From the NCBI GenBank assembly GCA_965115855.1, contig OZ220470.1, positions 1,743,385-1,807,384 on the forward strand: 64,000 nt of DNA, written 5' to 3'. The DNA is from Vicinamibacteria bacterium. Lineage in GTDB: Bacteria; Acidobacteriota; Vicinamibacteria; Marinacidobacterales; Marinacidobacteraceae. The notes beneath the pieces were generated by a model. It did no database searches. It was not told the DNA's origin and worked only from the letters and a program-made list of their open reading frames with translations. Within the stretch, counting starts at the first letter, position 1; each line of letters opens with the position of its first letter. Below, piece after piece: positions 1 to 64,000 of the stretch. The position numbers were made by a program, and so were the translations under genes.

Positions 1-458
1 CCCTGGATGGAGACCTCCGATCCCGGCTGGAGGACCATGCCGCCCTGCCGGACACCGCGGTCGCAGCGGTGTCCGCGCGGATCGAACGCGAGATCCAGGA
101 TCTCGGCGACGAGGACGCCGCCGCGTTCCGCCGCGAGATCGGGGTGGAAGCCGGAGCCGCTTCGCGGGTGATCCGCGCGATCTTCGAGCTCGTGGACCGC
201 GCGACCTTCTATACGGCAGGAGACACCGAAACCCGCGCCTGGCTCATTCGACGCAACACCCGGGCGCAGGAAGCTGCCGGGACCATCCACTCCGACATGG
301 AGCGGGGATTCATCCGGGCCGAGGTGGTCGCCTTTGACCGGCTGGTGGAACTCGGGTCCTGGGACGCCTGCCGCAAGAAGGGCGCGCTTCGGCTGGAGGG
401 ACGCGACTACCCGGTCCAGGACGGGGATGTCCTGGTGATCCGGTTCAACGTGGGCTGA
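1..458 (+). CDS. ychF: Ribosome-binding ATPase YchF (Obg-family GTPase), 3'-partial; C-terminal TGS domain
   Basis: ORF 69..458 continues in frame to window start; C-terminal motif ...TFYTAGDTETRAWLIRRNTRAQEAAGTIHSDMERGFIRAEVV...DYPVQDGDVLVIRFNV matches YchF C-terminus. Confidence 0.85.
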   Translation, partial: LDGDLRSRLEDHAALPDTAVAAVSARIEREIQDLGDEDAAAFRREIGVEAGAASRVIRAIFELVDRATFYTAGDTETRAWLIRRNTRAQEAAGTIHSDMERGFIRAEVVAFDRLVELGSWDACRKKGALRLEGRDYPVQDGDVLVIRFNVG

Positions 459-475
459 GTCCCGGCGCGGCGGAC

Positions 476-504
476 GGGTTGCGCAAGAGGGGACCGGCTG
501 CTAG
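476..504 (+). promoter_or_regulatory. Putative sigma70-like promoter for first S8 protease gene (TTGCGC-17nt-TAGCTT)
   Basis: -35/-10-like hexamers with 17-nt spacer in intergenic gap upstream of 517; weak match only. Confidence 0.25.
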
Positions 505-516
505 CTTCGCCGCATC

Positions 517-2904
517 GTGCGAATCATGTCCCCCATCCGAATTCTGCTTGTAGTCGCCATGATGGGCGGCTGTTCCCCGCGGCGCGCCATGACCCCGACC
601 CCGCCCACACTTCCTCCCCCGGCGCCGGGAGGCGCCAACCCGGATCCCGGGTCCGGAGTCTCGACCCCTCCGGAAACGAAGCCACCGCCCCCGCCGCGCG
701 GCCTCCCGGAGGCGCCGGAGGACATCTGCATTCCAACCCACGCCAACGGCTGCGTTCCCGCCCCCGAGTTCAACAAGATGGCGACGGAGAAGGCTCCGAA
801 CTACGCCAGGCACCCCAATTTCGAGGAGCAGTGGGGACTCGAATCCATCAATGCCCATCTCGCGTACGCACACGTCAATCTGCTGGAAGGGCCGGATGCC
901 GCGCCGGGCGACGGCGTCACCATCGGCATCATCGACAGCGGCATCGACACGGAGCATCCGGCCTTCGAGGGCAAGAAGATTCACCTGGAGTTGCTGCTCG
1001 GAACCAAGGGAGATACCGGGGAGGACATCTCCCACGGTACTGCGGTGGCGAGCGTCGCAGCCGGCAATCGGACCTCCGAACCAAGGGCGTCGCACGGGGT
1101 CGCATGGGGGGCCGACCTTGCCGTCTGGGCGATCCCGCTCGGCTCGGGGGATGGGAAATACGAGCCGATCACGCTGGCGACACTCGCGGAAACGGACGCT
1201 GAATTTGCCGAACTCCTGGAGCCGGTATTCGCCTGGAGCGACGGAGAACGGACCGTCGACATCCTGAACCTGAGCTTCGGCTACGACGGCCTGATCGACG
1301 CATACACCGCAGAGGGCCTTCGCGCGAACTTGCCGAAAACGATCGCCGCCCTCGCCCAGGGGAGTGCATCCGACAAGACGATCCTGGTGTGGGCAGCCGG
1401 AAATTCCCACGAAAGCTGGTGTGAGGAGGGCGTTCCGAACTGCATGGACAACAAGATCGACGCCGTCTCGGTTGACATCCTCCCGGGCTTGGTGGCGCGG
1501 CTCGAGGAGCTCCAGGGGCACACCGTCGCGGTCGTGGCCCTGGGCCCGAACGGGGGCGGGATCGCCAGTTTCTCGAACCGCTGCGGCATCGCCGCCGACT
1601 TCTGCATCGCGGCTCCGGGATCCCGGATCGGATACGCCTACTTCGGGCCCATTGGCCGGGAAGACGGAGTCCGGACCTACGATCAGGGGGACGGGACTTC
1701 GTTCGCCGCTCCGATGGTCGCGGGCGGACTCGCAGTCATGAAACACCTCTTCCGGGATCAGCTCACGAGCGAGGAACTGGTGACGCGCCTCTTCGCAACC
1801 GCCGATGACACCGGCATCTACGCCGACCGATCGATCTACGGCAACGGCCGCATGGACCTCGGCGCCGCCACCTCTCCCGTCGGCGTGCTCGGCGTTCCCA
1901 TCGAGACCACCGGCGCCCTCGCCACCGGGCAAGCCGCCCTCCAGTCCACCCGACTGCGCCTCGGCGCCGCCTTCGGCGACGGAATCCAGGACGCCCTCGA
2001 CGACCACGAGATCATGTCCCTCGACAGCCTCGGCGCCCCCTTCTGGCATCGCCTCGACGGATTCGCGGTCACGACCGACGGCCCCTCGATGGCGGCCCGG
2101 CTCCGCAGCTTCCTCGGCCCCGACTCCGGATCGGCGTTCCCCGGCGGTGGAAACCTCCAACCCGGGGTCACGGGAGTCCGCAGCGACATCCTGCGGATGC
2201 CCACCGCCACCGGCAGCGGGCACCTTGCACTCGCCGAGGGTGCGGTGATGTTCAGCGCCGTCGGCCACGGCGGCCTCTCCGCCACCGCGTTCACCACCGG
2301 GAACTGGCGCGCCGGAATGCCGGCCGCCGGCGCCGCCTTCGGTTGGCGACCGGGCAACCTTCCGGTCGGGATCCGCGCCGGCTGGATCGAGGAGCGGGAG
2401 ACGCTGCTCGGCAGCATGGGTCACGGGGCGTTCGGGAACCTCTCCGCCACCACCGGCTTCCTCGGGATCGACGGCGGAGTGCAGCTGGGCCGCTGGCGGC
2501 TCGGTGGCAGCGGCGAGTTCGGCATGGCCCGCCCCGAGGTCCACGGGGGAATCATCCAGGACATCTCGACGCTCGCCACCACCGCGTTCTCGGTGCACCT
2601 CGGAACCACGCTGGCGGATGCCGGCTCGCTGGAGTTTTCGGTGTCGCAGCCGCTGCGGGTGGAGGCCGGCCAGGCCGCGCTTCAAGTGCCGGCGGCCCGC
2701 ACCCGGCAGGGGACGGTGACCTATCACGGGTTCACAGCCGATCTGGCCCCCGGGAACCGCTGGATCGACCTGGCCGCACAATGGAACCGGCGTCTCGGTC
2801 CGGGGGAGTTCCGGTTGGGAGCGATCCGCAGCCACCGGGCGGGCCACCGGAAGGCGCTCGGCGCGCCGATGGCCCTCCTCTCCGGCTGGCGATGGACCTT
2901 CTGA
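517..2904 (+). CDS. Subtilisin-like serine protease (peptidase S8) lipoprotein with C-terminal autotransporter-like beta-barrel domain, copy 1
   Basis: Signal peptide + lipobox (VVAMMGGC); catalytic D (IGIIDSGID), H (SHGTAVAS), S (GTSFAAPMV) motifs; C-terminal ~300 aa of alternating beta-strand pattern ending ...SGWRWTF (aromatic-X-Phe OMP signature). Confidence 0.8.
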   Translation: MRIMSPIRILLVVAMMGGCSPRRAMTPTPPTLPPPAPGGANPDPGSGVSTPPETKPPPPPRGLPEAPEDICIPTHANGCVPAPEFNKMATEKAPNYARHPNFEEQWGLESINAHLAYAHVNLLEGPDAAPGDGVTIGIIDSGIDTEHPAFEGKKIHLELLLGTKGDTGEDISHGTAVASVAAGNRTSEPRASHGVAWGADLAVWAIPLGSGDGKYEPITLATLAETDAEFAELLEPVFAWSDGERTVDILNLSFGYDGLIDAYTAEGLRANLPKTIAALAQGSASDKTILVWAAGNSHESWCEEGVPNCMDNKIDAVSVDILPGLVARLEELQGHTVAVVALGPNGGGIASFSNRCGIAADFCIAAPGSRIGYAYFGPIGREDGVRTYDQGDGTSFAAPMVAGGLAVMKHLFRDQLTSEELVTRLFATADDTGIYADRSIYGNGRMDLGAATSPVGVLGVPIETTGALATGQAALQSTRLRLGAAFGDGIQDALDDHEIMSLDSLGAPFWHRLDGFAVTTDGPSMAARLRSFLGPDSGSAFPGGGNLQPGVTGVRSDILRMPTATGSGHLALAEGAVMFSAVGHGGLSATAFTTGNWRAGMPAAGAAFGWRPGNLPVGIRAGWIEERETLLGSMGHGAFGNLSATTGFLGIDGGVQLGRWRLGGSGEFGMARPEVHGGIIQDISTLATTAFSVHLGTTLADAGSLEFSVSQPLRVEAGQAALQVPAARTRQGTVTYHGFTADLAPGNRWIDLAAQWNRRLGPGEFRLGAIRSHRAGHRKALGAPMALLSGWRWTF

Positions 2905-2980
2905 CCCGCGGCCATCGAAGACGGACGCGATGTGCCCCGGGCGGATCGGGCGCGTCCCGCTGGCGGCGCCGGCGCCCATC

Positions 2981-5392
2981 ATGACCGGAACCGGATACAC
3001 CGCTTGGATCCTGATCGTGGCTGGCGCGCTCGGCGCTTGCTCGGCGCGTTCTTCAAAGACCCCGGCCGTTCCCCCGGCGGGTGGGAATCCGGCCCCGCCG
3101 CCAGCAGTTCCGCCGGTGGAGCCGCCTCGCCCGCTCCGTCCGGTTCCTCCACCGCGCGGCCTCCCGGAGGCGCCGGAGGACGTCTGCATTCCGACCCATG
3201 CGAGCGGCTGCGTTCCCGCCCCCGAGTTCAACCGGATGGCGACGAAGAAGGCGCCCGACTACACCGCGCACTCCGGCTTCAAGGCGCAGTGGGGGCTCGA
3301 GTCCATCAACGCGCATGTCGCCTATGCCCACGTGAATCTGCTGAAGGGGCCGGACGCGGCGCCAGGCGCCGGCGTCGTCATCGGCGTGATCGACTCCGGC
3401 ATCGACACCGAACATCCGGCCTTCAAGGGCAAGACGATTCACGAGGAATTCCTGCCCGGAACCACGAGGGAAACCGGGGAGGAATTCTCCCACGGCACCG
3501 CGGTGGCAAGCGTCGCAGCCGGCATGCGAATCTCCGACCCCGACGCCGCCCACGGAGTCGCCTGGGGGGCGGATCTTGCCGTCTGGGCAACTCCGCCCAA
3601 GGAACTGACGGCCGAACCGGTCACCCTGGAGGAACTCGCCGGGGATGACGACTGGATCGCCTCGATCTTCCGGCCGGCCCTCACCTGGAGCAGCGGAGGA
3701 CGATCCGTCGACATCCTGAACCTGAGCTTCGGCTACAACGGCGTGATCGACGCATACTCCGAGGAAGACCTTCGCGCGAACCTGCCGAAAACGATCGCTG
3801 CGCTCGCCCAGGCGGATGCACCCGACAAGACGATCCTGGTGTGGGCGGCCGGAAATGGTCACGGCGGGGGGATCGACGCGGACGAGGCAAACACCGCCGG
3901 GATCGCCGGAAGGAGGATGGCCGGGAAGGAACACCGCGAAGGCGACGCCGTCTCGGCCGTGATCCTTGCGGGACTCGCGGCGCGCATCGAGGAACTCCGT
4001 GGGCACACGGTCGCGGTGGTCGCCCTGAGTCCCGACGGAGGCGGGATCACCCATTTTTCGAACCGCTGCGGCATCGCCGCCGACTTCTGCATTGCCGCAC
4101 CCGGAGAAACCGTGAGGGTCGCCTCGTTCGGACCCGCACCCGGGGAACCGAACGGAGTCCGGGGCCATGGGGACGAGGAGGGGACATCCTTCGCCGCTCC
4201 AATGGTCGCGGGCGGACTCGCGGTCATGAAACATCTCTTCCGGGATCAGCTCACGAGCGAAGAACTGGTGACGCGCCTCTTCGCAACCGCCGATGACACC
4301 GGCATCTACGCCGACCGATCGATCTACGGCAACGGCCGCATGGACCTCGGCGCCGCCACCTCCCCGGTCGGCGTGCTCGGCGTTCCCATCGAGACCACCG
4401 GCGCCCTCGCCACCGGGCAAGCCGCCCTCCAGTCCACCCGACTGCGCCTCGGCGCCGCCTTCGGCGACGGAATCCAGGGCGCCCTCGACGACCACGAGAT
4501 CATGTCCCTCGACAGCCTCGGCGCCCCCTTCTGGCATCGCCTCGACGGATTCGCGGTCACGACCGACGGCCCCTCGATGGCGGCCCGGCTCCGCAGCTTC
4601 CTCGGCCCCGACTCCGGGTCGGCGTTCCCCGGCCGTGGAAACCTCCAACCCGGGGTCACCGGAGTCCACGGCGACATCCTGCGGATGCCCACCGCCACCG
4701 GCAGCGGGCACCTTGCGCTCGCCGAGGGTGCGGTGATGTTCAGCGCCGTCGGCCACGGCGGCCTCTCCGCCACCGCGTTCACCACCGGGGACTGGCGCGC
4801 CGGAATGCCGGCCGCCGGCGCCGCCTTCGATTGGCGACCGGGCAACCTTCCGGTCGGGATCCGCGCCGGCTGGATCGAGGAGCGGGAGACGCTGCTCGGC
4901 AGCATGGGTCACGGGGCGTTCGGGAACCTCTCCGCCACCACCGGCTTCCTCGGGATCGACGGCGGAGTGCAGCTGGGCCGCTGGCGGCTCGGTGGCAGCG
5001 GCGAGTTCGGCATGGCCCGCCCCGAGGTCCACGGGGGAATCATCCAGGACATCTCGACGCTCGCCACCACCGCGTTCTCGGTGCACCTCGGAACCACGCT
5101 GGCGGATGCCGGCTCGCTGGAGTTCTCGGTATCGCAGCCGCTGCGGGTGGAGGCCGGCCAGGCCGCGCTTCAAGTGCCGGCGGCCCGCACCCGGCAGAGG
5201 ACGGTGACCTATCACGGGTTCACAGCCGATCTGGCCCCCGGGAACCGCTGGATCGACCTGACCGCGCAATGGAACCGGCGTCTCGGTCCGGGGGAATTCC
5301 GGCTGGGAGCGATCCGCAGCCACCGGGCGGGTCACCGGAAGGCGCTCGGCGCGCCGATGGCCCTCCTCTCCGGCTGGCGATGGACCTTCTGA
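2981..5392 (+). CDS. Subtilisin-like S8 protease lipoprotein/autotransporter-like, copy 2
   Basis: Start chosen at MTGTGYTAWILIVAGALGAC (lipobox) inside ORF 2930..5392; same D/H/S catalytic motifs; distinct insertion GNGHGGGIDADEANTAGIAGRR; identical C-terminus ...WRWTF. Confidence 0.8.
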   Translation: MTGTGYTAWILIVAGALGACSARSSKTPAVPPAGGNPAPPPAVPPVEPPRPLRPVPPPRGLPEAPEDVCIPTHASGCVPAPEFNRMATKKAPDYTAHSGFKAQWGLESINAHVAYAHVNLLKGPDAAPGAGVVIGVIDSGIDTEHPAFKGKTIHEEFLPGTTRETGEEFSHGTAVASVAAGMRISDPDAAHGVAWGADLAVWATPPKELTAEPVTLEELAGDDDWIASIFRPALTWSSGGRSVDILNLSFGYNGVIDAYSEEDLRANLPKTIAALAQADAPDKTILVWAAGNGHGGGIDADEANTAGIAGRRMAGKEHREGDAVSAVILAGLAARIEELRGHTVAVVALSPDGGGITHFSNRCGIAADFCIAAPGETVRVASFGPAPGEPNGVRGHGDEEGTSFAAPMVAGGLAVMKHLFRDQLTSEELVTRLFATADDTGIYADRSIYGNGRMDLGAATSPVGVLGVPIETTGALATGQAALQSTRLRLGAAFGDGIQGALDDHEIMSLDSLGAPFWHRLDGFAVTTDGPSMAARLRSFLGPDSGSAFPGRGNLQPGVTGVHGDILRMPTATGSGHLALAEGAVMFSAVGHGGLSATAFTTGDWRAGMPAAGAAFDWRPGNLPVGIRAGWIEERETLLGSMGHGAFGNLSATTGFLGIDGGVQLGRWRLGGSGEFGMARPEVHGGIIQDISTLATTAFSVHLGTTLADAGSLEFSVSQPLRVEAGQAALQVPAARTRQRTVTYHGFTADLAPGNRWIDLTAQWNRRLGPGEFRLGAIRSHRAGHRKALGAPMALLSGWRWTF

Positions 5393-5639
5393 CCCGCCTT
5401 CGCTGATCGGGGCCCCGTCCCGGGATGGCCCTCCATCCCGACGCCCCGGGCGGGTCCCTCCGGGCGACCAGGGGCGAGCACACCTTCCGGGCGGACCGAT
5501 CCGGATCACCGGCTCTCCCAACCACCATGCGGCGCCGGCCCGCCACTGGATTCGCGGCGACGGCGCCGAAGCGGGGCGCCGGGCTCCCGGGAAAGCGAAA
5601 GCTGCAGTCCTGGTCCGTCGCTTGCATGGGATGCCCGCC

Positions 5640-7997
5640 ATGACAAGAACCGAATTCTCCATCCGGATTCTGGTCGTGGCGGGCATGTTCAGCGCCTGTT
5701 CGTCGCGTTCCCCGAAGACGCCGACCGTTCCTCCGGCGGCCGGGAATCCGACACCCCCGCCCGCTACGGCGCCGGAACCGGATCCCGCTACGCCTCCCAC
5801 TCCGCCTCCCCCGCCGCGCGGCCTCCCGGAGGCGCCGAAGGACATCTGCATTCCGACCCATGCAGGCGGCTGCGTTCCCGCACCGGAGTTCAACCGGATG
5901 GCGACGGAGAAGGCGCCCGACTACGCCGGGCATTCCGGCTTCAAGGCGCAATGGGGGCTCGAGTCCATCAACGCGCACCTGGCCTACGCGCACGTGAACC
6001 TGCTGAAGGGGCCGGACGCGGCGCCGGGCGAAGGGGTCACCATCGGCCTGGTCGACTCCGGCATCGACACCGAACATCCGATCTTCAAGGGCAAGACGAT
6101 TCACGAGGAATTCCCGCCCGGCGCCACCGAAGAGACCGGAGAGGAATTTTCCCACGGCACCGCAGTGGCGAGCGTCGCGGCTGGTATCCGGACCTCCGAT
6201 CCGGACGCCCCCCACGGGGTCGCCTGGGGAGCGGATCTGGCTGTCTGGTCGATGCCGCGCGAGGCGCCGGAGGGAACCGAAGACGACTCGTGGGCCGCGA
6301 TCTTCGAACCCGTCTTCGCCTGGAGCACCGGTGAGCGAACCGTCGACATCCTGAACCTGAGCGTTGGCAACCCGGACCTGATCGACGATTTCAGCGAAGA
6401 GGACCTCCGCGCCCGCTTTCCGAAGACGATCGACACCTTGGCCCAGGCGGGTAAGCCCGACAAGACGATCCTGGTGTGGGCAGCCGGCAATTTGCACGGC
6501 AGTGACTGTGAAGCGGGACGTTCGCACTGCGTGGACGGCAAGCTTGACGCCGACTCGGTCACGACGTTTCCGGGATTCGCCGCCCGCATCGAGGAACTCC
6601 GCGGGCACACGGTGGCCGTGGTCGGCCTGAGCTCGGACGGAGGCGGGATTGCCAGTTTCTCGAACCGTTGCGGCCTCGCTGCCGATTTCTGCATCGCCGC
6701 TCCCGGCGAAGACACGAGGATGGCCACGTTCGGCCCCGTCAAGAAAGGGGACCCGAACGGAGTCCGGGGCTACGCGAGCGAGGACGGGACATCCTTCGCC
6801 GCCCCGATGGTCTCGGGCGGACTCGCGGTCATGAAGCAGCTCTTCCGGGATCAGCTCACAAGCGAGGAACTGGTAACCCGACTCTTCGCAACCGCGGATG
6901 ACACCGGCATCTACGCCGACCGCACGATCTACGGCAACGGCCGCATGGACCTCGGCGCCGCCACCTCCCCGGTCGGCGTGCTCGGCGTCCCCATCGAAAC
7001 CACCGGCCTCCTGGCAACCGGCAACGCCGCCCTCCAGTCCACCCGACTGCGCCTCGGCGCCGCCTTCGGTGACGGCATCCAGGATGCCCTCGACGACCGC
7101 GAGATCATGTCCCTCGACAGCCTCGGCGCCCCCTTCTGGCATCGCCTCGACGGGTTTGCGGTCACGACCGACGGCCCCTCGATGGCGGCCCGGCTCCGCA
7201 GCTTCCTCGGCCCCGACCCGGGGTCGGCGTTCCCTGGCGGCACCGGCCTTCAGCCGCCCGCTGCCGGGGTCCGCAGCGACATCCTGCGGATGCCCACTGC
7301 CACCGGTAGCGGGCACCTTGCGCTCGCCGAGGGCGCGGTGATGTTCAGCGCCTTCGACCACGGCGGCCTCTCCGCCACCGCGTTCACCACCGGGAATCGG
7401 CGCGCCGGCATGCCGGCTGCTGGCGCCGCCTTCGGCTGGCGACCGGGCAACCTTCCGGTCGGGATCCGCGCCGGCTGGATCGAGGAGCGGGAGACCCTGC
7501 TCGGCAGCATGGGTCACGGGGCGTTCGGGAACCTCTCCGCCACCACCGGCTTCCTCGGGATCGACAGCGGAGTCCAGGTGGGCCGCTGGCAGCTCGGAGG
7601 GAGCGGCGAGTTCGGCATGGCCCGCCCCGAGGTCCACGGGGGAATCATCCAGGACATCTCGACGCTCGCCACCACCGCGTTCTCGGTGCACATCGGAACC
7701 ACGCTGGCGGATGCCAGCTCGCTGGAGTTTTCGGTATCGCAGCCGCTGCGGGTGGAGGCCGGCCAGGCCGCGCTTCAAGTGCCGGCGGCCCGCACCCGGC
7801 AGGGGACGGTGACCTATCGCGGGTTCACAGCCGATCTGGCCCCCGGGAGCCGCTGGATCGACCTGACCGCGCAATGGAACCGGCGTCTCGGTCCGGGGGA
7901 GTTCCGGTTGGGAGCGGTCCGCAGCCACCAAGCCGGCCACCGGAAGGCGCTGGGAGCGCCGATGGCCCTCCTCTCCGGCTGGCGATGGACCTTCTGA
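5640..7997 (+). CDS. Subtilisin-like S8 protease lipoprotein/autotransporter-like, copy 3
   Basis: Start MTRTEFSIRILVVAGMFSAC (lipobox) within ORF 5622..7997 (alt start 5622); catalytic triad motifs; C-terminal beta-domain. Confidence 0.8.
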   Translation: MTRTEFSIRILVVAGMFSACSSRSPKTPTVPPAAGNPTPPPATAPEPDPATPPTPPPPPRGLPEAPKDICIPTHAGGCVPAPEFNRMATEKAPDYAGHSGFKAQWGLESINAHLAYAHVNLLKGPDAAPGEGVTIGLVDSGIDTEHPIFKGKTIHEEFPPGATEETGEEFSHGTAVASVAAGIRTSDPDAPHGVAWGADLAVWSMPREAPEGTEDDSWAAIFEPVFAWSTGERTVDILNLSVGNPDLIDDFSEEDLRARFPKTIDTLAQAGKPDKTILVWAAGNLHGSDCEAGRSHCVDGKLDADSVTTFPGFAARIEELRGHTVAVVGLSSDGGGIASFSNRCGLAADFCIAAPGEDTRMATFGPVKKGDPNGVRGYASEDGTSFAAPMVSGGLAVMKQLFRDQLTSEELVTRLFATADDTGIYADRTIYGNGRMDLGAATSPVGVLGVPIETTGLLATGNAALQSTRLRLGAAFGDGIQDALDDREIMSLDSLGAPFWHRLDGFAVTTDGPSMAARLRSFLGPDPGSAFPGGTGLQPPAAGVRSDILRMPTATGSGHLALAEGAVMFSAFDHGGLSATAFTTGNRRAGMPAAGAAFGWRPGNLPVGIRAGWIEERETLLGSMGHGAFGNLSATTGFLGIDSGVQVGRWQLGGSGEFGMARPEVHGGIIQDISTLATTAFSVHIGTTLADASSLEFSVSQPLRVEAGQAALQVPAARTRQGTVTYRGFTADLAPGSRWIDLTAQWNRRLGPGEFRLGAVRSHQAGHRKALGAPMALLSGWRWTF

Positions 7998-8274
7998 CCC
8001 GCCGTTGCTGATCGGGGACCACCGTCTCCGGAGTGGACTCCACCCCGCGATCCACCCTTGGCGTACCGGGCGCGTCCTTCCGGAAGACTCCGGGCAACCA
8101 GGGAACGCGCGCGCCTGTCGCGCGAACCGATCCGGGCGGCAGCGGACGGCGCATTTTCCGAAGCAGAACCCCGGCGTCGAGCCTGGAAACTCCGGCCCCC
8201 GGTTCAAGACCGCCCCGCCCGGTTGGCCCACGGCTTGCTTTGGTCAGGGAACATCTACACGGAGGTCCCACACG

Positions 8275-10668
8275 ATGACAAACACCGAATACGCAACCCG
8301 GATTCTGATCCTGGCCGCGGTGATTGGCGGCTGCTCGTCACGAAGTGTCACAAGACCGACCACTCCACCAGCGGGAGCCCAGCCGGAACCGGGGGCCGTG
8401 GCCTCGGTTCTTCCGGTAACGGAGAACACCTCGCCGCCGCCGCGCGACCTCCCGGAAGCGCCGGAGGACGTCTGCATTCCGACCCATGCGAACGGCTGTG
8501 TTCCCGCCCCCGAGTTCAACAAGATGGCGACGGAGATGGCCCCGGACTACGCCAAGCACTCCGGCTTCAAGGCGCAGTGGGGGCTCGAATCCATCAACGC
8601 CCACCTCGCGTACGCGCACGTGAACCTGCTGGAGGGGCCGGATGCAGCCCCGGGCGATGGCGTCACCATCGGTGTCATCGACAGCGGCATCGATACCGAG
8701 CATCAGGCCTTCGAGGGCAAGGACATCCACTTGGAGTTGCTTCTTGGAACCAAGGGAGACACCGGGGAGCACACCTCCCACGGCACCGCGGTAGCGAGCA
8801 TCGCGGCGGGAACTCGCACCTCCGAACCCAATGCGCCGCACGGAGTCGCGTGGGGCGCCGACTTGGCGGTCTGGGCGATCCCGCTTGGAACCGCCACGCA
8901 ATACGAGCCGATAACGTTGGCGGAACTCGCGGAATCGGATGCCGAGTTCGCCGACATCCTCAAGCCGGCCTTCGCCTGGAGCGACGGAGAGCGGACCGTC
9001 GACATCCTGAACCTGAGTATCGGCTACCACGGCCTGATCGACGCATATACCGTGGAAGATCTTCGCGCGAACATGCCGAAAACGATCTCCGCCCTCGCCC
9101 AAGCGGATTTGTCCGACAAGACGATCCTGGTGTGGGCGGCCGGAAATGCCCATGGGGCCCTTTGCAGCGAAGGGGCTCCAAACTGTGTGGATAAAAAGAT
9201 GGACGCGGTGTCAGTCGACATTCTCGCAGGCCTCGTGACGCGGCTCGAGGAACTCCAGGGGCATTCCATCGCCGTCGTCGCCCTGGACCCGAACGGAGGC
9301 GGGATTGTCAGTTTCTCGAACCGCTGCGGCATCGCCGCCGACTTTTGCATTGCGGCCCCCGGCGCGGAAATCGGACACGCCTTCTTCGGGCCCAAGGGCC
9401 GATTAAGCGGAGACTCGGAAAACAAGGAAACCGCCCGCGGATGGAGTATCGGGGGGGGGACTTCCTACGCCGCCCCGATGGTCTCGGGCGGACTCGCGGT
9501 CATGAAGCAGCTCTTCCGGGATCAGCTCTCGAACCAGGAACTGGTAACCCGACTCTTCGCAACCGCCGACAACACCGGCATCTACGCCGACCGCACCGTC
9601 TACGGCAACGGCCGCATGGACCTCGGCGCCGCCACCTCACCGGTCGGAGTGCTCGGTGTCCCCATCGAAACCACCGGCCTCCTGGCAACCGGCAACGCCG
9701 CCCTCCAGTCCACCCGACTGCGCCTCGGCGCCGCCTTCGGTGACGGCATCCAGGATGCCCTCGACGACCGCGAGATCATGTCCCTCGACAGCCTCGGCGC
9801 CCCCTTCTGGCATCGCCTCGACGGGTTTGCGGTCACGACCGACGGCCCCTCGATGGCGGCCCGGCTCCGCAGCTTCCTCGGCCCCGACCCGGGGTCGGCG
9901 TTCCCTGGCGGCACCGGCCTTCAGCCGCCCGCTGCCGGGGTCCGCAGCGACATCCTGCGGATGCCCACTGCCACCGGTAGCGGGCACCTTGCGCTCGCCG
10001 AGGGCGCGGTGATGTTCAGCGCCTTCGACCACGGCGGCCTCTCCGCCACCGCGTTCACCACCGGGAATCGGCGCGCCGGCATGCCGGCTGCTGGCGCCGC
10101 CTTCGGTTGGCGACCGGGCAACCTTCCGGTCGGAATCCGCGCCGGCTGGATCGAGGAGCGGGAGACGCTGCTCGGCAGCATGGGTCACGGGGCGTTCGGG
10201 AACCTCTCCGCCACCACCGGCTTCGTCGGGATCGACAGTGGAGTCCAGGTGGGCCGCTGGCAGCTCGGAGGGAGCGGCGAGTTCGGCATGGCCCGCCCCG
10301 AGGTCCACGGGGGAATCATCCAGGACATCTCGACGCTCGCCACCACCGCGTTCTCGGTGCACCTCGGAACCACGCTGGCGGATGCCAGCTCGCTGGAGTT
10401 TTCGGTGTCGCAGCCGCTGCGGGTGGAGGCCGGCCAGGCCGCGCTTCAAGTGCCGGCGGCCCGCACCCGGCAGGGGACGGTGACCTATCGCGGGTTCACA
10501 GCCGATCTGGCCCCCGGGAGCCGCTGGATCGATCTGACCGCGCAATGGAACCGGCGTCTCGGTCCGGGGGAGTTCCGGTTGGGAGCGGTCCGCAGCCACC
10601 AAGCCGGCCACCGGAAGGCGTTGGGAGCGCCGATGGCCCTCCTCTCCGGCTGGCGATGGACCTTCTGA
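8275..10668 (+). CDS. Subtilisin-like S8 protease lipoprotein/autotransporter-like, copy 4
   Basis: ATG at 8275 preceded by GGAGG (8261-8265); MTNTEYATRILILAAVIGGC lipobox; catalytic motifs; C-terminal 1.1 kb nearly identical to copy 3. Confidence 0.8.
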   Translation: MTNTEYATRILILAAVIGGCSSRSVTRPTTPPAGAQPEPGAVASVLPVTENTSPPPRDLPEAPEDVCIPTHANGCVPAPEFNKMATEMAPDYAKHSGFKAQWGLESINAHLAYAHVNLLEGPDAAPGDGVTIGVIDSGIDTEHQAFEGKDIHLELLLGTKGDTGEHTSHGTAVASIAAGTRTSEPNAPHGVAWGADLAVWAIPLGTATQYEPITLAELAESDAEFADILKPAFAWSDGERTVDILNLSIGYHGLIDAYTVEDLRANMPKTISALAQADLSDKTILVWAAGNAHGALCSEGAPNCVDKKMDAVSVDILAGLVTRLEELQGHSIAVVALDPNGGGIVSFSNRCGIAADFCIAAPGAEIGHAFFGPKGRLSGDSENKETARGWSIGGGTSYAAPMVSGGLAVMKQLFRDQLSNQELVTRLFATADNTGIYADRTVYGNGRMDLGAATSPVGVLGVPIETTGLLATGNAALQSTRLRLGAAFGDGIQDALDDREIMSLDSLGAPFWHRLDGFAVTTDGPSMAARLRSFLGPDPGSAFPGGTGLQPPAAGVRSDILRMPTATGSGHLALAEGAVMFSAFDHGGLSATAFTTGNRRAGMPAAGAAFGWRPGNLPVGIRAGWIEERETLLGSMGHGAFGNLSATTGFVGIDSGVQVGRWQLGGSGEFGMARPEVHGGIIQDISTLATTAFSVHLGTTLADASSLEFSVSQPLRVEAGQAALQVPAARTRQGTVTYRGFTADLAPGSRWIDLTAQWNRRLGPGEFRLGAVRSHQAGHRKALGAPMALLSGWRWTF

Positions 10669-10813
10669 CCCGCCGCCGTGATCGACCGTCTCCAGGGCGG
10701 GATCGGCGCCCCGCGCCATCCCGGGTGATCGGCGGCGACGAGCTTCCCGGGGAGCGAACGTTCCGTCCCTTGTCTTGCGACAGTCTGGCCCACTGTTTGC
10801 CATTGTGCCCCCC

Positions 10814-13153
10814 ATGACCAGAGCCGAATATGTAATCCGGATTCTGATCGTGGCGGGCATGCTCAGCGCCTGCTCATCGCGTCCCCCGAAGACCCCGACC
10901 GTTCCAGCGGCCGGGAATCCGACACCCCCGCCATCAGCCAAGGCGCCGGAACCGGATCCCGCTCCGCCTCCCCCGTCGCGCGGCCTCCCGGACGCGCCGA
11001 AGGACGTCTGCATTCCGACCCATGCAAACGGCTGCGTTCCCGCTCCCGAGTTCAACCGGATGGCGACAGAGAAGGCGCCCGACTACGCCGGGCACTCCGG
11101 TTTCAAGGCGCAGTGGGGGCTCGAATCCATCAACGCGCACCTCGCCTACGCGCACGTGAACCTGCTGAAGGGGCCGGACGCGGCCCCGGGTGAAGGGGTC
11201 ATCATCGGCCTGGTCGACTCCGGCATCGACACCGAACATCCGGCCTTCGAGGGCAAGACCATTCACCAGGAGTTCCTGCTCGGAACCACCAGGGAAACCG
11301 GGGAGGAATTCTCCCATGGCACTGGGGTGGCAAGCGTCGCGGCCGGCATGCGAATCTCCGACCCCGACGCCGCACATGGAGTCGCCTGGGGGGCGGATCT
11401 TGCCGTCTGGGCGACTCCGCGCCCGGATTTGAAGGACGAGTCGATCACCTTGGCGGAACTCGCCGGGGAGGACGACTGGATCGCCTCGATCTTCCAGCCG
11501 GTCCTCGCCTGGAGCAGCGGAGGACGATCCGTCGACATCCTGAACCTGAGCTTCGGCTACGACGGCCTGATCGACGCATACTCCGAGGAAGGCCTTCGCG
11601 CGAACTTGCCGAAGACGATCGCCGCCCTCGCCCAGGCGGATGCACCCGACAAGACAATCCTGGTATGGGCGGCCGGGAATGGCCACGGCGGCAAGATCGA
11701 CGCCACCTCGGCCATGATCCTCGCAGGACTCGCGGCACGCATTGAGGAACTCCGTGGACACACGGTCGCGGTGGTCGCCCTGAGTCCCGACGGGGGCGGG
11801 ATCACCAATTTTTCGAACCGCTGCGGCATCGCCGCCGACTTCTGCATTGCCGCACCCGGGGAAGAGGTGAGAGTCGCCTCATTCGGGCCCGCACCGGGGG
11901 AACCGAACGGAGTCCGGAGCCACGAGGACGGGGCAGGGACGTCCCTTGCCGCCCCAATGGTCTCGGGCGGACTCGCGGTCATGAAGCAGCTCTTCCGGGA
12001 TCAGCTCACAAGCGAGGAACTGGTGACCCGACTCTTCGCCACCGCCGACAACACCGGCATCTACGCCGACCGCACCGTCTACGGCAACGGCCGCATGGAC
12101 CTCGGCGCCGCCACCTCCCCGGTCGGCGTGCTCGGCGTCCCCATCGAAACCACCGGCGTCCTGGCGACCGGCAACGCCGCCCTCCAGTCCACCCGACTGC
12201 GCCTCGGCGCCGCCTTCGGTGACGGCATCCAGGATGCCCTCGACGACCGCGAGATCATGTCCCTCGACAGCCTCGGCGCCCCCTTCTGGCATCGCCTCGA
12301 CGGGTTTGCGGTCACGACCGACGGCCCCTCGATGGCGGCCCGGCTCCGCAGCTTCCTCGGCCCCGATTCCGGGTCGGCGTTCACCGGCGACGGCGGCGCC
12401 AGCCTGCACCCGACCACCGCCGGGGTCCGCAGCGACATCCTGCGGATGCCCACCGCAACCGGCAGCGGGCACCTCGCCCTCGCCGAGGGGGCAGTGATGT
12501 TCAGCGCCTTCGGCCAGGCCGGCCTCTCCGCCACTGCGTTCACCACCGGAAACCGGCGCGCGGGAATGCCGGCCGCCGGTGCCGCCTTCGGCTGGCGACC
12601 GGGCGACCTTCCGGTCGGGATCCGCGCCGGCTGGATCGAGGAACGGGAGACCCTGCTCGGCAGCATGGGCCACGAGGCGTTCGGGAACCTCTCCGCCACC
12701 ACCGGCTTCGTCGGGATCGACAGCGGAGTCCAGGTGGGCCGCTGGCGGCTCGGCGGCAGCGGCGAGTTCGGCATGGCCCGCCCCGAGGTCCACGGGGGAA
12801 TCATCCAGGACATCTCGACGCTCGCCACCACCGCGTTCTCGGTGCACCTCGGGACCACGCTCGCGGATGCCGGCTCACTGGAGTTTTCGGTATCGCAGCC
12901 GCTGCGGGTGGAGGCCGGCCAGGCCGCGCTTCAAGTGCCGGCGGCCCGCACCCGGCAGGGGACGGTGACCTACCGCGGGTTCACGACCGATCTGGCCCCC
13001 GGAAATCGCCAGATCGACCTGACCGCACAATGGAACCGGCGACTCGGTCCGGGGGAATTCCGGTTGGGAGCGGTCCGCAGCCACCGAGCCGGACACCGGA
13101 AGGCGCTGGGCGCGCCGATGGCCCTCCTCTCCGGCTGGCGATGGACCTTCTGA
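10814..13153 (+). CDS. Subtilisin-like S8 protease lipoprotein/autotransporter-like, copy 5
   Basis: Start MTRAEYVIRILIVAGMLSAC within ORF 10775..13153; catalytic motifs; shares GNGHGG insertion type with copy 2. Confidence 0.8.
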   Translation: MTRAEYVIRILIVAGMLSACSSRPPKTPTVPAAGNPTPPPSAKAPEPDPAPPPPSRGLPDAPKDVCIPTHANGCVPAPEFNRMATEKAPDYAGHSGFKAQWGLESINAHLAYAHVNLLKGPDAAPGEGVIIGLVDSGIDTEHPAFEGKTIHQEFLLGTTRETGEEFSHGTGVASVAAGMRISDPDAAHGVAWGADLAVWATPRPDLKDESITLAELAGEDDWIASIFQPVLAWSSGGRSVDILNLSFGYDGLIDAYSEEGLRANLPKTIAALAQADAPDKTILVWAAGNGHGGKIDATSAMILAGLAARIEELRGHTVAVVALSPDGGGITNFSNRCGIAADFCIAAPGEEVRVASFGPAPGEPNGVRSHEDGAGTSLAAPMVSGGLAVMKQLFRDQLTSEELVTRLFATADNTGIYADRTVYGNGRMDLGAATSPVGVLGVPIETTGVLATGNAALQSTRLRLGAAFGDGIQDALDDREIMSLDSLGAPFWHRLDGFAVTTDGPSMAARLRSFLGPDSGSAFTGDGGASLHPTTAGVRSDILRMPTATGSGHLALAEGAVMFSAFGQAGLSATAFTTGNRRAGMPAAGAAFGWRPGDLPVGIRAGWIEERETLLGSMGHEAFGNLSATTGFVGIDSGVQVGRWRLGGSGEFGMARPEVHGGIIQDISTLATTAFSVHLGTTLADAGSLEFSVSQPLRVEAGQAALQVPAARTRQGTVTYRGFTTDLAPGNRQIDLTAQWNRRLGPGEFRLGAVRSHRAGHRKALGAPMALLSGWRWTF

Positions 13154-13460
13154 CCCGCCCTCGCTGACAGGGGGGACGTGCACGCAACCCCGAGATCCTG
13201 AACGACGGCCTCACCAAGCCATGCATCGGATCCCCGGAACCTGGCTGCCTCTTCGGGCCGTACCGGTCCCCGGGGGCGAGACGTCTCCGGAAGCACGGGA
13301 GCCGTTCCCGCAAGAAGCCTTCATCCACGGATCGTGGAGTTGCTGCGCGTCCCGGTCGGAACCCTTTGCCCAACCATCAGACCTGGTCCGAGGGCGAGGC
13401 CGGCCGACTCGGGAAGCCCCCGCGGGCGCGACGTATAAAGACGGCGCGAGCCGATCCGGA

Positions 13461-16400
13461 TTACGGGACCATCTCCGGCTCCGGATTCTCCGCCGCCTCC
13501 CGATGGGAATCCCGGTGCGCCTGGATCTCTTCGGGAAGCAGGAACCGGCGGTGTTCGCGGAGCCCGGAACCGGCCGGGACCAACCGGCCCATGATCACGT
13601 TCTCCTTGAGTCCGCGCAGGTAGTCCACCTTGCCATTCAGCGCGGCGTCGGTGAGCACCTTGGTGGTCTCCTGGAATGATGCGCCGGAAATGAAGCTGTC
13701 GGTGGCGAGCGAGGCCTTGGTCAAACCGAGCAACATCGGTTCCCCCTGAGCCGGCTTTCCCCCTTCCTGCTGCGCCTTCTGGTTCGCCTGGGCGAATTCA
13801 TGGCGCTCGATGACCGCGTCCACGATCAGTTCGGTATCTCCGACATCGGTCACCCGCACCCAGCGCATCATCCGGCTGATGATCACCTCGATGTGCTTGT
13901 CGTCGATCACGACCCCCTGGAGGCGGTACACCTCCTGGACCTCGTGCACCAGATACCGCTGGAGCTCCCCCTCGCCAAGCACCCGGAGGATATCGTGGGG
14001 GTTGCGTGGTCCGTCCATCAAGGGATCGCCGGCCCGCACGTCTTCCCCTTCCCGCACGCTGATGTGCACTCCGCGGGGAACCTCGTACTCGCGCACATCG
14101 TCGGTGACCTGGGAAATCACCCGGATCACCCGCTTGCCCTTGCGGATTTCACCGTGCTCGAGACGCCCGTCGATCTCGCTGATGAGAGCCGGGGAACGCG
14201 GCGGGCGGGCCTCGAAAAGCTCCACCACCCGGGGCAAACCGCCGGTGATGTCCTTGGTCTTGGTCGTCTCCCTCGGAATCTTTGCCAGCACATCGCCCGG
14301 ATGGACCACATCGTCCGGACCGACCTCCAGGTGGGCGCGCGACGGCATCAGGTAGCTGCGCAGCACTTCCCCGTCGGCGCCGACGATATGGATTCGCGGC
14401 TCGCGGGTATCGTCTTGGGATTCGATGATGACTGCCTGGGAGCGGAAGGTGACGGGATCCACCTCCTGCACCATGGTGATGTCGGGAAGGATGTCCTCGA
14501 ACTTCACGACTCCGCCCTCTTCGCCGAGGATCGAGAAACTGTAGGGATCCCACTCCACGATGATCTGTCCGGCGGTCACCTTGCCGCCTTCGGCCGTCTT
14601 GATCCGGGCGCCGTATACCACCGGATGGTTCTCCAGCGCGTGGCCGTGTTCCCCGACGACTTCGATCGCGCCAGCCCGATTGATCACCACCAGGTTGCCA
14701 TGCCGGTCCTCCACCGTGCGCAGATCCGAAAGACGAATGACCCCGTCGTGCCTGGCCTCGATCGCCGAGTTCTCGAACACGCTTGCGGTCCCGCCGATGT
14801 GGAAGGTGCGCATGGTGAGCTGGGTGCCGGGTTCGCCGATGGACTGCGCCGCGATGATCCCCACCGCCTCGCCGAGATCCACCAGCCGCCGGGTCGCCAG
14901 GTTGCGTCCATAGCACTTCGCGCAGACACCGCGAACTGCCTCGCAAGTCAACACCGAACGGATCTTGACGCGCGGGACGCCGGACGCCTCGATGTCGCTC
15001 GCCTTCTCTTCCGAGATCTCTTCCCCCGCATCCACGATCAGTTCGCCATGGAAATCCTTGACCTGCTCGAGACTCACCCGACCGACGATCCGGTCCTGAA
15101 GGGGTTCGATGACCTCCCCGGCCTCGATGATGGGCTCGGCGTAGATCCCGCGCGGCGTGGCGCAATCCACCATCGTCACGATGACGTCCTGGGCGACGTC
15201 CGCAAGACGCCGGGTCAGATATCCGGCATCCGCGGTGCGCAGGGCGGTGTCCGCAAGCCCCTTGCGGGCGCCGTTGGTGGAAATGAAGTACTGGATGACG
15301 CTCAAACCCTCGCGGAAGTTGCTGGTGATGGGCGTCTCGATGATCTCCCCGGAGGTCTTGGCCATCAGTCCGCGCATGCCGGCAAGTTGCCGGATCTGCT
15401 TCTCGCTTCCGCGCGCGCCGGAGTCCACCATCATGAACACCGGATTGAAACGCCCGGTCTCCTGCTCGCGGGACTCCATGGTGGCGAGCATGTCCTCCGC
15501 CACCTTGTTCGTGGCGCCCGACCAGACATCGATGACCTTGTTGTAGCGCTCGCCCTTGGTGATGGCGCCCTCCTGGTACTGCTCGTCCACCCGACCGACC
15601 TCGGCCTTCGCCGCCTCCACCAGACCCACCTTGTTGGGGGGCACCACCAGATCCCCGAGACCGATCGAGGCGCCGCTCCGGGTCGCGTACTCGAAGCCGA
15701 GTTCCTTGAGTTCGTCAAGAATGACGCCGGTCTCTTCGAGGTCGTAACGCAGATGGATATAGCGAACCAGGCTCTGGATGCCCCGCTTCCTGAGCACACC
15801 GTTCACGAACGGCATGTCGGCGGGAAGGCGCTCGTTCAGGATCACCCGGCCCACGGTGGTGCGGATCCGCTCCCCGTCCATGCGAACCGGTTCCATCCGG
15901 GTGAGGTTCTGGCTGTCGTGAGTCTCGAGCACCTCACCGGTACAGCGCAGGGAAATGGGGGTCAGGGTCCCCACCGAACCGCTGTCCCGGGCGAAGAGCA
16001 CTTCATCCACCGACCCGAACGACTTGATCTCCTTCGGGGGGATGACCTGGGGCTTGGTGAGGTAGTAGAGCCCGAGAACCATGTCCTGGGTCGGGACGGC
16101 CAGCGGACCGCCGTGGGCCGGTGAAAGGATGTTGCGCGAGGACCGCATCAGGAGAGCGGCCTCGGCCTGGGCTTCCGGAGATAGCGGCACATGCACCGCC
16201 ATCTGGTCGCCATCGAAGTCGGCGTTGAACGCGCTGCAGACCAGCGGGTGGATACGGATTGCCTTTCCCTCCACCAGCACCGGTTCGAAAGCCTGGATGC
16301 CGAGCCGGTGGAGGGTCGGAGCGCGATTCAGCAACACCGAATGGTCGCGGATGACCTCCTCCAGATAGTCCCAGACTTCGGGACGCTGCTCTTCGACAAG

Positions 16401-17798
16401 TTCCCGCGCCTGCTTGATGGTGGCCGCCAGCCCCTCGTGCTCCAGTCGGTTGAACAGGAACGGCTTGAAGAGCTCGAGGGCCATCTTCTTGGGAAGCCCG
16501 CACTGGTGCAGCTTCAGCTCCGGCCCGACCACGATGACCGAACGGCCGGAATAGTCCACCCGCTTGCCGAGAAGATTCTGTCGGAACCGGCCCTGCTTGC
16601 CCTTGAGGGTGTCCGAGAGGGACTTGAGCGGACGGCTGTTGGCGCCCTTGATCACCCGCCCCCGGCGGCCGTTGTCGAAAAGCGCGTCCACCGCCTCCTG
16701 CAGCATCCGCTGCTCGTTGCGCACGATGACGTCCGGCGCGCGCAACTCCAGCAGCCGCTTCAGACGGTTGTTGCGGTTGATGACCTTCCGGTAGAGCTCG
16801 TTCAGATCGCTGGTGGCGTAACGGCCGCCATCGAGCTGGACCAGCGGTCGAAGGTCCGGCGGGATGACGGGAATCGCCTCCATGATCATCCATTCCGGCA
16901 GGTTGCCGGAACGCCGGAAGGCATCCACCACCTTGAGCCGCTTGGCGGCCTTGGCCCGCTTCTGGATCGACTTCGCTTCCCGCATGTCCACGCGCAGCGT
17001 GACCGAAAGTTCGTCGAGATTCGCTGCTCGCAACAGCTCCTTGACTGCCCCGGCGCCCATCCCCAACCGATAGACTGTTCCCGGACGGCGCATCTTCTCC
17101 CGGAACTCGTTGTCGGTCCGCCCGAACAGCCTCTTCAGCAGCCGATCCTGTTCGTCGGTGACCACCTGACCCACGCGGAGCGTTCCCAGCCGGATGGTGC
17201 GAATCCGGTACTCGTCGTCATCATGATCCACCGCGAAGGCGAACAGCGACTGGAGCAGCTCCACATCCTCGCGCAGCAGCTTCTGGTCCTGCTCCTTGAG
17301 CAACTCCAGGTCCAAGTCACCGGGCTCGAGCACCACATGGGACTCGTAGTACAGGACCCGTTCGAGTTCCCGGGGGGTGAGATCAAGGATCTGCCCGATT
17401 CGGCTGGGTGGCACCTTGAAGAACCAGACATGCGAGACCGGACACGCCAATTCGATGTGTCCCAAACGGTTGCGGCGCACCGAAGCCTGAGTGACTTCGA
17501 CCCCGCACTTGTCGCAGATCACGCCCCGGTGCTTCATGCGCTTGTACTTGCCGCACAGGCATTCCCAATCGGTGACCGGTCCGAATATCTGCGCGCAGAA
17601 GAGGCCGCCGCGCTCCGGTTTCTGCGTCCGGTAATTGATCGTCTCGGCCTTCGTCACCTCGCCATGGGACCAGGCACGGACCCGCTCCGGAGACGCGATC
17701 GAAATCTTGATCGCGTCGAAATCGGAGCTGAACGCCTCTTTCTCCTCGAGTTCCGGGAATACGCCGGTCGCGTCGCGACTCGTGGGTTGCGTGGACAT
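13461..17798 (-). CDS. rpoC: DNA-directed RNA polymerase subunit beta'
   Basis: 1445 aa; N-terminus ...[49 protein letters not shown]... (zinc-binding), NADFDGD active-site motif. Confidence 0.97.
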
Positions 17799-17811
17799 GT
17801 TCCGGACTCCT

Positions 17812-20800
17812 TCAGTTCTTGGCGCGAATGAGCTCGATGTCGAGACCGAGACTCTGCAGTTCCGCCATCAGTACCTTGAATGACGCCGGCACTTCGGGTG
17901 CGTATCCGGTGTCGCCCTTGACAATGGCTTCGTAGACCCGGGCCCGACCCCGAACATCGTCGGACTTCACGGTGAGAATTTCCTGGAGGGTATGCGCCGC
18001 TCCATAGGCTTCAATGGCCCACACTTCCATCTCGCCGAAACGCTGCCCCCCGAACTGGGCCTTCCCGCCAAGCGGCTGCTGGGTGATCAGGCTGTACGGT
18101 CCGATGCTCCGGGCGTGCATCTTGTCATCCACCAGATGACCGAGTTTCAGCATGTAGATGTAGCCCACGGTAACCGGCTGCTCGAACGGCTCGCCGGTGC
18201 GTCCGTCGTAGAGTTCCGTCTTCCCCTCGTCAAGGACGTTGGGCCGGAATGCCTGCGTCTTGCGGGCTACTTCGTTTGCCTCGTCCAGGAGCCCGCGGAT
18301 GTCGTCTTCGCGGGCGCCGTCGAAAACAGGCGTTGCGAAGCTCCGGCCCAGGACCTTGGCAACCCATCCGAGATGGGTTTCGAGAACCTGACCGATATTC
18401 ATGCGCGAGGGAACGCCCAACGGATTGAGCACGATGTCCACCGGCGTACCATCGGGCAGGTACGGAAGGTCCTCCATGGGGACGATCTTCGCAATGACAC
18501 CCTTGTTGCCATGGCGCCCGGCCATCTTGTCGCCCACGCTCAGCTTGCGCTTCATGGCGATGTAGACCTTCACCATCTTGATTACGCCGGGGGGGAGGTC
18601 GTCGCCCTGGGACGCGATGTCCTTCTGCTCCTGGCAACGCACATCCAGAAGCTCGAGCTGCTCCTCGGTCTTCTCGTGGATTTCCTGGATCTCCTCCCGC
18701 ACTTCGGAACCAAGGTCGGTCTCGAGCAGGGGAACGAAATCCATCTTTTCCTCGAGCAGCGATCGGGTGAGGCGGGTTCCCTTCGGGATTTCCACCTCGT
18801 TGATCGCCGGATTCATGCAATCCTCGACCAGCTTCGCACCGATCATGCGGCGCACGATCCGCTTGTCGGCCTCCTCCTTGAGAATCCGGGCCTCGTCCTG
18901 GTGATCGCGGTCGATCGCGGCCACATCCTCTTCTTCGATTTCGAGGGCGCGCTGATCCTTGTCGGCATCCTTGCGGTGGAAGACCCGGACATCCACGACC
19001 ACGCCCTCCACGCCGGAAGGACACTTGAGCGAGGAGTTCTTCACATCGCCGGCCTTGTCACCAAAGATGGCGCGAAGCAACTTCTCTTCGGGGGTGAGCT
19101 GGGTCTCCGCCTTCGGGGTCACGCGACCCACCAGAATGTCTCCCGGCGAAACCCGCGCTCCGATCCGGACGATGCCGGACTCGTCGAGGTGCCGCAGGAA
19201 GGTCTCGGCGACATTGGGGACTTCGCGGGTGATGGTCTCCGGCCCCAGCTTGGTGTCGCGAGCCTGGACCGAATGCTCTTCGATGTGAATCGAGGTGTAC
19301 ACATCGTCCTGAACCAGCCGCTCCGACACGACGATGGCGTCTTCGAAGTTGTATCCGCGCCAAGGCATAAAGGCCACCAGCACATTGCGTCCGAGCGCCA
19401 GTTCCCCCTGGTCGGTGCAGGGGCCGTCGGCGATGACCTGCCGCTTCGTCACCCGGTCTCCAACCCCCACGATCACCTTCTGGTTGATCGCGGTGTTCTG
19501 GTTCGAGCGGCGGAATTTCTTGAGCCGGTAGATGCTGGCGCCGATATCCACCTCGCCATCTTCGTCGACGTCGCGCCGAACGATGATCCGCCGGCCATCC
19601 ACCGTGTCCACAATGCCGTTATCCCGGCTCACGATGACCGATCCCGAATCGCGGGCGGTCACGTGCTCCATGCCGGTACCCACCAGCGGCGCTTCGGAGT
19701 GAATCAGGGGCACCGCCTGGCGCTGCATGTTGGAACCCATCAGCGCCCGGTTGGCGTCATCGTTTTCGAGGAAGGGAACCAGGGAAGCCGCCACCGAGAC
19801 AATCTGCCTCGGCGAAACATCGATGAACTCCACGCGCTCCCGAGGCGACGGGACAAACTCGCCTTCGTGCCGACAGTTGACCCACTCGTCCAGCAGCTCG
19901 CCACCCGCGCCGACCCGGGCGTTGGCCTGGGCGATGGTATGGCGTTCCTCCTCGAGCGCGGACAGGTAGAACGCATGCGGCGTCAGCGCCGGCTGCCGTT
20001 TCCTCTTGCCGAGCCGCGACACCACCTTGTCCGCTTCCCCGCGGCTCAGTACCGCGCCCTTATCGAGGCTGGTGTCTCCCGGATCCTCCACCCGAACGTA
20101 GTCCACGATCCGACCGCCCTCCACCTTGCGGTAGGGGCTCTGGATGAAACCGTAGTCGTCGATCTTCGCGTAGCAGGAAAGGGAGCTGATCAGTCCGATG
20201 TTCGGACCCTCCGGGGTCTCGATCGGGCAGATGCGCCCATAGTGGGTGGCATGAACGTCGCGCACGTCGAACTTCGCCCGGTCGCGTGAAAGACCGCCAG
20301 GACCGAGCGCCGAGAGCCGCCGCTTGTGGGTGATCTCCGACAGCGGATTGGTCTGCTCCATGAACTGGGAGAGCTGGGATGCCCCGAAGAACTCGCGCAC
20401 CGCCGCCGACACCGGCTTCGCGTTGATCAGGTCCCGCGGCATCGCCGTGGTCATCTCCTGATACACATTCATCTTCTCGCGGATCGCTCGCTCCATCCGC
20501 ACCAGGCCGAGACGGAACTGGTTCTCGAGCAGTTCGCCAACCGACCGAACCCGCCGGTTGCCGAGGTGATCGATGTCGTCGGCTCGATACCCGGTCTCGC
20601 CCTGGCTGAGTCGGAGCAGGTACTGCAACACATTGATGAAGTCATCCTCGGTCAGCGTGGTCTGACGCGGGTCCATCGAACATTTGAGCTTGGTGGCCAA
20701 CTTGCGCCGACCGACGCGGGAGAAGTCGTACTTCTGTTCGTTGAAGAACAGGTTGCGCAACAGGGTGCGGGAACTCTCGACTGTGGGTTGATCCCCCGGA

Positions 20801-22035
20801 CGCTGCCGCCGGTACAACTCGACCAAGGCGCCCTCCACGCTCTCCGCGTTCGGGGTCTCCCCGCCTCGCAGGCGGGTCAGGGGATCCTTGGCGAGGGTCT
20901 CGGCAACATAGGGGCCCACCGGATCCACATGGGGCACGATCACCGGCAGGGTGTCGAGACCATGCAGCTCGGTCAGCACTTCGGCGGTAATCGCCGTATT
21001 CGCCGGAATCTCCTCGCCGGTGTCCGGCACCGTGACCGGTCGCGCCAGCCGGAAGCCTCCGAGCGCTTCGACCTGGAAATCGAGATGGCTCGGCGCCTTG
21101 CGGTCCAGAATCCGAAGCTCCCGGGAACCGATGCGCCGGGATCCCTTGACCAGGACCTCGTCGCCCGACTGCAGGTCACGCTCGATGCGCTGGTCGCGCA
21201 GCAGCGTCTTCAAGTCATCGGTGTAGGGAATACGGAGCCCGGTGGAAGTGATCTCCGCCTCCTGAATGGTGTAGAAACGCTCGATGATCGTCTCGGTCTT
21301 CCCGAGTCCCAACGCCCGCAGCAGAACGGTGCCGGGAAATCGCTTCTTGCGGTCGATGCGGACTTGCAGCATCCCCTTGGCATCAGTCTCGAATTCCAGC
21401 CACGACCCCCGGTAGGGCACGACCTGGGCCACATGGACGTCACGTTCCGGATGGCTGAAGAACACACCCGGCGAGCGATGGAGCTGCGAGACAACCACCC
21501 GCTCGGTACCGTTGATGATGAAGGTGCCGTTCTCGGTCATCAGCGGGATGTCACCGAAGAAGACCTCCTCCTCCTTGATGTCATGGATGGACCGCTGATT
21601 GGTCTCCGCATCCCGGTCCCATACGGTCAAGCGGATCTTCACCCGCAGCGGCACGCCGAAGGTCTTTCCCCGCTGCTGGCACTGTTCGACATCGTGTTCG
21701 ACCTTGAGGTGGACCCGATCCCCGCAGTAACCACAGACGGAATCCTGTTCCGCATGGTGGATCCCCTCCAGATCCCCGCAACTGCAAGCCCAGCTCCCCA
21801 CCGAGTACTCGAGAAAATCCAGTTCGCAGTTGTCGCGGAAATCCTTGATCGGGAAGATGGACTGGAAGACCGCCTGGAGACCGATCTCCTCCCGATCCGC
21901 GGGCTGGACGTCCTTCTGGAGGAACCGCTCGTAGGACCGGTGCTGGACCTCGATCAGGTCCGGCAACGGAATGGAGGCGTGTATACGGGAAAAGGAGTGC
22001 CGCTCCCGTACGGTTGCGGAATCGCTGATCAACAT
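17812..22035 (-). CDS. rpoB: DNA-directed RNA polymerase subunit beta
   Basis: Start taken at [31 protein letters not shown] (aligns with E. coli rpoB N-term) inside ORF 17812..22131; conserved rpoB blocks throughout. Confidence 0.95.
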
Positions 22036-22204
22036 GGAAAACACCGCGGACGGACATTTCCGGGCCGGAATTCCAGCCTGGACACGCCCCCGGAAGACAC
22101 CCGGCGCCGGGCGCCCGCCATCAGCAGGCACCCGGCCGCCGGAGGAAGAAGGAAGACCCGTCGGATCCGGGAAAAGGCCACAGCCACCAAATCGTTACTG
22201 CGAC

Positions 22205-22585
22205 CTACCTGATCTCGACCTTGGCTCCCACTTCTTCGAACATCGCGGCGGTTTCCTTGGCCTCGTCCATCGGAACGCCCTCCTTGACCGGCTTGGGCGC
22301 CTCGTCCACGAAGCCCTTGGCTTCGCGCAGACCGAGACTCGTCACTTCGCGGACCGCCTTGATGACCTGGAGTCGCTTGGGGCCGACGTCGACCAGGACA
22401 ACATCGAACTCGGTCTGCTCGGCGGCCGGCTGGGCGCCGCCGGCATCACCACCGACTGCCGCCGCCGGCATGGCCGCCGCCGCGGAAACACCAAGCTCCT
22501 GCTCGAGGGCCTTGACCAGCTCGGAAAGCTCGAGCACGGTGAGGGACTTGATGTGCGCAACCACATCCTGCTGTGTTATGGACAT
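22205..22585 (-). CDS. rplL: 50S ribosomal protein L7/L12
   Basis: 126 aa; MSITQQDVVAHIKSLTVLELSELVKALEQELGV...Ala/Gly hinge...KEAKGFVDEAPKPVKEGV... Confidence 0.97.
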   Translation of the reverse strand: MSITQQDVVAHIKSLTVLELSELVKALEQELGVSAAAAMPAAAVGGDAGGAQPAAEQTEFDVVLVDVGPKRLQVIKAVREVTSLGLREAKGFVDEAPKPVKEGVPMDEAKETAAMFEEVGAKVEIR

Positions 22586-22675
22586 TCTGACGGAGACTCC
22601 TTGCTTGGGGGAAACTCGGGAAAGCGGAAACTTCGGAGGCCGGAACCGCCGGAGCGAGTCGGGACGCGCAACGGC

Positions 22676-23203
22676 TCAGGCGTCGCCTCCGGCAGCCTTC
22701 TGTTCAGCCGCCCTCAGCACGAGGACGAATTTACGGGGAACGCCTTCGAGGACGTTCATCAGATTGCGGATCGGCGCCGCGATGGTTCCGACAACCTGCG
22801 CGCGCAGGACTTCGATTCCCGGCAGCCTGGCGAACTGTTCGAACTCGTCGGGACCGATGGGGGCGCCACCGAGCACACCCGCCTTGAACCGGAAAGCCTC
22901 GTATTCCTCGGAGCTTTCGTGAAGCGCCTTCGCGAGGGAAACCGGATCTTCCGCGCTCCACGCAAAACCGGTCATCCCGACCAGGTGATCGTCCAGCCCG
23001 GTGATTCCGACGTCCTTGAGCGCCCAGCGCGCCGTCGAGTTCTTGACGACCCGGTACACCCCTCCGGATTCGCGAATCCGACGGCGCACGTCGTCCACTT
23101 CCTGGACCTTCAACCCGCGGTAGTCGAACGTAAACACCGCGCCGCCCTTGCGGATTTCCTGTGCGAGGACGGTGGCTGCGAGCTGTTTTTCCTGGCGCTG
23201 CAT
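22676..23203 (-). CDS. rplJ: 50S ribosomal protein L10
   Basis: 175 aa; position upstream of rplL; L10-like sequence. Confidence 0.93.
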   Translation of the reverse strand: MQRQEKQLAATVLAQEIRKGGAVFTFDYRGLKVQEVDDVRRRIRESGGVYRVVKNSTARWALKDVGITGLDDHLVGMTGFAWSAEDPVSLAKALHESSEEYEAFRFKAGVLGGAPIGPDEFEQFARLPGIEVLRAQVVGTIAAPIRNLMNVLEGVPRKFVLVLRAAEQKAAGGDA

Positions 23204-23251
23204 GAGGTTTGTCCCGGAGTGTGCTCCTGATCTTGCGATCCCTGCCTGTCT

Positions 23252-23950
23252 CTACTTGGCGCCCACGAGGGCAGGGTTGACCCGCAGGCCGGGTCCCATC
23301 GAGGAACTCAGGGCCACCGAACGGATATAGCGGCCCTTGGCGGCAGCGGGGCGGGAACGCATCACCGCCGCCACGAAGGCGCGGGTATTCTCGGCGAGCC
23401 GTTCCTCCGGAAACGAGAGCTTGCCGATCGGGGCGTGCAGGTTGGAAGTCTTGTCCACCCGGAAGTTGACTTTTCCGGCCTTGATCTCCTGCACCACCTT
23501 TGCCACGTCGAAGGTGACGGTCCCCGACTTCGGACTCGGCATGAGCCCACGCGGGCCGAGAACCCGCCCCAACCGGCCAACCAGCCGCATCATGTCGGGC
23601 GTGGCGACCACCGCATCGAAGTCGAGAAAGCCCTCCTGGACACGCTGCACCAGTTCCTCGCCACCGGCGCATTCGGCGCCCGCCTCCTCTGCTTCCCGCA
23701 CCTTCTCCCCGGAGGCGATCACCATCACCCGCCGGGAAATCCCGAGTCCGTGGGGCAGCACGACCGTACCGCGCACCATCTGGTCGGCGTGCCGGGGATC
23801 CACTCCCATCCGCATGGCGATCTCGGCGGTCTCGTCGAATTTCGCATACGCGACCTTCTTGATGACCCCGAACGCCTCCTCGAGGCTCTCGGGAGCGGAC
23901 TCGTGCAACGCGCCCTTCGCCTCCCGGTACCGGTTTCCGATCCTTGCCAT
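23252..23950 (-). CDS. rplA: 50S ribosomal protein L1
   Basis: Start at MARIGNRYREAKGALHESAPESLEEAFGVIKKVAYAKFDETAEIAMRMGVDPRHADQMVRGTVVLPHGLG inside ORF 23252..24274 (start coordinate +/-1). Confidence 0.93.
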   Translation of the reverse strand: MARIGNRYREAKGALHESAPESLEEAFGVIKKVAYAKFDETAEIAMRMGVDPRHADQMVRGTVVLPHGLGISRRVMVIASGEKVREAEEAGAECAGGEELVQRVQEGFLDFDAVVATPDMMRLVGRLGRVLGPRGLMPSPKSGTVTFDVAKVVQEIKAGKVNFRVDKTSNLHAPIGKLSFPEERLAENTRAFVAAVMRSRPAAAKGRYIRSVALSSSMGPGLRVNPALVGAK

Positions 23951-23961
23951 GCCGTTGCCTC

Positions 23962-24396
23962 CTAGGCCTCCACCTCGATACCCATGCTGCGCGCGGTTCC
24001 TTCGACGATGCGGCGCGCCGCGGCGATGTCCACCGCGTTCAGATCCGGCATCTTCGTCCGGGCGATCTCCTCGACCTGGGCCGACGTGACCTTGCCGACC
24101 CGCATCCGATTCGGCTCCCCGGATCCCTTGGCAATTCCGGCGGCGCGCTTGAGCAGCACCGCGGCGGGCGGCGTCTTGATGACGAAGGAGAACGAGCGGT
24201 CGCGATATACGGTGACCACACAGGGGACGATCATCCCCTGGTCCCCCTGGGTCCTGGCGTTGAACGCCTTGCAAAAATCCATGATCGCAACGCCGTGCTG
24301 ACCGAGAGCGGGGCCCACCGGCGGCGACGGGGTCGCCTTGCCGCCGGCAAGCTGCAGCTTCACCTCGGCGAGTACCGGCTTCGTCTGCGTGGCCAT
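23962..24396 (-). CDS. rplK: 50S ribosomal protein L11
   Basis: 144 aa; ...[34 protein letters not shown]... classic L11. Confidence 0.97.
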
Positions 24397-24422
24397 GTTG
24401 CGCTCCGTCCTTCCCCTGGTCG

Positions 24423-24950
24423 TCAGGTCTTTTCCACCTGGAGAAACTCGAGTTCCACCGGAGTGGAGCGCCCGAAGATCGTCACCATGACCTTCAGCGT
24501 GCTCCGTTCCGGCTGTACTTCGTCCACGGCCCCCTGGAACCCGTTGAAGGGCCCATCAATGATGCGGACGGAGTCACCCGCCTGGAAGGAATGCCGAACC
24601 TTGGGCGACTGGCCGGCGTCCTGCATCTGATCGCGAATCCGGGTCACATCCTCTTCCGGCATCGGCTGCGGCCGGTGCGGCGGGACAAAGCCCATGACCT
24701 TGTCGGTGTTCTTGACGACCTGCCAGGTCTCCGGGTTCAACTCCATGTTGACGAGGACATAACCCGGGTAGACCTGCCGGGTCTGCACCACGCGACGGCC
24801 TCCCTTCATTTCCACCACCTTCTCGGTCGGAATCAGGATCTCCCCGATCTTCCGTTCGAGACCGTACGCCTTGGCCCGATGCCGCAGGGCTTCCTTCACG
24901 TTCTCCTCGAACTTGGAATGGGTGGAAACGATGAACCATTCATGCGCCAT
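24423..24950 (-). CDS. nusG: Transcription termination/antitermination factor NusG
   Basis: Start [18 protein letters not shown] (atg at 24950) in ORF 24423..25313; KOW motif region ...[21 protein letters not shown]... Confidence 0.93.
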
Positions 24951-24955
24951 GTCGC

Positions 24956-25168
24956 TCACCCGCCAATCAGGTCGGTGACAAAGGCGGAGATGTAGGACAT
25001 CGTCACATCCAGTCCGTAGAGATAGAAACCGAAAAAGAAGACGGTGATGAGGACGATGACGGTCGTACCCCGGACTTCGGCTCGGGTGGGCCAGGTCACC
25101 TTCTCCATCTCGCCGCGGACCTCGCCCAGGAACTCCCGGACGGCGGTGGCGCGTTCGCCCAGGCTCAC
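24956..25168 (-). CDS. secE: Preprotein translocase subunit SecE
   Basis: GTG start at 25168 preceded by GGGGAG; ...REFLGEVRGEMEKVTWPTRAEVRGTTVIVLITVFFFGFYLYGLD... single TM; longer ORF 24956..25237 has implausible N-extension. Confidence 0.85.
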   Translation of the reverse strand: MSLGERATAVREFLGEVRGEMEKVTWPTRAEVRGTTVIVLITVFFFGFYLYGLDVTMSYISAFVTDLIGG

Positions 25169-25210
25169 GGGCGCGCTCCCCCGTTTCGCGGCCGGCGCAC
25201 CGGCGGGTGG

Positions 25211-25283
25211 CAGGCCAGGAGGGGATCGAACCCCCAACCCCCGGTTTTGGAGACCGGTGCTCTGCCGATTGAGCTACTGGCCT
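25211..25283 (-). tRNA. trpT: tRNA-Trp (anticodon CCA); CCA end also encoded at 25208-25210
   Basis: Reverse complement folds as cloverleaf AGGCCAGTAGCTCAATCGGCAGAGCACCGGTCTCCAAAACCGG...GGTTCGATCCCC...; canonical location between secE and rpmG. Confidence 0.93.
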
Positions 25284-25340
25284 TCCCGCCCGCGAGCGAA
25301 AGGGTACGCCCACCCGGGAATACAGCGCGGCGCCGGATGC

Positions 25341-25505
25341 TCATCTGGACTCCCGGTGCGACACATGCTGCCGGCAGAACCGACAGTACTTGCGCAGTTC
25401 CATCCGCTCCGGATGGGTCGCCTTGTTCTTGGTGGTGGAATACGTGCGCCGCTTGCATGTGGTACAAGCGAGCGCGACGATCACCCGTTTCTTGTCACGG
25501 GCCAC
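25341..25505 (-). CDS. rpmG: 50S ribosomal protein L33
   Basis: Hand-translated 54 aa (below track size cutoff): (GTG)ARDKKRVIVALACTTCKRRTYSTTKNKATHPERMELRKYCRFCRQHVSHRESR; GAGGT RBS upstream. Confidence 0.9.
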   Translation of the reverse strand: MARDKKRVIVALACTTCKRRTYSTTKNKATHPERMELRKYCRFCRQHVSHRESR

Positions 25506-25585
25506 ATCCGCACCTCACCCGCCCCCGCGGAGAATAGGGTCGTGTCTTCACCATGGCTCACGCGCACCGCCCGGTCCGGCGGCGA

Positions 25586-26773
25586 CTATTCGAGGACCTC
25601 GCTGATCATCCCGGAGGCCACGGTGCGTCCGCCCTCGCGGATGGCGAAACGGAGGCCGCGATCCATGGCGATGGGAGTGATCAGTTCCACCTCGAGCTGC
25701 ACGTTGTCTCCCGGAATCGCGATCTCCTGGTCTCCCAGCAAGGTCGCGGTGCCGGTAACGTCGGTGGTCCGGAAATAGAACTGCGGGCGATACCCGCTGC
25801 GAAACGGCTTCTCCCGCCCCCCCTCCTTGCCGGAGAGGACATAGACCTCGGCCCGGAACTTCGTGTGCGGCGTGATGGAACCGGGCTTGGCCAGGACCAT
25901 GCCGCGCTCGACTTCCCGCCGGTCGGTGCCCCGCAGGAGAACGCCGACGTTGTCGCCAGCCTCACCCTCGTCGAGAAGCTTCTTGAACATTTCCACACCG
26001 GTGACGACGCGCTTGCGCGTTTCGCGAATGCCGACGATTTCGATGTCGTCGCCGACCTTCACCCGGCCGCGTTCGATCCGACCGGTGACCACCGTGCCAC
26101 GACCGGAAATCGAGAACACATCCTCGATGGGCATCAGGTAATCCTGCTCGATCGCCCGCTTCGGAATCGGCACGTACTCGTCGAGCGCCGTGGCGAGTTC
26201 CTTGATCGGCTCCCAGGCCTCCCCGCCGTCGGCGTTCAATGCCGCGAGGGCGCTTCCACGGATGACCGGGATGTCGTCGCCGGGAAAATCGTATTCGGAA
26301 AGCAGCTCGCGAACTTCAAGTTCGACCAGCTCGAGCAACTCCTCGTCGTCGAGCATGTCCACCTTGTTCAAGAAGACGACGATCCGGGGAACCCCGACCT
26401 GCCTGGCCAGCAGGATGTGCTCGCGGGTCTGCGCCTGGGGCCCGTCGGGCGCCGAAATGAGGAGCACCGAGCCGTCCATCTGAGCTGCGCCGGTAATCAT
26501 GTTCTTGATGTAGTCGGCGTGGCCCGGGCAGTCAACGTGGGCATAGTGCCGGTTGCCGGTCTCGTATTCGACGTGGGCGGTCGCGATCGTGATGCCGCGC
26601 TCGCGTTCCTCGGGCGCGTTGTCAATCGAATCGAAACTGCGGAACGAACCGCCGACATCGGCGGCCAGAACCTTGGTGATGGCCGCGGTCAGGGTCGTCT
26701 TGCCGTGATCCACATGGCCGATGGTCCCCACGTTGACATGGGGCTTGGTGCGTTCGAACTTCTCCTTCGCCAA
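25586..26773 (-). CDS. tuf: Elongation factor Tu
   Basis: 395 aa; [37 protein letters not shown]... Confidence 0.98.
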
Positions 26774-26849
26774 TTTGGATATCTCCTTGCGAATCAGGGA
26801 ATCGGGTGCTGTTGGAGTGTCCCTTGGGAGGGGACGGGGAGCAGGGTGG

Positions 26850-26921
<72 letters not shown>

Positions 26922-26987
26922 AGGAAAATCGGGAGCAGGAAAATCGGGTCCGGTCCGGCGCGCCGCCCGGCCAGCTCCGGGAGAGGG

Positions 26988-27060
26988 AGCGGGAGACGGG
27001 ACTTGAACCCGCAACCACCAGCTTGGAAGGCTGATGCTCTACCAATTGAGCTACTCCCGC
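26988..27060 (-). tRNA. tRNA-Gly (anticodon TCC)
   Basis: Rev-comp GCGGGAGTAGCTCAATTGGTAGAGCATCAGCCTTCCAAGCTGG...GGTTCAAGTCCCGTCTCCCGCT. Confidence 0.92.
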
Positions 27061-27177
27061 AGCCGAATGGGCAAGGGTCGGCAGAAATCTCGGATTCACT
27101 GCGGGTTGCGTCGGCTCGGCTTGCTGCTGGGGGCGAACATCGGGAAAATCCTCCTTCCGGGGTTCGGAAGGTGCGGG

Positions 27178-27260
27178 TGGAGCGGGGAGGATTCGAACCT
27201 CCGAAGGCAGGAGCCGTCAGGTTTACAGCCTGATGCGTTTGGCCGCTTCGCTACCGCTCC
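27178..27260 (-). tRNA. tRNA-Tyr (anticodon GTA), long variable arm
   Basis: Rev-comp GGAGCGGTAGCGAAGCGGCCAAACGCATCAGGCTGTAAACCTGACGGCTCCTGCCTTCGGAGGTTCGAATCCTCCCCGCTCCA. Confidence 0.9.
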
Positions 27261-27333
27261 CCCGGCAAGCCCGTTCCTCCGCCCGCAGTCAGAAGCAACT
27301 CCTTTGTGACCAAGACCGACCGCAACCGATCGG

Positions 27334-27407
27334 AGCTGGCGAAGGGACTCGAACCCTTGACCGACTGATTACAAATCAGTTGCTCTGCCTGTCTGAGCTA
27401 CGCCAGC
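27334..27407 (-). tRNA. tRNA-Thr (anticodon TGT)
   Basis: Rev-comp GCTGGCGTAGCTCAGACAGGCAGAGCAACTGATTTGTAATCAGTCGGTCAAGGGTTCGAGTCCCTTCGCCAGCT. Confidence 0.93.
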
Positions 27408-27427
27408 ATGCCACCGGCGAACGAGTG

Positions 27428-27458
27428 AGTATACACCCGCCGCACATTTCCTGTCAAC
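27428..27458 (-). promoter_or_regulatory. Near-consensus sigma70 promoter (TTGACA-18nt-TATACT) driving the tRNA(Thr-Tyr-Gly-Thr)-tuf operon
   Basis: Minus-strand TTGACAggaaatgtgcggcgggtgTATACT ends ~20 nt upstream of tRNA-Thr(UGU) 5' end. Confidence 0.8.
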
Positions 27459-28204
27459 AGGCAGTTCGGACCCGCGGGATGCGGCAATCGGCACGGCACG
27501 GGTGGAACGGGGAATTCCGGCGTGGGGGAGTGGGACGCTGGTTGCGGAGGAGAGCGGAAGGAGTCGATTCGGACCAGGGGTTCGCGAGCGGAAACCAGTC
27601 GGTCCGAGGGGTCGGTGTCCTCGCAGCAGTTCCGGCCCCCGGGGGCTTCGGGAAGCCGTTCGGCGCCCGACCCGACGAGTCGCTCGGCGATTCCCCGCAG
27701 CCGGCAACTTGCCGCATCACGTCCAGCGGTCTCCCCCCGCAACCGGCGCGGGCGAATCGACCCGACTCCGGACTCCCTTCCCGCACGCTCGCTCACGCCG
27801 CGTGTGCCGCTGCAGCCAACCCGCCCGCCAGAACCACCGCACCCCGCCCCCATCGGAATGATTCGCCGTGCCGGAGACACTGATGGCAACCATTCCGCCG
27901 CCCCCGGTCCAAACCTGCTTGTCATATCAAGAGTACGCAACACCAGCCGGATCAACAGGACCATGGTCGATGATTCCGACCAGGAGTACCCGGTCCGGGG
28001 CGCATCCACTCACGGCAAGCCGATTCGACGGCGGGAAGGCATGAGGGAAAGCGGAGGGCGAGACCTCCCGCGCCTTCCAGGCGCCACGGAAGTGAACGAA
28101 GTGAAATCAGCTGCGTACGGAGTCACGGATGGCAAGCCCGGACGCCACGATCATCGAATCCAGTCCGAAACCGGACCGGCAGGCGGGACGATCACTGCCG
28201 GTCC

Positions 28205-29023
28205 TCAGCATCCGTCTCCGGCGGCGTTGCGCAATCGTACGGACCCGGATTCGGGAGAACCGGAACGCGCCACGGACCGCTGGCGCACCACCTCGTAAAG
28301 CACGATCCCGGCGGCGACCGAGACATTCAGCGACCTCGCGGCGCCGAGCTGCGGCAGCGACAGGAGGGTGTCGCACTCCCCGGTTACCCCTGGGCGCAGA
28401 CCCCGGCCCTCCGAACCGACCACCAGGACCGCCGGCTGGGTCCAGTCGAACGCGTACCACGGAGTTCTCGCCTTCGGCGTCAGCCCGACAGCCCAGATCC
28501 CGGCGGCGCGGAAAGCCCGGAGCGCCATCGCGGCACCCGGCGCGCGGGCGAGGCGCATCCGGGCGATCGCCCCCGCCGAAGCCGAGATCGCGGCGGGCGA
28601 AGGAGGGGCGGCGCCCCGGCGCGGCGCCAGCACCGCGTCCACCCCGGCCCCGTCGGCGACCCGCACCAGGGCGCCGAAGTTGCGGGGATCCTCGACCCGG
28701 TCCAGCAACAGCAGCAGGGAGGGCGCCGGGTCGAGATCCAGCACCTCCCGCAGGCTCCACCACCGGATCGGGGAAACCTCGCATCCCGCGCCCTGGTGCC
28801 GGGTGCCGGCAGCCAGTTTCTCGAGCCGATCGTTTGAGACCCGCGCCAAGGGAACCCCGCGGGCCCGGGCGATCTTGAGCAGCGCCTCGTGGCGCCGCTC
28901 CAGCCGGCCGGTCCGCACCAGCACCCGACGCACCCGGGCGGGACTCGCCTGCAGGATTTCCTCCACCCGGGCAGGGCCGAACACCCAACTCGCGCCGGGT
29001 TCCGGGCGGCGATCGGAATTCAT
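28205..29023 (-). CDS. SpoU/TrmH-family RNA 2'-O-methyltransferase (RlmB-like)
   Basis: Start MNSDRRPEPGASWVFGPARVEEIL (atg 29023, ATGA overlap with ispDF stop); SpoU motifs ...VEDPRNFGALVRVADGAGVDAV... and ...LVVGSEGRGLRPGV...SLNVSVAAGIVLYE. Confidence 0.85.
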   Translation of the reverse strand: MNSDRRPEPGASWVFGPARVEEILQASPARVRRVLVRTGRLERRHEALLKIARARGVPLARVSNDRLEKLAAGTRHQGAGCEVSPIRWWSLREVLDLDPAPSLLLLLDRVEDPRNFGALVRVADGAGVDAVLAPRRGAAPPSPAAISASAGAIARMRLARAPGAAMALRAFRAAGIWAVGLTPKARTPWYAFDWTQPAVLVVGSEGRGLRPGVTGECDTLLSLPQLGAARSLNVSVAAGIVLYEVVRQRSVARSGSPESGSVRLRNAAGDGC

Positions 29024-30225
29024 GCCGCAACCAAAGGATCCAGTCGCGCGACCGCATGGGCCACAAGCCCTTCGCTGCGACCCGTAAAACCCATCCGGTC
29101 GGTCGTGGTCGCCTTGATCCCGATCGCATCCGGCGGGATTCCAAGAAGCGCACCAAGTCGGTTCCGAATCTCCAGCGCCCGCGGAGCGAGGCGCGGTCGT
29201 TCCGCAATTACCGTCAGATCCACCTGACCCAGACGGTAGCCGGCCGCTTCCGCGATCTCCAGCGCGCGCTTCACAAACCGGTCGCTTGCCGCGCCGCGAA
29301 GCGACACATCCGAAGAGGGGAAAAGGCTGCCGATGTCCCCGGCGGCCACCGCTCCCAGAATTGCGTCGGTGAGGGCGTGCAGCAACGCGTCGCCATCCGA
29401 GTGGCCCACCAGCGGGGGTTCGCCGGGAAAGACGATCCCGCCGAGCACGAGCGGGCCGGCTTCGGCGGGCCCGGCGAACCGGTGGGCGTCGAAACCGAAC
29501 CCGATGCGCGGCAGGGACGGGGACGCTCCGAACCGGTGGCGCACCATCTCCAGATCCCCGGGTGTCGTGACCTTCAGGTTGACCGGGCTGCCTTCCACGA
29601 CGGCGACCGGATGTCCGGACCGCCGAACCAGGGTGGCTTCGTCGCTCCCGCCGAAACCGTCGCGCCGCGCGCCGGCGAGGGCCGGCAGCAGGACGTCCGG
29701 GCGAAAGCACTGCGGAGTCTGTGCCGCCGCAACGCACGCGCGGTCCACCACCTCCACGACCTCGCCGCGGCGCGTCCGCCACAGGGTGTCCGCCGGGCGC
29801 ACCGCCGGGATGGCCGCCCCCCGGACGACCGCTTCCCCGAGAACCCGCCGGATCAGTTCAGGACCGACCCCGGGCCGGGCGGCGTCGTGGACTGCCAGCA
29901 CGTCGAAGTCTCCGCCGAGGGCTTCGAGACCGAGGTGCACCGATTCCTGCCGGGTGCCGCCGCCGGGCACGCCGCGCACCGACGGCCCCTCTTCGGCGAG
30001 GAAGGGAGTGACGTGGGCGTTCCAATGGGCAAACCGTTCGCCGGGAAGTGCGACCACCACTTCCCGGACCTCCGCCAGATCGCGGAATGCCCGGATCGCA
30101 TGAACCACGACCGGAATTCCGGCGAGCGGCAGGAACTGCTTGGGGGTCTCCCGGCCGAACCGGGTCCCCGCTCCCGCCGCAACAATTACGGCGCCGACCC
30201 GAAGCGCCCCGGTCCGAACGCTCAC
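29020..30225 (-). CDS. ispDF: Bifunctional 2-C-methyl-D-erythritol 4-phosphate cytidylyltransferase / 2-C-methyl-D-erythritol 2,4-cyclodiphosphate synthase (IspDF)
   Basis: GTG start at 30225 (GTGA overlap with radA stop); IspD motif ...AVIVAAGAGTRFG...; IspF motif ...IGFGFDAHRF...GHSDGDALLHALTDAILGA... Confidence 0.88.
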   Translation of the reverse strand: MSVRTGALRVGAVIVAAGAGTRFGRETPKQFLPLAGIPVVVHAIRAFRDLAEVREVVVALPGERFAHWNAHVTPFLAEEGPSVRGVPGGGTRQESVHLGLEALGGDFDVLAVHDAARPGVGPELIRRVLGEAVVRGAAIPAVRPADTLWRTRRGEVVEVVDRACVAAAQTPQCFRPDVLLPALAGARRDGFGGSDEATLVRRSGHPVAVVEGSPVNLKVTTPGDLEMVRHRFGASPSLPRIGFGFDAHRFAGPAEAGPLVLGGIVFPGEPPLVGHSDGDALLHALTDAILGAVAAGDIGSLFPSSDVSLRGAASDRFVKRALEIAEAAGYRLGQVDLTVIAERPRLAPRALEIRNRLGALLGIPPDAIGIKATTTDRMGFTGRSEGLVAHAVARLDPLVAA

Positions 30226-31601
30226 AGAACCTGATCGAGGGCCTGTCCCAGCGCCTTGACGGGCGTCACCGCCATCCGATCCGGGATTTCGGATGCGCGC
30301 AGGTTGGCCGAATTCATGACGGCCCGCGAGAAACCGAGCCGGCGGGCTTCCCGCAGCCGGGAAGCCGGCTGCGGAACCGGGCGGACCTCCCCGGAGAGGC
30401 CCACCTCGCCGAGCAGCACGGTAAGGGGGGGCAGCGCCGTCCCTTGCCGCCGGGACACCACCGCCGCCAGCAACCCCAGATCCGCAGCCGGCTCGGTCAC
30501 CGCGAGCCCGCCGGTAACCGATACATACACGTCCAGCCGGGCCAGCCCCCCACCCGTCCCGACCGCGTTCTCGAGCACCGCGAGCAACACCGCAAGTCGT
30601 CCGGATTCGAACCCGACCGTCACCCGACGGGGATAGGCGAGCGGACTCTCGGCAAGGAGCGCCTGGATCTCGGCGAGCAGCGGCCGGGTGCCCTCCATGG
30701 TGCACACCACCGCCGACCCCGGGTGCGCCGTCTCTCCCTCGGGAAGAAAGAGGCGCGAGGGATTCTCGACCGCAACCAGCCCCCGATCGGTCATGTCGAA
30801 CACTCCGAGCTCGCCAGCGGCCCCGAAACGATTCTTGATCGAACGCAGCAGCCGGTGCGGCTGCCGCCGATCCCCCTCGAAGTGCACCACCGTGTCCACC
30901 AGGTGTTCGAGTGTCCGCGGACCGGCAAGCGCTCCCTCCTTGTTCACGTGACCAACCAGGAAGACCGGCGCCCCGTGCGTCTTGGCGAACAGGACCAGGG
31001 CAGCTGCCGATTCACGGACCTGGGTCACGGTGCCGGGAGCGCTCTCGAGATTCGGCTGGAAGACACACTGGATGGAATCCAGAACGACCAGCGCGGGCGC
31101 GACACGGCGGAGCGCGTCGAGGATCGGACCCATGTCGGTCTCGGAAAACAGCAGCAGGGAGCGGGGATGCATCCCGAGCCGCTCGCCGCGAAGCTTCAAT
31201 TGATGCTCCGACTCCTCGCCGCTGACATAGAGCACCGGGTCGCCGTTCCCGGCCGCGGCAGCGGCGAGCTGCAGCAGCAGCGTGCTCTTTCCGGCACCCG
31301 GCTCTCCCGCCACCAGTACGGCCGATCCCGGCACGACCCCTCCTCCGAGAACCCGGTCCAGTTCGGGAATGCCGGACGACCGACGAGGTCGTTCCACCGT
31401 GTCCACATCGTCCCATGCCACCGGGGCCGCATGTTCCGCCGCCCCGCGAAACGCTCTCCACCCTCCCGTCGCATCCACCGGGGGAGCCGCTTCCTCCACC
31501 AGGGGTTCGGCGTTCCGGCACGCCGGACAGTACCCCATCCAGCGGGTCTGTTCCTGGCCGCATTCCTTGCAAACGAACCGGGCCCGAACCTTCCTGGCCA
31601 C
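30222..31601 (-). CDS. radA: DNA repair protein RadA/Sms
   Basis: 459 aa; N-terminal zinc finger CKECGQEQTRWMGYCPACRN; Walker A GEPGAGKST; Lon-protease-like C-terminal domain. Confidence 0.95.
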   Translation of the reverse strand: MARKVRARFVCKECGQEQTRWMGYCPACRNAEPLVEEAAPPVDATGGWRAFRGAAEHAAPVAWDDVDTVERPRRSSGIPELDRVLGGGVVPGSAVLVAGEPGAGKSTLLLQLAAAAAGNGDPVLYVSGEESEHQLKLRGERLGMHPRSLLLFSETDMGPILDALRRVAPALVVLDSIQCVFQPNLESAPGTVTQVRESAAALVLFAKTHGAPVFLVGHVNKEGALAGPRTLEHLVDTVVHFEGDRRQPHRLLRSIKNRFGAAGELGVFDMTDRGLVAVENPSRLFLPEGETAHPGSAVVCTMEGTRPLLAEIQALLAESPLAYPRRVTVGFESGRLAVLLAVLENAVGTGGGLARLDVYVSVTGGLAVTEPAADLGLLAAVVSRRQGTALPPLTVLLGEVGLSGEVRPVPQPASRLREARRLGFSRAVMNSANLRASEIPDRMAVTPVKALGQALDQVL

Positions 31602-31604
31602 GAA

Positions 31605-33149
31605 TCAGAAGTCGGGTTCGGGGTCCGACGTGAAGTCGTCCTGCTCGAAATCCACATCCAGCGAATCGAAGGGATCCACGCGGTCGGGACCACTGTCGGC
31701 GTCCCGCCGGTCAATCGGCGCGAAGAGGGTGAACTTGTCCAGCCAGGCAAGCTCGACGACCCCGGTGGGACCGTTTCGGTTCTTCGCCACGATCACCTGC
31801 CGGGTGGGGGGGCCCGGCGCCTCTCCGGAGGCGGAATCGGCATCCGCCGACTCGTCCTCCGGTCGGCCCGCCCGCCGTCCCGCCGGCCGATGGAGCAGCA
31901 GGACAACATCCGCGTCCTGTTCAAGTGCTCCCGACTCCCGGAGATGCGAGAGTTGCGGTGGCGCAAACTGGCCGGCCTGATCCTTCGCCCGATTCAGCTG
32001 CGAGAGGGCGAGAACCGGAGTGTCCAGCTCCCGCGCCAGCAACTTCAGGGCCCGGCTGATGGAAGCGATCTCGAGCGTCCGGTTCTCGAACCGCCTCGTA
32101 CCGGGTTCGGCGCCGCTCATGAGCTGCAGGTAATCGACCACGATCAGGTCGAGGCCACCCTCTTCCCGGCCAAGCTGGCGCGACTTGGAGCGGAGTTCCA
32201 CCGGGGTCACGTTGGAGTCGTCCACGAATACCTTCATGTTGCGGACTCTCCGCGCCGCCGCCCGCACCTTGTGGACGTCGTCGTCCCTCATCCGCCCGCG
32301 CTGCTGGAGCTGCTTCGCGTCCACCTGCGCCTCGGAGAACAGCAGGCGGACCGCGATCTGCCGCAAGGGCATCTCGAGACTGAAGATCAGGACTCGGCGT
32401 CCGGCCAGGCCGGCGGAGAGAGCCATGTTGAGGGCAAGGCTCGTCTTTCCCTCGCCGGGCCGCGCCCCCACCAGCACCAGATCCGACTTGCGCAGTCCGC
32501 CGGTGATTTCGTCGAGTTCCCGGAAACCGGTGGAGATCCCGCCCATCTCCCGGCGTTCCTCGCCAGCGGCCTGCTCGAGCGCCCGGACCTCTTCGGCGAT
32601 GGTGACCGGCGGAGAGGCGTGGGATCCCTCGGCAATGGCGAACAGCTCGGTTTCGGCAGTCTCCAGGACCGCAGCCGGCGGTCGCTTCCTCGCTTCCTCC
32701 CCGACCTTCGCCGCGAAGTGGAGCAACCGCCGGCGGATGGCATGTTCGCGGACCACCTCGGCGTACCCGGCAGCGTTCGAGGAGATCGGAACCCCGGCGG
32801 TAATGTCCACCAGGTAGGGCTCTCCGCCGATCGCCTCGAGCTGTCCGGTCTGCTCCAGATGGGCGCCTACCGTGACCAGATCGATCGCAGTCCCCGGACC
32901 ATCGGCGTCCAGCGCGCAGATCGCGCGGAAGACGCGCCGGTTGCGTTCGTCAAGGAAATCGGCGCCGTTGCTGCGAAGCCGCTGGAGGACGCTGTCAAGC
33001 TGGCGCGGATCCACCAGGACCGCGGCCAGCACCGCCCGCTCGGCCGCCGGTGCACCGAGCGGAGCGTCTCCTTCGCTTCCCTCGGGCGACGGATTCGCGG
33101 CGGACGCCGGGCCGCCGCGCCCGCGCCGGGATCCGTCGCGCGCCGTCAT
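31605..33149 (-). CDS. dnaB: Replicative DNA helicase DnaB
   Basis: 514 aa; Walker A ...GARPGEGKTSLALNMAL...; DnaB N- and C-domain similarity. Confidence 0.93.
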   Translation of the reverse strand: MTARDGSRRGRGGPASAANPSPEGSEGDAPLGAPAAERAVLAAVLVDPRQLDSVLQRLRSNGADFLDERNRRVFRAICALDADGPGTAIDLVTVGAHLEQTGQLEAIGGEPYLVDITAGVPISSNAAGYAEVVREHAIRRRLLHFAAKVGEEARKRPPAAVLETAETELFAIAEGSHASPPVTIAEEVRALEQAAGEERREMGGISTGFRELDEITGGLRKSDLVLVGARPGEGKTSLALNMALSAGLAGRRVLIFSLEMPLRQIAVRLLFSEAQVDAKQLQQRGRMRDDDVHKVRAAARRVRNMKVFVDDSNVTPVELRSKSRQLGREEGGLDLIVVDYLQLMSGAEPGTRRFENRTLEIASISRALKLLARELDTPVLALSQLNRAKDQAGQFAPPQLSHLRESGALEQDADVVLLLHRPAGRRAGRPEDESADADSASGEAPGPPTRQVIVAKNRNGPTGVVELAWLDKFTLFAPIDRRDADSGPDRVDPFDSLDVDFEQDDFTSDPEPDF

Positions 33150-33158
33150 GCGCGGGGA

Positions 33159-33734
33159 TCAGTCCGCCGGTGGGGTTCCGGCAGCTTCCTCCGGCTCGAT
33201 CTGCCCGGATTCGACGGATTCGGTGACCGTTCCGGAATCGTCCGGAGCCCCGGGGACTTCCGGCTGGATTACGCCGAGGGACGAAACCCGGGCCGCCTCC
33301 ACCTCCACCGGAAGGGTCACCTCGACCTCGGCGTGGAGACGGACGCGCACGTCGGTGGGGCCGAGGGTCTTGATCGGCTTGCCCATGATGACCCGGTTGC
33401 GCGCGATGTCGAAACCGGCTTCCCGCAGCTCGCGGGCAATGTCCTGAACGGAGACCGAACCGTACAATTCGTCCGTTCCGGTCTTCACCCGCCGCTCGAA
33501 ACGAAGCGAGAGCCCGGAGACGGCTTCGCCAAGCGCCTTCGCGGCATCCCGGTCCCTGACTTTCTGGACCGCCCATTCCCGCCGGGCCTGATCGGCTTCG
33601 CGGCGGGCCCGTTCGGTGATGAAGGTGGCAAACCCGCGCGGCAGGAGGAAGTTGCGCGCGTACCCGGGCTTCACGTTGACCTCGTCGCCGGGTTCGCCAA
33701 GGGCTTCGACCGGCTTCTTCAGGAGCAGGCGCAC
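33159..33734 (-). CDS. rplI: 50S ribosomal protein L9 (with ~40-aa acidic/Pro-rich C-terminal extension)
   Basis: 191 aa; MRLLLKKPVEALGEPGDEVNVKPGYARNFLLPRGFA... Confidence 0.93.
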   Translation of the reverse strand: MRLLLKKPVEALGEPGDEVNVKPGYARNFLLPRGFATFITERARREADQARREWAVQKVRDRDAAKALGEAVSGLSLRFERRVKTGTDELYGSVSVQDIARELREAGFDIARNRVIMGKPIKTLGPTDVRVRLHAEVEVTLPVEVEAARVSSLGVIQPEVPGAPDDSGTVTESVESGQIEPEEAAGTPPAD

Positions 33735-33745
33735 GGCAACCGCTC

Positions 33746-33991
33746 CTAGGAATAGGGAAGCAGCGCCATCTGGCGCGCCCGCTTGATCGCGATGCGGATC
33801 TGACGCTGGATCCGGGCACTGGCTCGCGAAACCCGGCGCGAGGTGATCTTCCCCCGGTCGCCGACGAACTCCCGCAGGAAGTCCACGTCCTTCCAGTCCA
33901 CCCGTTCCACCCCGTTCAGGACCGGATTCACCCGGGTCCGCCGCGGGGCGGAACGCGACCGGCGTCGCGGAGTGCTCGTGCTCTCGCTCAT
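33746..33991 (-). CDS. rpsR: 30S ribosomal protein S18
   Basis: 81 aa; ...[50 protein letters not shown]. Confidence 0.95.
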
Positions 33992-33997
33992 GGTTCC

Positions 33998-34465
33998 TCA
34001 GTCCTCCTCGGGATCTTCGGCTCGGACGACGGCAGGCGGCGGCTTGCTCCCGCTGTCTTCCCCTTCGTCGTCATCCTCCTCGTCCTGCCTTTCCTGCGCC
34101 GCCCGTGCGGCGGCGGCGACCCGGGCTGCCCGCTCCTCGCGACGCTTCCGGTCCGCCTCCTGGTCGCGCTCGCGGGTCGCTTCGTCGATCTTCAGGATCA
34201 GGAAGCGGAGCACGCCCTCGGCCAGTCGGACACGGCGCTCGATTTCGGAAATCGCCTCCGGCGCGGCATCGAAATAGCAAAGCATGTACAGCCCTTCGTG
34301 ATGGCCCTCGATGGGATACGCGAGACGCCGGCGCTCCCACGGCTTCAGGCTGACAACCACACCCTCCCGGGCCTGGATGATCTCCTCGACCCGCTCGACT
34401 ACCGCCAGCGATGCGGCGTCATCCAGCGTCGGGTCCAGGATGAACATGAATTCGTAGGCTCTCAT
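33998..34465 (-). CDS. rpsF: 30S ribosomal protein S6 (acidic C-terminal tail)
   Basis: 155 aa; MRAYEFMFILDPTLDDAA...; tail DEEDDDEGED. Confidence 0.95.
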   Translation of the reverse strand: MRAYEFMFILDPTLDDAASLAVVERVEEIIQAREGVVVSLKPWERRRLAYPIEGHHEGLYMLCYFDAAPEAISEIERRVRLAEGVLRFLILKIDEATRERDQEADRKRREERAARVAAAARAAQERQDEEDDDEGEDSGSKPPPAVVRAEDPEED

Positions 34466-34508
34466 TGCGGGCCGTCTCCTCGGCGGGGGGGAGAGGACGG
34501 TCCGGGGA

Positions 34509-35144
34509 TCACGCGGACGTCCGGTTGTACCGGTTCATGGAGGCATCGAGGCCTTCGCGGACCGCAGTCACGACGGCTGCCGCCGCACGGACCAGCAGGT
34601 CCCGGCGCATCTCCACTTCCCCCGGTTCGAAAGGGGCGAGAACATGGTCAGCGGCATCCCGGTCCGGAGGCGGGGAACCGACTCCGAGGCGCATCCGGGG
34701 AACCTCGGTGCTGCCGAGGGCGCGGAACACCGACGCGAGGCCATTGTGCCCTCCGTCGCTGCCGCGCCGCCGGATGCGGAGGGCGCCCAGCGGCAACGCG
34801 TAGTCGTCACACACCAGGAGCGCCGACCGGGGAGGCAGCCGGTTCCCGGCAAGGGCGCGGAGCACCGGGCCGCCGCTTCGGTTCATGTAGCCGGAAGGAC
34901 ACAGGAACAGGATCGACTGCCCTTCGATTTCGGCCTCGACCAGAGAGCCGCCGTCGAAGAAACGGCGTGTGACCGCGCGGTCCTCCAGCACCTTGGCAAC
35001 CGCATCGAAACCGATGTTGTGCCGGGTGCACTCGTAGCGCGATCCCGGATTCCCGAGTCCGACCACCAGCTTGATGGGCGGCGCCGCCGATGCGGCGCGT
35101 TCTGCCGCCTCCCGGTCCGAAAGGGGAACGCCCATGTCCGCCAC
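34509..35144 (-). CDS. pth: Peptidyl-tRNA hydrolase
   Basis: ...IKLVVGLGNPGSRYECTRHNIGF...GGHNGLASV... motifs; exact start uncertain (N-terminal ~20 aa may be over-extended). Confidence 0.88.
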   Translation of the reverse strand: MADMGVPLSDREAAERAASAAPPIKLVVGLGNPGSRYECTRHNIGFDAVAKVLEDRAVTRRFFDGGSLVEAEIEGQSILFLCPSGYMNRSGGPVLRALAGNRLPPRSALLVCDDYALPLGALRIRRRGSDGGHNGLASVFRALGSTEVPRMRLGVGSPPPDRDAADHVLAPFEPGEVEMRRDLLVRAAAAVVTAVREGLDASMNRYNRTSA

Positions 35145-35179
35145 CGCTGTCGGCTGTTCCGGCCGGATTCCGGGAACGT

Positions 35180-35821
35180 TCAGTTCTCCGTCTCCCCGGA
35201 TTCTCCGTCTTCCGCGTCTTCGGTGGCATCGACGGCGGACTCGTCCTCGACCACCACCTTGGGCGCCTTCACATGCAGGAGCACCAGATCCGGGGCGGAA
35301 GCCAACGCCACTCCGTCGGGCAGCGGGACCGCACCCGCCCGCACGGTATCCCCGTAGTCCAGTGACGAGATATCGAGCAGGAGCTCGGCGGGGATGTCGT
35401 GCGGCCGGCAGGTAACGTGGACCGAACGGGAGATGAAGTCCAGATGCCCGCCCCGCTTCACTCCGGGGGATTCGCCCTTGAGGCGCACCGGCACGCTCCA
35501 GTCGCTCGATCGATCGGGATCCACCCGCATCAGGTCCGCGTGGAGAACCGAGTGATCCAGCGGATGCAGCTGGTACTCGTGAATCATCACCTGCTCGGTG
35601 GCGTCCTCGCCTTCGATGGCGAGATCGAAGATCGTGTTCGCACCGCGTGGCGAGCGCACGATGTCGCGCACGCGCTTCGGGGAGAGGGCGAGCGGGCGGG
35701 CGCCAGAAGCGCCGCCGTACACCACCGCCGGAATCAAACCCTCTCGGCGAAGGCGCCGGCTCGCACCCTTCCCCACATCGGCCCGGGGCCGGGCCGGAAC
35801 GGTTTCGAATGCCATGAACAA
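35180..35821 (-). CDS. rplY: 50S ribosomal protein L25 / general stress protein Ctc
   Basis: 213 aa; ...KGASRRLRREGLIPAVVYGG...; acidic C-terminal tail. Confidence 0.9.
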   Translation of the reverse strand: MFMAFETVPARPRADVGKGASRRLRREGLIPAVVYGGASGARPLALSPKRVRDIVRSPRGANTIFDLAIEGEDATEQVMIHEYQLHPLDHSVLHADLMRVDPDRSSDWSVPVRLKGESPGVKRGGHLDFISRSVHVTCRPHDIPAELLLDISSLDYGDTVRAGAVPLPDGVALASAPDLVLLHVKAPKVVVEDESAVDATEDAEDGESGETEN

Positions 35822-35945
35822 ATGCCTCGGAGGGAGCGGCGCGGTAATCGGACCGACGGGCCGGGACTCCCGGAACTCATTTCCGGGCTCCGACCTTCGC
35901 GCCGCGAACCGGGCAGCTTATCAGAAGGGGGCGGCCGGCGGCCGG

Positions 35946-36890
35946 TCAGGAAACCGGTTCCGCCATGAAGAGCCGGCTGACCGAGGTCTGGCCGTGCACG
36001 CTTTCGATCGCGCGCGCCAGCAGGTCCGCCACCGAGAGAACCTCCAGCCGGGAACTCCGTCGACGCTCCGCGGTCGGGATCCGGATCGTGTCTCCGACGA
36101 TGAGCCTTTCCAGCTTGCTGTCCTCGAGGCGGCCCACGGCGTTGTCCGAGAGCACCCCGTGGGTGCACACCGCGATCACGCGGGCGGCGCCGGCGTCCGC
36201 CAGCGCGTCCACCGCGCGCAGCAGCGTCCCGCCGGAGTCCACGATGTCGTCCACCAGCACGGCCGACCGGTCCTCGACGTCTCCGACCACGTGCATGGTC
36301 TGGACCTCGCCTTCGGCCCCGCGCCGCTTGTCCATCACCGCAATGCCCACCCCGAGGTGTTTCGCAAAGGCGCGCGCCCGTTCCACGCCTCCGGCGTCGG
36401 GAGAGACGACGATCGGGCGCTCGAGCCGCAGCGCCTCGATGCGCTCCAGCATGACCGGGGCCGCATACAGGTGGTCCACCGGGATGTTGAAGTACCCCTG
36501 AATCTGACCGGCATGGAGATCGAGGGCGATCACCCGGTCCACTCCGGCGGTCGTGACCAGATCGGCCACCAGCTTCGCGGAGATCGGGACCCGGGGCCGG
36601 TCCTTGCGGTCCTGCCGGGCGTACCCGTAGTAGGGCATCACCGCGGTGATGCGCGCCGCCGAGGCGCGTTTCAGCGCATCGACGATGAGAAGGAGTTCCA
36701 TCAGGTTCTCCGCGACCGGCGGCTGGGTGGACTGGACCACGAAAACGTCGCCACCCCGCACGTTGTCGTGGATCTGGAGGCGCACCTCCCCGTCCCGGAA
36801 CCGCCCGAGAGCGATGTTGCCCGGCGTGATGCCGAGGCGCCGAACGATCTCCGAAGCGAGTTCCGGGTTCGAACTCCCCCCGAAGACCAT
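35946..36890 (-). CDS. prs: Ribose-phosphate pyrophosphokinase (PRPP synthetase)
   Basis: Start MVFGGSSNPELASEIVRRLGI inside ORF 35946..37178; ...PYYGYARQDRK... and ...VLVDDIVDSGGTL... motifs. Confidence 0.93.
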   Translation of the reverse strand: MVFGGSSNPELASEIVRRLGITPGNIALGRFRDGEVRLQIHDNVRGGDVFVVQSTQPPVAENLMELLLIVDALKRASAARITAVMPYYGYARQDRKDRPRVPISAKLVADLVTTAGVDRVIALDLHAGQIQGYFNIPVDHLYAAPVMLERIEALRLERPIVVSPDAGGVERARAFAKHLGVGIAVMDKRRGAEGEVQTMHVVGDVEDRSAVLVDDIVDSGGTLLRAVDALADAGAARVIAVCTHGVLSDNAVGRLEDSKLERLIVGDTIRIPTAERRRSSRLEVLSVADLLARAIESVHGQTSVSRLFMAEPVS

Positions 36891-36972
36891 GAGGGGCCCC
36901 TGGAACGAGTAACGGGGACTGCGGCGGGACCCGCTCACCGGCTCGACCCGTTTCCCCTTCGCCCCGGCGAGG

Positions 36973-37044
36973 CTGGGGCGGAAGGATTCGAACCCTCGTA
37001 AACCGGAACCAAAACCCGGCGCCTGACCGCTCGGCCACGCCCCA
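36973..37044 (-). tRNA. tRNA-Gln (anticodon TTG)
   Basis: Rev-comp TGGGGCGTGGCCGAGCGGTCAGGCGCCGGGTTTTGGTTCCGGTTTACGAGGGTTCGAATCCTTCCGCCCCAG; sits between ispE and prs. Confidence 0.9.
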
Positions 37045-37057
37045 TTTCCCGCATCCT

Positions 37058-37993
37058 TCAACGGAGTCCGATTCCCCGGAGAGCGGCCCGGTGCTCCTTG
37101 CGGGAAACCGTCCGCACCGGCCTTGCGTCCATCCCGTCCCTCCTCAGGACCTCCGCCCCGTGACAGGCTTCGTCCCATCCGGGGAATACCCCGAAAACGG
37201 CGGAGCCGCTGCCCGACATCGCCGAGGCGAGGGCCCCGGCGGAGCGAAGGGCGTTCCTGATCTGCGGTACTGCATGGGGATTCGGAGACCGGACGAGCGC
37301 CTCCGAGTGTTCCAGGTCATTGACGAAGCGCACCGGGCCGACACCGGAGAGCTTCACGACCTCCCGGGAGGAGTCCGCGCCCGAGCCGCGGATCGTAACA
37401 GCAGGAACGGCCAGGCCACGATAGGCATCCGGGGTGGAGACCGCGAAGTCGGGGAGCACCAGCACCAGGGCGAGATCCGGTTCGGAGACCAGGGGGTAGA
37501 GCACTTCACCCCTTCCCGCCGCGAGCACCAGTCCGCCCTCGAGAAACCAGGGCACATCCATGCCGATCCGCGCAGCGAGGGCCGCAAGCGTCGATGGGCG
37601 GCAGCCGATCCCCCACATGCGGTTCAGGGCGACGAGCGCGCCGGCGGCGTCCGCACTCCCGCCGCCGAGTCCGCGCCCCGGGGGAATGCGCTTGGAAAGG
37701 CGGATGCGCACGGGCGGCAACGGGCGCCGCGGCGCAATCCCGGCGAGGAGCCCGACCGCCTTCAGGACCAGGTTCCGCCCGTCGGTCGGAATCGCAGGGT
37801 CGTCACAGTCCAGCCGGTTCCGGTCGTCGCCCGCCGGCTCGAAGCCAAGGGTATCCCAGAGGTCGACCCCGATCAGCAGGGTGCGGATCCGGTGGTAGCC
37901 GTCCGGCCGCCGCCCCAGTACCCGGAGACCGAGGTTCACCTTGGCCGGCACCCGGATCTCCAGCCGGGAGGAATTCAGGGAACGATCCTCCAC
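37058..37993 (-). CDS. ispE: 4-diphosphocytidyl-2-C-methyl-D-erythritol kinase
   Basis: GTG start at 37993 in ORF 37058..38236; GHMP kinase motif ...IPPGRGLGGGSADAAGALVALN...; N-terminal VPAKVNLGLRVLGRRPDGYH. Confidence 0.85.
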   Translation of the reverse strand: MEDRSLNSSRLEIRVPAKVNLGLRVLGRRPDGYHRIRTLLIGVDLWDTLGFEPAGDDRNRLDCDDPAIPTDGRNLVLKAVGLLAGIAPRRPLPPVRIRLSKRIPPGRGLGGGSADAAGALVALNRMWGIGCRPSTLAALAARIGMDVPWFLEGGLVLAAGRGEVLYPLVSEPDLALVLVLPDFAVSTPDAYRGLAVPAVTIRGSGADSSREVVKLSGVGPVRFVNDLEHSEALVRSPNPHAVPQIRNALRSAGALASAMSGSGSAVFGVFPGWDEACHGAEVLRRDGMDARPVRTVSRKEHRAALRGIGLR

Positions 37994-38001
37994 TACCGGA
38001 T

Positions 38002-38784
38002 TCAGGGCTCCGCCCCTCCAAGGTCCCCGGGCTGCACCCGGCGGAAATCCGCGGGGATCCCGAGGACAAAGGAATCCGGATGGAGCTCGGCGTTCACCCT
38101 GATCTCCACAACCGCAAGGGAGGCGGTGATCCGGGGCGAACGCACTTCGAATTCCCGCGGGGGCCAGGCGCCGCGACGCGCATACCGGATTTCGTATCCC
38201 GGCGCCACCGCCCTCGCCACCCGCCCCCGATCCCACAGGACCCGACTGCCGTCACCAAGGAGGACAAGGCCGTCGGAACCGCGCCAGCGGAAACGGTCGT
38301 CAGCCCGCAGCGGCGCCCCGGTCCCCGAGAGCATGGCGGCCACCTCCCGCACGCTCACCGCCACCCCGAGCAGCGAACCGGTGAAGGCGTCCAACCGGGC
38401 GCCCTCGGCGAAGGCGCGGCGCGAGGGAACCACCGCGGTGACCCGCCCCGGTACGGCCACCAGCACCCATCGGGGGCCCCTCACCCACCCGAGCGCCTCC
38501 ATCCGCAGCCGCTCGACCGCGGACGGGTCCGGACTCCCGGCGGGCCGCTGGAAGACAATCAGCAGCTCGGCGGAAAAACGCCCCCGCGGCCCCTCTCCCC
38601 GCACCTCGATGATGGACTGGTAGCGGCGCACGCGCCCCGCCTCGGCAGCGCTCGACTCCAGAAGCGCCGCCGCTGCCTGCCGGTCGGCGGGCGGCAACGG
38701 AGGGGGTACCGACCGGGCGCAGCCAGCAAGGGGCGCCAGGAGGATCAGCAGTGCCGCCGGCTGGATGGGCGATCGCCGCTTCAC
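38002..38784 (-). CDS. Outer-membrane lipoprotein, LolB-like
   Basis: Signal peptide + lipobox LAPLAGC; size and position (upstream of ispE, as lolB-ispE-prs in proteobacteria); family assignment by synteny only. Confidence 0.55.
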   Translation of the reverse strand: MKRRSPIQPAALLILLAPLAGCARSVPPPLPPADRQAAAALLESSAAEAGRVRRYQSIIEVRGEGPRGRFSAELLIVFQRPAGSPDPSAVERLRMEALGWVRGPRWVLVAVPGRVTAVVPSRRAFAEGARLDAFTGSLLGVAVSVREVAAMLSGTGAPLRADDRFRWRGSDGLVLLGDGSRVLWDRGRVARAVAPGYEIRYARRGAWPPREFEVRSPRITASLAVVEIRVNAELHPDSFVLGIPADFRRVQPGDLGGAEP

Positions 38785-40736
38785 TCCGGTTTCGGGTCCG
38801 CTTCCCGGATCTTCTTCGCGACCGCCTCCCCGTCCAGTTCCCCATCGTCATCATGTTCGAGAGCCTGCCGCCAGTACCGGATCGCAGCCCGGGCATCGCC
38901 GCGAGCCTGATGCAGGTCGCCGAGGTGATCCAGCACCACGCTGTTGCGCGGCATGCAGCGGACCGCCTGGAGCAGGTTGGGTTCGGCCCGCTCGATCTCT
39001 CCCCGCTGGACTTGCACCCATCCCAGGCTGTCCAGGTACGAGCCGTTGTGCGGATCGGATTCCAGCGCCCGGCGAATCAGCGCCTCGGATTCCTCGAGAC
39101 GGTCCGGAAACCCGGTCAGCATGTAGCCGAGGTAGTTCAGCGCCAGCGCGTGATCCGGAACCGCATCCAGCACGAACCGGAATTCGGTCTCCGCCTCGGC
39201 AAACCGCGCCTGCCGCTCGAGGATGGCGCCGAGCTGGAAGCGGAAGGCGACGTTCCCCGGATCACCCGCCAGCCATTCCCGCGCAAGGGCCTCCGCCGCC
39301 GGGAAGTCCCGCACGGAAACCAGGTGCCGCACGAACGCATGGACCAGCCCCGGTTCGTCCGGGTGCTCTTCCCGCAAATCCTCGAAGAGCCGCTGCGCCG
39401 CCTCCTCGTCCCCGAGACCGGATTTCACCCGCGCTTCGAGCGCGGCGACGGCCAGGTCGTCCGGGCGCCGCGCCACCAGCGGAGCGAGGGCCCGCGCCGC
39501 CTCCTCCGGCTCGCCGGCGAGCAACCAGCCGTCGACGACAAGCATCCGGAAGCGACGGACATCGGGACGACCGGCAGCGAGTTCCACCGCCTGCAGCAAC
39601 GATTCCACGGCCTTGCGATGCTCCCCGAGCTCCTGTTCGGCGTGGGCGCGCCGGACCAGAAAGTCCGGACGGCGGGTGGGGCCGTATGCACCGTCCGGGA
39701 GATGCAGCAGCGCATCGATCTCGCGGACCACGCGCCCGTACTCGCATCGCTCCAGGTAGATCCCGGCGAGGGCGAAACGCGCCGGTGCCGAAGCGCGGTC
39801 CTGGTCCCGCAGTCGAATCAGGGCTTTCTCGGCGTCTTCGAGCCGGGCCTGGGACTGACGCACCAGCGACAGGCCCCAAAGCGCTGCCGCGTTGTCCGGG
39901 GCGATTGCGAGCACCCGTTCGAAGGCCTTCCCGGCCTCCCCGGTCCGACCAAGCTGCGCCAGGGCGTCGGCGTGCGCGATCCCGATTCCGGAATCTTCGG
40001 GAAAATCGGACGCCGCCTGGCCGTAGAGATCCACGAGCACACCGAGCGCTTCCCTTCGGTCGAGTTCCGAATCGTCGGATTGCAGGATCTCGTCCACCAG
40101 CTCACGCGCCTCCGGCTGGCGGGGTTCGATCCGGAGCGCCTGCACCAGATCCTCGAAGGCCCGGGCGGGGTCACCGTCCCGAAGCCGCAGTTCCGCCAGC
40201 AGGACGAACTCGCCATAAGCCTGCGGCGCCCGGCGCACCAGTTCCCGCAGATGATGCTCCGCTTCCTCCGGACGCTGGACCATGGTCAGCGTTCGCGCCA
40301 GCCGGGAACGGCTGCGCATGTCGTCGGGATCCACCCGAAGCGCCTCCGAGAAGGCCTCGATGGCGCGTTCGGCAGCCGCCGGCGCCTGACCGGAGCTGAA
40401 TTCCATCAGATGCAGCTCCCCGAGCAGGCGATGGGCCGGCGCCGCGTCGGGGTCGCGGCGAACGGCCCGGCGCGCCGCCTCCGCGGCCCCCGCCAGATCC
40501 TCGGTCCGGGCCCGCACCCGGGCGAGGGCAATGAGCGGACCGGCGCTTTCGGCATCCAGCTCGGCAGCCCGCTCGTAGGCGCGCGCGGCGCCTTGAAAGT
40601 CGTTCGCCTCTTCGGCCATGCGGCCCTCGCCGAAGAGAAGATAGGCGGCGGCGACCGGATCCACCTCGGCCGCCGGCGGCGGAACCTGCGGGGGGGCCGC
40701 AAGCCCGGAAAACAGCAGCAGCAAACCCGGCATCAC
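38781..40736 (-). CDS. Tetratricopeptide-repeat (TPR) protein with N-terminal signal peptide
   Basis: 651 aa; repeated ~34-aa A/L/R-rich helical units (e.g. ...ARAYERAAELDAESAGP..., ...YWRQALEHDDD...). Confidence 0.75.
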   Translation of the reverse strand: MMPGLLLLFSGLAAPPQVPPPAAEVDPVAAAYLLFGEGRMAEEANDFQGAARAYERAAELDAESAGPLIALARVRARTEDLAGAAEAARRAVRRDPDAAPAHRLLGELHLMEFSSGQAPAAAERAIEAFSEALRVDPDDMRSRSRLARTLTMVQRPEEAEHHLRELVRRAPQAYGEFVLLAELRLRDGDPARAFEDLVQALRIEPRQPEARELVDEILQSDDSELDRREALGVLVDLYGQAASDFPEDSGIGIAHADALAQLGRTGEAGKAFERVLAIAPDNAAALWGLSLVRQSQARLEDAEKALIRLRDQDRASAPARFALAGIYLERCEYGRVVREIDALLHLPDGAYGPTRRPDFLVRRAHAEQELGEHRKAVESLLQAVELAAGRPDVRRFRMLVVDGWLLAGEPEEAARALAPLVARRPDDLAVAALEARVKSGLGDEEAAQRLFEDLREEHPDEPGLVHAFVRHLVSVRDFPAAEALAREWLAGDPGNVAFRFQLGAILERQARFAEAETEFRFVLDAVPDHALALNYLGYMLTGFPDRLEESEALIRRALESDPHNGSYLDSLGWVQVQRGEIERAEPNLLQAVRCMPRNSVVLDHLGDLHQARGDARAAIRYWRQALEHDDDGELDGEAVAKKIREADPKPE

Positions 40737-40757
40737 CGGTGAATTATAGGAAACGCC

Positions 40758-42344
40758 TCAATGCCGGAAGTGCCGCACTCCCGTGAACACCATCGCCATC
40801 TCCTGCTCGTCGGCAGCGGCAATCACCTCCGCGTCCCGCACCGATCCCCCGGGCTGGATCACCGCGGCGACCCCGGCGGCCCGGAGCGCGTCCAGGCCGT
40901 CGCGAAACGGGAAGAAGGCATCGGAGGCGGCGACGCTTCCGTCGATCGGGGACCGGGCCTTTTCAACCGCGAGCCGGCAGGAGTCGAGACGGCTCATCTG
41001 CCCGGCGCCTACCCCGAGGAGCCTGGTTTCCCGTGCGATCACGATCGCGTTGGAACGGACATGTCGCGCCACCCTCCATGCGAACTGGAACCCGGCCTGC
41101 TCGGCAGCGGTCGGCGCCCGCCGGGTCACCACCCGGAACGCCGCGTCATCCGCACCCGTCCCGTCCCAATCCTGAACCAGGACCCCACCGGCCACCCGGG
41201 CAAAGTGGGGCCCCTCCGGACGAAAGCCGTCGAGGGCGCCGACCTCGACGAGGCGCAGTTTCCTCTTCCGCCTCAGTCGGGCCAGCGCATCCGGCTCGAA
41301 GCCGGGAGCCACGATCGCCTCGAGAAAGGTCTTCGCCAGTTCGGCGGCGGTGGCCGCGTCCACCGGTCGGGAGAGGCCGACGATGCCGCCGAACGCCGAA
41401 ACCGGATCGGTGGCGCGGGCGGCGGCACAGGCGGCGGCAAGCGTCGCGCCGACCGCCGCGCCGGCCGGATTCAGGTGCTTGATGATTACGGCGGCGGGGC
41501 CGAGCGGGGCAAGGTCGGCCACGGCCCGGAGCGCCGCATCCAGATCAAGGATGTTGTTATACGAGAGCTCGCGCCCACCGAGTTGCCGTCCGAACGGAAT
41601 TCCGCAGCCGCCGGATCCCGGATCCCGATAGAGCGCCGCCGACTGGTGCGGGTTTTCGCCATACCGGAGCGAGGACACCCGATCGAAGACGGGGCGGAAC
41701 CGGCGCGGAGAATTGTCTCCGGCGTCGTCCGCCAGCCAATCGGCGATCCGGCTCTCGTAAGCAGCTGTTGCCTGAAACGCCCTGGCCGCCAGCTGCCGTC
41801 GCACCGGGACGGCGGCCGCTCCGGCGTCCAGCGCCTCGAGCACCGCGGGATAGTCGGCCGGATCCACCGCGATCAGCACATCGGGCCAGTTCTTGGCCGC
41901 CGCCCGCACCAGGCACGGGCCACCGATGTCGATGTTCTCGCGGATGACTTCATCGCCAGCGTCGCCAGCGAGCGTCTCCTCGAACGGATAGAAGTTCACC
42001 GCAACCACATCCACCGGAAGAATGCCCTGCTCGCGGAGCGTGGCAAGGTCGTCCGGATGGGCGCGCCGGGCAAGGATCCCGCCGTGGATAACCGGGTGGA
42101 GCGTCTTCACCCGGCCGCCCAGGATCTCGGGCTGGCCGGTAATTTCGGAAACGGCGCGGAACGGAAGACCCTCCTTGCCAAGGAAACGGGCGGTGCCGCC
42201 GCTCGCGGCAAGCTCGAAGCCGCGGTCGAGGAGACCCCGGGCAAATTCGGCGAGCCCTTCCTTGCGGGTGACGCTCAAAACGGCCCGGCGAGCGGAAGCG
42301 CAAGGACGGGAACCGGTCACGGGGTGGGGGATGCTAACCGCCAT
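40758..42344 (-). CDS. purH: Bifunctional AICAR formyltransferase / IMP cyclohydrolase
   Basis: Start MAVSIPHPV... in ORF 40758..42398 (start approximate); ...RRAVLSVTRKEGLAEFA... MGS-like N-domain, AICARFT C-domain ...YGENPHQSAALY... Confidence 0.93.
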   Translation of the reverse strand: MAVSIPHPVTGSRPCASARRAVLSVTRKEGLAEFARGLLDRGFELAASGGTARFLGKEGLPFRAVSEITGQPEILGGRVKTLHPVIHGGILARRAHPDDLATLREQGILPVDVVAVNFYPFEETLAGDAGDEVIRENIDIGGPCLVRAAAKNWPDVLIAVDPADYPAVLEALDAGAAAVPVRRQLAARAFQATAAYESRIADWLADDAGDNSPRRFRPVFDRVSSLRYGENPHQSAALYRDPGSGGCGIPFGRQLGGRELSYNNILDLDAALRAVADLAPLGPAAVIIKHLNPAGAAVGATLAAACAAARATDPVSAFGGIVGLSRPVDAATAAELAKTFLEAIVAPGFEPDALARLRRKRKLRLVEVGALDGFRPEGPHFARVAGGVLVQDWDGTGADDAAFRVVTRRAPTAAEQAGFQFAWRVARHVRSNAIVIARETRLLGVGAGQMSRLDSCRLAVEKARSPIDGSVAASDAFFPFRDGLDALRAAGVAAVIQPGGSVRDAEVIAAADEQEMAMVFTGVRHFRH

Positions 42345-42901
42345 CAGTCCCGATTCCCGGGACGGGGAGGCGGGGCGGGACCGCCCCCCTTGCCGCAAGA
42401 GAAGGCCCCGGGACCCTTGATCCGACCAAAAGGAGTCAGATCAACAGAGGCTCCGTTCTTCTACCTGGTGGCAACCGTGCACTTGGCGAAGTTGACGATT
42501 CTCCGCGCCTTGCCGTTCATGGGGTCCGGTGGATGGGACGTCATCAGACCCCGGGCATCCCGTTCGCAACCGATACACGGTACGCGCCGTCTCGCAACCG
42601 AACATCAGGTCCGCAAAGTGGAGTCGCAGTCCCTCTCCCGTTCGGCATTCCGGATCTCGTCATCCGGGTCATTGTCGTGGTTCATGCCCTGGTCGGCGTC
42701 ATCCGGCGAGGGGTAGTAGTCCGCGTTTCCACCGGAGAACCCGACGGTCCACCCCCGATCCTGACCCGGAGGTGCGGAGGGATCCCGCGGGACGCGCCGC
42801 TTCTCGTCGGAAACGCACTCGCGAACGGGCCGGAAGAGAGCAGGCTGTCCCGGGTGCTCGGCGACCAGCGGTGCTGCCGGTTCCGGTCTTCGTGATGGCT
42901 G

Positions 42902-43201
42902 GTGGCGCTCTTCGTCATCGTTCTCACCGAACTGGCGTCCGATCCGGCCTCCACCGCGATGATCCTCCCGATCCTCGCGGCGGTGGCCGCGGAAACCGGT
43001 ATCCCCCCGCTTCTGCTGCTGGTCCCGGCCACGGTGACGGCGTCGTGCGCGTTTATGCTCCCGGCGGCAACGCCACCCAACGCCATCGTCTTCGGGACCG
43101 GCCTCACCATCCCGCAACCGATCCGCGCCGGCGTGGGGGCCAACCTGATCGGCGCCGCGCTCGCTACCGTGTTCCGGGTCCCGCTGGTGTTCGGAGGCTG
43201 A
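42902..43201 (+). pseudogene. C-terminal ~100-aa remnant of a DASS/ArsB-superfamily anion transporter (truncated; no upstream partner)
   Basis: ...TAMILPILAAVAAETGIPPLLLLVPATVTASCAFMLPAATPPNAIVFGTGLTIPQPIRAGVGANLIGA... matches the last two TM helices of SLC13/DASS permeases; upstream 500 bp carries no matching N-terminal coding in any frame. Confidence 0.45.
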
Positions 43202-43225
43202 CCCGCGACTCCTGACAAGAAACGA

Positions 43226-43951
43226 ATGGAAGATCGATTCACTTCCCGGCTCTGGGCCGGGATCGTTCCGCTCTACGCGGAAATCCTCCGGCATCCCTTC
43301 CTGACGGGCCTCGCCGACGGCACGCTGGACCGGAACGTGTTCCGGTTCTATGTAATCGAGGATGCGCTCTACCTCCACGACTACGCCCGCGCCCTCGCCA
43401 TCCTGGGCGGGAAGGCTCCCCACCCGGACCTTACTGCCACACTCTGCGGCGATGCGGTGGCCACCGTGGAAGCCGAGCGGCAGCAGCTCGGACAATTCCT
43501 CGAGGAACTCGGCGGGGGCCGCGAAGACCTCTTCGGTCGCGTGCCCGCCCCCACCAATCTCGCCTACACCAGCTTCCTCCTCGCGCAGGTGCATGCGCAG
43601 CCGTTCCATGAAGGGCTCGCCGCCGTGCTGCCGTGTTACTGGATCTATGCCGAAGTGGGCAAGGAACTCCTCGCCCGGCCGCCGTCGCCCGACCCACTCT
43701 ACCGCCGCTGGATCGAGAGCTACGGAAGCGCGGAGTACGATGCGGTGGTACGGCGCGTCCTCGATCTGACCGACGACGTTGCGGCGCACCTCGAAGACGC
43801 CGTCAAGTCCCGGATGGCCCGGCACTTCGAACTGACGGCACGCTACGAATGGATGTTCTGGGACATGGCCTGCCGGCAAGAGGCCTGGCCCGTCGACTCC
43901 GATCGACGGGCAAACGCAGTTTGCGCCCACAAGGGCCCGGGAACCGGGTGA
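43226..43951 (+). CDS. tenA: TenA/thiaminase II family protein (aminopyrimidine aminohydrolase)
   Basis: 241 aa; ...HPFLTGLADGTLDRNVFRFYVIEDALYLHDYARAL... and ...YTSFLLAQ...LPCYWIYAEVGKEL... TenA_C signatures. Confidence 0.85.
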   Translation: MEDRFTSRLWAGIVPLYAEILRHPFLTGLADGTLDRNVFRFYVIEDALYLHDYARALAILGGKAPHPDLTATLCGDAVATVEAERQQLGQFLEELGGGREDLFGRVPAPTNLAYTSFLLAQVHAQPFHEGLAAVLPCYWIYAEVGKELLARPPSPDPLYRRWIESYGSAEYDAVVRRVLDLTDDVAAHLEDAVKSRMARHFELTARYEWMFWDMACRQEAWPVDSDRRANAVCAHKGPGTG

Positions 43952-44107
43952 TGCGGCAAATCGCCTGGTGACAGGCTGTTTGCCCGCCGATCCGGGCGGT
44001 TTCCCTCAACGGCGCTCAATGACCATGTCTTTCGTGGTGGGGGGCGATCACGCGGGGTACGAAACACCACGCAACGCACCAGGGTGGACCCCGCCCATTC
44101 CCGTCGG

Positions 44108-45586
44108 ATGACGGAGGTCGCCACTTGCTCGCTGGATCGGATTCCAGCCGTGGGGCGACTCCTGGAAACGGACACATTCCGCGCGCTCGTGGCGCGTTTC
44201 GGGCGCGAGCCGGTGAAAGCGGCACTGCGGGTGGAGATCGGCGTCATCCGGCGCGCCCTCCGGGCCGGAATTCCGGAGGCGGTTCCCGTCCTGTTCCGAC
44301 GGGCGCCGGAGGAACACCTCGCACTCGCAACCGGAGAACGGCTGCGGGACGCGCGCGGCGCCGGACTCCGGCGGGTCCTGAACGCGACCGGGGTGATCGT
44401 CCACACCAATCTGGGACGAGCTCCCCTCTCCCGGCGGGCGGCAGCGGCCATGTTCGAGGCGGCAACCTCGTACAGCGACCTGGAGTTCGACCTGGCAACC
44501 GGCGCGCGCGGAAGCCGGCAGGACCGGATCGCCAGCGTCTTCGAGGGCATGTTCCCCGGGCGAACCGCGATGGTGGTCGGCAATGCCGCGGGTGCGGTGC
44601 TGCTCGCGCTGGACACCCTGGCCAGGAAGCGGAAGGTGGTGGTGTCCCGCGGAGAGCTGGTCGAGATCGGAGGATCGTTCCGCATCCCGGAGATCATGGA
44701 GCGGAGCGGGGCCACGCTGGTCGAAGTCGGAACCACCAACCGGACGCGGATCAGGGACTACCAGACGGCGCTCGAGGCCGAACCCGACCCCCGCGCGACG
44801 GTCGGGGCCCTGCTCCGCGTGCACCCCTCCAACTTCCGTATCGTCGGGTTCACCGAATCCGCCACCACCCGCGAAGTGGTCCGGCTGGGAGCCCGGTTCC
44901 GGATTCCGGTGATCGAGGACTTCGGAAGCGGAAACACCTTCCCGCTCCGGGAGTTCGGCGCCACCAGCGGCGAGCGGGAGGAGCCGACTCTCGCCGCATG
45001 CGTGGCGGACGGGCCGGACCTGGTGATCTTCTCGGGGGACAAGTTGCTCGGCGGGCCCCAGGCGGGGATCCTCCTCGGAACCCCGAAGGCCGTCGCCCGC
45101 TGCCGGCAAAACCCCCTGGCGCGGGCGCTGCGGGCGGACAAGACGGCGATTGCCGGTCTCCTTGCCACCCTCTGGAGCCACGCTGCCGGACGCGCGCGGG
45201 ACGAAATCCCCGTGATCCGGGCCCTTGCCCGCCCGCTCGCGGAGGTGGAACGCGATGCGGAACGCCTCCGGGACCGGCTTCGTCCCCCGGCGGACTGGAA
45301 GGTGACGGTGATCCCGGAGGTCTCGCGGGTCGGGGGGGGCGCCGCCCCGGACGCCGCCCTCCCCACCCGCTGCCTCGCCCTCTCGCACGCGGGCGGCGGC
45401 GTCGAGACGATCCGCCGGGACCTGCTTGCCGGCGACCCGCCGGTGGCCGTGCGCGTCCGCGGCGAGCAGATCCTGATCGACCCCAGAACCCTGCTCGAGG
45501 ACGAGGCCGAGGAATTGGAAGCCGTCCTCCAGAGCCTGATGGAGAAGGAATCGGCACGGTTAGCATTCCCGGATCCCGAGTCATGA
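44108..45586 (+). CDS. selA: L-seryl-tRNA(Sec) selenium transferase (selenocysteine synthase)
   Basis: ...VLNATGVIVHTNLGRAPLS... and PLP-lysine motif ...VIFSGDKLLGGPQAGILLG...; start at MTEVATCS within ORF 44084..45586. Confidence 0.88.
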   Translation: MTEVATCSLDRIPAVGRLLETDTFRALVARFGREPVKAALRVEIGVIRRALRAGIPEAVPVLFRRAPEEHLALATGERLRDARGAGLRRVLNATGVIVHTNLGRAPLSRRAAAAMFEAATSYSDLEFDLATGARGSRQDRIASVFEGMFPGRTAMVVGNAAGAVLLALDTLARKRKVVVSRGELVEIGGSFRIPEIMERSGATLVEVGTTNRTRIRDYQTALEAEPDPRATVGALLRVHPSNFRIVGFTESATTREVVRLGARFRIPVIEDFGSGNTFPLREFGATSGEREEPTLAACVADGPDLVIFSGDKLLGGPQAGILLGTPKAVARCRQNPLARALRADKTAIAGLLATLWSHAAGRARDEIPVIRALARPLAEVERDAERLRDRLRPPADWKVTVIPEVSRVGGGAAPDAALPTRCLALSHAGGGVETIRRDLLAGDPPVAVRVRGEQILIDPRTLLEDEAEELEAVLQSLMEKESARLAFPDPES

Positions 45587-45810
45587 CGGAACAGCAGACT
45601 CCTCCGGCCGTTCGTATTGCCCTGAACGGAAAGCCCCGGGAGCTGCCCGCACCCACTTCGGTCCGGAGCGCTCTCGAGTCCTTGGGACTCGCCCGTCGGC
45701 CGGTGGCGGTGGAAGTGAACGGCAACCTGGTCCGGCGCCGGAACCACGCGGAAACGCCGATTCGGGACGGCGACCGCGTGGAGATCGTGACCTTCGTCGG
45801 CGGTGGCTGA
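45583..45810 (+). CDS. thiS: Sulfur-carrier protein ThiS
   Basis: 75 aa ending ...[10 protein letters not shown] (Gly-Gly terminus); ATGA overlap with selA stop. Confidence 0.85.
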
Positions 45811-46591
45811 CTCCCTTCCGCAGGACACCCCGCTGACCATCGCGGGGAGGGCGTTCCGTTCGCGGCTCATTCTCGGCACCGGCAAGTACGGCTTGAACGA
45901 GATCATGCGCCGGTGTCATGAAGCCTCCGGCTGCGACATGGTCACGGTCGCCGTACGCCGGGTGGACCTGGAAGCGAGCGGCACGCTGCTGGATTTCATC
46001 CCGCGCGACCAGCTGACCCTGCTCCCCAACACCGCCGACTGTTTCACGGCGAAGGAAGCCATCCGCACCGCACTGCTGGCCCGGGAGGCCGGGCTCTCCT
46101 CGTGGGTCAAGCTCGAAGTCATCGGTGACCGCAAGACCCTCTATCCGGACACCGACGAGTTGCTCAAGGCCACGCGCGAGCTGGTTGCGGAAGGGTTCGT
46201 GGTGCTCCCGTACACGAACGACGACGTGGTGGCGGCACGGAAGTTGGAGGACGCCGGCGCGGCGGCGGTGATGCCGCTTGGCGCTCCCATCGGCTCCGGT
46301 CTCGGCATCCGGAACCGCAACGCCATCGCCCTGGTGCGGGAAGCCGTCTCGGTCCCGATGATCGTGGACGCCGGAGTGGGCACCGCGTCCGACGTGGCCA
46401 TCGCCATGGAACTCGGCGCCGACGGCGTCCTGCTCAACACCGCGGTCGCCGCCGCCCGCGATCCGGTGGCGATGGCCCTTGCGGTGCGCCACGCAGCGGA
46501 AGCCGGACGGCTCGCCTTCCTGGCCGGACGCATGCCGCGCCGCCGCTACGCCACCGCTTCCTCTCCGCCCGCCGATTCCCCGCTGGTGTGA
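45803..46591 (+). CDS. thiG: Thiazole synthase ThiG
   Basis: GTG start overlapping thiS 3' end; ...LILGTGKY...[35 protein letters not shown]... Confidence 0.93.
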
Positions 46592-47283
46592 GCGCGGCGC
46601 CTCCCGCGGCCCGAGCCGAGGCGGCGGAAGCGGCGGAGAAACGGCGGGCCCGGCGGATTTCCCGGACCCTGGCCAGGGAGTATCCGGACGCCGACTGCGC
46701 CCTCCGTCACGAATCGGCGCTTCAGCTGCTGGTCGCCACCATCCTCTCCGCCCAGTGCACGGACAAGCGGGTAAACCTGGTCACCCCCGCGCTTTTCGCC
46801 CGCTATCCCGACGCCGGCGCCTTCGCCGAGGCGCGCGCCGAAGAGCTTGAGAAGCTGATCCACTCGACGGGTTTTTTCCGGAACAAGGCGCGGTCCATCG
46901 TCGGTGCCTGCCAACGCATCCGCGACCACTTCGGCGGGAAGGTCCCGGGCCGGATGGAGGACCTGCTGTCGCTCCCCGGCGTGGCGCGGAAGACTGCCAA
47001 TGTGGTTCTCGGAGTCTGGTTCGGCAAGGCCGAGGGCGTGGTGGTGGATACCCACGTCTTCCGCATCGCCCACCGACTGGGACTGGCGCCGAAGAAGAAC
47101 CCGGCCCGAACCGAGGCGCGGCTGATGGCGCTGCTCCCCCGCACCCACTGGGTGGCGTTCAGCCACCGGATCATCCTTCATGGCCGGAGCGTCTGCCCCG
47201 CCCGGAAGCCCCGTTGCGGCGCGTGCGCGTTGCGACGGGATTGCCCGCGCCAGGGAGTCGAGGAACCGGATCCGGCGGCATGA
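46588..47283 (+). CDS. nth: Endonuclease III (DNA glycosylase/AP lyase)
   Basis: GTGA overlap with thiG stop; HhH-GPD ...[13 protein letters not shown]..., FeS cluster [17 protein letters not shown]. Confidence 0.93.
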
Positions 47284-48323
47284 TGCGTCTCGGGCTGTAC
47301 CTGGGCTACCTGCGGAAGGGCGGAGCGAACCCGGTACGCTCGGCAGTGGCGGCGGAAAAGGCCGGCTTCGACTCGGTGTGGGTCGCCGAGGCGTGGGGCG
47401 CCGACGCGGTCTCGGTCCTCGGTTTCCTCGGTGCTGCCACCGAACGGATCGGCCTCGGGACATCCATCCTTCCCATCGGCTCCCGCACCCCGGCCCTTCT
47501 CGCTCAGACGGCGGCGACCCTCGACCACCTGAGCGGCGGGAGGTTCCTCCTCGGACTCGGCGTTTCCGGCCCGCAGGTCATGGAGGGATGGCACGGCGTA
47601 CCCTTCCGGCATCCCGGAATCCGACTGCTGGAAACCGTCGAGATCGTCCGTCGCGCGCTCCGGCGGGAGACTCCGCTCACCTATTCGGGCCGGCATCACC
47701 AGCTCCCGCTGCCAGGCGGAACCGGACTCGGCAAGGCGCTGAAGCCGGGATTCCCGGCTCCGGTGCGCGAGATTCCCATCCACCTCGCGACCATCGGACC
47801 GCGGAACACCGAGATCGCCGCCCGGATCGGCGACGGATGGCTGCCCTTCTTTTTCTCCCCGGAGCGGTGCGCAGCGGTCTTCGGTCCGGCGCTCGAAGCC
47901 GGGCGCGCCGCCCGCGAGCGCCCGGAACCCCTCGATGTGGCGCCGCTGGTTTCCGCTGCGGTCGGGAACGACATTCCGGCGCTCCGGGATCGCATGCGGC
48001 CGAACATCGCCTTTTACGTCGGCGGCATGGGCGCGCGCCAAAAGAACTTCTATCGGGACCTGGTCGATGGTTATGGCTTTCCCGAGGAAGCCGGCCGTAT
48101 CCAGGACCTGTTCCTTTCCGGCCGACGACGGGAGGCCGAGTCGGCCGTACCGGACCAACTGGTGGATGAGGTCTCGCTGGTGGGGCCGCCGGGGCGCCTC
48201 GCCGAACGGGTGGCGGCGTACCGGGAGGCGGGCGTCACTACCCTGATCGTTTCGCTCCCACCGGCCGACGACGGGGCGCCCGATCCGAAGGACCTCGAGA
48301 CCCTGCGGCGAATCTGCTCCTGA
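47280..48323 (+). CDS. Luciferase-like monooxygenase (LLM) family flavin/F420-dependent oxidoreductase
   Basis: ATGA overlap with nth stop; [10 protein letters not shown]...GFDSVWVAEAWGADAVSVLGFLGAATERIGLGTSILPIGSRTPALLAQ... TIM-barrel LLM pattern. Confidence 0.8.
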   Translation: MMRLGLYLGYLRKGGANPVRSAVAAEKAGFDSVWVAEAWGADAVSVLGFLGAATERIGLGTSILPIGSRTPALLAQTAATLDHLSGGRFLLGLGVSGPQVMEGWHGVPFRHPGIRLLETVEIVRRALRRETPLTYSGRHHQLPLPGGTGLGKALKPGFPAPVREIPIHLATIGPRNTEIAARIGDGWLPFFFSPERCAAVFGPALEAGRAARERPEPLDVAPLVSAAVGNDIPALRDRMRPNIAFYVGGMGARQKNFYRDLVDGYGFPEEAGRIQDLFLSGRRREAESAVPDQLVDEVSLVGPPGRLAERVAAYREAGVTTLIVSLPPADDGAPDPKDLETLRRICS

Positions 48324-49528
48324 CCAGCGCACCCGCCGTCGGTGGAGGACGCCGGGCACTGCCGCCAGTGCCCACGCTGGCAGGGGCCTCGGCGCCGCCG
48401 CCGAACAACGCGGCGCCACCGTCATACCGCAGCGAGTCGGGCCGTTCTGTTGTTCGAACGCTCCGGAACGTCGTTGGCGGCGAGTTTGGCATGGATCGGA
48501 GTACGCGACCGAAACAGCAAATTGCGGGCAAGTGATGGAGGCCGCGCGCCCCCGGACCGGGGAACTGACACGACAGTTCCGGGATTCCGAGTACTGCACC
48601 CGCGAGAACCGGTCAACGATGCGGGTGATCGGCAAGGCCGAGTACCTTCCCCGGGTTACGGGAACCCCCGGTTCCGGGTTTACCAACCTGAAGCGCAACT
48701 CGACACCCGGTGTCCTTGCGAGGATCGGTACCACGCCCGCTGCGGACATGGGGACTCGGATCACCGACGTCTTCCGACACGTCTTGCGCAATCTCGAACG
48801 CATTCGCCTTGGGCGAGACCCGGGTGGCGACGGCGCCATCCCGCCCCGAAGCATCATCTCTCCCGACACCGAGGAGGCACGTCTGCGCCCCGGTTCTGAT
48901 CAACACGCGAAACACTACGAAACACGTTTCCTGACCATCCGGCTCCTCTCAATCCACATTTTCCACCATCCCAAGGTACTTCAACCGGAAAACGGAACTC
49001 CGAAACCTGCAATGGGGCACTCTCCACCAGGTTAATGGAGGCGGGTCTGATACTTGGCGTATCAAAGCCGGACAGAAACAGGTTCGCAACGCCGCGGGAT
49101 GTCCAAAGCGATCCGCTCGTCATCCGCATCCGTCTCTCGCAAGGCCAGGTTGCGATAGTTCCCTGCCTCCCGACCCTCCGGATAAATCACCGGTTCGGAC
49201 TACCGTATTCCATCGGCCAAGACCTTCTTCAGACTCTCCGCCAGAAACTCGAGACCTGTCGCCGGACACTCTCCGCCGCTCATCCAGCAATTCGCGCGAG
49301 GCGCGGTCGGCACACTTCATGGCCATTCGTCAACTCCTTGCAAAACGCACCGCACGTCCCCACCCCATCCCGAGCTTCAAACAGTTCCCACCGTAAGACC
49401 CGCAATCTCACGCATCCCCCCCAACATCACCCCGGCTCGCCCACCCACCCACCCTTAAAACAACCACACCCGTCGTGTAGTTGCTGCCGCGAGGCGGCGC
49501 CGTGCCAATCCCTGATCGAAACTCCTAC

Positions 49529-49535
49529 AGGAGGT
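49529..49535 (+). promoter_or_regulatory. Strong Shine-Dalgarno (AGGAGGT) 7 nt upstream of lipoprotein A start codon
   Basis: ctacAGGAGGTaggtgatATGaaa. Confidence 0.6.
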
Positions 49536-49542
49536 AGGTGAT

Positions 49543-51846
49543 ATGAAACTGAATCCCCCCAATGGGCGGCACGCCATCAGTCGCTGGCGCCCGGTCTCGG
49601 TGGGCCTCGCGTTGGTCTTGGGAATCGGTCTGCTCGCAGCTTGTGGCGACGACGATCCTGCCCCCGCTCCGGCCCCCGCTCCGGCCCCCGCGCCAGCTCC
49701 CGCTCCAACTCCAGAGCCAGAACCGGAACCCAAACCCGAACCCAAACCCGAACCCAAACCCGAACCCAAACCAGAGCCGGAACCAGAACCCGATCCCTTC
49801 GTCCTCTCAATGGCTCCCCCCAAAGCCGACGCGGACAAAGACTGCATGGGGTACGCTTTCTGCCCAGATGAAGAAACTGACGCCAAAAAAGCCATGGCCT
49901 CTCCAAACTCCATGATGACCGTCTCCTCCTCTCACGACGCCGTCATCACCCCCCTCTGGATGGATTCAGAACCCAACGGTATCGGTGTCTCCGCAGCCGA
50001 CGACAACATGCCCTTCAAAAATGTCGACTGGAACGCCATGCAATCCACCGTCGCAAACATGGGCGTCTCTTTCAAAGCCGTCAGAGTCTCCATCGGCGCT
50101 AACCAAGAAAAAATCCCAACCTCCGAAATCCTCTACATCACCTGCGGCCCATTCGCCTGCTCCGACGCCGCAGCCGAAAAACCCCAAGCTCCCGAAATCT
50201 CCGCCGAATCCACCAACATCTGCGCCAACTGGGACCCCGATCTTACTCTACAAGTCGGTATGATCGATAATGATACGAGAAGTACGTCGGGAGCTTGGTA
50301 TACCAACAAGATTATCCCAGCGTATGATTCGCTCGGCGGTACTAGAAGTGATGCCACGCATTACGATTTTTTGGATATAGTGTCAACAACAAGAACAACA
50401 AATGCAAGTATCTGGTACGCTGATGACGGAATCGATATCGGATGGTCGTCGACTTCCGATGTGGACATGAAAGTCAAACATGTCTTCGGAAACTACAGCG
50501 TCATGGGACCAGATGCGAATAAAGGTACGAACAAACCTCTCAATGTCGATCTTAAAGCGGAGAATGTTTCCTACGCCCCCGCCGTTCAAACAACCAAATT
50601 GACTGTTGATGCTGCTGATAGAACCGCAACTACTTCAGATAAAGTTGACAAACTGTCCGAGGCCTGTGTCGATGCAACCAAATACTCAGGCGTTAGCGGT
50701 TCAGCCCAAAGACCAAACAATTGTTTCCGCCTTCGAGTTTCCGGCACGGAAACTGCCGGGTTTGTAGGAACCCCGAGATTGACGAACCACCTCTCCAGTT
50801 ATAGTGTGGAAGTCTCTCCCAAGGACCCCATGCTCTGGGGCAAGGTCGCATGGAAGGATGGTCCGCTCAAGGATCTCAAATGCGAAACCATGCGTTTCGC
50901 CGCTGCCGACCAAATTGATGTCTGCGAACTCTTCGAAGAGGAGGTCGATCACGCTCTGTCAGGCGGTTGGGACGACGTCGAGGTGAAGGGTAGTAAGCGT
51001 AAGCTCGTCAATCCACGTGATGGTATGGGAGTAGAGCATCCCTATGCCGGTCTCGTGCGAGTTTTTCTCAAAAACGCATCAAGCGTAAAACCTCGGCACT
51101 TCCGGAGACTCTGGTTCGACGACAACATGGATGGAAGCATCGTGGATAAAGCAGAGACATTTGGATACCAATATGTGTTGAATTTCGACGAAGAAGCAAC
51201 CGAACGAAGTGGCAATAACCCCGCACACGGCAAAGAGGGGAGTGGCTGGGATATAAAGCCAATATCATTTGGTCAGACATCGGCTCTCGAACCGGTTAGA
51301 CTTTCTCGGAGAGCGAGCGATCTGTACAATTATAATGATTACACTGAAACCCCAGGCTCCGTGTCAAATGACGGAGACTACATTAAGGCCTTTAATGTCA
51401 ATGCCATCTGGACACCAGTAGTCGACCAAAATCTTCTTCCCCTTCCTAAATACGGCGACTTTGGGAAGGTTGATGTTGCAAAGACTACAGTAAACGACGC
51501 CTCCACAACCAGGTCAGTTGAAGCTGCTGTAGATGGAGACGGCATAGCCGATAACTACTACGGCATTCCCGCCAGATGCTCGGATGAAGACGGCGGCAAG
51601 GGGTGCGATGCGAAGTGGGAAGAGGACTTCGAGATTCTCTTTTCGGATCTCATCTTCGGCTGCGAAACAACGCACGCCGTGACCATCAGTTGTGAATGGG
51701 ATGCCCAAGGTACATTCGGGAGGCCCCCGGAGAAGCATGCAATAAAGGACGGTACAACGGGTGGTGACGACAGCGTAGCAGATTACGAATACGCGAGACT
51801 TCTTATCAAAGAGATAGATCATTTCGCCAAGTGCACCGTGGAATAG
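49543..51846 (+). CDS. Variable surface lipoprotein A: signal peptide + lipobox (LLAAC), Pro-rich PAPAP/KPEP linker, Cys-containing domain of unknown family (expression copy)
   Basis: 767 aa; MKLNPPNGRHAISRWRPVSVGLALVLGIGLLAACGDDD...; low-GC (~45%) body vs ~70% host; ends ...HFAKCTVE; intact RBS. Confidence 0.75.
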   Translation: MKLNPPNGRHAISRWRPVSVGLALVLGIGLLAACGDDDPAPAPAPAPAPAPAPAPTPEPEPEPKPEPKPEPKPEPKPEPEPEPDPFVLSMAPPKADADKDCMGYAFCPDEETDAKKAMASPNSMMTVSSSHDAVITPLWMDSEPNGIGVSAADDNMPFKNVDWNAMQSTVANMGVSFKAVRVSIGANQEKIPTSEILYITCGPFACSDAAAEKPQAPEISAESTNICANWDPDLTLQVGMIDNDTRSTSGAWYTNKIIPAYDSLGGTRSDATHYDFLDIVSTTRTTNASIWYADDGIDIGWSSTSDVDMKVKHVFGNYSVMGPDANKGTNKPLNVDLKAENVSYAPAVQTTKLTVDAADRTATTSDKVDKLSEACVDATKYSGVSGSAQRPNNCFRLRVSGTETAGFVGTPRLTNHLSSYSVEVSPKDPMLWGKVAWKDGPLKDLKCETMRFAAADQIDVCELFEEEVDHALSGGWDDVEVKGSKRKLVNPRDGMGVEHPYAGLVRVFLKNASSVKPRHFRRLWFDDNMDGSIVDKAETFGYQYVLNFDEEATERSGNNPAHGKEGSGWDIKPISFGQTSALEPVRLSRRASDLYNYNDYTETPGSVSNDGDYIKAFNVNAIWTPVVDQNLLPLPKYGDFGKVDVAKTTVNDASTTRSVEAAVDGDGIADNYYGIPARCSDEDGGKGCDAKWEEDFEILFSDLIFGCETTHAVTISCEWDAQGTFGRPPEKHAIKDGTTGGDDSVADYEYARLLIKEIDHFAKCTVE
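49726..49773 (+). repeat. 12-nt tandem repeat (gaacccaaaccc; KPEP) x4 in linker of lipoprotein A; 2-3 copies in mirrored position of copy B
   Basis: Direct reading of sequence; in-frame copy-number difference between paralogs. Confidence 0.8.
49743..50274 (+). repeat. Left arm of perfect 532-bp inverted repeat (identical to 54150..54681 rev-comp) inside 5' part of lipoprotein A
   Basis: Identical six-frame ORF translations on opposite strands (49966..50187 vs 54237..54458; 49985..50263 vs 54161..54439; coordinate sums constant 104424) plus manual rev-comp comparison to boundaries. Confidence 0.9.
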
Positions 51847-51885
51847 GACCTACTTCCTGTTGATCTGATCGCTGTCGATCAGTCC

Positions 51886-51924
51886 AGAACCCCGGGGCTA
51901 TTCGGCCCCGGGGTTCTTCATTTG
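51886..51924 (+). terminator. Rho-independent terminator downstream of lipoprotein A (13-bp GC stem agaaccccggggc/gccccggggttct, then ttcattt)
   Basis: Perfect hairpin immediately after stop codon 51846. Confidence 0.7.
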
Positions 51925-52176
51925 CACATAAACCGGCGCGTGACAGCGACGCAAACCGACACGCTTCACAAGTTTGTTCAATTTGGGTGTTCGAAACCCG
52001 CTTCGCGGGCGTATCCCGGATCGGGTTCCCGTGGTTCGACGGACCTGACCTCTTCCCGTTGACGAACTGAGGTGATCTCGGGTCCTTGGACAGTTTGAGG
52101 GCTTGGTCAGGGTGCAAAAGGTCATCCCTTCGTGATCGTCGAATTCGCCCGAACGGGTGAACCCTGGCTTGTTTTC

Positions 52177-52440
52177 TCCGCCGGATCCAGGATCACCGGG
52201 AAAGTCGAATCTCGCGATTGGCTCACGACCTTACGACAAGAGTCCCTCGCCATAGGCTTCGGCGGGCGTCCGCCCTCCGAGGGCCGAGTGCGGGCGCTGG
52301 GTGTTGTAGAACCGCATCCACTCCCCGATCACTCGTTCGGCCGCGAACCCGTCGGCGAGCTCGTGGAGGTACACCGCCTCGTACTTCAGGGACCGCCACA
52401 GCCGTTCGATGAAGATGTTGTCGAGGAGCCGCCCGCGACC
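52177..52440 (-). mobile_element. IS3-family transposase remnant (C-terminal rve/integrase fragment + probable terminal inverted repeat TGAACCCTGGC...), 5'-truncated
   Basis: ORF 52231..52488(-) contains ...LLDNIFIERLWRSLKYEAVYLHELADGFAAERVIGEWMRFYNTQRPHSALGGRTPAEAY (IS3 OrfB C-terminus); only ~65 aa present. Confidence 0.7.
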
Positions 52441-52486
52441 GTCCATTGAGAGCCGGGTACCCGCCGCCGCGTTAGGTTCATGTGCC

Positions 52487-52523
52487 AATGAAGAACCCCG
52501 AGGCCATCCGGCCCCGGGGTTCT
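52487..52523 (-). terminator. Rho-independent terminator downstream of lipoprotein B (mirror of the 51886..51924 hairpin, one mismatch)
   Basis: gaaccccgaggcc-atcc-ggccccggggttc on + strand; followed on minus strand by ttcattgg. Confidence 0.6.
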
Positions 52524-52562
52524 GGACTGATCGACAGTGATCAGGTCAACAGGAGATTGGTT

Positions 52563-54824
52563 CTATTCCACCGTGCACTTGGCAAAGTTGTCAACGTTCG
52601 CGCGACCGGCGATATCAGCCACGCCGAGTTTGCCTTTCACCCTATTGTCGTTCCCAGTTTCCGACGCAGGAGGAAGATTGTTCAACAGGCCTTGGGCATC
52701 CCACTCGCAACTAAGGGTCACCGTACGCGTCGCTTCGCAACCGAAAATGAGATCCGAGAACAGGACCTCGAAGTCCTTTTCGAACTCGGCGTCGCAGGCC
52801 TCATTGCCCGCGTCACCATTGTCGCCTTTGGAGCAGGTGGAGGAACCGGCGGGATAATTGTCGGCCACGCCGTCCGGCTTGGCCAAATCTTTACCATAGA
52901 GATCCACTTTCCCGAAGTCTCCGTAAATGGGCATCATCCCGCCATCCGTGAGTGTCCCCCAAATGAAGTCGATATTCCGATTGTGAAAATACTCGTGATC
53001 GGATGCATTAATACCAGATATCTCGTGGGGGGAGGCGTCTCCACGGTTAACAAACCCGTACAGGTCATGAATAACACGAGCCAAAATGGTACCTCTTGAT
53101 GGGATAGAATCCCTTGCGGATGTAGTACCAGGGGCAGCATCGAAATAACCTAATTCGTTGCTATTTCCCATCACTACCAAACCGTCCTTGAAGTAGTCCA
53201 AACTCTCTTCTTCTCCGTCGTCGGCGGTCGGGTGTTTGAATGCCGCCCCTGCATTGCCTTCTGCTATGCTAGAGCCCCGAGCTTCACTCTGAAGAAGCGT
53301 ATTGGGACCGTCGGCAACCGACCCATCCAAGTTGTCATCGAACCAGAGCCGCTTAAACCGCTTGGGCTTCGGGCGGCCTCCTTTGGGGCCGACCTGCCAA
53401 GTAGCCAGAACAAATCCGCCGTCTGCTCCTTCTACGATACTCCCTCGGTTATTCTCACTATCTGAGTTGCTGTTCGCCGCAATGCGCCGTTTGACATTTA
53501 TCCTGACGTCGCCCCAGCCCTTGGCCAAGGCTGCATCGACCTCGTCTTCCAGGAGTTCGCAGACGTCAACCTGATCGGCAGCGGCGAAGGACATGGACTC
53601 GCACTTCAGGTCCTTGAGCGGACCCTCTTTCCATGTGACTTTGCCCCAGAGCATGGAGTTGGAGTCCTTTGGAGAGACTTCCACGCTGTATCCATCCAAG
53701 TGGTTCGTCGTGCGCGCCCGACCCGGGCCTCTGACAAGACTTTCAGTTCCACCGACGCGGACGCGGAAACACTGGTCCGGTTTTTGGACACCACTGCGCG
53801 AAGAAGAGTAATCGACATCAACGGCGCACGCGTCTTTCAAATTCCCGACTTTTTCCAACACAGGAGTGGCCGGCGTGACCGGCTCCTTGATTTTATCGAC
53901 TTGGATGGCGGGGGCGTATGTGGTCCTGTTGGCAGAGTCGACCGTGAATGGTTTGTTCGTACCTTTTTTCGCATCCGGCCCCATGAAGTTGTAATTACTG
54001 AAAACATGCTTCACGGTCATGTCCACACTGGAGGTCGACACCCAACCGAGATCGATTCCGTCGTCTTCGGCCCAGATGTCTGGATTTGATGGGTTGGCGC
54101 CTAGATCATGAATAGTCCTGTTTTCAAATCTACCTCGCATATCATAGATATCATTATCGATCATACCGACTTGTAGAGTAAGATCGGGGTCCCAGTTGGC
54201 GCAGATGTTGGTGGATTCGGCGGAGATTTCGGGAGCTTGGGGTTTTTCGGCTGCGGCGTCGGAGCAGGCGAATGGGCCGCAGGTGATGTAGAGGATTTCG
54301 GAGGTTGGGATTTTTTCTTGGTTAGCGCCGATGGAGACTCTGACGGCTTTGAAAGAGACGCCCATGTTTGCGACGGTGGATTGCATGGCGTTCCAGTCGA
54401 CATTTTTGAAGGGCATGTTGTCGTCGGCTGCGGAGACACCGATACCGTTGGGTTCTGAATCCATCCAGAGGGGGGTGATGACGGCGTCGTGAGAGGAGGA
54501 GACGGTCATCATGGAGTTTGGAGAGGCCATGGCTTTTTTGGCGTCAGTTTCTTCATCTGGGCAGAAAGCGTACCCCATGCAGTCTTTGTCCGCGTCGGCT
54601 TTGGGGGGAGCCATTGAGAGGACGAAGGGATCGGGTTCTGGTTCCGGCTCTGGTTTGGGTTCGGGTTTGGGTTCGGGTTTGGAGCGGGAGCGGGAGCGGG
54701 AGCCGGGTGGGTGGGTGGGATGGTGGATGCTGATAGCGGAGGCGGCGCGGTACCCGAGGAGACTTGGCGCCCGATTGATCCGTGGGGCCGACGGGCGGTG
54801 TCCGACAAGGGCGCACAGGTTCAC
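52563..54824 (-). CDS. Variable lipoprotein paralog B (5'-truncated/silent cassette candidate): lacks signal peptide; 5' 532 bp identical to copy A, remainder diverged and mosaic
   Basis: 753 aa ORF starting at GTG with non-hydrophobic N-terminus MNLCALVGHRPSAPRINRAPS...; PAPAP linker segment is out of frame with KPEP segment relative to copy A; ends ...NFAKCTVE. Confidence 0.6.
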   Translation of the reverse strand: MNLCALVGHRPSAPRINRAPSLLGYRAASAISIHHPTHPPGSRSRSRSKPEPKPEPKPEPEPEPDPFVLSMAPPKADADKDCMGYAFCPDEETDAKKAMASPNSMMTVSSSHDAVITPLWMDSEPNGIGVSAADDNMPFKNVDWNAMQSTVANMGVSFKAVRVSIGANQEKIPTSEILYITCGPFACSDAAAEKPQAPEISAESTNICANWDPDLTLQVGMIDNDIYDMRGRFENRTIHDLGANPSNPDIWAEDDGIDLGWVSTSSVDMTVKHVFSNYNFMGPDAKKGTNKPFTVDSANRTTYAPAIQVDKIKEPVTPATPVLEKVGNLKDACAVDVDYSSSRSGVQKPDQCFRVRVGGTESLVRGPGRARTTNHLDGYSVEVSPKDSNSMLWGKVTWKEGPLKDLKCESMSFAAADQVDVCELLEDEVDAALAKGWGDVRINVKRRIAANSNSDSENNRGSIVEGADGGFVLATWQVGPKGGRPKPKRFKRLWFDDNLDGSVADGPNTLLQSEARGSSIAEGNAGAAFKHPTADDGEEESLDYFKDGLVVMGNSNELGYFDAAPGTTSARDSIPSRGTILARVIHDLYGFVNRGDASPHEISGINASDHEYFHNRNIDFIWGTLTDGGMMPIYGDFGKVDLYGKDLAKPDGVADNYPAGSSTCSKGDNGDAGNEACDAEFEKDFEVLFSDLIFGCEATRTVTLSCEWDAQGLLNNLPPASETGNDNRVKGKLGVADIAGRANVDNFAKCTVE
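54150..54681 (-). repeat. Right arm of perfect 532-bp inverted repeat (see 49743..50274)
   Basis: As for left arm. Confidence 0.9.
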
Positions 54825-54970
54825 TTGAACGCATCAAGCATCCTGTGCGCGATTGCACGCACACGGACGGGTCGGCGATTTACAAGGAACGGGAATAAAT
54901 ACACGGGCCGGCTTTCACGCGTGTTATCCCAAGTCATTCCAGGCGCGTCTCCGTGCTCCCGGAAACGCGC

Positions 54971-57688
54971 CTATGGCTCGGTGGAACCGTTGGTTCGGTA
55001 TCCCAGGCTGAGGAGGTTGGCGAGCAGTCGGTAGGCGCCCGGCGTTCCCTCCGGGAGCTGGCGCCACAGGCCGAGACCCAGATAGAGCCAGCGACCCTCG
55101 CCGTGACGGATCTCCACGAGGATGCCGCGCTTCTCGCCAGCGTTGTACGGGAAGGGATCCTCCGACGCCAGCAGGTCGATCGCGGCGGGATCGTCGCCGG
55201 TCTCGAGGAAGTAGAGGCCCCGCTCCTGGACCCATCCGTCCCAGTCGGCGGGGCCGATGCGGTTCGGGCCGAGAAAGACCGGATGATCGGGAACCAGGAC
55301 CTGCATGGGCGCATTCTCGTCGGTAATGCGGCCGCGTCCGACCCGAATCGGTGAGGGCGCCCAGGGGCCGGCATTGAACTCGAACTTGTTGTACTGGACG
55401 AGGAGGGTGCCGCCATCCGCCACGAAGTCCAGCAGGCGCTGGTTGTAGGTGCGGAGGTCGGGGCGGGCGAGATAGGCGCGCACGCCGAGCACGATGGTGT
55501 CGAATCGGGAGAGGTCGCCCTCCGCGAGATCCTCCTCATCCAGGAAGGTCAACGAAACGCCCAGTTGGCCGATGGCCTCCGCCACCTCGTCTCCGACGCC
55601 CTCCACCCAGGCGACCTTCACCGGGGCCACCGTCGCGTCCAGAACCCGCGCCAGCGCCTCCGCCGGGCGGAAGCGATACCGGGTCTCGATGTGGTGGTAG
55701 GCGATCGTCTCGACCGTCTCCCCGAAGACCGTGCCGTCCGCCAGCCGGACTTCGGCGGCGAGCCGGTACCCACCATCGGCGACGCCCGCGGGAACCGTGG
55801 CCTCGAAGGCGACGCCCTGCTCTCCGGGGCCGGAAAAACGGAGCGTTGCGGATGCCGGACGCACCTCCCAGCCGGATGGTGCATCAAGACCGACCTCGAC
55901 CTCGGCCTCCTCCACGCTTCGCCAGGTCACCCGCACCGAGAGGGAGCGGGTTCGTTGCCCCCGGGGAAACACCACGATCGGGGGTGTCACCCGAACCGCG
56001 GCAAGCGGCAACACGGAAACCTCCTTCTGCTTCTCGGTTCCCACGAAGGGACCGCCATAGCGATACGCGACCGGCAGGGTGACGCTTGCGGGAATGTCGT
56101 CGGTCTCGAAGTCCACCCGGGCGCGGACCGGGGACGGAGGCGCGGCGGCCCCGAAGAGCGACGGATCGGAAGCGACGAACCGGTCCCGGCCCGGCGCCGC
56201 GTCGAATACCTGCCGACTGAGCGTCGCATCCGCTGCCGCGGTCACCCGGAAGGAGGCGCGGACCGCATCGCCTGTCGCCATCTCCACCGGGAAGTCGGCG
56301 CCGACCACCACCGGTCGCGCCTGCGAACGGGATCCGCGCCCCCGGGCCGGGGGTTGCGCATTCGGCCCGGTCTCCCAGCCGTCCGGGGTCTCTATCGAGA
56401 TCCCGGTCAGCGTCAGCGGTTCCGAACCGCCCGCCTGCACGAAGACCTCGGCCCCGAAGCTTCCCCCCGGAACCACTTCGCCGGCGTCCGCCACCGGATG
56501 CGTCAGCAACCCGTGGGCGAGCGCGAGTGCTTCCTGAATCTGGACTTCCTTGGGGGCGACGCGGTGCCGGATCTCGAGGACGGCGCCCGGATCCAGGTCG
56601 GCGGAGACCTGAAGCACCCGCCGCGCGGCGATCAGGGCTTCCCGGAGCGCCGGGATGGACTCGTGGGGTGATGTGGAGGAAAAGGCCCACTGCGCACCAC
56701 CGACGGCTCGTTCGAGATCGCCGAGAGCCCGCTCGGTGGCGACGACCGCGTCCGGGTCTCCATGCACGAAGGCCCGCAGCCGTTCCAGCCCCACTGGAAT
56801 ACCCGGGAAGAGATCGTTCTCGCCGGTCTCCGAAACCAGATTCCGCATTTCCACCAGGACCGCCGGCCCGGACGCCGGGGCGCCGCGCACCTGTCCCATC
56901 CCCTGACAGCGGTGCGCCGAGCGGGCCTCCTGACCGAGGTCCGCGTATGTCCGCCCGAGCAGCGGATCCCAGATCGCGGTGTCCACCCGCACTACCCGGT
57001 CCCCGGCGACGGTGCCCCCCCCGACGCCCCCCACGAAGAGCTTGAGCGGTTGCCAGGGACGCAAACCGAGTTCCCGATGCTCGGGAAACCGCTCGGCGTC
57101 GCCGGCAGCGTCGAAGGCTTCGATGGTGATCCGCCCGGTCGCCTGGTGGTGCTGGCCGCCTCCCTCGCCCGCGGGTGGGAGGGTCAGGATCACGTCGGGA
57201 CGAAGGGTCCGGATCATCCGCACCACTTCACCGAGCGTTTCCTCGTGGCCCCACTTCTTGAGGGTCTCCTCGACACTGAACGAGTATCCGAAATCGGAGA
57301 CCATCCCGAAGAACTGTTCCACCGCGTCCAGCCGGTGCGAGGTGAGGAGTTCCTCGGTGCGCAGGATCCGGAGGCCGTCAAACAGTTCGGGGCCGATCTC
57401 GTTCTGACCGCCGCCGCCCCGGGTCAGCGTCAGCAGCGAGACCCGGGCCCCCATCCCTCGGGAAAGGCGGGCGTGGAGGGCGTTGTTCTCGTCGTCCGGG
57501 TGGGCCGTGATGGTGAGGACGGAGACGCCGCTTTCGATCTTGCGCAGCTTGAGCCCGAGGCCGGATGCGCCACGATCCTCGGCGAGGGGGCGGAGCTGTG
57601 CAGCGGTCGGAGCGGCAAGCAGCAAGACGAGCAGCGGGGCGGCTGCCGCTAGGACTGCCCGCACTCGGTGCGTGGATGCGGTGATCAT
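54971..57688 (-). CDS. Secreted PIG-L/LmbE-family N-deacetylase fused to large C-terminal domain (905 aa)
   Basis: Signal peptide MITASTHRVRAVLAAAAPLLVLLLAAPTAAQ; ...LTITAHPDDENNALH... PIG-L motif. Confidence 0.75.
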   Translation of the reverse strand: MITASTHRVRAVLAAAAPLLVLLLAAPTAAQLRPLAEDRGASGLGLKLRKIESGVSVLTITAHPDDENNALHARLSRGMGARVSLLTLTRGGGGQNEIGPELFDGLRILRTEELLTSHRLDAVEQFFGMVSDFGYSFSVEETLKKWGHEETLGEVVRMIRTLRPDVILTLPPAGEGGGQHHQATGRITIEAFDAAGDAERFPEHRELGLRPWQPLKLFVGGVGGGTVAGDRVVRVDTAIWDPLLGRTYADLGQEARSAHRCQGMGQVRGAPASGPAVLVEMRNLVSETGENDLFPGIPVGLERLRAFVHGDPDAVVATERALGDLERAVGGAQWAFSSTSPHESIPALREALIAARRVLQVSADLDPGAVLEIRHRVAPKEVQIQEALALAHGLLTHPVADAGEVVPGGSFGAEVFVQAGGSEPLTLTGISIETPDGWETGPNAQPPARGRGSRSQARPVVVGADFPVEMATGDAVRASFRVTAAADATLSRQVFDAAPGRDRFVASDPSLFGAAAPPSPVRARVDFETDDIPASVTLPVAYRYGGPFVGTEKQKEVSVLPLAAVRVTPPIVVFPRGQRTRSLSVRVTWRSVEEAEVEVGLDAPSGWEVRPASATLRFSGPGEQGVAFEATVPAGVADGGYRLAAEVRLADGTVFGETVETIAYHHIETRYRFRPAEALARVLDATVAPVKVAWVEGVGDEVAEAIGQLGVSLTFLDEEDLAEGDLSRFDTIVLGVRAYLARPDLRTYNQRLLDFVADGGTLLVQYNKFEFNAGPWAPSPIRVGRGRITDENAPMQVLVPDHPVFLGPNRIGPADWDGWVQERGLYFLETGDDPAAIDLLASEDPFPYNAGEKRGILVEIRHGEGRWLYLGLGLWRQLPEGTPGAYRLLANLLSLGYRTNGSTEP

Positions 57689-57905
57689 GGTGTTCCCTCG
57701 GGGCTCGGGTCGAGACCGGCTACGCTCCCCGGGGCGCGTCCTCCGAAGAGCGTTCTGATGTTAGCGGCACCCCCGTCCCCACTCGAAAGCGACAAACCGA
57801 CGGGAGGATTCTCCCACCTTTACGTGGCGGTTCTGGTGGTCGAATTGCTCTTCTGTCTGCTCCTGCTGCTGTTCTCCGGCGCGTTCCGGGCCTGACGGGC
57901 GTTCC

Positions 57906-59597
57906 GTGCAGTTCCTCGACTGGACCGTCGTCGCCGCCTACTTCGGGCTGATTGCGTTCATCGGATACTGGACCGGGAGGGGCAGCCGCGGGCTCGAGGA
58001 CTATTTCCTGGCCCGGCGTTCCATGCCCTGGTATGCAATGGGGCTCTCGGTGATGGCCACCCAGGCCAGCGCCATCACCCTGGTGGGAACCACCGGGCAG
58101 GCCTACGTGGACGGGATGCGGTTCATCCAGATCTACCTGGGCCTGCCGATCGCCATGGTGATCCTGTGCGTCACCCTGGTTCCGCTGTTCTACCGGGCGA
58201 GGGTCTTCACCGCCTACGAATACCTGGAAGCGCGCTGCGGGTCGAGGACCCGGACCCTCACCAGCCTGCTCTTCCTGTTCGGGCGCGCGCTCTCGGGGGC
58301 GGTCGTGATCTATGCCCCCTCGGTGGTGTTGTCCGTGGTATTCGCCCTCGATGAAACCTGGACGATTCTCATCATCGGCGGCTTCGCCACCGTGTACACC
58401 GCGCTCGGGGGGATGCGCGCGGTCATGTGGGTGGAGACCTGGCAGATGCTCATCATTCTGCTGGGGATCCTCTTCTGCCTCGGCTCGGTCATCTTCGGCC
58501 TGCCGGAGGAGGTGGGCCTCGGCGGAGCCCTCAAGCTGGCGGGCGCCACCGGAAGGCTGGAAACGCTCTCGTTCGACCCCGATCCCCGCCTCACCTACAC
58601 CGTCTGGACCGGGATCCTCGGCGGGCTGTTCCTGATGCTCTCGTATTTCGGATGCGACCAGAGCCAGGTCCAACGCTACCTGACCGGCAAGTCGCTCGCC
58701 GAAAGCCGGCGGTCCCTGCTCTTCAACGCCTTCGCCAAGCTCCCGGTCCAGTTCGTGATCCTGTTGACCGGGGCGCTCCTGTTCGTCTTCTACCAGTTCG
58801 AGCGGCCTCCCGTTCTCTTCGACCCGGCGATGCTGGACCGGGCGCGGGTGGAGCGCCCGGCAGAGATGGCGGAAACCGAGGCGCGGTATGCGGCTGCCTT
58901 TCAGGAGCGGCGGGAGGCGGCGCTGGCGTTCACCGGCTCGGAGTCGGCGGCGGGTCGTGAACGGTTTCTCGCGGCGCAGGCCCGCTTCGATGACGTTCGC
59001 GCCGACGCGATCCGCACCGTCACCGGGATCCGGGGCGAGCCCTGGACCGACACGAACCATATCTTTCCGAGCTTCGTGTTCGCCCGGCTGCCAGCGGGCA
59101 TGGTCGGCCTGATCCTGGTCGCGGTACTGGCGGCGGCAATGTCCACCGTGGAGTCCGAACTCTCGGCGCTATCCACCGCCTCGGTTGTGGACTTCTACAG
59201 GCGCTTCCGCCGAAAACCGGCCTCCGAGCGCCACTTCCTCCGGGCCGGTCGGGTGGGCATCCTGTTCTGGGGGGCGGTCGCCACCACGGCCGCGCTTTAC
59301 ATGGGCCGCCTGGGATCGGCGGTGGAGGCGGTAAACCGGGTCGGTTCCTTCTTCTACGGGCCGATCCTCGGGGCCTTCGTGCTGGCGGCTGCCTTCCCCG
59401 GGCGCGGAGCGCGGCAGGCATTCCCGGCCGTGCTCGCCGGGGTCGCGGCCGTCTGGGTGGCCGATCTTGCGCCGCGCGCGCTCGGGGTTCCCGGCGTCTC
59501 CTATCTCTACTACAACCTTGTCGGCGCGGGGGTGACGGTGGTGGTGGGCCTCGGCCTCGGAGCGCTGCGGGCGCGCGTCCCCGACGCTTCCCGATGA
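57906..59597 (+). CDS. Sodium:solute symporter (SSS/SLC5 family) transporter
   Basis: GTG start; 563 aa multi-TM; MQFLDWTVVAAYFGLIAFIGYWTGRGSRGLEDYFLARRSMPWYAMGLSVMATQASAITLVG... Confidence 0.85.
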   Translation: MQFLDWTVVAAYFGLIAFIGYWTGRGSRGLEDYFLARRSMPWYAMGLSVMATQASAITLVGTTGQAYVDGMRFIQIYLGLPIAMVILCVTLVPLFYRARVFTAYEYLEARCGSRTRTLTSLLFLFGRALSGAVVIYAPSVVLSVVFALDETWTILIIGGFATVYTALGGMRAVMWVETWQMLIILLGILFCLGSVIFGLPEEVGLGGALKLAGATGRLETLSFDPDPRLTYTVWTGILGGLFLMLSYFGCDQSQVQRYLTGKSLAESRRSLLFNAFAKLPVQFVILLTGALLFVFYQFERPPVLFDPAMLDRARVERPAEMAETEARYAAAFQERREAALAFTGSESAAGRERFLAAQARFDDVRADAIRTVTGIRGEPWTDTNHIFPSFVFARLPAGMVGLILVAVLAAAMSTVESELSALSTASVVDFYRRFRRKPASERHFLRAGRVGILFWGAVATTAALYMGRLGSAVEAVNRVGSFFYGPILGAFVLAAAFPGRGARQAFPAVLAGVAAVWVADLAPRALGVPGVSYLYYNLVGAGVTVVVGLGLGALRARVPDASR

Positions 59598-61348
59598 TCC
59601 GGCGCTTGCGTCGGGTTCGCGACGGCCTGGCCGGCGCGGCCCGGCTGGTTGCGTCCGGGGAGCTCCGGCGGCGCCCGGGTTTTTTCACCGCGCTCCATCT
59701 GGCAGTGGGAGCGACGGTTGGCGGAGCCATCGTCTGTTTCATTCTGGTGACCGAGGCGCTCGCCGATTTCGTGGTGCATGGGGAGGGACTCGGCAACTGG
59801 CGGTACGCCGCCCCGGTCGTGGGCGCCCTTCTGTCCGGGATGCTGCTGTGGCGCTGGTTCGGGGAAGCCCGGGGCAGCGGAATCCCGCAGACGAAGGCGG
59901 CGTTGCTGGCGGGCGGGGGCCGGATCCCCTTTCGGGTCGTCGTCGGCAAATTCCTGTGCGGCGGACTCGCCATCGGGAGCGGGATTCCGCTGGGCCGCGA
60001 AGGACCGTCGGCCCAGATCGGGGCCGGGATCGCCTCCACCTTCGGTTCCCTCCTGAAGCTGGACGGTGAACGGCGCCAGCAGCTGGTGCCGGTGGGCACT
60101 GCGGCCGCAATCGCGGCGGCGTTCAACACGCCGATCGCGGCGATCCTCTTCTCGCTCGAGGAAATCGTGGGGAACCTGCACGCACGGGTCCTCGGCTCGG
60201 TGGTGCTGAGCGCGGTAGCGAGTTGGCTGGTGCTCCGGCTCTCGCTCGGCGACGAGCCGCTCTTCACTGTCCCGCCCTACGAACTCGGCCATCCGGCGGA
60301 ACTGTTGATCTATGGAGTGCTCGGCCTCCTCGGGGGACTGGTCTCGGTGGCCTTCGTCAGGATGTTGCTGCGCCTCCGCCTCGAGTTCCGCAAGCTGCCC
60401 GCCCGCACGGCATGGCTCCAGCCGGCGATCGGCGGGTCCGCAGTGGCCGCTTCGTGGCTCTTGCTCCCCGGTCTGTTCGAGGTCGGCTACGGCCCGGTGG
60501 GCCAGGCGCTCGCCGGCGCGTTGCCGACCGGGACGATGGCGATGCTGCTCATCCTGCACCTCGCCCTGGTGGTTATCGCCTATGCCTCCGGGAACGCCGG
60601 GGGGATCTTCGGCCCCAGCATCTTTCTCGGCGCGATGCTCGGCGGATGCGTCGGGGGACTCGCCAATCTCTGGTTCGATTTCGCCAGCGGCCCCGGCGCC
60701 TATGCGCTCGTCGGGATGGGCGCCGCCTTTGCCGGCATCCTTCGGGCGCCGATGGCGTCGGTGTTCATGATCTTCGAGATCACCCAGAGCTACGCGGTCA
60801 TCGTGCCGCTGATGATCGGCAACCTTGTCTCCTTCTTCGTGTCCCGCCGCCTCCAGCCGGTTACCGTCTATGAAGCGCTGGCCGCCCAGGACGGCGTGAG
60901 CCTTCCCGCCGGAGAGGATGTCCACGACCACCCGGTGGTCCGTGCCGCCATGCACCCGCCGCGCGAGTTGCTGGTCCCGGAACTGACGGTGGAGGACGCC
61001 ATCGAACGGGTGGCGCTTTCGGGCCGTCAGGCCTGGCCGGTGGTGCGCGGTTCGCGTCTTTTCGGCTTCGTGACGCTCGCCGAACTGGAGCGGTCCCACG
61101 AATGGGGCCAGGACCAGGAACAGCTCGGAGACCTGCTCCGCGGACGGCGTATCCCGCATGTGTACGCCGACCAGTCCATCGACCACGCCCTGGCCCACCT
61201 GGGTCGCCTCGGGCTCGAGTCCATCCCGGTGGTGAGCCGGGTGGACGGGCGCCGCCTGGAGGGCATCGTGACGGTGGCGGGCCTGATGCGTGCCTACGGG
61301 CTTGCCGGACCGTCGGTGGAGGCGCCGCCCCGGGGCATCCCGGGATGA
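59594..61348 (+). CDS. ClC-family chloride channel/transporter with C-terminal CBS domains
   Basis: ATGA overlap with SSS stop; ClC motifs GSGIPQ, GREGP, GIFGPS; two CBS-like segments at C-terminus. Confidence 0.88.
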   Translation: MIRRLRRVRDGLAGAARLVASGELRRRPGFFTALHLAVGATVGGAIVCFILVTEALADFVVHGEGLGNWRYAAPVVGALLSGMLLWRWFGEARGSGIPQTKAALLAGGGRIPFRVVVGKFLCGGLAIGSGIPLGREGPSAQIGAGIASTFGSLLKLDGERRQQLVPVGTAAAIAAAFNTPIAAILFSLEEIVGNLHARVLGSVVLSAVASWLVLRLSLGDEPLFTVPPYELGHPAELLIYGVLGLLGGLVSVAFVRMLLRLRLEFRKLPARTAWLQPAIGGSAVAASWLLLPGLFEVGYGPVGQALAGALPTGTMAMLLILHLALVVIAYASGNAGGIFGPSIFLGAMLGGCVGGLANLWFDFASGPGAYALVGMGAAFAGILRAPMASVFMIFEITQSYAVIVPLMIGNLVSFFVSRRLQPVTVYEALAAQDGVSLPAGEDVHDHPVVRAAMHPPRELLVPELTVEDAIERVALSGRQAWPVVRGSRLFGFVTLAELERSHEWGQDQEQLGDLLRGRRIPHVYADQSIDHALAHLGRLGLESIPVVSRVDGRRLEGIVTVAGLMRAYGLAGPSVEAPPRGIPG

Positions 61349-61800
61349 TCGCGGTGGTTCAGCGGGTGCGGCGCGCCTCGGTTGCGGTCTCCGGGGAAAC
61401 GGTGTCGGAAATCGGCTCCGGACTGCTGGTGCTGCTCGGGGTGGAGACCGCGGACACCCCGCGCGACGCAGCCTGGATGGCCCGCAAGATTGCCAGCCTC
61501 CGGGTGTTCCCGGGGCCGGGCGGGCCGTCCCGCCTCAGCGTCCTCGAAACGGGCGGCGCGGCGCTCGTGGTCTCCCAGTTCACCCTGCTCGGCGACTGCC
61601 GCAAGGGCCGCCGCCCGTCGTTCACCCGCGCCGCCTCCGGCCCCGATGCGGAGGTCCGCTATCTGGAATTCTGCGAACGGCTGGCCGAAACCGGGGTACC
61701 GTCGGGTCGGGGCGTGTTCGGAGCGATGATGGAGGTCTCGCTCGTGAATGACGGGCCCTTCACGCTGGTGATCGAAAGCCCGGGGAAGCCGGTGAAGTAA
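61345..61800 (+). CDS. dtd: D-aminoacyl-tRNA deacylase
   Basis: ATGA overlap with ClC stop; MIAVVQRVRRASVAVSGETVSEIGSGLLVLLGV...SQFTLLGDCRKGRRPSF...; 151 aa. Confidence 0.9.
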   Translation: MIAVVQRVRRASVAVSGETVSEIGSGLLVLLGVETADTPRDAAWMARKIASLRVFPGPGGPSRLSVLETGGAALVVSQFTLLGDCRKGRRPSFTRAASGPDAEVRYLEFCERLAETGVPSGRGVFGAMMEVSLVNDGPFTLVIESPGKPVK

Positions 61801-61838
61801 CCTTCCCCGATTCGGGGCGGGGGTTCCCGCCGAACGAG

Positions 61839-62954
61839 GTGTCCCTCATGTCGAAGATCCGATTCCGGCTGCCACGGGTGGCTGCGCTTCCCGTCCTTCC
61901 GCTTGTCGCTGCGGGCTGTGGCGCTGCCTCCGGCTCCTCGAACCAGGCCGACTGGAACCAGGACTCCCTGCTTCCGCCGACCATTCCGTCGGAGGTGCTC
62001 GGCGAACTCGACGGCGTGGAACTCACGCTGGACGACCTGTCCGACTCCGACCGGTTGCGGCTGGCGCAACTCAAGAGCGAATACTTCACGGAAGCGCATC
62101 GGATCCTTGAAGAGGGGGCGCTCCAGGCGGCGCGTGACAAGTTGATCGAGGATGCGGCCGCCGGCATGGGCCTGACCGTGCGCGAGTACTACTTCGACGA
62201 GATCGGGCTGCCGGAACTCGGGGAAGCCCAGGTGCGCAACATCTACGAAGCAAACCGGGAGCAGATGGGGGGGCGTTCGTTCGAGGAGGTTGCGCCGGCG
62301 ATCCGCCGTCAGGTGAGCAACCAGATGCTCGGGCAGGCGGTTGCGCAGCGCGGCGACGAACTCCTTGCGGATGCCGCATGGAAGCTCCGGGTGCCGGCGT
62401 TCCGGGTGAACATCGAGACCGAGGGCCACGCTTCCCTCGGTCCCGCGGATGCCCCGGTGACGGTTGTTGTCTTTTCCGATTTCGAGTGCCCCTACTGCCG
62501 CCGGTTCAACGGCGCGCTGGATCGGGTGCGGGAGGAGTTCCCCGACCGGATGCGGTTGGTGTTCCGGCACTATCCGCTGCGCAGCATCCACCCGCTGGCC
62601 CAGAAGGCCGGCGAGGCCGCCGCCTGCGCTGCCGATCAGGGGAAATTCTGGGAATTCCACGATGCGCTCTGGGCGGATAGCGACCTGACCCGGGAAGTGC
62701 TCGAGGAGCATGCCCGGCTGGTCGGGCTGGACACCGGGGAGTTCACCGAGTGCCTGAATTCGGGACGCAACTACGATCGGGTGCAAAACGACTTGGAGGC
62801 GGCGATGGATCTCGGGCAAAGCGGAACGCCGGCCGTGTTCGTGAACGGGCGCAAGGTCGGGGGCGCGATCGGATATGCCCAGTTCCGCGCCGAGATCGAG
62901 CGTGAGCTTCCGGCAGAGGACGCCACGGAGGACACGGAGGATGCCGAAAACTGA
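61839..62954 (+). CDS. DsbA-family thiol:disulfide oxidoreductase lipoprotein
   Basis: Lipobox LVAAGC; thioredoxin CPYC active site (VVFSDFECPYCRRF). Confidence 0.85.
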   Translation: MSLMSKIRFRLPRVAALPVLPLVAAGCGAASGSSNQADWNQDSLLPPTIPSEVLGELDGVELTLDDLSDSDRLRLAQLKSEYFTEAHRILEEGALQAARDKLIEDAAAGMGLTVREYYFDEIGLPELGEAQVRNIYEANREQMGGRSFEEVAPAIRRQVSNQMLGQAVAQRGDELLADAAWKLRVPAFRVNIETEGHASLGPADAPVTVVVFSDFECPYCRRFNGALDRVREEFPDRMRLVFRHYPLRSIHPLAQKAGEAAACAADQGKFWEFHDALWADSDLTREVLEEHARLVGLDTGEFTECLNSGRNYDRVQNDLEAAMDLGQSGTPAVFVNGRKVGGAIGYAQFRAEIERELPAEDATEDTEDAEN

Positions 62955-63345
62955 CACTCTGAGCCCGGAGGTCCGCGAGTTTCTCGCCGCGAAGACCTTC
63001 GTCCACCTGGCCACCCGGATGCCCGATGGGAGTCCGCAAGTCTCGCCGGTCTGGGTGGAGACCGAAGGGGATCTGATCCTGGTCAATTCGGCTGTCGGCC
63101 GGGTCAAGGACCGGAACGTCCGCGCCGATGAGCGGGTGGCGCTCTCCGCGGTCCATCCCGCCGACCCGTACCGGGCCCTCATGATCCGGGGCCGGGTGGT
63201 CCGGATCACCGAGGAAGGCGGCGAGGAGGGGATCGACCGGCTCGCCCGGAAGTACGTGGGAACCGATCGCTACCAGTGGCGCCGCCCGGGCGAGGTCCGG
63301 GTCGTCTACTACATCCAGCCGGAAACCGTCGCGACCATGGGTTGA
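62941..63345 (+). CDS. PPOX-class (pyridoxamine 5'-phosphate oxidase-like) F420/FMN-binding family protein
   Basis: Start MPKTDTLSPEVREFLAAKTFVHLATRMPDGSPQVSPVWVE... within ORF 62875..63345. Confidence 0.75.
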   Translation: MPKTDTLSPEVREFLAAKTFVHLATRMPDGSPQVSPVWVETEGDLILVNSAVGRVKDRNVRADERVALSAVHPADPYRALMIRGRVVRITEEGGEEGIDRLARKYVGTDRYQWRRPGEVRVVYYIQPETVATMG

Positions 63346-63367
63346 CCGCCGGGCGGAGGCGGGAGTC

Positions 63368-63622
63368 ATGGAACAGCGGCCTCGCAGCGGCCTGGTCCGC
63401 AAGATCAACGAGATGCCCGGGTTCGTCCGGGAGGCTCTCGAGGCAAACGGGCTGACCGGGATGTACGACGCGCGCCCGGCGTACCAGCGGAACGACTACC
63501 TCGGCTGGATCCTCCGCGCGAAGCGCCCGGAGACCGGCCAGCGAAGGTTGAACCGGATGCTGGACGAACTGCGCACGGGCGGCGTGTACATGGGCATGGA
63601 CCACCCACCAAGCCGCCGCTGA
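63368..63622 (+). CDS. YdeI/OmpD-associated family small protein
   Basis: 84 aa; ...PGFVREALEANGLTGMYDARPAYQRNDYLGWILRAKRPETGQRRLNRMLDELRTGG... Confidence 0.65.
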   Translation: MEQRPRSGLVRKINEMPGFVREALEANGLTGMYDARPAYQRNDYLGWILRAKRPETGQRRLNRMLDELRTGGVYMGMDHPPSRR

Positions 63623-64000
63623 CCCGGAACGGATCCGGGAACAAACCCGTCGTGCGGCCCACCGGTCGGGTTGCCGCCGGTGAGGTTCGCGCTCGCCGCG
63701 GTGGCGACTCCTCCAGGCTGAAGTTCCAGAGTGCCATAGACGCAAGTCACTGACTTGATTGGACATGGAGAGATTTCAGGATTTCGCTACTGGGTACCGG
63801 ACAGCTTCACGGCAAGCAGATCGAAGGCCTTTTGTTGAAGCGGGGTGGGCCGGGTCGTGATCTCGAACCGATCGGCCCCCGGCAGGGCTGGGGCGGTTTC
63901 GGCGAGGGTGTCGCGCGCGGTAGCACCGGCGAGTCCCCGGGCGGCGATCAACGCCAGCACACGCTGGCGTTGGGGGGAGGGTTCGGGGTCGATGAGGTGG

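Follow-up and report, generated by a model that had tools for sequence, protein, structure and literature searches.

The window, that is the whole stretch of 64,000 nucleotides that was analysed, harbours five consecutive and intact ORFs on the plus strand at positions 517–13153, just as an earlier interpretation of the letters and their translations (the sequence-only reading) had placed them, and the array is situated between ychF and rpoC. The 3' end of ychF (1–457, plus strand, translation ending in GDVLVIRFNVG and a stop) forms the upstream synteny anchor and rpoC (13461–17798, minus strand, a 1445-aa ORF) the downstream one; in the relatives L001 and L002 a YchF-GTPase_C gene is found at the equivalent place and RNA_pol_Rpb1 genes at the matching position. 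All five genes were identified by their ORF together with a Peptidase_S8 match and their likely limits are, on the plus strand, 517–2904 for g1, encoding a putative lipoprotein subtilase of 795 aa with a C-terminal barrel, and for its paralogs 2930–5392 (g2, 820 aa), 5640–7997 (g3, 785 aa), 8275–10668 (g4, 797 aa) and 10814–13153 (g5, 779 aa). The start of g1 is either the GTG at 517 or an ATG at 526, the start of g4 was set from a database protein of 797 aa together with the alignment, and the product of g3 is a 100% match to database protein P0001. A promoter scan of the array revealed no sigma-70-like promoters, and the putative terminator-like matches fall within genes.

All five copies begin with a charged n-region and a hydrophobic core ending in a lipobox-like sequence, [MLFI][GS][GA]C, and the lipobox signal that the sequence-only reading had assigned to each gene is thus present in 5/5 copies. 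The lipoboxes are MGGC in g1 (Cys codon at 571), LGAC in g2 (3038), FSAC in g3 (5697), IGGC in g4 (8332) and LSAC in g5 (10871), of which g1 (M) and g3 (F) are atypical at position -3. The cysteine is retained in the family consensus (LGGCSS, and CGGGGG in distant members), and lipidation of the five products is predicted from this signal.

The Pfam family Peptidase_S8 (PF00082) matches all five copies with 106–122 bits against a cut-off of 21.8 (E 1e-30 to 3e-35). The domain was found on the plus strand at nt 907–1848 in g1 (aa 131–444, E 9e-34), 3365–4336 in g2 (E 5e-31), 6027–6941 in g3 (E 3e-35), 8653–9612 in g4 (E 7e-31) and 11189–12091 in g5 (E 2e-30). When aligned, the motifs DSGID, SHGT, AAGN and GTS[FYL]AAP are invariant across the five copies and D135, H168, N280 and S381 are invariant among 56 homologues, so that the S8 domain with its D/H/S triad, as first proposed, was confirmed, and the oxyanion Asn is likewise in place. 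The copies differ around the cysteines: g2 has an 11-aa insertion in the protease domain in place of the Cys loop, and in g5 no Cys loop follows AAGNxHG. Wherever the protease half has a pair of cysteines, in the five copies and in homologues, the two are 7–8 residues apart; autotransporter passengers are known to tolerate cysteines only at such close spacing, and the arrangement is consistent with export. The top PDB match of the domain is 8e7f, the Ssp protease (profile E 8e-20; Foldseek E 4e-19, 22% identity), and weak NCBIfam matches to the EprS and fusolisin autotransporter peptidases were seen; the top NCBIfam model is TIGR03921 (type VII secretion mycosins), with 79–81 bits where the cut-off is 278.75. 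Overall dN/dS of the protease halves is 0.24–0.43, for which reason gene-wide positive selection was rejected, and as pN/pS ≥1 was reached in small windows only and on few substitutions, diversifying selection was not demonstrated. A full-length AF2 model was poor beyond the S8 domain (pLDDT 67.7) and its fold search gave subtilases only.

The C-terminal module is located at nt 1840–2901 in g1, 4328–5389 in g2, 6933–7994 in g3, 9604–10665 in g4 and 12083–13150 in g5 (all plus strand) and consists of a conserved subdomain of ~75 aa carrying the motif LGAPFW, a variable loop and a barrel of ~240 aa. The beta-rich domain ending in WRWTF that had been noticed from the letters is therefore present, its size being ~350 aa and not ~300 aa as given there. 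Its C-terminal end is LLSGWRWTF in 5/5 copies (family consensus LLAGWRxxF). The terminal W-R-W-T-F fits the known pattern of the beta-signal of outer-membrane proteins, and since a C-terminal aromatic beta-signal is common to most outer-membrane barrels it does not discriminate for type Va autotransporters. An AF2 model of the module alone, built for g3 with diverse homologues, was predicted with pLDDT 90.8 and pTM 0.88 as ~14 long antiparallel strands, a barrel and not a soluble fold, and on this model we confidently assign the module to the transmembrane beta-barrels, with ~14 strands behind the ~75-aa subdomain; how many strands there are and where the subdomain lies was read solely from DSSP of the model. 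DSSP also showed no long pore-spanning helix, and the segment preceding the first strand of the barrel differs in length by as much as ~25 aa between homologues. The best structural matches of the module are channels (OmpT, OmpG, CymA, OprP and FadL-like), and among the members examined the barrel is fused to S8 domains only.

The barrel accounts for an anchor in the outer membrane, while display of the proteases on the surface, the orientation preferred here, is a modelled extension of it, and several of the features just described bear on an orientation in which the proteases face the periplasm and a plugged barrel acts as membrane anchor or gated channel, for example for peptides that are made by the protease or imported. 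An even strand number puts the N-terminus of a barrel in the periplasm, and N-terminal domains of BamA, LptD, BcsC and PgaA stay periplasmic; taken together with the missing pore helix and a pre-strand segment of variable length, which would be odd for a segment threading the pore, this makes a periplasmic protease the simplest topology. The pTM of 0.88 suggests a plug-like packing of the ~75-aa subdomain against the barrel or inside it, the best structural matches are channels and not translocator domains, and the restriction to S8 passengers is set against classical autotransporter barrels, which take many kinds of passenger. However, a lipid anchor and a long Pro-/Gly-rich tether in addition to the barrel would anchor a periplasmic protease twice to one membrane for no obvious reason, the protease domain has its nearest relative in the secreted passenger of an autotransporter, five paralogs diversified in their active-site loops better suit varied external substrates, and no partner or substrate gene is linked to the array. 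The periplasmic orientation is for these reasons considered rather unlikely, and surface display is retained as the probable arrangement.

The sequence-only reading had also matched the genes to NalP and SphB1, and this stands for the overall architecture, whereas no sequence relationship of the barrel to the autotransporter beta-domain could be detected. Searches with Pfam, using the C-terminal module and the whole proteins, and with NCBIfam, using two window proteins, returned S8 models only and no barrel model; PF03797 matched none of the five window proteins and none of 62 diverse members (E ≤ 0.1), nor did it match the module alone at E ≤ 10, and TIGR01414 was not among the NCBIfam matches at E ≤ 1 for the two window proteins scanned. 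A family profile of the module gave 0 matches at E ≤ 10 among all PDB sequences, despite the many autotransporter barrels deposited there. Using hhalign, the probability against the E. coli Ag43/YfaL barrels, which themselves match PF03797 at 1e-22 to 1e-35, was 0.08%, a weak negative as the target alignment holds just two sequences. Type Va membership is accordingly not demonstrated, and the resemblance to NalP and SphB1 is one of architecture only. That the products are nevertheless true type Va autotransporters and kin of these two, with a 12-strand beta-domain too far diverged for Pfam and HMM searches to recognise, would agree with their domain order, which is that of the lipidated subtilase autotransporters NalP and SphB1 (PMC9977779), with an S8 domain nearest to Ssp and with loops that are short on either face of the barrel, as in autotransporter barrels. 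Against the negative searches, a count of ~14 strands and the lack of beta-helix stalk, autochaperone or long linker helix, such a descent appears distinctly unlikely. The surface-displayed proteases of the preferred reading would instead carry a barrel family hitherto undescribed, lacking a Pfam model and dedicated to predicted lipoprotein subtilases, which may represent a route for displaying enzymes on the diderm surface that is independent of classical autotransporters.

When comparing the five units with each other, the two halves of the genes group differently. The protease halves and their insertion types group g1 with g4 and g2 with g5, leaving g3 (tree (1,4) and (2,5),3), while the C-terminal halves group as (1,2) and (3,4), with g5 partly joining 3+4; the segment groupings reported earlier were thereby reproduced exactly. 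Informative sites for the split {1,4} number 60 before alignment column 1250 and 1 after it, against 3 before and 39 after for {1,2}, and in NJ trees the protease half supported (g1,g4) and (g2,g5) with bootstraps of 98–100, the barrel half (g1,g2) and (g3,g4) with 92–100. Maximum chi-square analysis gave p ≤ 0.0005 in 6/6 triplets tested.

The homogenised tract of g1, at 1701–2904 with breakpoints at window positions ~1657–1701, is 98.1% identical to 4189–5392 in g2 (23 differences in 1209 aligned columns), where the maximum chi-square breakpoint was placed at 4189/4190 (left 194:45, right 9:84, p ≤ 0.0005). A second pair consists of 6794–7997 in g3 and 9465–10668 in g4, 98.2% identical (22 differences in 1209 columns) and including an identical run of 257 nt, with the breakpoint in g4 at 9462–9465 (left 174:73, right 6:76, p ≤ 0.0005). 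In g5 a partial tract common with g3/g4 was delimited approximately, by sliding identity, at 11953–12370: identity is 95–100% at alignment columns ~1276–1690, with an identical run of 200 nt at columns 1489–1688, and 83–90% thereafter. The 5' block of g5 (10814–11243), comprising signal peptide, Pro-rich linker and the start of the protease domain, groups with g3 and not with g2 (breakpoint 11213–11243, left 13:52, right 141:74, p ≤ 0.0005). All these tracts are on the plus strand. Synonymous divergence falls to dS = 0.039–0.04 in the converted tracts vs 0.26–0.68 in the protease halves (g1–g2, 0.039 vs 0.476; g3–g4, 0.039 vs 0.682), which points to gene conversion and not to constraint alone. 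Given this drop together with the strong incongruence between gene halves and the breakpoints found, the mosaic is the product of repeated gene conversion or recombination within the array, as the sequence-only reading had maintained. A single unequal crossover giving the order A-B-C-A'-B' was rejected, as no simple one-step model fits and several events are needed.

An assembly artefact (mis-joins or a strain chimera), or purifying selection on the barrel without recombination, is very improbable as the source of the mosaic: the genome is an uncultured MAG and 1.2-kb tracts at 98% identity could mislead short-read assemblers, but the five proteins are all recorded on one 3,016,700-bp contig, sister genomes are circular long-read contigs (with names like ctg10137_37x_c), the units differ by 15–50% in protease halves and intergenic spacers and so are easy to place in an assembly, selection alone can neither lower synonymous divergence roughly 7- to 17-fold nor give conflicting topologies at 92–100% bootstrap, and homogenisation of the C-terminal half recurs in L005a/b and in L003/L004. 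Conversion within the array offers a clean case of domain-restricted concerted evolution, in which the membrane anchor is homogenised and conversion halts at the domain boundary, leaving the catalytic heads free to diverge.

Five copies had been called unusually many, and within the family this is so, the array being the largest among 78 family loci, of which the others hold 1–3 copies; among outer-membrane paralog families in general five copies are not out of the ordinary. At the syntenic ychF-rpoC site one copy is found in L002 and L003 and two in L001 and L005, and the five copies are monophyletic vs these syntenic relatives (bootstrap 91–100). The nearest relatives (72% identity) belong to Ca. 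Marinacidobacterium / Vicinamibacteria. A search of 1.84 billion proteins gave 1003 cluster representatives at E ≤ 1e-3. Family members come from at least seven phyla, every match being an uncultured MAG and many bearing names of sponge or coral series; habitat was read from these names, with the SB06xx series alone checked in a paper, and the host genome is probably that of a marine sponge symbiont. Across 77 loci there is lineage-specific synteny only and no conserved partner gene, consistent with self-sufficiency, and integrases occur in 14 and AAA_14 ATPases in 10 of these loci. The literature search found nothing specific on this barrel-subtilase family in sponge symbionts; in archaea associated with sponges, an expansion of extracellular S08A subtilases has been described (PMC6790972). 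Given its spread over phyla and the MAG names, the family is a candidate for a niche-specific factor in nutrition or in the interaction with a host.

The explanation favoured here, with a probability of roughly 0.6, is a lineage-specific expansion to five self-contained outer-membrane proteases, most likely displayed on the surface, the barrels of which are homogenised by conversion. Each gene would by itself encode an outer-membrane protease, and relatives have one or two genes at the same site. Following export by Sec and processing by signal peptidase II at the lipobox, the product would carry an N-terminal lipid anchor and a Pro-rich tether of ~40 aa, then a putatively active subtilase domain, whose nearest solved relative is the passenger of Ssp, a subtilase autotransporter from Serratia. 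The C-terminal module, from the LGAPFW subdomain over the variable loop to the ~14-strand barrel ending in GWRWTF, would enter the outer membrane via BAM, and the barrel most likely serves both as anchor and for surface display of the protease; the logic would be autotransporter-like, but with a barrel family that has no sequence kinship to the beta-domain of classical type Va proteins. Conversion from neighbour to neighbour repeatedly homogenises the barrel halves (g1 with g2, g3 with g4 and partly g5 with g3/g4), its tracts ending where homology falls, at the junction of protease and barrel, so that the protease halves retain an older divergence, which is concentrated in loops adjoining the catalytic residues. 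One conserved anchor would in this way bear a panel of five proteases that differ in specificity, plausibly at work within a sponge or coral, where they would digest or process proteins of the host or extracellular ones.

A wider proposal, offered tentatively and regarded as possible though doubtful, is that the LGAPFW subdomain and ~14-strand barrel form a hitherto undescribed secretion or anchoring device for lipoprotein subtilases, analogous to type V secretion but of separate evolutionary origin, a hallmark of symbionts across phyla that is partly island-borne and has been expanded into specificity panels. Its hosts would be Acidobacteriota, Binatia, Spirochaetia, Nitrospirales and Alpha- and Gammaproteobacteria of sponge and coral, it would have spread in part on integrase-bearing islands, and the panels would act on host matrix or immune proteins. 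Should the protease face the periplasm, or should the barrel turn out as an autotransporter domain that has diverged, the finding shrinks to an ordinary expansion of paralogs.

Among known systems, NalP of Neisseria meningitidis and SphB1 of Bordetella pertussis, both of them lipidated proteases that cut other proteins of the surface (PMC9977779), are the obvious functional analogy, and by this analogy the array products may likewise act on other surface proteins. Lipobox signal, subtilase and C-terminal outer-membrane barrel come in the same order, in a single gene with no partners. The array barrel differs in showing no sequence relationship to PF03797 or TIGR01414, in having ~14 strands (DSSP of the model) where theirs has 12, in being preceded by the ~75-aa subdomain and not by a linker helix, stalk or autochaperone, and in occurring with S8 domains only, and the array family is found in uncultured, symbiont-type Acidobacteriota and others while theirs belongs to proteobacterial pathogens. 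Ssp of Serratia marcescens (8e7f) is the top solved match of the protease domain both by profile and by fold, but the S8 core alone aligns (TM-score 0.41 normalised to the Ssp chain length) and Ssp, a pathogen cytotoxin of the non-lipoprotein type, combines a beta-helix stalk with an autotransporter barrel of the classical kind. The mycosins (TIGR03921), the highest-scoring NCBIfam model, are also membrane-anchored subtilases, although with a C-terminal transmembrane helix in monoderm/mycobacterial envelopes and with neither barrel nor lipobox.

For the mosaic, the comparison lies with babA/babB and other Hop genes of Helicobacter pylori and with the tandem pmp clusters of Chlamydia, paralogs with a conserved C-terminal barrel. 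Gene conversion keeps the barrels of such families alike, whereas their exposed N-terminal domains diverge, and tandem clusters comprise several genes. In these pathogens the exposed domains are adhesins that come under immune selection, whereas the corresponding domains of the array are proteases with intact catalytic residues in a probable invertebrate symbiont, and the array gave no evidence of either phase variation or antigenic variation. For the expansion, it lies with the sponge-associated thaumarchaeote Ca. Nitrosospongia ianthellae, where an expansion of S08A proteases has been read as a sign of mixotrophy or host interaction (PMC6790972). Common to both is a sponge symbiont in which secreted subtilisin-like proteases have risen in copy number, but the archaeal proteases have no outer-membrane barrel and often stand beside serpins, and the parallel is a convergent theme and not a homologous architecture.

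Five consecutive plus-strand genes, g1 to g5 (517-2904, 2930-5392, 5640-7997, 8275-10668 and 10814-13153), stand between ychF, whose 3' end is at 1-457 (+), and rpoC (13461-17798, -); their likely limits were set from the alignment and from matching database protein lengths. The ORFs are 779-820 codons long and the array spacers of 25-277 nt are mutually unrelated, except for a common CCCGC 3' of the stop codon. All five proteins match Peptidase_S8 in Pfam (E 1e-30 to 3e-35), and neither the five copies nor 56 homologues show any variation in the catalytic motifs DSGID, SHGT, AAGN and GTSxAAP. The N-termini contain a charged n-region and a hydrophobic core followed by a lipobox-like MGGC, LGAC, FSAC, IGGC or LSAC and a Pro-rich stretch of ~40 residues, and each protein ends in LLSGWRWTF. 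The sequence-only reading, which had described five tandem genes with a lipobox, an S8 domain and a common C-terminal module, was thus right in all particulars. Antisense ORFs over the array (minus strand; 445-3231, 3053-5893 and 5220-8231; 928-1003 codons) were rejected as by-products of 68-71% G+C; their translations are of low complexity and rich in Arg, Gly and Pro. Only a 307-nt spacer (13154-13460) separates g5 from rpoC, while the related locus L001 harbours an aminotransferase gene at this position (14697-15884), and the gene calls for rpoC and rpoB in locus L002 (1979 and 1683 aa) far exceed the ORFs of 1445 and 1439 aa at the matching window positions.

The closest solved relative of the protease domain is the Serratia Ssp passenger (8e7f; profile E 8e-20, fold E 4e-19), and in NCBIfam, mycosin and the autotransporter peptidases EprS and fusolisin matched below threshold. 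Cysteines in the protease half are paired at a separation of 7-8 residues (CIPTHxxGC, CxxGxxNC, CGIAADFC). In the alignment of g1-g5, differences between the copies focus on four segments: the one that follows AVWAxP, the LS[FV]G[YN] strand, the loop downstream of AAGNxHG and the loop preceding the catalytic GTS. The AAGNxHG loop is a Cys loop in g1, g3 and g4; g2 has an insertion there that is longer by 11 aa, and g5 a deletion. Judging from established subtilisin structure, these four segments would line the substrate cleft. The overall dN/dS of the protease half is 0.24-0.43, reaching at least 1 in just a few 30-codon windows with small counts, and divergent specificity among the copies is plausible, though without demonstrated positive selection.

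The C-terminal module has no Pfam match, even at E=10. A full-length AF2 model was good for the S8 domain only, and AF2 applied to the 354-aa module alone (window 6933-7994), with 61 diverse homologues as input, gave pLDDT 90.8 and pTM 0.88. DSSP of this model revealed a small alpha/beta subdomain (residues ~17-92), in which the GDG...EI..FD.LGAPFW motifs hardly vary, a loop that differs in length between members (~93-111, reaching ~127 in the alignment) and, in the rest of the module, ~14 long antiparallel strands. The domain is thereby modelled as a barrel and not as a soluble fold, in agreement with the sequence-only reading, and its role as a barrel anchor is predicted with near certainty. 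S8 is present in 59 of 62 barrel representatives, tying the barrel to one cargo. The finding would gain in interest if the module turned out to display proteins on the surface by a route of its own and to be specific to symbionts of invertebrates. In longer family members, S8 occurs as two or three stretches or the N-terminus is extended; P0162, P0159 and P0187, among the members of 1095-1287 aa, carry 2-3 Peptidase_S8 stretches before a single C-terminal barrel module.

With a probability of about 0.6, we propose that each gene encodes a subtilase with a lipid anchor, held in the outer membrane by a barrel of its own and displayed on the surface, with gene conversion homogenising the anchors. 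Display in an autotransporter-like manner is slightly favoured over other placements of the protease. The main rival, a protease facing the periplasm on a plugged barrel, is unlikely: the passenger-like protease domain, the redundancy of a double anchoring and the diversification focused on loops all speak against it, although an even number of strands, a missing pore helix and variability in the loop before the barrel are in its favour. Still more doubtful is that the module is a true, divergent member of the type Va autotransporters, with which the fold is compatible but for which no sequence evidence speaks. PF03797 matched neither the window proteins nor 62 diverse members, TIGR01414 did not match either of the two window proteins run against NCBIfam, and the family profile found no PDB chain at E<=10, though the PDB holds many autotransporter barrels. 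An hhalign comparison of the module with the Ag43/YfaL barrels (a two-sequence target) gave a probability of 0.08%, and Ag43 and YfaL themselves, used as positive controls, both match PF03797 at 1e-22 to 1e-35. Every available sequence test of membership in the autotransporter beta-domain family failed.

DNA identity among g1-g5 is 45-95% over the first ~1250 aligned columns compared with 83-100% beyond. When 207 parsimony-informative 2:3 sites were divided at column 1250, the split {g1,g4} had 60 sites before and 1 after and {g2,g5} 20 and 2, against 3 and 39 for {g1,g2} and 6 and 22 for {g3,g4}. Neighbour-joining trees with six outgroup genes, using two sub-segments per gene half, gave (g1,g4) 98-100, (g2,g5) 100 and (g2,g3,g5) 96-100 in both protease sub-segments and (g1,g2) 92-99 and (g3,g4) 98-100 in both C-terminal ones (bootstrap). 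Max-chi-square was significant in all six triplets tested (permutation p<=0.0005), with breakpoints at the protease/barrel junction (window ~1657, 4189, 9462 and 11921) and additional ones at 6986-7008 in g3 and 11213-11243 in g5. Two tract pairs on the plus strand are homogenised, g1 1701-2904 with g2 4189-5392 (23 differences in 1209 columns) and g3 6794-7997 with g4 9465-10668 (22 in 1209), and in both the identity ends at the stop codon. Since synonymous divergence is 0.039 in the C-terminal half of either pair but 0.476 (g1/g2) and 0.682 (g3/g4) in the protease half, the mosaic is recombination and not merely stronger constraint on the C-terminal half. The conflicting clades, the max-chi-square results and this contrast together confirm the repeated recombination or gene conversion proposed from the sequence. 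An assembly artefact, or selection without recombination, is highly improbable, since the array lies on one contig of 3.0 Mb and its protease halves and spacers are distinct, and in view of the synonymous contrast and the bootstraps.

Conversion tracts would begin in similar barrel sequence and stop where homology collapses, giving independent events common boundaries; the process would hold the barrel anchors uniform and let the catalytic heads remain different. A single unequal crossover is unable to yield the protease-type order A-B-C-A'-B', and therefore several events are needed. Relatives behave like the window array: in the C-terminal half, the two L005 copies group together, as do the two copies of L003/L004, which are unlinked, each pair by its genome (bootstrap 100%); in the protease half the L005 pair does so weakly or not at all. 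The three-gene array of another acidobacterial lineage (L014 7622-14524, L016 10001-16981) is old and copy-by-copy orthologous across genomes; unlike in the window lineage, concerted evolution of whole genes is not seen there.

Scanning 78 loci with 10-kb flanks showed one copy in most, two in several and three in four (L010, L014, L016, L039). Five copies, noted as unusually many in the sequence-only reading, indeed make the largest array among them, yet multi-copy status is normal for the family. At the ychF-rpoC site, Ca. Marinacidobacterium sp. OZ241856 has one copy and Vicinamibacteria OZ244068 two, and the window copies form a clade relative to these genes (bootstrap 91-100), which points to a recent, lineage-specific expansion. 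Decayed-copy fragments occur at some loci, with fragmented or frameshifted members beside intact ones in L009 (4034-6209), L030 (9483-10570), L031 (8491-10678), L032 (7501-8011) and L042 (12478-14979); arrays therefore also lose copies (birth-and-death). One Binatia MAG (isolate 1f458a18) has seven members at three loci, three in L039 and two each in L069 and L073; at the latter two loci the second copy belongs to a very divergent subfamily with 35-36% identity to g3.

A word-indexed protein search found 2356 relatives. Searching exhaustively for the C-terminal module yielded 1003 cluster representatives at E<=1e-3, and almost all of these bear it at the C-terminus of a protein of ~750-850 aa. 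Relatives are encoded by 201 stretches of a one-genome-per-species bacterial set, of which the 80 best represent 77 distinct loci, all from uncultured MAGs; named taxa are Vicinamibacteria/Ca. Marinacidobacterium, Binatia, Thermodesulfobacteriota ('Deltaproteobacteria'), Spirochaetia, Nitrospirales and Alpha- and Gammaproteobacteria. Many loci carry isolate names of the series bin61/bin75, SB06xx, RHO, IRC, APA and Plut, which we take to be sponge or coral MAG series. The SB06xx series, the sole one with confirmation in a paper, is sponge-associated (PMC7883664). At 14 of the 77 loci, in several phyla (L007 (4526-5836), L010, L014, L017, L032, L036, L038, L041, L048, L053, L054, L056, L069 and L078), an ORF resembling a P4-type tyrosine integrase, judged by N-terminal sequence only, lies no more than 10 kb from the protease gene, and some family members may be located on mobile islands; ten loci have an AAA_14-type ATPase ORF. 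Since the family tree is mostly phylum-coherent with few mixed placements (e.g. a Pseudohongiella sequence within Binatia), and given these integrases, descent is mostly vertical in symbiont lineages with some transfer. No neighbour gene is conserved across phyla among the 77 loci, which fits a self-sufficient protein.

Elsewhere in the window, two paralogous ORFs in opposite orientation (49543-51846, +, 767 aa; 52563-54824, -, 753 aa) are located in a low-GC island (0.51-0.57 vs ~0.68 elsewhere). Each has a lipobox-like N-terminus and (PA)n/(PEPK)n repeats; a stretch of ~190 aa in which the two do not differ comes next, then a Cys-rich middle that has diverged and a conserved C-terminus (...FAKCTVE); Pfam gave sub-threshold matches to proline-rich repeats only. 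The pair, probably horizontally acquired, looks like a second case of partly homogenised surface-protein paralogs. Beyond a large ORF after rpoC (17812-22131) a tRNA cluster (Trp, Thr, Gly, Tyr, Thr; 25208-27407, -) was identified, as was a lone tRNA-Gln (36971-37044); no other Rfam family reached its gathering score within the window.

The array proteins are lipoprotein subtilases on an uncharacterised barrel family, publicly annotated just as 'S8 family serine peptidase', and our searches found no literature on this combination. The proposal that they are autotransporters like NalP and SphB1 is supported in part, at the level of an analogous overall architecture rather than of demonstrated membership in that family.

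Follow-up and report, generated by a model that had tools for sequence, protein, structure and literature searches.

The tract at positions 48324-54970 of the window, a stretch of 64,000 nt (64 kb) of contig OZ220470.1 from a Vicinamibacteria bacterium (assembly GCA_965115855.1), lies between a luciferase-like monooxygenase (LLM) gene and a PIG-L family deacetylase gene. It contains two convergent copies, genes A and B, of a fast-evolving surface-lipoprotein family that was detected only in a marine Acidobacteriota group (Table 1). The two copies share a perfect inverted repeat, and further neighbouring genes encode PurH, SelA, ThiG, an EndoIII-like protein, an SSF symporter and ClC.

Table 1. 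Features of the tract and its surroundings, in window coordinates.
Feature	Position	Strand	Basis and composition
Frameshifted 3' family remnant, about 85 codons	42475..42730	-	72% over 268 nt (E = 2e-34) in blastn against OZ241856.1 copies
LLM gene, left flank	47214..48323	+	Pfam Bac_luciferase, E = 1.8e-79; GC3 0.805, native composition
Leader of gene A, 1.2 kb, non-coding	48324..49542	.	GC 0.625, C-rich towards A; no convincing ORF
Gene A, complete lipoprotein, 767 aa	49543..51846	+	ORF, translation, composition, homologs
Gene A, signal peptide and lipobox Cys	49543-49644	+	
Gene A, Pro/Ala/Glu/Lys linker	to about 49791	+	
Left arm of perfect inverted repeat	49742..50275	+	Repeat search, blastn; 100% identity
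Gene A, variable region	50276-51846	+	GC 0.499, GC3 0.511
3' end of A and GC-rich terminator-like hairpin (51886-51917)	51823..51934	+	86% inverted repeat of 52475-52586
IS3-family transposase C-terminal remnant, about 70 codons and stop	52234..52461	-	Pfam rve_3, E = 5e-15; rve_2, E = 0.007
3' end of B and terminator-like hairpin (52492-52523)	52475..52586	-	Partner of 51823-51934
Gene B, open frame of 753 codons	52563-54824	-	ORF, open frame and identity profile
Gene B, variable region	52563-54148	-	GC3 0.612
Right arm of perfect inverted repeat	54149..54682	-	Repeat search, blastn; 100% identity
PIG-L family deacetylase gene, right flank	54971..57688	-	Pfam PIG-L, E = 6.9e-16; GC3 0.83, native composition

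Expression signals were found on one side only. Gene A has a Shine-Dalgarno sequence (GGAGG, 49530-49534), an ATG and an N-terminal signal peptide ending in the lipobox LLAAC, which fits the pattern [LVI][ASTVI][GAS]C (MKLNPPNGRHAISRWRPVSVGLALVLGIGLLAAC), and its ribosome-binding site and start region are like those of the family copies in the sister genome, OZ241856.1. The conserved N-domain of gene A sits within the arm. Gene B shows none of these signals: no credible start or ribosome-binding site was identified, and a signal peptide and lipobox were absent from every frame upstream of the arm. The description of both genes as lipoprotein genes in the original prediction therefore holds for A but not for B. 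Gene B lies 146 nt downstream of the PIG-L gene on the same strand, its source gene call (P0002) begins at an internal Met, and it is linked to the upstream region of A only by a 15-nt match (CCCACCCACCCACCC) and an Ala-Pro repeat that is out of frame relative to gene A. This arrangement is suggestive of an origin of the B 5' end by deletion. Two further copies on the same chromosome, P0001 and P0003, carry an N-domain peptide identical to that of A and B. Known here as called proteins, both are called from an internal Met without a signal peptide, and the C-terminus of P0003 is truncated and frameshifted.

The leader of gene A gave no match in a six-frame Pfam scan, lacked codon periodicity and showed no homology to 65 related loci. 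An Rfam search over 47500-55500 at E ≤ 1 was also without match, and a sigma-70 promoter scan, which is uninformative for this phylum, returned 0 sites. An element like the one at the 3' end of A was found downstream of family genes in L027 and L028 as well. The IS3 remnant, truncated on its 5' side, lies between A and B and adjoins the terminator of B; its rve_3 match bears out the earlier assignment. That the tract has no integrase and no flanking tRNA gene was also confirmed, with no recombinase among the neighbouring ORFs scanned and the nearest tRNA gene (tRNA-Gln, 36971-37044) 11 kb off, and a repeat search found no direct repeats flanking the tract. Colinearity with OZ241856.1 stops at the 3' end of the LLM gene (about 48258), the product of which is 85% identical in amino acids to L009, and the PIG-L side of the locus maps elsewhere in OZ241856.1. 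In the synteny comparison, suggested for defining the borders, the left border falls together with the LLM stop.

The tract had been proposed as a ~6.6-kb low-GC island, and the low GC content is real. The GC of 48324-54970 is 0.565 compared with 0.680 across the remainder of the window, and other 6.6-kb windows have a mean of 0.676 (sd 0.023, minimum 0.631), which places the tract at z = -4.8. The minimum in 500-nt windows (0.464-0.536) falls at 50000-52000, GC in the core of the tract goes down to 46-53%, and the stretch from 50300 to 54100 has a GC of 0.539. The variable parts are AT-richer, as had been stated, and the anomaly lies at synonymous sites: GC3 is 0.556 over the whole of gene A and 0.635 over gene B, and lower still in their variable parts (Table 1), compared with 0.80-0.87 in the plausible genes among the other ORFs of the window. 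The shift occurs in no other gene of the window. Among four-fold degenerate codons, ~50% end in G or C in the window copies versus ~90% in host genes, and the run of A/T-ending codons quoted as an example was located at 50270-50302. The shared arm, which had been described as GC-richer, has a GC of 0.556, barely above that of the B variable part (0.543). The Pro/Ala/Glu linker (0.69-0.71), correctly named as GC-rich, is the only such piece, because Pro/Ala/Glu codons force GC.

The dinucleotide delta* of the tract is 97, versus 34 ± 8 in other windows. In the sister genome, family clusters stand out from their own background to the same extent (delta* 70-100), so that the signature has no discriminating power for horizontal gene transfer and was dropped as a test. 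The oligonucleotide-signature comparison that had been suggested as a check, run here with dinucleotides, shows a family-wide deviation that is not specific to an island.

The family comprises about 97 members at 65 loci. Its hosts are Acidobacteriota-type MAGs (Ca. Marinacidobacterium / Vicinamibacteria), and the few members outside them are labelled only 'bacterium' or SAR202, or lie on unlabelled metagenome contigs. Pfam and NCBIfam searches with A and B gave low-complexity linker matches only and no family model, and a PDB profile search returned linker and FN3 noise without a relative. No family member was found in IMG/VR, four distant loci were found in JGI metagenomes, an exact search of JGI metagenomes with the 36-nt arm junction gave 0 matches, and the collections searched contained no second assembly of this species. 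The window genome has four copies and one remnant, compared with at least 31 copies in the sister genome, where their GC3 resembles that of the host (0.83-0.92). In an NJ tree the four window-genome copies form a sister clade to the sister-species copies. GC3 is lowest of all members in the window copies (0.71-0.94 in the remaining members). GC1 and GC2 are 0.54-0.57 and 0.445 in A and B and 0.57 and 0.455 in the sister copies; only GC3 differs. The low GC content consists of two layers, namely the amino-acid composition of the whole family (GC1 and GC2) and a fall in GC3 in this genome only.

The remnant at 42475-42730 (GC 0.625, third-position GC 0.76; translation ...FGCETARTV...NFAKCTVA) occupies the syntenic site of two intact OZ241856.1 copies. 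It was rejected as a phylogenetic discriminator: identities among the remnant, the B 3' end and the sister copies all lie at about 72-73%, so that only the composition of the remnant is informative.

The original prediction had reported a shared arm of 532 bp; a perfect arm exists, but its length is 534 nt. It contains the end of the linker and the entire conserved N-domain, up to ...MIDND. Identity drops abruptly at the arm end, A and B being ~59% identical outside the arm (58.9% in the variable part), and in 4/4 copies of this chromosome the identity boundary is the exact edge of the conserved domain. Among 465 paralog pairs of the sister genome, N-domain identity averages 0.893 and reaches at most 0.954, never exceeding 95.4%, which supports the suggestion that the conserved 5' part was recombined. 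Amelioration of this part, offered alongside, was not supported. N-domain GC3 is above that of the variable part in both species and is therefore a family property, and at the third positions of the arm C is frequent and G scarce (C 0.56, G 0.10), which differs from host genes (C 0.43-0.45, G 0.37-0.38). The arm has probably been homogenised by gene conversion rather than ameliorated.

The most likely cause of the fall in GC3, at about even odds, is a period that the lineage of these genes passed in a background of lower GC, after which it replaced native GC-rich copies. Such a background could be, for example, that of an unsampled related strain or replicon, and one native GC-rich copy would persist as the 42.5-kb remnant. 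Two compositional lineages are found within one genome, the low-GC3 copies and the remnant with its high third-position GC despite frameshifts. Horizontal transfer as originally claimed was not upheld, given that the family is clade-native, that the four copies are sister to those of the sister species, and that neither a donor nor a closer homolog turned up among 5.8 G and 1.84 G proteins or in JGI metagenomes and IMG/VR; a horizontal origin of the tract is possible but unproven.

A compositional shift in situ is a rather unlikely alternative. The copies would have descended vertically and evolved fast under the AT-biased mutation pressure of the lineage, perhaps helped by mutagenic repair in repeated recombination, and would have lost synonymous G/C with their protein composition retained. 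The tree, which mirrors the species relationship, the restriction of the shift to GC3 with GC1 and GC2 unchanged and the absence of a donor in the collections searched all agree with this explanation. Third-position changes at conserved residues, from the sister majority to the window copies, are nearly all GC-to-AT or G-to-C, with just 1-4 AT-to-GC changes per comparison. Flanking orthologs shift in the same way, more weakly, with a GC-to-AT excess in the window lineage (184 vs 72), so that drift in situ, stronger in fast-evolving genes, is possible. However, 31 distinct full-length sister copies, which are equally divergent from one another, hold their GC3 at 0.83-0.92, the neutral 42.5-kb remnant retains its third-position GC of 0.76, and no other gene of the window has shifted. 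Furthermore, we know of no mechanism that targets the synonymous sites of one family.

A classic island from an unrelated low-GC donor, with foreign variable domains and a native or ameliorated 5' part, is very improbable. The tract resembles a genomic island in its deviant composition (low GC and GC3, delta* of 97), its IS fragment and its position at a synteny break on the left border. Unlike an island, it carries clade-native cargo with a phylogeny that follows the species: the whole gene including the arm belongs to the family and groups with the sister-species copies, and homologs are absent outside the clade and in viral contigs. In addition, the delta* anomaly is family-wide, integrase, tRNA and direct repeats are absent, and the arm GC3 is depressed and not host-like (0.68 vs 0.92 in the matching domain of the sister-genome copies), which also speaks against the claim that the variable domains alone were acquired. 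Phylogeny and arm composition thus largely refute the island model.

The best explanation of the locus as a whole, which we regard as an evenly balanced proposition, is that the two convergent paralogs, members of a multi-copy family of variable surface lipoproteins restricted to this clade, would act as a domain-switching device. The inverted repeats lie inside the coding sequence and bound alternative 3' parts, and from the sequence we infer that A may be the expression copy and B a silent cassette, and that their variable domains could swap. Recent or ongoing RecA-type gene conversion would hold the 5' module identical. Since the arms are inverted, a single reciprocal crossover between them would flip 50276-54148 and would bring the variable domain of B behind the promoter and signal peptide of A. 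Gene B would then serve as a silent cassette and the locus as a domain switch for a surface antigen.

A less probable explanation, although one with appreciable weight, is that no switching takes place and that B, P0001 and P0003 are duplicates in decay. A single recent conversion or duplication would then account for the perfect arm, and IS3-mediated rearrangement would have left the inverted layout as a by-product; B could also be merely a recently truncated pseudogene. The family is shrinking here (four copies and a remnant, compared with at least 31 in the sister genome), the C-terminus of P0003 has degenerated, and the truncated IS3 element lies exactly between A and B, all in line with decay. 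On the other hand, B has stayed open over 753 codons at 55% GC without expression signals, at a composition at which, by our own estimate, about 4% of random codons are stops. In all four copies, moreover, the edge of identity is the edge of the conserved domain, which fits repeated homology-limited exchange. An assembly or polishing artefact that homogenised or mis-joined repeat copies in a long-read MAG is scarcely credible: although the source is a metagenome-assembled closed chromosome and perfect identity is uncommon in the family, the arm is only 534 nt long with unique sequence on either side and easily spanned by long reads, its identity borders are sharp and biologically meaningful (linker at one end, end of the conserved domain at the other), the same peptide occurs in four separately called proteins, and the ORFs of A and B are both intact.

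The proposed domain switch can be compared with several known systems. In the phage Mu G segment, the P1 C segment, the R64 pilV shufflon and phase-variable Type I hsdS loci, recombination is carried out at 19-34-bp sites, or at short repeats, by a dedicated recombinase of the serine or tyrosine type whose gene lies close by. Their topology is that of the present locus, with the constant 5' part and expression signals outside the segment, two variable 3' parts facing each other and a non-functional second 5' end. Unlike in these systems, the repeats are 534 nt long and no recombinase is encoded among the neighbouring ORFs scanned. A recombinase is not required for homologous inversion; its absence nearby takes away a supporting clue.

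In Campylobacter fetus, according to work by Dworkin, Tummuru and Blaser, the sap homologs reportedly share a highly conserved stretch of roughly 600 bp on the 5' side and diverge in their 3' regions. Oppositely oriented homologs are said to occur, with a single expression-competent context, and rearrangement is said to be RecA-dependent and to proceed via the long conserved regions and not via short recombinase sites. The invertible element, located between divergent genes, reportedly carries the promoter. Genes A and B likewise have a long near-identical 5' block (534 nt, 100%) followed by divergent sequence, and long homologous repeats. They differ in being convergent, which would put the variable 3' parts on the invertible segment, and in encoding a lipoprotein of an unrelated family, and switching is here a reading of the sequence.

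Silent-cassette gene conversion is the mechanism of Neisseria pilE/pilS, Borrelia vlsE and Mycoplasma genitalium mgpB/MgPar. As in those systems, a complete gene is accompanied by copies that are apparently 5'-truncated and putatively promoterless, in which conserved blocks flank variable sequence, and there is a sign of non-reciprocal homogenisation. In contrast to them, the candidate cassettes are only three in number and are nearly full-length genes, and the locus showed neither a G4 nor a cis element nor any further known initiator.

Simple-sequence contingency loci with poly-G/C tracts are found in Campylobacter, Neisseria and Haemophilus (PMC8355987, PMC2831843). The sister-genome copies are like such loci in having 5' poly-C tracts, which are 10-31 nt long and lie a few codons past the ATG in 31/32 family copies (12 in frame, 19 out of frame). 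Gene A, in contrast, has only C6 at the homologous position, and no homopolymer of at least 10 nt occurs across the 64-kb window. The slipped-strand mechanism does not operate at the A/B locus. It is conceivable, though doubtful, that the ~31 poly-C phase-variable genes of the sister have been replaced here by a cassette system composed of one gene locked ON, silent 5'-truncated copies and a recombining 534-nt module. The C6 of gene A in place of C10-31 would represent the locked-ON state, and homologous inversion or gene conversion would exchange the variable surface domain.

As a lesson for method, a low-GC 'island' with an odd signature can be a native hypervariable gene family. The distinction between native and foreign rests here on splitting GC1 and GC2 from GC3 and on the sister-genome paralogs as a control.

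Our search of the literature on Marinacidobacterium and on phase variation in sponge Acidobacteria found no paper describing such a system. If the cassette system is real, an undescribed protein family would underlie a system of the antigenic-variation type in an Acidobacteriota that is probably a sponge symbiont. If the proposed function is true, strategies of the type used by pathogens serve to vary a major surface lipoprotein in an Acidobacteriota that is not a pathogen and probably lives with a host. The sister species would use slipped-strand switching at dozens of loci, while this genome may use recombinational domain swapping, and the family would make it practicable to compare, between close relatives, two mechanisms that vary one and the same protein. 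Selection on the cell surface in this niche would then have to be strong and fluctuating, with phage predation, or else phagocytosis and recognition by a host, as candidate causes.

The tract at 48324-54970 has a GC content of 0.565 against 0.680 across the remaining 57 kb of the window (z = -4.8; the other 6.6-kb windows have a mean of 0.676, a standard deviation of 0.023 and a minimum of 0.631), which confirms the low-GC island that the original prediction had read from the sequence. The lowest 500-nt windows (0.464-0.536) lie between 50.0 and 52.0 kb. As a check on this island, third-position GC (GC3) was determined and amounts to 0.556 in gene A and 0.635 in gene B (0.511 and 0.612 in the variable parts alone), the two convergent paralogs of a variable lipoprotein family in the tract, compared with 0.805 in the luciferase-like monooxygenase gene on the left flank (LLM), 0.83 in the deacetylase-family gene on the right flank (PIG-L) and 0.80-0.87 in real-looking ORFs elsewhere in the window. 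About half of the four-fold degenerate codons of gene A end in G or C, compared with ∼90% in host genes. The GC deficit of the tract thus sits at synonymous sites. A milder dip at ∼13.5-27 kb (GC 0.615-0.637 at 16.5-27 kb), to which rpoC and rpoB contribute (13461-22194, minus strand), serves as an internal control: since these genes combine a low GC2 (0.41) with a native GC3 (0.81-0.84), amino-acid makeup alone cannot account for the composition at 50-54 kb. Elsewhere in the window, at 505-13153 (plus strand), five large ORFs in a row (∼800-930 aa) have one Peptidase_S8 subtilase domain apiece, forming a tandem array of paralogs that resemble secreted proteases.

Features of the low-GC tract and of the nearby family remnant
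Feature	Position	Strand	Description
Family remnant	42475-42730	-	3' piece of a GC-rich family copy, ∼85 codons, frameshifted; PurH on one side, TenA-like ORF on the other
LLM	stop at 48323		left flank of the tract
1.2-kb leader	between LLM and gene A		non-coding by scans
Gene A	49543-51846	+	GGAGG at 49530-49534, ATG start, lipoprotein signal peptide (…GLLAAC)
Hairpin of A	51886-51917		GC-rich, 3' of gene A
IS3-family transposase remnant	about 52234-52461	-	last ∼70 codons; rve_3, E = 5e-15; between the hairpins
Hairpin of B	52492-52523		own hairpin, 3' of gene B
Gene B	52563-54824	-	converges on A

No ORF, Pfam match, Rfam match or codon periodicity was found in the leader. In gene A, the signal peptide is followed by an Ala-Pro / Glu-Pro / Lys-Pro linker and a conserved N-domain ending in …LQVGMIDND; the variable region comprises 520 codons, and the Cys-rich end (…CEWDAQG…FAKCTVE) is conserved. 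Gene B had likewise been taken for a lipoprotein gene. However, upstream of the arm (the repeat that A and B share) its Ala-Pro repeat is out of frame, and no hydrophobic segment or lipobox occurs in any frame between the arm and the PIG-L stop codon, located 146 nt from gene B on the same strand. In its present form, gene B is not a lipoprotein gene. In the source annotation, B is called from an internal Met, as protein P0002, which matches B exactly. No entry identical to the 767-aa product of gene A exists in a collection of 15 G proteins in which B, PIG-L and two further family proteins of the same contig (P0001 and P0003) are present; gene A may have been called differently in the source annotation, or not at all. 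The hairpin region (AGAACCCCGGGGC…GCCCCGGGGTTCT; 51861-51959 and 52475-52586) matches positions 5182-5280 of L027 and 2109-2207 of L028, two family loci in distant MAGs where the hairpin is also conserved 3' of the family members. The hairpin could be a terminator, or a cis element of another type, that goes with the family.

Searches of Pfam, NCBIfam and PDB with the A and B proteins returned nothing beyond low-complexity linker matches, and only 15 true relatives were found among 5.8 G proteins, three of them (P0001, P0002 and P0003) on the 3,016,700-bp contig of the window, from which the exact PIG-L protein is likewise on record. P0001 is A-like (79% identical in alignment), P0003 is B-like with a truncated and frameshifted C-terminus, and the N-domain peptide is identical in all four copies of this chromosome (A, B, P0001 and P0003). 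Scanning one genome per species yielded 61 family loci, nearly all labeled as Candidatus Marinacidobacterium, Vicinamibacteria or Acidobacteria/Acidobacteriota MAGs, several of which we take from their isolate names to be sponge-derived bins. The JGI metagenomes added four distant loci, and the viral contigs of IMG/VR contained no family member. The protein family is undescribed, and a literature search found no paper dealing with Marinacidobacterium or with phase variation among sponge Acidobacteria.

The closest relative, the closed sister genome OZ241856.1, is colinear at its locus L009 with 36.3-42.3 kb and 44.1-48.26 kb of the window, the flanking proteins being 82-89% identical, and carries no fewer than 31 distinct family copies, most of them arranged in tandem and in the same direction. 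Two of these copies are intact at the site of the family remnant, indicating that the family was lost from its ancestral site in the window's genome. The remnant has a native-like composition (GC 0.625, GC3 0.76), while the homologous segments have a GC of 0.641 in the sister genome, 0.531 in A and 0.566 in B; two compositionally different family lineages therefore coexist in the window's genome. By six-frame translation, inspected by eye, the stretch at 42730-44080, where the family copies were lost, appears to encode a C-terminal membrane-transporter fragment and a TenA/thiaminase-II-like ORF.

Comparison with the sister copies resolves the low GC into two layers. The family lies 5-8 GC points below its surroundings in every genome owing to its amino-acid composition, and the window copies show a further, purely synonymous drop. 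GC1/GC2/GC3 of the N-domain are 0.584/0.465/0.923 in the sister copies and 0.528/0.453/0.677 in the window copies; those of the variable part are 0.568/0.455/0.829 in the sister copies, 0.543/0.444/0.511 in gene A and 0.570/0.447/0.612 in gene B. Among ∼97 members, GC3 is lowest in the window copies, the others ranging from 0.71 to 0.94. The GC-richer arm had been attributed to amelioration. Since GC3 of the N-domain exceeds that of the variable part in both species, it is instead a family trait, and the third positions of the arm (C 0.56, G 0.10, A 0.22) are unlike those of host genes (C 0.43-0.45, G 0.37-0.38). A family member in another Vicinamibacteria MAG (OZ244068.1, L030 10200-16200) opens a ∼6-kb region with a GC of 0.56-0.64 against a background of 0.68-0.71, and has the lowest GC3 outside the window (0.71), so milder low-GC tracts around the family occur elsewhere too.

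Of the causes considered for the GC3 drop, we rank highest, at about an even chance, an origin from an unsampled, lower-GC, closely related background. A shift in situ is a tentative second candidate. Where a residue is shared with the sister copies, its third codon position differs in 41-54% of cases, nearly always by C>T, G>A or G>C, compared with 23.5% in five flanking orthologs (36-48 kb versus L009). From sister to window, these orthologs show 184 GC>AT against 72 AT>GC changes, the same direction with a weaker bias, and a genome-wide drift to lower GC seems to be under way in the lineage of the window. An unrelated donor is improbable. Horizontal acquisition of the tract, as originally predicted, is favored by the restriction of the GC3 anomaly to A and B, the left border coinciding exactly with the end of synteny with the sister genome, the IS3 fragment within the tract, which was rightly recognized, and the native-like remnant alongside the low-GC copies. 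However, a neighbor-joining tree of 96 members unites the four copies from the window's genome in one clade, sister to the clade of all OZ241856.1 copies, which mirrors the species relationship. No closer homolog was found in the 5.8 G proteins, the JGI metagenomes or IMG/VR, and 1.84 G cluster representatives gave at most 40% identity. The ribosome-binding site and start region of A resemble those of the sister copies and, as the prediction had stated, neither an integrase nor a tRNA was found at the tract, nor was a direct repeat. The genome signature, examined on dinucleotides, deviates strongly (δ* of 97 against 34 ± 8 for other windows), but the family clusters of the sister genome deviate equally from their own background (70-100), and the value is thus not evidence of transfer. 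A generic horizontally transferred island is only partly the right label.

The arms of A and B (49742-50275 and 54149-54682) form a 534-nt inverted repeat of 100% identity covering the N-domain. Beyond it, identity drops to 58.9% of the alignable columns, some patches reaching 70-80%, and returns to 86% over the last codons and the hairpin. The N-domains of 465 paralog pairs of the sister genome have a mean nucleotide identity of 0.893 and a maximum of 0.954, compared with 1.000 for the arms. Because full identity stands beside 59%, and its border is the end of the conserved domain in four of four copies, the pattern bears the sequence signature of recent, homology-limited gene conversion, and conversion between the copies may still be ongoing. 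With inverted arms placed within two converging genes, one reciprocal crossover would be enough to flip 50276-54148, joining the promoter, signal peptide and N-domain of A to the variable domain of B and leaving the variable domain of A behind the dead 5' end of B. Gene B would then be a silent cassette for a presumably surface-exposed lipoprotein. It is devoid of expression signals and has a frame of 753 codons that stays open at 55% GC, which would suit a maintained silent cassette but also a very recent truncation.

By analogy, the locus would come closest to systems that vary surface proteins by recombination. Its topology is that of the phage Mu G segment, the R64 shufflon and phase-variable hsdS loci, but the shufflon class has a recombinase, which the A/B locus lacks; none was found among the neighboring ORFs scanned, those identified being housekeeping genes. 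The Campylobacter fetus sap system has similarly long homologous repeats, although its invertible element carries the promoter, unlike here. Contingency loci contain a simple-sequence tract, which is likewise missing from the A/B locus.

Such tracts are found in the relatives. In OZ241856.1, a poly-C run of 10-31 nt is present in 31 of the 32 distinct family copies, within the signal-peptide region and 9-15 nt past an ATG that has an SD in front of it (at L001-L019 and L023, ∼150-200 nt upstream of the match start, e.g., L006 ∼9860-9880); the homologous run in gene A is just C6. Twelve of the tracts leave the gene in frame and the other 19 put it out of frame, near the one-third expected for unconstrained slippage, these ON/OFF calls being provisional because tract lengths in long-read MAG assemblies are uncertain. 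On sequence grounds, slipped-strand phase variation seems to act on a repertoire of ∼31 lipoprotein genes. Poly-G or poly-C tracts of 17-31 nt also occur among the copies at L038, L052 and L058 of OZ242011.1 and at L039, L040, L045, L047, L049 and L050 of OZ251549.1; in most of these copies the distance from the tract to the conserved N-domain downstream is ∼740-960 nt, and in L058 it is 17 nt, so homopolymer switches appear to recur across species in the family. Taken together, these results suggest that the family serves the relatives as a phase-variable surface repertoire, and that the species of the window has a smaller repertoire that is organized differently.

Follow-up and report, generated by a model that had tools for sequence, protein, structure and literature searches.

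A candidate recombination-driven variable surface-lipoprotein locus with long inverted 5′ arms in an uncultured Acidobacteriota lineage

Described systems of surface-protein variation

To our knowledge, nearly all described cases of programmed surface-protein variation come from pathogens and a few gut commensals. Poly-G/C contingency genes are found among the surface genes of Campylobacter, Helicobacter and Neisseria. In Campylobacter fetus, the sap homologues studied by Blaser and colleagues reportedly share an identical 5′ region of ~0.5–0.6 kb that includes part of the coding sequence, after which their bodies diverge. Recombination between opposed 5′ regions is said to change the expressed body in that system, with no adjacent invertase. 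The locus described here lies in a 64-kb stretch of DNA (the window) from a metagenome-assembled genome held on a single 3.0-Mb contig, and its arrangement might allow exchange of the variable portion of a surface protein, as happens in some pathogens. By this comparison, the locus seems closer to the inversion system of C. fetus sap than to a shufflon. The initial annotation had likened it to both; the likeness to sap stands, with 534 nt at 100% identity common to the two genes (A and B) and running into the ORF, and the likeness to shufflons falls, given long arms and no recombinase among the flanking genes scanned. Shared with sap are the long identical 5′ region extending into the ORF, the divergent bodies and, in the genes scanned, the lack of an adjacent invertase; a single set of expression signals would probably be a further common trait. 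However, in sap the promoter lies on the invertible segment and the genes are divergent, whereas here two variable bodies would be invertible and the genes are convergent. Moreover, the sap product is a type-I-secreted S-layer protein, and that of our locus is a lipoprotein with a Sec/SPII leader, without relationship in sequence or fold, for which inversion is proposed from sequence.

Neisseria pilE/pilS offers another likeness, with one expressed locus, silent copies that lack the 5′ end, and a short-loop G4 upstream of the expressed gene on the non-coding strand (here GGGTGGGTGGGTGGG); RecA-type recombination would serve both systems. In contrast to pilE/pilS, the motif here is found at the silent copy as well, the proteins belong to unrelated families and the arm is far longer than the conserved segments of pilin genes. 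The pilE system further has non-reciprocal transfer from its silent copies and the promoter of a cis-acting sRNA that begins within the G4, whereas a sigma-70 pattern scan found no such promoter here on either strand, and gene conversion at our locus is a proposal only. Silent genes of Mycoplasma pulmonis vsa also lack their 5′ end (PMC4534519). In vsa, the phage Mu G-segment and shufflons, as would be the case here, a constant 5′ part (promoter and N-terminal coding DNA) is joined by inversion to alternative 3′ bodies. These three systems use short crossover sites and a dedicated recombinase nearby; our locus has a 534-bp repeat and no recombinase in the scanned genes.

Arms, genes and flanking motifs

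A repeat search of the window gave two inverted arms of 534 nt each, 100% complementary and 3873 nt apart (Table 1). Perfect inverted identity had been claimed for 49743–50274 and 54150–54681; the identity is confirmed, and the coordinates were one base short at each end (534 nt, not 532). Over the 161 arm codons dS = dN = 0 between A and B, compared with dS ~1.6, dN ~0.50 and dN/dS ~0.31 over the 472 aligned codons outside the arm. This contrast is far beyond chance, and the gene bodies outside the arms are, to judge from their divergence, anciently separated. The two proteins are 53% identical by BLASTP, with conserved blocks alternating with gapped ones, in agreement with the earlier description of convergent paralogues ~50–60% identical. 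The low-GC island reported before is also real, with a GC fraction of 0.51–0.61 over 49–55 kb against 0.66–0.71 on either side. Third codon positions of arm A hold 5–14% G and 51–62% C.

Table 1. Features of the locus, in window coordinates
Feature	Position	Strand	Remarks
G4 motif GGGTGGGTGGGTGGG	49440–49454	−	Template strand, 89 nt upstream of the A ATG; regex scans
RBS AGGAGGT	49529–49535	+	7 nt before the ATG (49543) of gene A
Gene A	49543–51846	+	Lipoprotein gene, complete, 767 aa; no other copy in the window has a start codon, signal peptide and lipobox
Signal peptide of gene A	49543–49644	+	Ends in lipobox L-A-A-C; Cys34 at 49642–49644
Pro-rich spacer of gene A	49645–49800	+	PAPAP…PEPKPEPK…; (CCCAAACCCGAA)n part at 49729–49767
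G3N3 repeat (G4 motif)	49729–49767	Opposite to A	From (CCCAAACCCGAA)n; marks outer edge of arm A
Arm A	49742–50275	+	Constant 5′ segment: spacer end and N-terminal domain to …QVGMIDND; 100% identical to arm B
Segment between arms	50276–54148		Holds both variable bodies, both terminators and the IS remnant; would, from the geometry, invert on a crossover between the arms
Variable body of gene A	50276–51846	+	GC 45–57%
3′ end, 3′ UTR and terminator hairpin of gene A	51823–51934	+	Conserved; hairpin 51886–51917; 86% complementary to B equivalent
IS3-family transposase remnant	52231–52488	−	C-terminal 85 aa only; rve_3 5.8e-16
3′ end, 3′ UTR and terminator hairpin of gene B	52475–52586	−	Conserved; hairpin 52492–52523
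Gene B ORF (P0002)	52563–54824	−	753 aa; convergent with A
Variable body of gene B	52563–54148	−	Open frame; every family-invariant residue present
Arm B	54149–54682	−	Constant 5′ segment of the start-less copy
G3N3 motif	54657–54677		Inside edge of arm B; regex scans
5′ extension of B frame	54683–54824	−	Non-homologous to A leader; no start context, signal peptide or lipobox
Second GGGTGGGTGGGTGGG	54705–54719	+	22 nt beyond arm B; oriented with respect to its gene like the motif at A

An RBS, an ATG and a leader occur together in the window only at gene A. Its signal peptide (MKLNPPNGRHAISRWRPVSVGLALVLGIGLLAAC) has the positive n-region, hydrophobic core and [LVI][ASTVI][GAS]C motif of an SPII lipoprotein (…RWRPVSVGLALVLGIGLLAA-C34), and since no frame of B encodes a signal peptide, only A qualifies as such in the window. 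An RBS close to a promoter, a signal peptide and a lipobox had been assigned to copy A alone; the RBS, signal peptide and lipobox are there, but the sigma-70 pattern scan gave no promoter for A on either strand. The RBS context CCTACAGGAGGTAG recurs ahead of L004, a paralogue in a sister genome. For the 1.2-kb C-rich region upstream of A, neither the ORFs nor a hand-assembled ParE-like frame matched Pfam, and the region had no Rfam match and no similarity to sister-genome loci. The variable bodies begin with ACGAGAAGTACGTCGGG in A and ATCTATGATATGCGAGG in B. Gene B keeps 753 open codons and all 34 family-invariant residues, in an alignment that includes B itself as P0002. Upstream of arm B, none of the three frames holds a signal peptide or lipobox, the DNA does not align with the gene A leader, and a PAPAPAP-like repeat in the 5′ extension is offset by one base from the reading frame of the arm.

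Four strict G4 motifs are present in the 64 kb, every one at the outer edges of the arms and G-rich on the template strand. The 15-mer GGGTGGGTGGGTGGG occurs twice, against ~0.0014 occurrences expected from base composition. Its two copies were considered as relics of a longer duplication, which was rejected, as flanking homology did not exceed the shuffled background. The copy at 49440–49454 places a G4 sequence, as a motif, beside the expression locus, as at pilE. The gonococcal pilE G4 is a 16-bp G-rich segment (PMC4412290, PMC3547852), which GGGTGGGTGGGTGGG resembles. The template-side position of the G-rich strand would also match the pilE polarity, which we infer from the description of an oppositely transcribed sRNA (PMC4412290, PMC3547852).

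No recombinase gene came up when predicted genes from 38.7 to 63 kb were searched against Pfam, and the transposase remnant was the only recombination-related match (NCBIfam transpos_IS3, 3e-20, profile positions 298–368 of 369). The flanking genes in this range were assigned by Pfam as purH, tenA, selA, thiG, nth, luciferase-like, PIG-L-family, SSF, CLC and DsbA. A shufflon or other site-specific invertase (such as Mu Gin, vsa HvsR or Bacteroides Mpi) was rejected: the scanned flanking genes include no adjacent serine or tyrosine recombinase, and the arms are long, a repeat of 534 bp against crossover sites of ~15–35 bp. The lack of a site-specific recombinase among the flanking predicted genes would fit RecA-type recombination acting on long arms. 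A diversity-generating retroelement was considered briefly, and the Pfam scans of neighbouring genes gave no reverse-transcriptase domain.

The protein family in source and sister genomes

The family was called unrecognisable in the initial annotation, and our searches agree, with no Pfam, NCBIfam or PDB relative and matches in Pfam and NCBIfam only to the low-complexity linker. Fourteen cysteines are invariant in the family. Loops of low confidence in AlphaFold2 models coincide with the variable blocks, the first directly after IDND. We propose that the family comprises secreted, Cys-rich lipoproteins of an extracellular beta-sandwich type, in which the N-terminal domain is constant and the body after it variable. 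Our literature search found no prior description of the family or of phase variation in Acidobacteria.

At least four copies exist in the genome; their N-terminal ~150 residues are identical and all diverge at one codon (…IDND). Two of them, P0001 and P0003, lie elsewhere on the chromosome with N-terminal domains identical to those of A and B, so the two-copy system implied at first was incomplete, and dispersed gene conversion would also have to be at work. P0001, P0002 (gene B) and P0003 were all gene-called from an internal Met; in the sister genome, the calls for copies with an in-frame leader begin at the leader. Thus, going by the gene calls, P0001 and P0003 are probably leader-less. A frameshift at the C-terminus of P0003 would fit decay. 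The sharp boundary shared by the copies may have arisen passively, if conversion tracts stop at an indel-rich hypervariable loop.

Searches of the JGI metagenome and GTDB genome collections did not return the exact arm sequence. A public assembly holding the inverted state was considered and rejected, and the predicted product, ‘MAPPK… plus A body’, was also absent from the protein collection. Gene A itself had no match in the protein collection (full length, from Met90) or in the homologue search; the same search missed three called sister paralogues, so this absence is uninformative.

In the sister genome (sample ERZ25068685), whose RpoB is 90% identical to that of the source genome, seven of the eight paralogues with 5′ ends read carry a C10–C19 tract just after the start codon and before the signal peptide. 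Two of these tracts are in frame and five out of frame; P0009 is a leader-bearing paralogue without a C tract. Tract length and mixed frame states are as in homopolymer contingency genes, and this classic layout of phase variation would mark the family as a contingency family. Gene A differs in having only C6, in frame, at the same place in its leader (49555–49560), instead of the long homopolymer or short tandem repeat by which slipped-strand genes set their frame near the 5′ end. According to this comparison, variation in the source genome would need recombination rather than tract slippage. The leader sequence is kept in nearly all eight sister paralogues examined, which suggests that the ancestral strategy was one of independent genes and not of cassettes, and that B may be a recent deletion product. 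In their multiple copies, variable loops after a constant N-terminus and apparent phase variation in the sister, these proteins seem to behave like variable surface proteins.

Proposed switch and rival explanations

According to our model, gene A would be the sole copy in the genome carrying expression and export signals, and B, probably with the two further copies, would be a promoter-less and leader-less store of alternative variable bodies. Ongoing homologous recombination would maintain the identity of all copies over the 534-bp 5′ segment. Because the two genes lie in inverted orientation, reciprocal crossing-over in the arms would flip 50276–54148 and bring the B body behind the RBS, signal peptide and constant domain of A, giving a two-state switch. 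The earlier proposal that a crossover in the arms would join the expression signals of A to the variable body of B is therefore sound as far as geometry goes. Conservation of the 3′ UTR and terminator in both genes offers a possible second homology block, and non-reciprocal gene conversion through the 5′ arm and this conserved 3′ end could bring in the dispersed copies. The flanking G4 motifs may help to start recombination. The anatomy of the locus, the number of copies, their sharp common boundary, the missing leader of B and the C tracts of the sister genome are observed; a useful rate of recombination and selection for it are what the model adds. We consider a recombination-driven variable surface-lipoprotein locus plausible, with a probability of about 0.5. 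The fuller system, in which one expression site, leader-less cassettes and a pilE-like G4 (GGGTGGGTGGGTGGG) starting RecA-mediated inversion or conversion operate here and the sister lineage uses poly-C slippage, is doubtful.

Whichever strategies operate, the locus represents a surface-protein family that is new and structurally uncharacterised, in which constant and variable parts are easily told apart. If the proposed switch is real, then together with the poly-C version of the family in the sister genome it would show that contingency strategies operate in environmental or symbiotic uncultured Acidobacteriota, where phages, grazers or a host are the likely pressures on surface variation. 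On the doubtful fuller reading, a single surface-protein fold not described before would have given rise to two ways of switching in a non-pathogenic, uncultured lineage of this phylum. The possible link between G4 motifs and recombination arms is testable in existing long-read data.

Much of the same anatomy could come from neutral concerted evolution, in which B is a pseudogene left by an inverted duplication and a later deletion of promoter and signal peptide, gene conversion homogenises the 5′ domain, and inversions occur without a selected role. We take this to be possible, though we would not expect it. It would explain why the N-terminal domain is also the most similar part among the sister paralogues (89–94% nucleotide identity, against 68–92% for the rest), and the frameshift of P0003 and the leaders kept in the sister genome are in its favour. 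In addition, IS elements or integrases adjoin family members in other genomes, and together with the IS3 remnant between A and B they point to rearrangement-prone islands. However, a decaying B would not be expected to retain its long open frame and every invariant residue without its leader, and identity of 100% in four copies goes well beyond the 89–94% of the sister genome. The non-random placing of G4 motifs around the arms also argues against neutrality, and the poly-C tracts would speak independently for selected switching in this family. A further explanation, that both genes are functional and B is expressed by read-through from the PIG-L-family gene, starting at GTG 54824 or an internal ATG (54625) without a lipoprotein leader, seems very unlikely. 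The B frame is indeed open to 54824, lies 146 nt downstream of that same-strand gene (54971–57688), and no T-rich terminator was detected between them. Yet neither candidate start is preceded by an RBS, a signal peptide is absent in all frames, and a cytoplasmic role is improbable because of the 14 invariant cysteines and the extracellular-type beta-sandwich architecture.

A collapsed or duplicated contig end, raised as a concern in the initial annotation, was looked at; neither a foldback nor a duplication artefact is likely, since DNA identity is only ~58% in the gene bodies that separate the arms. Assembly or polishing may instead have exaggerated the identity of the arms through consensus bleeding between copies, so that the true arms are similar and not identical. 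Short-read polishing can homogenise repeat copies, and the source is a metagenome-assembled contig, but a repeat of 534 bp is easily spanned by long reads, the flanks are well resolved, and identity ends abruptly at one codon in four copies. Hence, this exaggeration is unlikely, and an identity of ~98% would still leave the interpretation unchanged. Genes flanking the locus encode proteins that agree exactly with those listed for a contig of 3,016,700 bp.

Convergent lipoprotein genes with identical inverted arms

The initial annotation described two convergent lipoprotein paralogues, A and B, 50-60% identical with alternating conserved and variable blocks, whose 5′ segments are perfect inverted copies, and our analysis agrees. 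By BLASTP the proteins share 53% identity overall; about 160 leading aligned residues are identical, and beyond them conserved blocks interleave with gapped ones. A repeat search gave arms of 534 nt, 100% complementary and separated by 3873 nt. Codon-level comparison yielded dS = dN = 0 over the 161 arm codons, and dS ~1.6, dN ~0.50 and dN/dS ~0.31 over the other 472 aligned codons. With dS at zero in the arm versus ~1.6 elsewhere, the arm is a recent homogenisation on top of anciently diverged genes. The locus also lies in a low-GC island, as had been proposed (GC 0.51-0.61 over 49-55 kb versus 0.66-0.71 on both sides).

Features of the A/B locus (window coordinates)
Feature	Position	Strand	Remarks
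Gene A	49543-51846	+	767 aa; ORF; arm in 5′ part
Gene B	52563-54824	-	753 aa; ORF; convergent with A; arm in 5′ part
Arm of A	49742-50275
Arm of B	54149-54682
Terminator hairpin of A	51886-51917		conserved with B
Terminator hairpin of B	52492-52523		conserved with A
G4 GGGTGGGTGGGTGGG	49440-49454		89 nt upstream of A ATG
G4, second copy of 15-mer GGGTGGGTGGGTGGG	54705-54719		22 nt outside arm B
G4 (GGGTTY)n	49729-49767		complement of PEPK codons; outer edge of arm A
G4 (GGGTTY)n	54657-54677		complement of PEPK codons; outer edge of arm B

Gene A has AGGAGGT seven bases 5′ of its ATG. Its product begins with a lipoprotein signal peptide (terminal L-A-A-C34), followed by a ~50-residue spacer (PAPAP…PEPKPEPK), a constant domain ending in …QVGMIDND and a variable body. 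B becomes homologous to A within the spacer. In the DNA 5′ of that junction, which shows no alignment to the A leader, no signal peptide or lipobox is encoded in any of the three frames, and a PAPAPAP-like repeat lies one base out of frame; as first noted, only A has the ribosome-binding site, signal peptide and lipobox. Both proteins end in …FAKCTVE, and behind each gene come a 3′ UTR and a terminator hairpin that are conserved between the two, 112 nt being 86% complementary. An IS3-family transposase, reduced to its final 85 codons, lies between the two terminators. By Pfam, the flanking predicted genes have only housekeeping functions (purH, tenA, selA, thiG, nth, a luciferase-like oxidoreductase, a PIG-L-family protein, transporters and DsbA), with no serine or tyrosine recombinase among them. 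Pfam and Rfam gave no match in the 1.2 kb between the luciferase-like gene and A (48324-49542), and no convincing gene lies there; leader, promoter region and decayed gene are all possible readings of it.

Family copies and poly-C tracts

The family proved as unrecognisable as initially stated. Neither A nor B matched a Pfam or NCBIfam family beyond low-complexity matches to the spacer, and the 128 homologues among 5.8 billion proteins searched are labelled only as hypothetical or FN3-domain proteins; MAGs labelled Acidobacteria contribute a few, and the more distant homologues bear an extra FN3 domain. By RpoB, the genome belongs to an uncultured Acidobacteriota lineage, with Vicinamibacterales as closest named relative (~59% identity). 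An AlphaFold2 model from 72 homologues (pLDDT 76.6, pTM 0.75) predicts a chain of beta-sandwich modules, whose low-confidence segments coincide exactly with the variable blocks, the first beginning right after IDND. B keeps all 34 invariant columns of the family alignment, 14 of which are cysteine.

Three copies from this genome were found in the protein database: P0002, which is B itself, P0001 (76% identical to A) and P0003 (frameshifted at its C-terminus), the latter two on the same 3.0-Mb contig. A, B, P0001 and P0003 are identical in protein at least from MGYAF… to …QVGMIDND, and all four diverge at the codon immediately after IDND. Gene calling placed the start of all three database copies at an internal Met, and that of sister-genome copies with an in-frame leader at the leader itself, which suggests, from gene calls, that P0001-P0003 have no in-frame leader. 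The A product was not found in a 15-billion-protein collection, full length or from Met90; its neighbours and B (internal-Met call) from the same contig are present, and probably the gene caller skipped the low-GC ORF or chose another start.

The sister genome (2.86 Mb, 90% RpoB identity) has at least 15 paralogues, dispersed or tandem (12 from the homologue search and three more only in fetched loci). In seven of the eight with the 5′ end read, a poly-C tract follows three or four codons after the start and precedes a lipoprotein signal peptide. Their lengths are C10, C19, C15, C12, C14, C13 and C15, any one of which may include assembly homopolymer error; as assembled, two of them leave the gene in frame and five put it out of frame. 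The eighth, P0009, is in frame without a tract. Such an arrangement of tract and signal peptide is the textbook one for slipped-strand phase variation. A has only C6 at the equivalent position (49555-49560). Sister N-terminal domains show 89-94% DNA identity versus 68-92% for the remainder, so concerted evolution of the 5′ domain is a whole-family trait, with 100% reached only in the window genome.

Outside the family, fetched loci from related genomes contain an intergenic C20 ahead of an SLFN_AlbA_2 gene (L004, 21221-21240) and a C19, read as G19, just 5′ of a 3959-aa FN3/Big_12 giant protein (L006, 2467-2485). Both share the context TTA-Cn-GAAA with the lipoprotein-family tracts, which suggests that the lineage has poly-C contingency tracts at several loci. 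Moreover, in two other genomes family members adjoin IS elements and phage-type tyrosine integrases with Arm-DNA-bind_3 plus Phage_integrase domains (L005, 188-1534 and 14205-14292; L006, 4377-5603), and the family there appears to ride on mobile islands.

Base composition and G-quadruplex motifs

Third codon positions of the arms contain 5-14% G and 51-62% C, for which we found no explanation; third-position G is ~37% in typical window genes and ~50% in sister paralogues, homologous domain included. Third positions in the variable bodies are rich in A/T. GC skew reaches its window-wide extreme in the arms and in the 650 nt 5′ of A, and those ~650 nt show up to 30 C-runs versus 3-4 G-runs per 534 nt. 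All four occurrences of the strict G-quadruplex (G4) pattern (G3 N1-3)x3 G3 in the 64 kb fall at this locus. The flanks of the two GGGTGGGTGGGTGGG copies share no homology, and at every G4 the lipoprotein gene has the G-rich strand as its template. In Neisseria gonorrhoeae, pilin variation depends on a parallel quadruplex of 16 bp that lies 5′ of pilE (PMC4412290, PMC3547852). We infer the same polarity here, as a sequence-level parallel.

Candidate mechanism and rival readings

For perfect inverted repeats of 534 bp at a distance of 3.9 kb, reciprocal crossover is an expected RecA reaction. It would invert 50276-54148 and fuse the ribosome-binding site, leader and constant domain of A to the body of B; with the 5′ arm and the conserved 3′ block priming it, gene conversion could bring in dispersed copies. 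We give a probability of about 0.5 to a selected, recombination-based variable-lipoprotein system. This reading is supported by an intact B without leader, four copies identical up to the same codon, contingency tracts of the same family in the sister genome, G4 motifs flanking the arms and the absence of an invertase among the flanking genes scanned. In its main rival, B is a pseudogene that recently lost its 5′ end and concerted evolution is neutral; this account is possible but less favoured, and gains weight from the IS remnant, from P0003 being decayed and from the leaders that sister paralogues carry.

An assembly artefact such as a foldback, or the duplicated contig end that the initial annotation had raised, is unlikely because the bodies of A and B diverge. 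Proteins neighbouring the locus match exactly those on a 3,016,700-bp public contig. A polishing artefact behind the arm identity is improbable and would be compatible with the other readings. Independent expression of the leaderless B seems very improbable.

In the Campylobacter fetus sap system, genes with long identical 5′ regions recombine by homologous inversion at a single expression site, with no dedicated invertase. It is the closest working analogue of the candidate A/B system: the identical 5′ regions and, among the flanking genes scanned, the missing invertase are shared, whereas topology and protein type differ and homology is lacking. The likeness to shufflons was not upheld. Shufflons, vsa and the Mu G-segment share a constant 5′ part with alternative 3′ bodies, but they use a recombinase and short crossover sites; the A/B locus has 534-bp arms and no recombinase among the flanking genes scanned. 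With pilE/pilS it has in common putative silent copies that lack the leader, and a G4 motif 5′ of the expressed gene. Our literature search found no comparable system described in Acidobacteriota or in this protein family.

Elsewhere in the window, five tandem paralogous genes (517-13153; ~790-890 aa, 77-84% mutually identical) are another expanded lipoprotein family. Pfam assigns Peptidase_S8 to the first gene, and a lipobox and N-terminal Pro-rich spacer can be seen in at least four. A conserved housekeeping block follows (13461-27407), with rpoC and rpoB assigned by gene order and RpoB search, probable rplL, rplJ and tuf by gene order only, and a tRNA cluster (Trp, Thr, Gly, Tyr, Thr). Its RpoB is 100% identical to that on the 3.0-Mb contig.

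Follow-up and report, generated by a model that had tools for sequence, protein, structure and literature searches.

The window, by which we mean the whole 64-kb stretch of DNA that was analyzed, contained two convergent paralogous genes, designated gene A and gene copy B. Gene A (positions 49543-51846, plus strand) encoded a predicted lipoprotein of 767 residues and carried a Shine-Dalgarno sequence (GGAGG), an ATG start codon and a lipobox, LLAAC (…GLLAAC). From its 5′ end, the gene comprised a lipoprotein signal and a PAPA/PEPK linker rich in Pro, followed by a constant block and by a C-terminal region that was variable. Copy B (52563-54824, minus strand) was an open frame of 753 codons, of which residues 71-753 were identical to the protein P0002. 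The homology of B to A started just after the lipobox, and none of the frames that precede the constant block of B offered a start context, a Shine-Dalgarno sequence or a signal peptide. On sequence grounds, copy B is a candidate silent cassette.

We found that the constant 5′ block of A (49742-50275, plus strand) and that of B (54149-54682, minus strand) formed a perfect inverted repeat, the two partners being 100% identical over 534 nt. A stretch of 155 amino acids in this block was identical in A, B and two further family members, P0001 and P0003, which were encoded on the source contig (3,016,700 bp) but not in the window. The four sequences diverged abruptly at one shared point, and beyond the constant block the members of the family were 15-98% identical in patches. 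Upon inspection of a related genome of 2.86 Mb, we observed eight dispersed copies of this lipoprotein family, among which the constant block was only about 85% identical and the 3′ flanks were unrelated; the perfect block and the shared hairpin-bearing flank described below are therefore specific to the source genome.

Additional features of the family were observed. Pro-rich PAPA/PEPK repeat DNA preceded the constant block in both copies (49657-49790 and 54627-54720). In copy B, the PAPA and KPEP runs were in different frames and the former was read as SRSRSRS, a frame offset that is consistent with B being 5′-truncated and receiving no translation from upstream. The C-terminal ~45 residues of P0003 were unrelated to the family consensus and the conserved ...NFAKCTVE end was absent, which suggests that P0003 is a frameshifted or truncated, pseudogene-like cassette. 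In the related genome (locus L082, ERZ25068685 ctg6959_18x_c), an IstB_IS21 fragment was present upstream of the family member P0004 and a DDE_Tnp_1 transposase gene lay directly downstream of it (sites 4385-4972 and 12247-13902); insertion sequences thus recur beside genes of this family.

Homologs of gene A were rare in the protein search, and the family profile retrieved relatives of only 26-30% identity from metagenome contigs. The Pfam search with A and B returned low-complexity matches only and no domain. The AlphaFold2 model of the gene A product had a mean pLDDT of 55, and a Foldseek comparison of this model with the PDB revealed nothing significant. Protein A itself was missing from the protein collection. 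Cassette switching between assemblies was considered as a reason for this and rejected, as the EF-Tu of the window was missing too, while other proteins of the window were present.

Inverted arms, hairpins and the surrounding island

The 3′ ends of the two genes were embedded in a pair of inverted arms. The left arm (51823-51934, plus strand) consisted of the last 8 codons of A and 88 nt of 3′ flank with a hairpin, and the right arm (52475-52586, minus strand) was its counterpart downstream of B. The two arms were 86% identical when one was read as the reverse complement of the other, with 14 mismatches in the 88 nt of the non-coding part (16%), and their common midpoint was located at ~52204.5. 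The spacer between the arms was 540 bp in length.

Each arm contained a large hairpin. Hairpin A (51886-51917, plus strand) had a G+C-rich stem of 14 bp and a loop of 4 nt, followed by TCATTTGC, and is the putative terminator of gene A. Its twin, hairpin B (52492-52523, minus strand), was situated downstream of copy B and differed in having one G.U pair. The hairpin pattern occurred at these two sites only in the 64-kb window and at none in 100 shuffled versions, and the flanks that contained the hairpins had fold z-scores of -4.8 and -3.7 relative to shuffled sequence. The same pattern gave no match when it was compared with metagenome contigs. The initial annotation had described the pair as twin terminators; two near-identical hairpins with 14-bp stems were indeed present, and a terminator role for them is plausible, although the T-tract 3′ of the stem was weak (TTCTTCATTT), the tail UCAUUUGC contained 4 U in 8 positions, and neither hairpin was called in a scan for consensus terminators. 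A smaller conserved hairpin, CTGATC....GATCAG, which comprised two GATC sites, was also found in both arms just upstream of the large one (51865-51882 and 52527-52544).

The locus had further been described as mirror-symmetric as a whole. As evident from the comparison of A and B, this held for the two convergent paralogs, which were mirrored, but the upstream neighbors were unrelated and the amino acid identity between A and B was only 53%. The pair and its spacer, together with 1.2 kb upstream of A, formed a low-G+C island (~48600-55000) with a G+C content of 47-56% against a background of ~70%. In the region of ~1.2 kb upstream of A (48324-49542), no recognizable gene was found and the open reading frames had no Pfam match; this region may be the promoter or regulatory region of an expression site, or decayed sequence. 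A scan for sigma-70 promoters across 49000-55500 called none, a result that is not informative for this lineage.

Farther away in the window, five tandem subtilase (Peptidase_S8) paralogs of 790-890 residues with a mutual identity of 76-86% were present on the plus strand (517-13153) and represented a second expanded family. The segment 13461-27407 contained rpoC and rpoB (13461-22131, minus strand), tuf (25586-26773, minus strand) and a cluster of tRNA genes for Trp, Thr, Gly, Tyr and Thr. These genes place the island of variable lipoproteins in the core chromosome and not on a plasmid or phage. The nearest EF-Tu with a name, at 80% identity, was that of Vicinamibacteria.

The IS3-family remnant and its right end

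Most of the spacer was occupied by the remnant of an IS3-family insertion sequence (52068-52472, minus strand), which was 405 bp long and corresponded to the 3′-terminal part of a ~1.34-kb element. With a G+C content of ~62%, the remnant stood out within the surrounding low-G+C island. Its coding part (52231-52472, minus strand, with the stop codon at 52231-52233) represented the last ~80 residues of the OrfB transposase, and the translation of this frame was AAAGTRLSMDGRGRLLDNIFIERLWRSLKYEAVYLHELADGFAAERVIGEWMRFYNTQRPHSALGGRTPAEAYGEGLLS*. The translated fragment matched the Pfam model rve_3 with an E-value of 5.8e-16 (model positions 2-67 of 67) and the NCBIfam IS3 transposase model NF033516 with an E-value of 3e-20, the latter as a partial match to the last 71 positions (298-368 of 369). 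In a blastn search against plasmids, the DNA of the remnant matched genes annotated as ‘IS3 family transposase’. The presence of a 5′-truncated OrfB C-terminus on the minus strand of the spacer, as proposed initially, was thereby confirmed.

Elements of the IS3 family are two-ORF (OrfA/OrfAB) DDE elements that use -1 frameshifting and have TG...CA ends and target repeats of 3-4 bp. A scan of representative genomes with the peptide of the remnant revealed hundreds of relatives, of which the best showed 87-88% protein identity, and at the DNA level the remnant was 82% identical to intact copies in many MAGs (blastn, 52242-52472). A search of the protein collection yielded, among the best 120 matches, only short proteins, none with more than 88% identity and none from the source contig. 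The closest elements were ~1.34-1.8 kb in length and came from soil and sediment MAGs (L002 3033-4374, L016 and L032). By aligning near-identical copies within several genomes and by locating 3-bp direct repeats, we delimited complete elements of 1342 bp (L002, 3033-4374) and 1341 bp (L032, 3033-4373). These relatives were of the TG...CA type, with the ends TGAGGTGG.CCCGG...GGACAG...TTAAGGTGTATTCC, and were flanked by the direct repeats ATG, ATC and GAG. They encoded OrfA (HTH_Tnp_1) and OrfB (HTH_21, rve and rve_3), and their OrfB scored 272 bits against NF033516, for which the equivalog cut-off is 160.

Upon comparison with the intact 1342-bp relative from L002, the remnant was found to correspond to positions ~950-1342, and positions 950-1165 of that element were covered in the tblastx and blastn comparison with the window. 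The remnant and the intact elements shared the right-end motif ...GCCCTC...CTGTCCAA...CACCTCA, and they agreed in orientation and in the distance from the stop codon to the end, the 3′ untranslated sequence in the remnant being 163 nt. In contrast to the intact elements, only the last ~30% was retained. The left inverted repeat (IRL), orfA, the frameshift site and the two catalytic aspartates, contained in ~950 bp of the 5′ part, were missing, and the E of the DDE triad was kept alone. No second piece of the element, that is, orfA or the rest of orfB, was found elsewhere in the 64-kb window. Because orfA and an intact orfB were absent from the window, the element is a remnant and not a working member of the IS3 family; with all of the 5′ parts named above gone, it can neither transpose nor be mobilized through two ends. 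Its ISfinder subgroup may be IS407/IS51-like.

The right end of the element was determined by aligning the right ends of more than 60 related copies, which gave the conserved terminus ...GCCCTCG.ACTGTCCAA....GGACCACCTCA. In the window, the right terminal inverted repeat (IRR) and the subterminal region were located at 52068-52117 on the minus strand (plus-strand reading, TGAGGTGATCTCGGGTCCTTGGACAGTTTGAGGGC...), and the right end, TGAGGTGATCTCGGGTCCTTGGACAG, had its outer end at 52068. The minus strand reads ...AAGCCCTCAAACTGTCCAAGGACCCGAGATCACCTCA, which is the conserved end, and continues into unrelated DNA, so the terminus of the element is 52068; the window sequence closes at this position with ...CACCTCA, and the left end has been deleted. 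When the 3′ untranslated part was compared with a dozen relatives by blastn, all alignments started exactly at 52068 and reached the termini of the relatives themselves. Additionally, a degenerate pattern built from the conserved end positions had one match in the window, and none was expected by chance. The triplet AAC (52065-52067) flanks this end and would be one copy of a 3-bp target duplication.

The initial annotation had placed a probable terminal inverted repeat, TGAACCCTGGCTTG, at ~52177. This sequence (52167-52180, plus strand) turned out to be internal 3′ untranslated sequence of the element and was rejected as a terminus; it lies ~100 bp inside the true boundary at 52068 and has no counterpart in the termini of the relatives.

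Between the left arm and the end of the element lay 133 bp of unique spacer (51935-52067), which showed no similarity to any sequence in the window or in the compared loci. It had no significant fold and no Rfam match, and its open reading frames had no Pfam match; it is presumed to be the original intergenic DNA. On the opposite side, the junction was sharp and fell in the interior of the element: homology to the insertion sequence extended to 52472, and homology of the right arm began at its inner end, 52475, with 2 nt in between. The broken end of the element was thus situated within the transposase gene, not at an IS terminus, and the base of hairpin B was 14 nt away. No Rfam match was obtained in 51000-53400, and no tRNA or tmRNA gene was found in or near the spacer.

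The insertion sequence had also been said to sit exactly at the symmetry axis. The midpoint at ~52204.5 did fall within the remnant, but this position is uninformative since the remnant takes up three quarters of the spacer (405 of 540 bp); its placement is asymmetric, flush with the right arm and 133 bp away from the left arm.

Timing and history of the remnant

The divergence of the two genes and that of the insertion sequence were compared. In a codon-wise comparison of A and B, pS was 0 over the 534-nt block and 0.4-0.86 elsewhere, where it was saturated. The IS fragment, on the other hand, had kept the consensus residue at all 39 of the positions at which conservation among 48 distinct relatives was 95% or higher. 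Its differences from the relatives were distributed over codon positions 1, 2 and 3 as 6, 3 and 25, as was also the case between intact copies, so that the fragment had acquired nearly all of its divergence while selection still maintained a functional transposase. Had it been inactive over the whole period of arm divergence (~8% per lineage), ~6 replacements should have accumulated at conserved sites, and none was observed; the expected number is our own estimate and assumes that the 3′ flank was neutral and was not reset by gene conversion. As the closest relatives are only 82% identical at the DNA level, a certain amount of decay in the fragment might go unnoticed against the lineage divergence. 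From the absence of replacements against the ~6 expected, the truncation is young relative to the gene pair.

The preferred history is that a complete insertion sequence entered the spacer between convergent paralogs that had already diverged, and that one illegitimate deletion then removed its 5′ part; we consider this history probable. According to this proposal, a complete ~1.34-kb element would have transposed into a selectively neutral spacer between the 3′ ends of pre-existing, diverged genes, with the insertion point at 52067/52068 and the right end of the element toward gene A. A single illegitimate deletion, not mediated by the transposase, would then have taken ~950 bp of the 5′ part together with any spacer DNA between the element and copy B, stopping 14 nt beyond the base of hairpin B, and its endpoint would have set the inner end of the right arm at 52475. 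Bacterial intergenic regions harbor other IS relics, solo or truncated, which are likewise inert, occupy permissive sites between convergent genes and are truncated by internal illegitimate deletions. In contrast to typical relics of this kind, the endpoint of the deletion here is 14 nt from a long perfect palindrome; long palindromes favor deletion endpoints. No orthologous locus was found in the genome and metagenome collections that were searched, in which the scan of genome contigs with the IS peptide returned relatives of up to 88% identity.

That the arm ends exactly where the element is broken would be predicted equally well by a rearrangement that brought B to a broken element. In such a history, which we regard as unlikely though not negligible, an insertion sequence would have been resident downstream of A and one illegitimate breakpoint would have fallen inside it when copy B and its hairpin flank were brought beside A by inversion, translocation or cassette insertion; the other part of the element would lie elsewhere in the genome. 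The sharp junction, with only 2 nt of slack, coincides exactly with the end of the homology between the A and B flanks, at least two more cassettes (P0001 and P0003) are located elsewhere in the genome, so cassettes have moved, and the youth of the fragment relative to the divergence of A and B allows a late juxtaposition. Nevertheless, the rearrangement needs two coincident illegitimate joints, whereas the deletion needs one, and long cohabitation with gene conversion is the simpler account of the 534-nt perfect repeat and of the 3′ flank that A and B have in common. The second piece of the element, moreover, is absent from the 64-kb window, and, as a weaker point, the best 120 protein matches include no IS3 protein from the source contig.

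The initial annotation had offered two explanations for the insertion sequence, namely, that it had mediated the inverted duplication or that it had been inserted later and was then eroded. The first of these, in which transposition-associated inversion or duplication, or recombination between two IS copies, would have generated the pair before the element eroded, is very improbable. IS-derived sequence does sit between the arms, but the genes are synonymously saturated (pS 0.4-0.86), while the fragment is essentially undecayed, with none of the 39 conserved residues changed. In addition, the arm meets the element inside orfB, whereas the junctions produced by IS-mediated events are at the termini of the element, or complete copies remain; the arm of A is set apart from the IS end by 133 bp of other DNA; and the dispersed paralogs of the family in the related genome are not accompanied by this element. 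The timing, the interior junction and the further family members elsewhere thus argue against an IS-mediated duplication. An origin of the inverted pair through the insertion sequence was not supported, and, as far as the sequence comparisons indicate, the element appears to have arrived after the gene copies had diverged. The second explanation was essentially right with regard to later insertion; the element, however, had undergone a single clean truncation and not erosion. We can hardly credit that the fragment belongs to another rve-type integrase (prophage, Tn552-like or retron-associated) or is a chance open reading frame, because, even though rve_3 is common to IS481 and other DDE integrases and the fragment matched IS481 with an E-value of 1.9e-10, the best profile was IS3 (3e-20), the nearest full-length relatives scored above the IS3 equivalog cut-off, and a characteristic IS terminus followed the stop codon at the expected distance and orientation.

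Under the preferred history of insertion followed by deletion, both events postdate the divergence of the copies, so the mirror symmetry cannot be attributed to the insertion sequence; it stems from the lipoprotein genes. The element in the spacer is a dead, ordinary IS3-family relic without function, a passenger between the two copies of the 534-nt perfect inverted repeat. Its value is that of a timing marker, as it indicates that, once the copies had diverged, both an insertion and a deletion could be accommodated in the spacer.

Possible exchange of the variable regions

We tentatively propose that the A-B locus could be an invertible antigen switch, in which A is the expression site, B is a silent inverted cassette and the IS relic is a bystander; this reading is possible, though we hold it with less than even confidence. 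Gene A would supply the promoter, the Shine-Dalgarno sequence, the lipoprotein signal and the constant block. Recombination of the RecA type between 49742-50275 and 54149-54682 would flip the interval 50276-54148 and swap the variable C-terminal parts of ~520 residues. P0001 and P0003 might serve as further donor cassettes elsewhere in the genome, and the conserved hairpin-bearing 3′ flank might act as the downstream boundary of the cassette. When the expression signals of the two copies were compared, a Shine-Dalgarno sequence, an ATG and a lipobox were found in A and none of these in B, yet all 753 codons of B were open. No recombinase gene was found in the 40-64 kb part of the window. Given 534-bp repeats and no recombinase gene nearby, any switching would proceed by general homologous recombination.

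In Campylobacter fetus, only the sap homolog located downstream of a single promoter is transcribed, and recombination exchanges the homologs (PMC3887049). The sap system comprises multiple homologs of an S-layer gene, and, similar to the A-B locus, these have an identical 5′ block with divergent remainders; several copies in which an identical block stands beside divergent regions were found here as well (A, B, P0001 and P0003). Of the A-B pair, one copy only has expression signals, which may correspond to the single promoter of sap, and the inverted pair could exchange by homologous inversion. There are also differences. The A-B proteins form an unrelated, uncharacterized lipoprotein family in an uncultured organism, and the locus is known from one arrangement. 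Furthermore, the A-B genes, unlike those of sap, are arranged tail to tail, and because of this geometry an inversion would swap the 3′ variable parts and would not move the promoter.

In its geometry, the locus is comparable to systems that swap C-terminal parts by inversion, namely, the G segment of Mu, the C segment of P1, the shufflon of R64 and the pilin inversion of Moraxella (tfpQ/I), in which the constant 5′ part lies outside the invertible interval, as it does at the A-B locus. In those systems and at the A-B locus, the interval carries two convergent alternative 3′ parts. The invertible segments of Mu, P1, R64 and Moraxella recombine at short crossover sites (19-34 bp) by means of a site-specific recombinase of their own, which is encoded nearby. 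The A-B locus differs from them in its 534-bp repeats and in having no recombinase gene nearby.

The feature worth attention at this locus is the cassette-like pair of lipoprotein genes, and the IS fragment itself matters little. If the proposed exchange is true, it would be a previously undescribed switch and would extend surface variation of the sap or shufflon kind to a free-living, uncultured, high-G+C environmental lineage.
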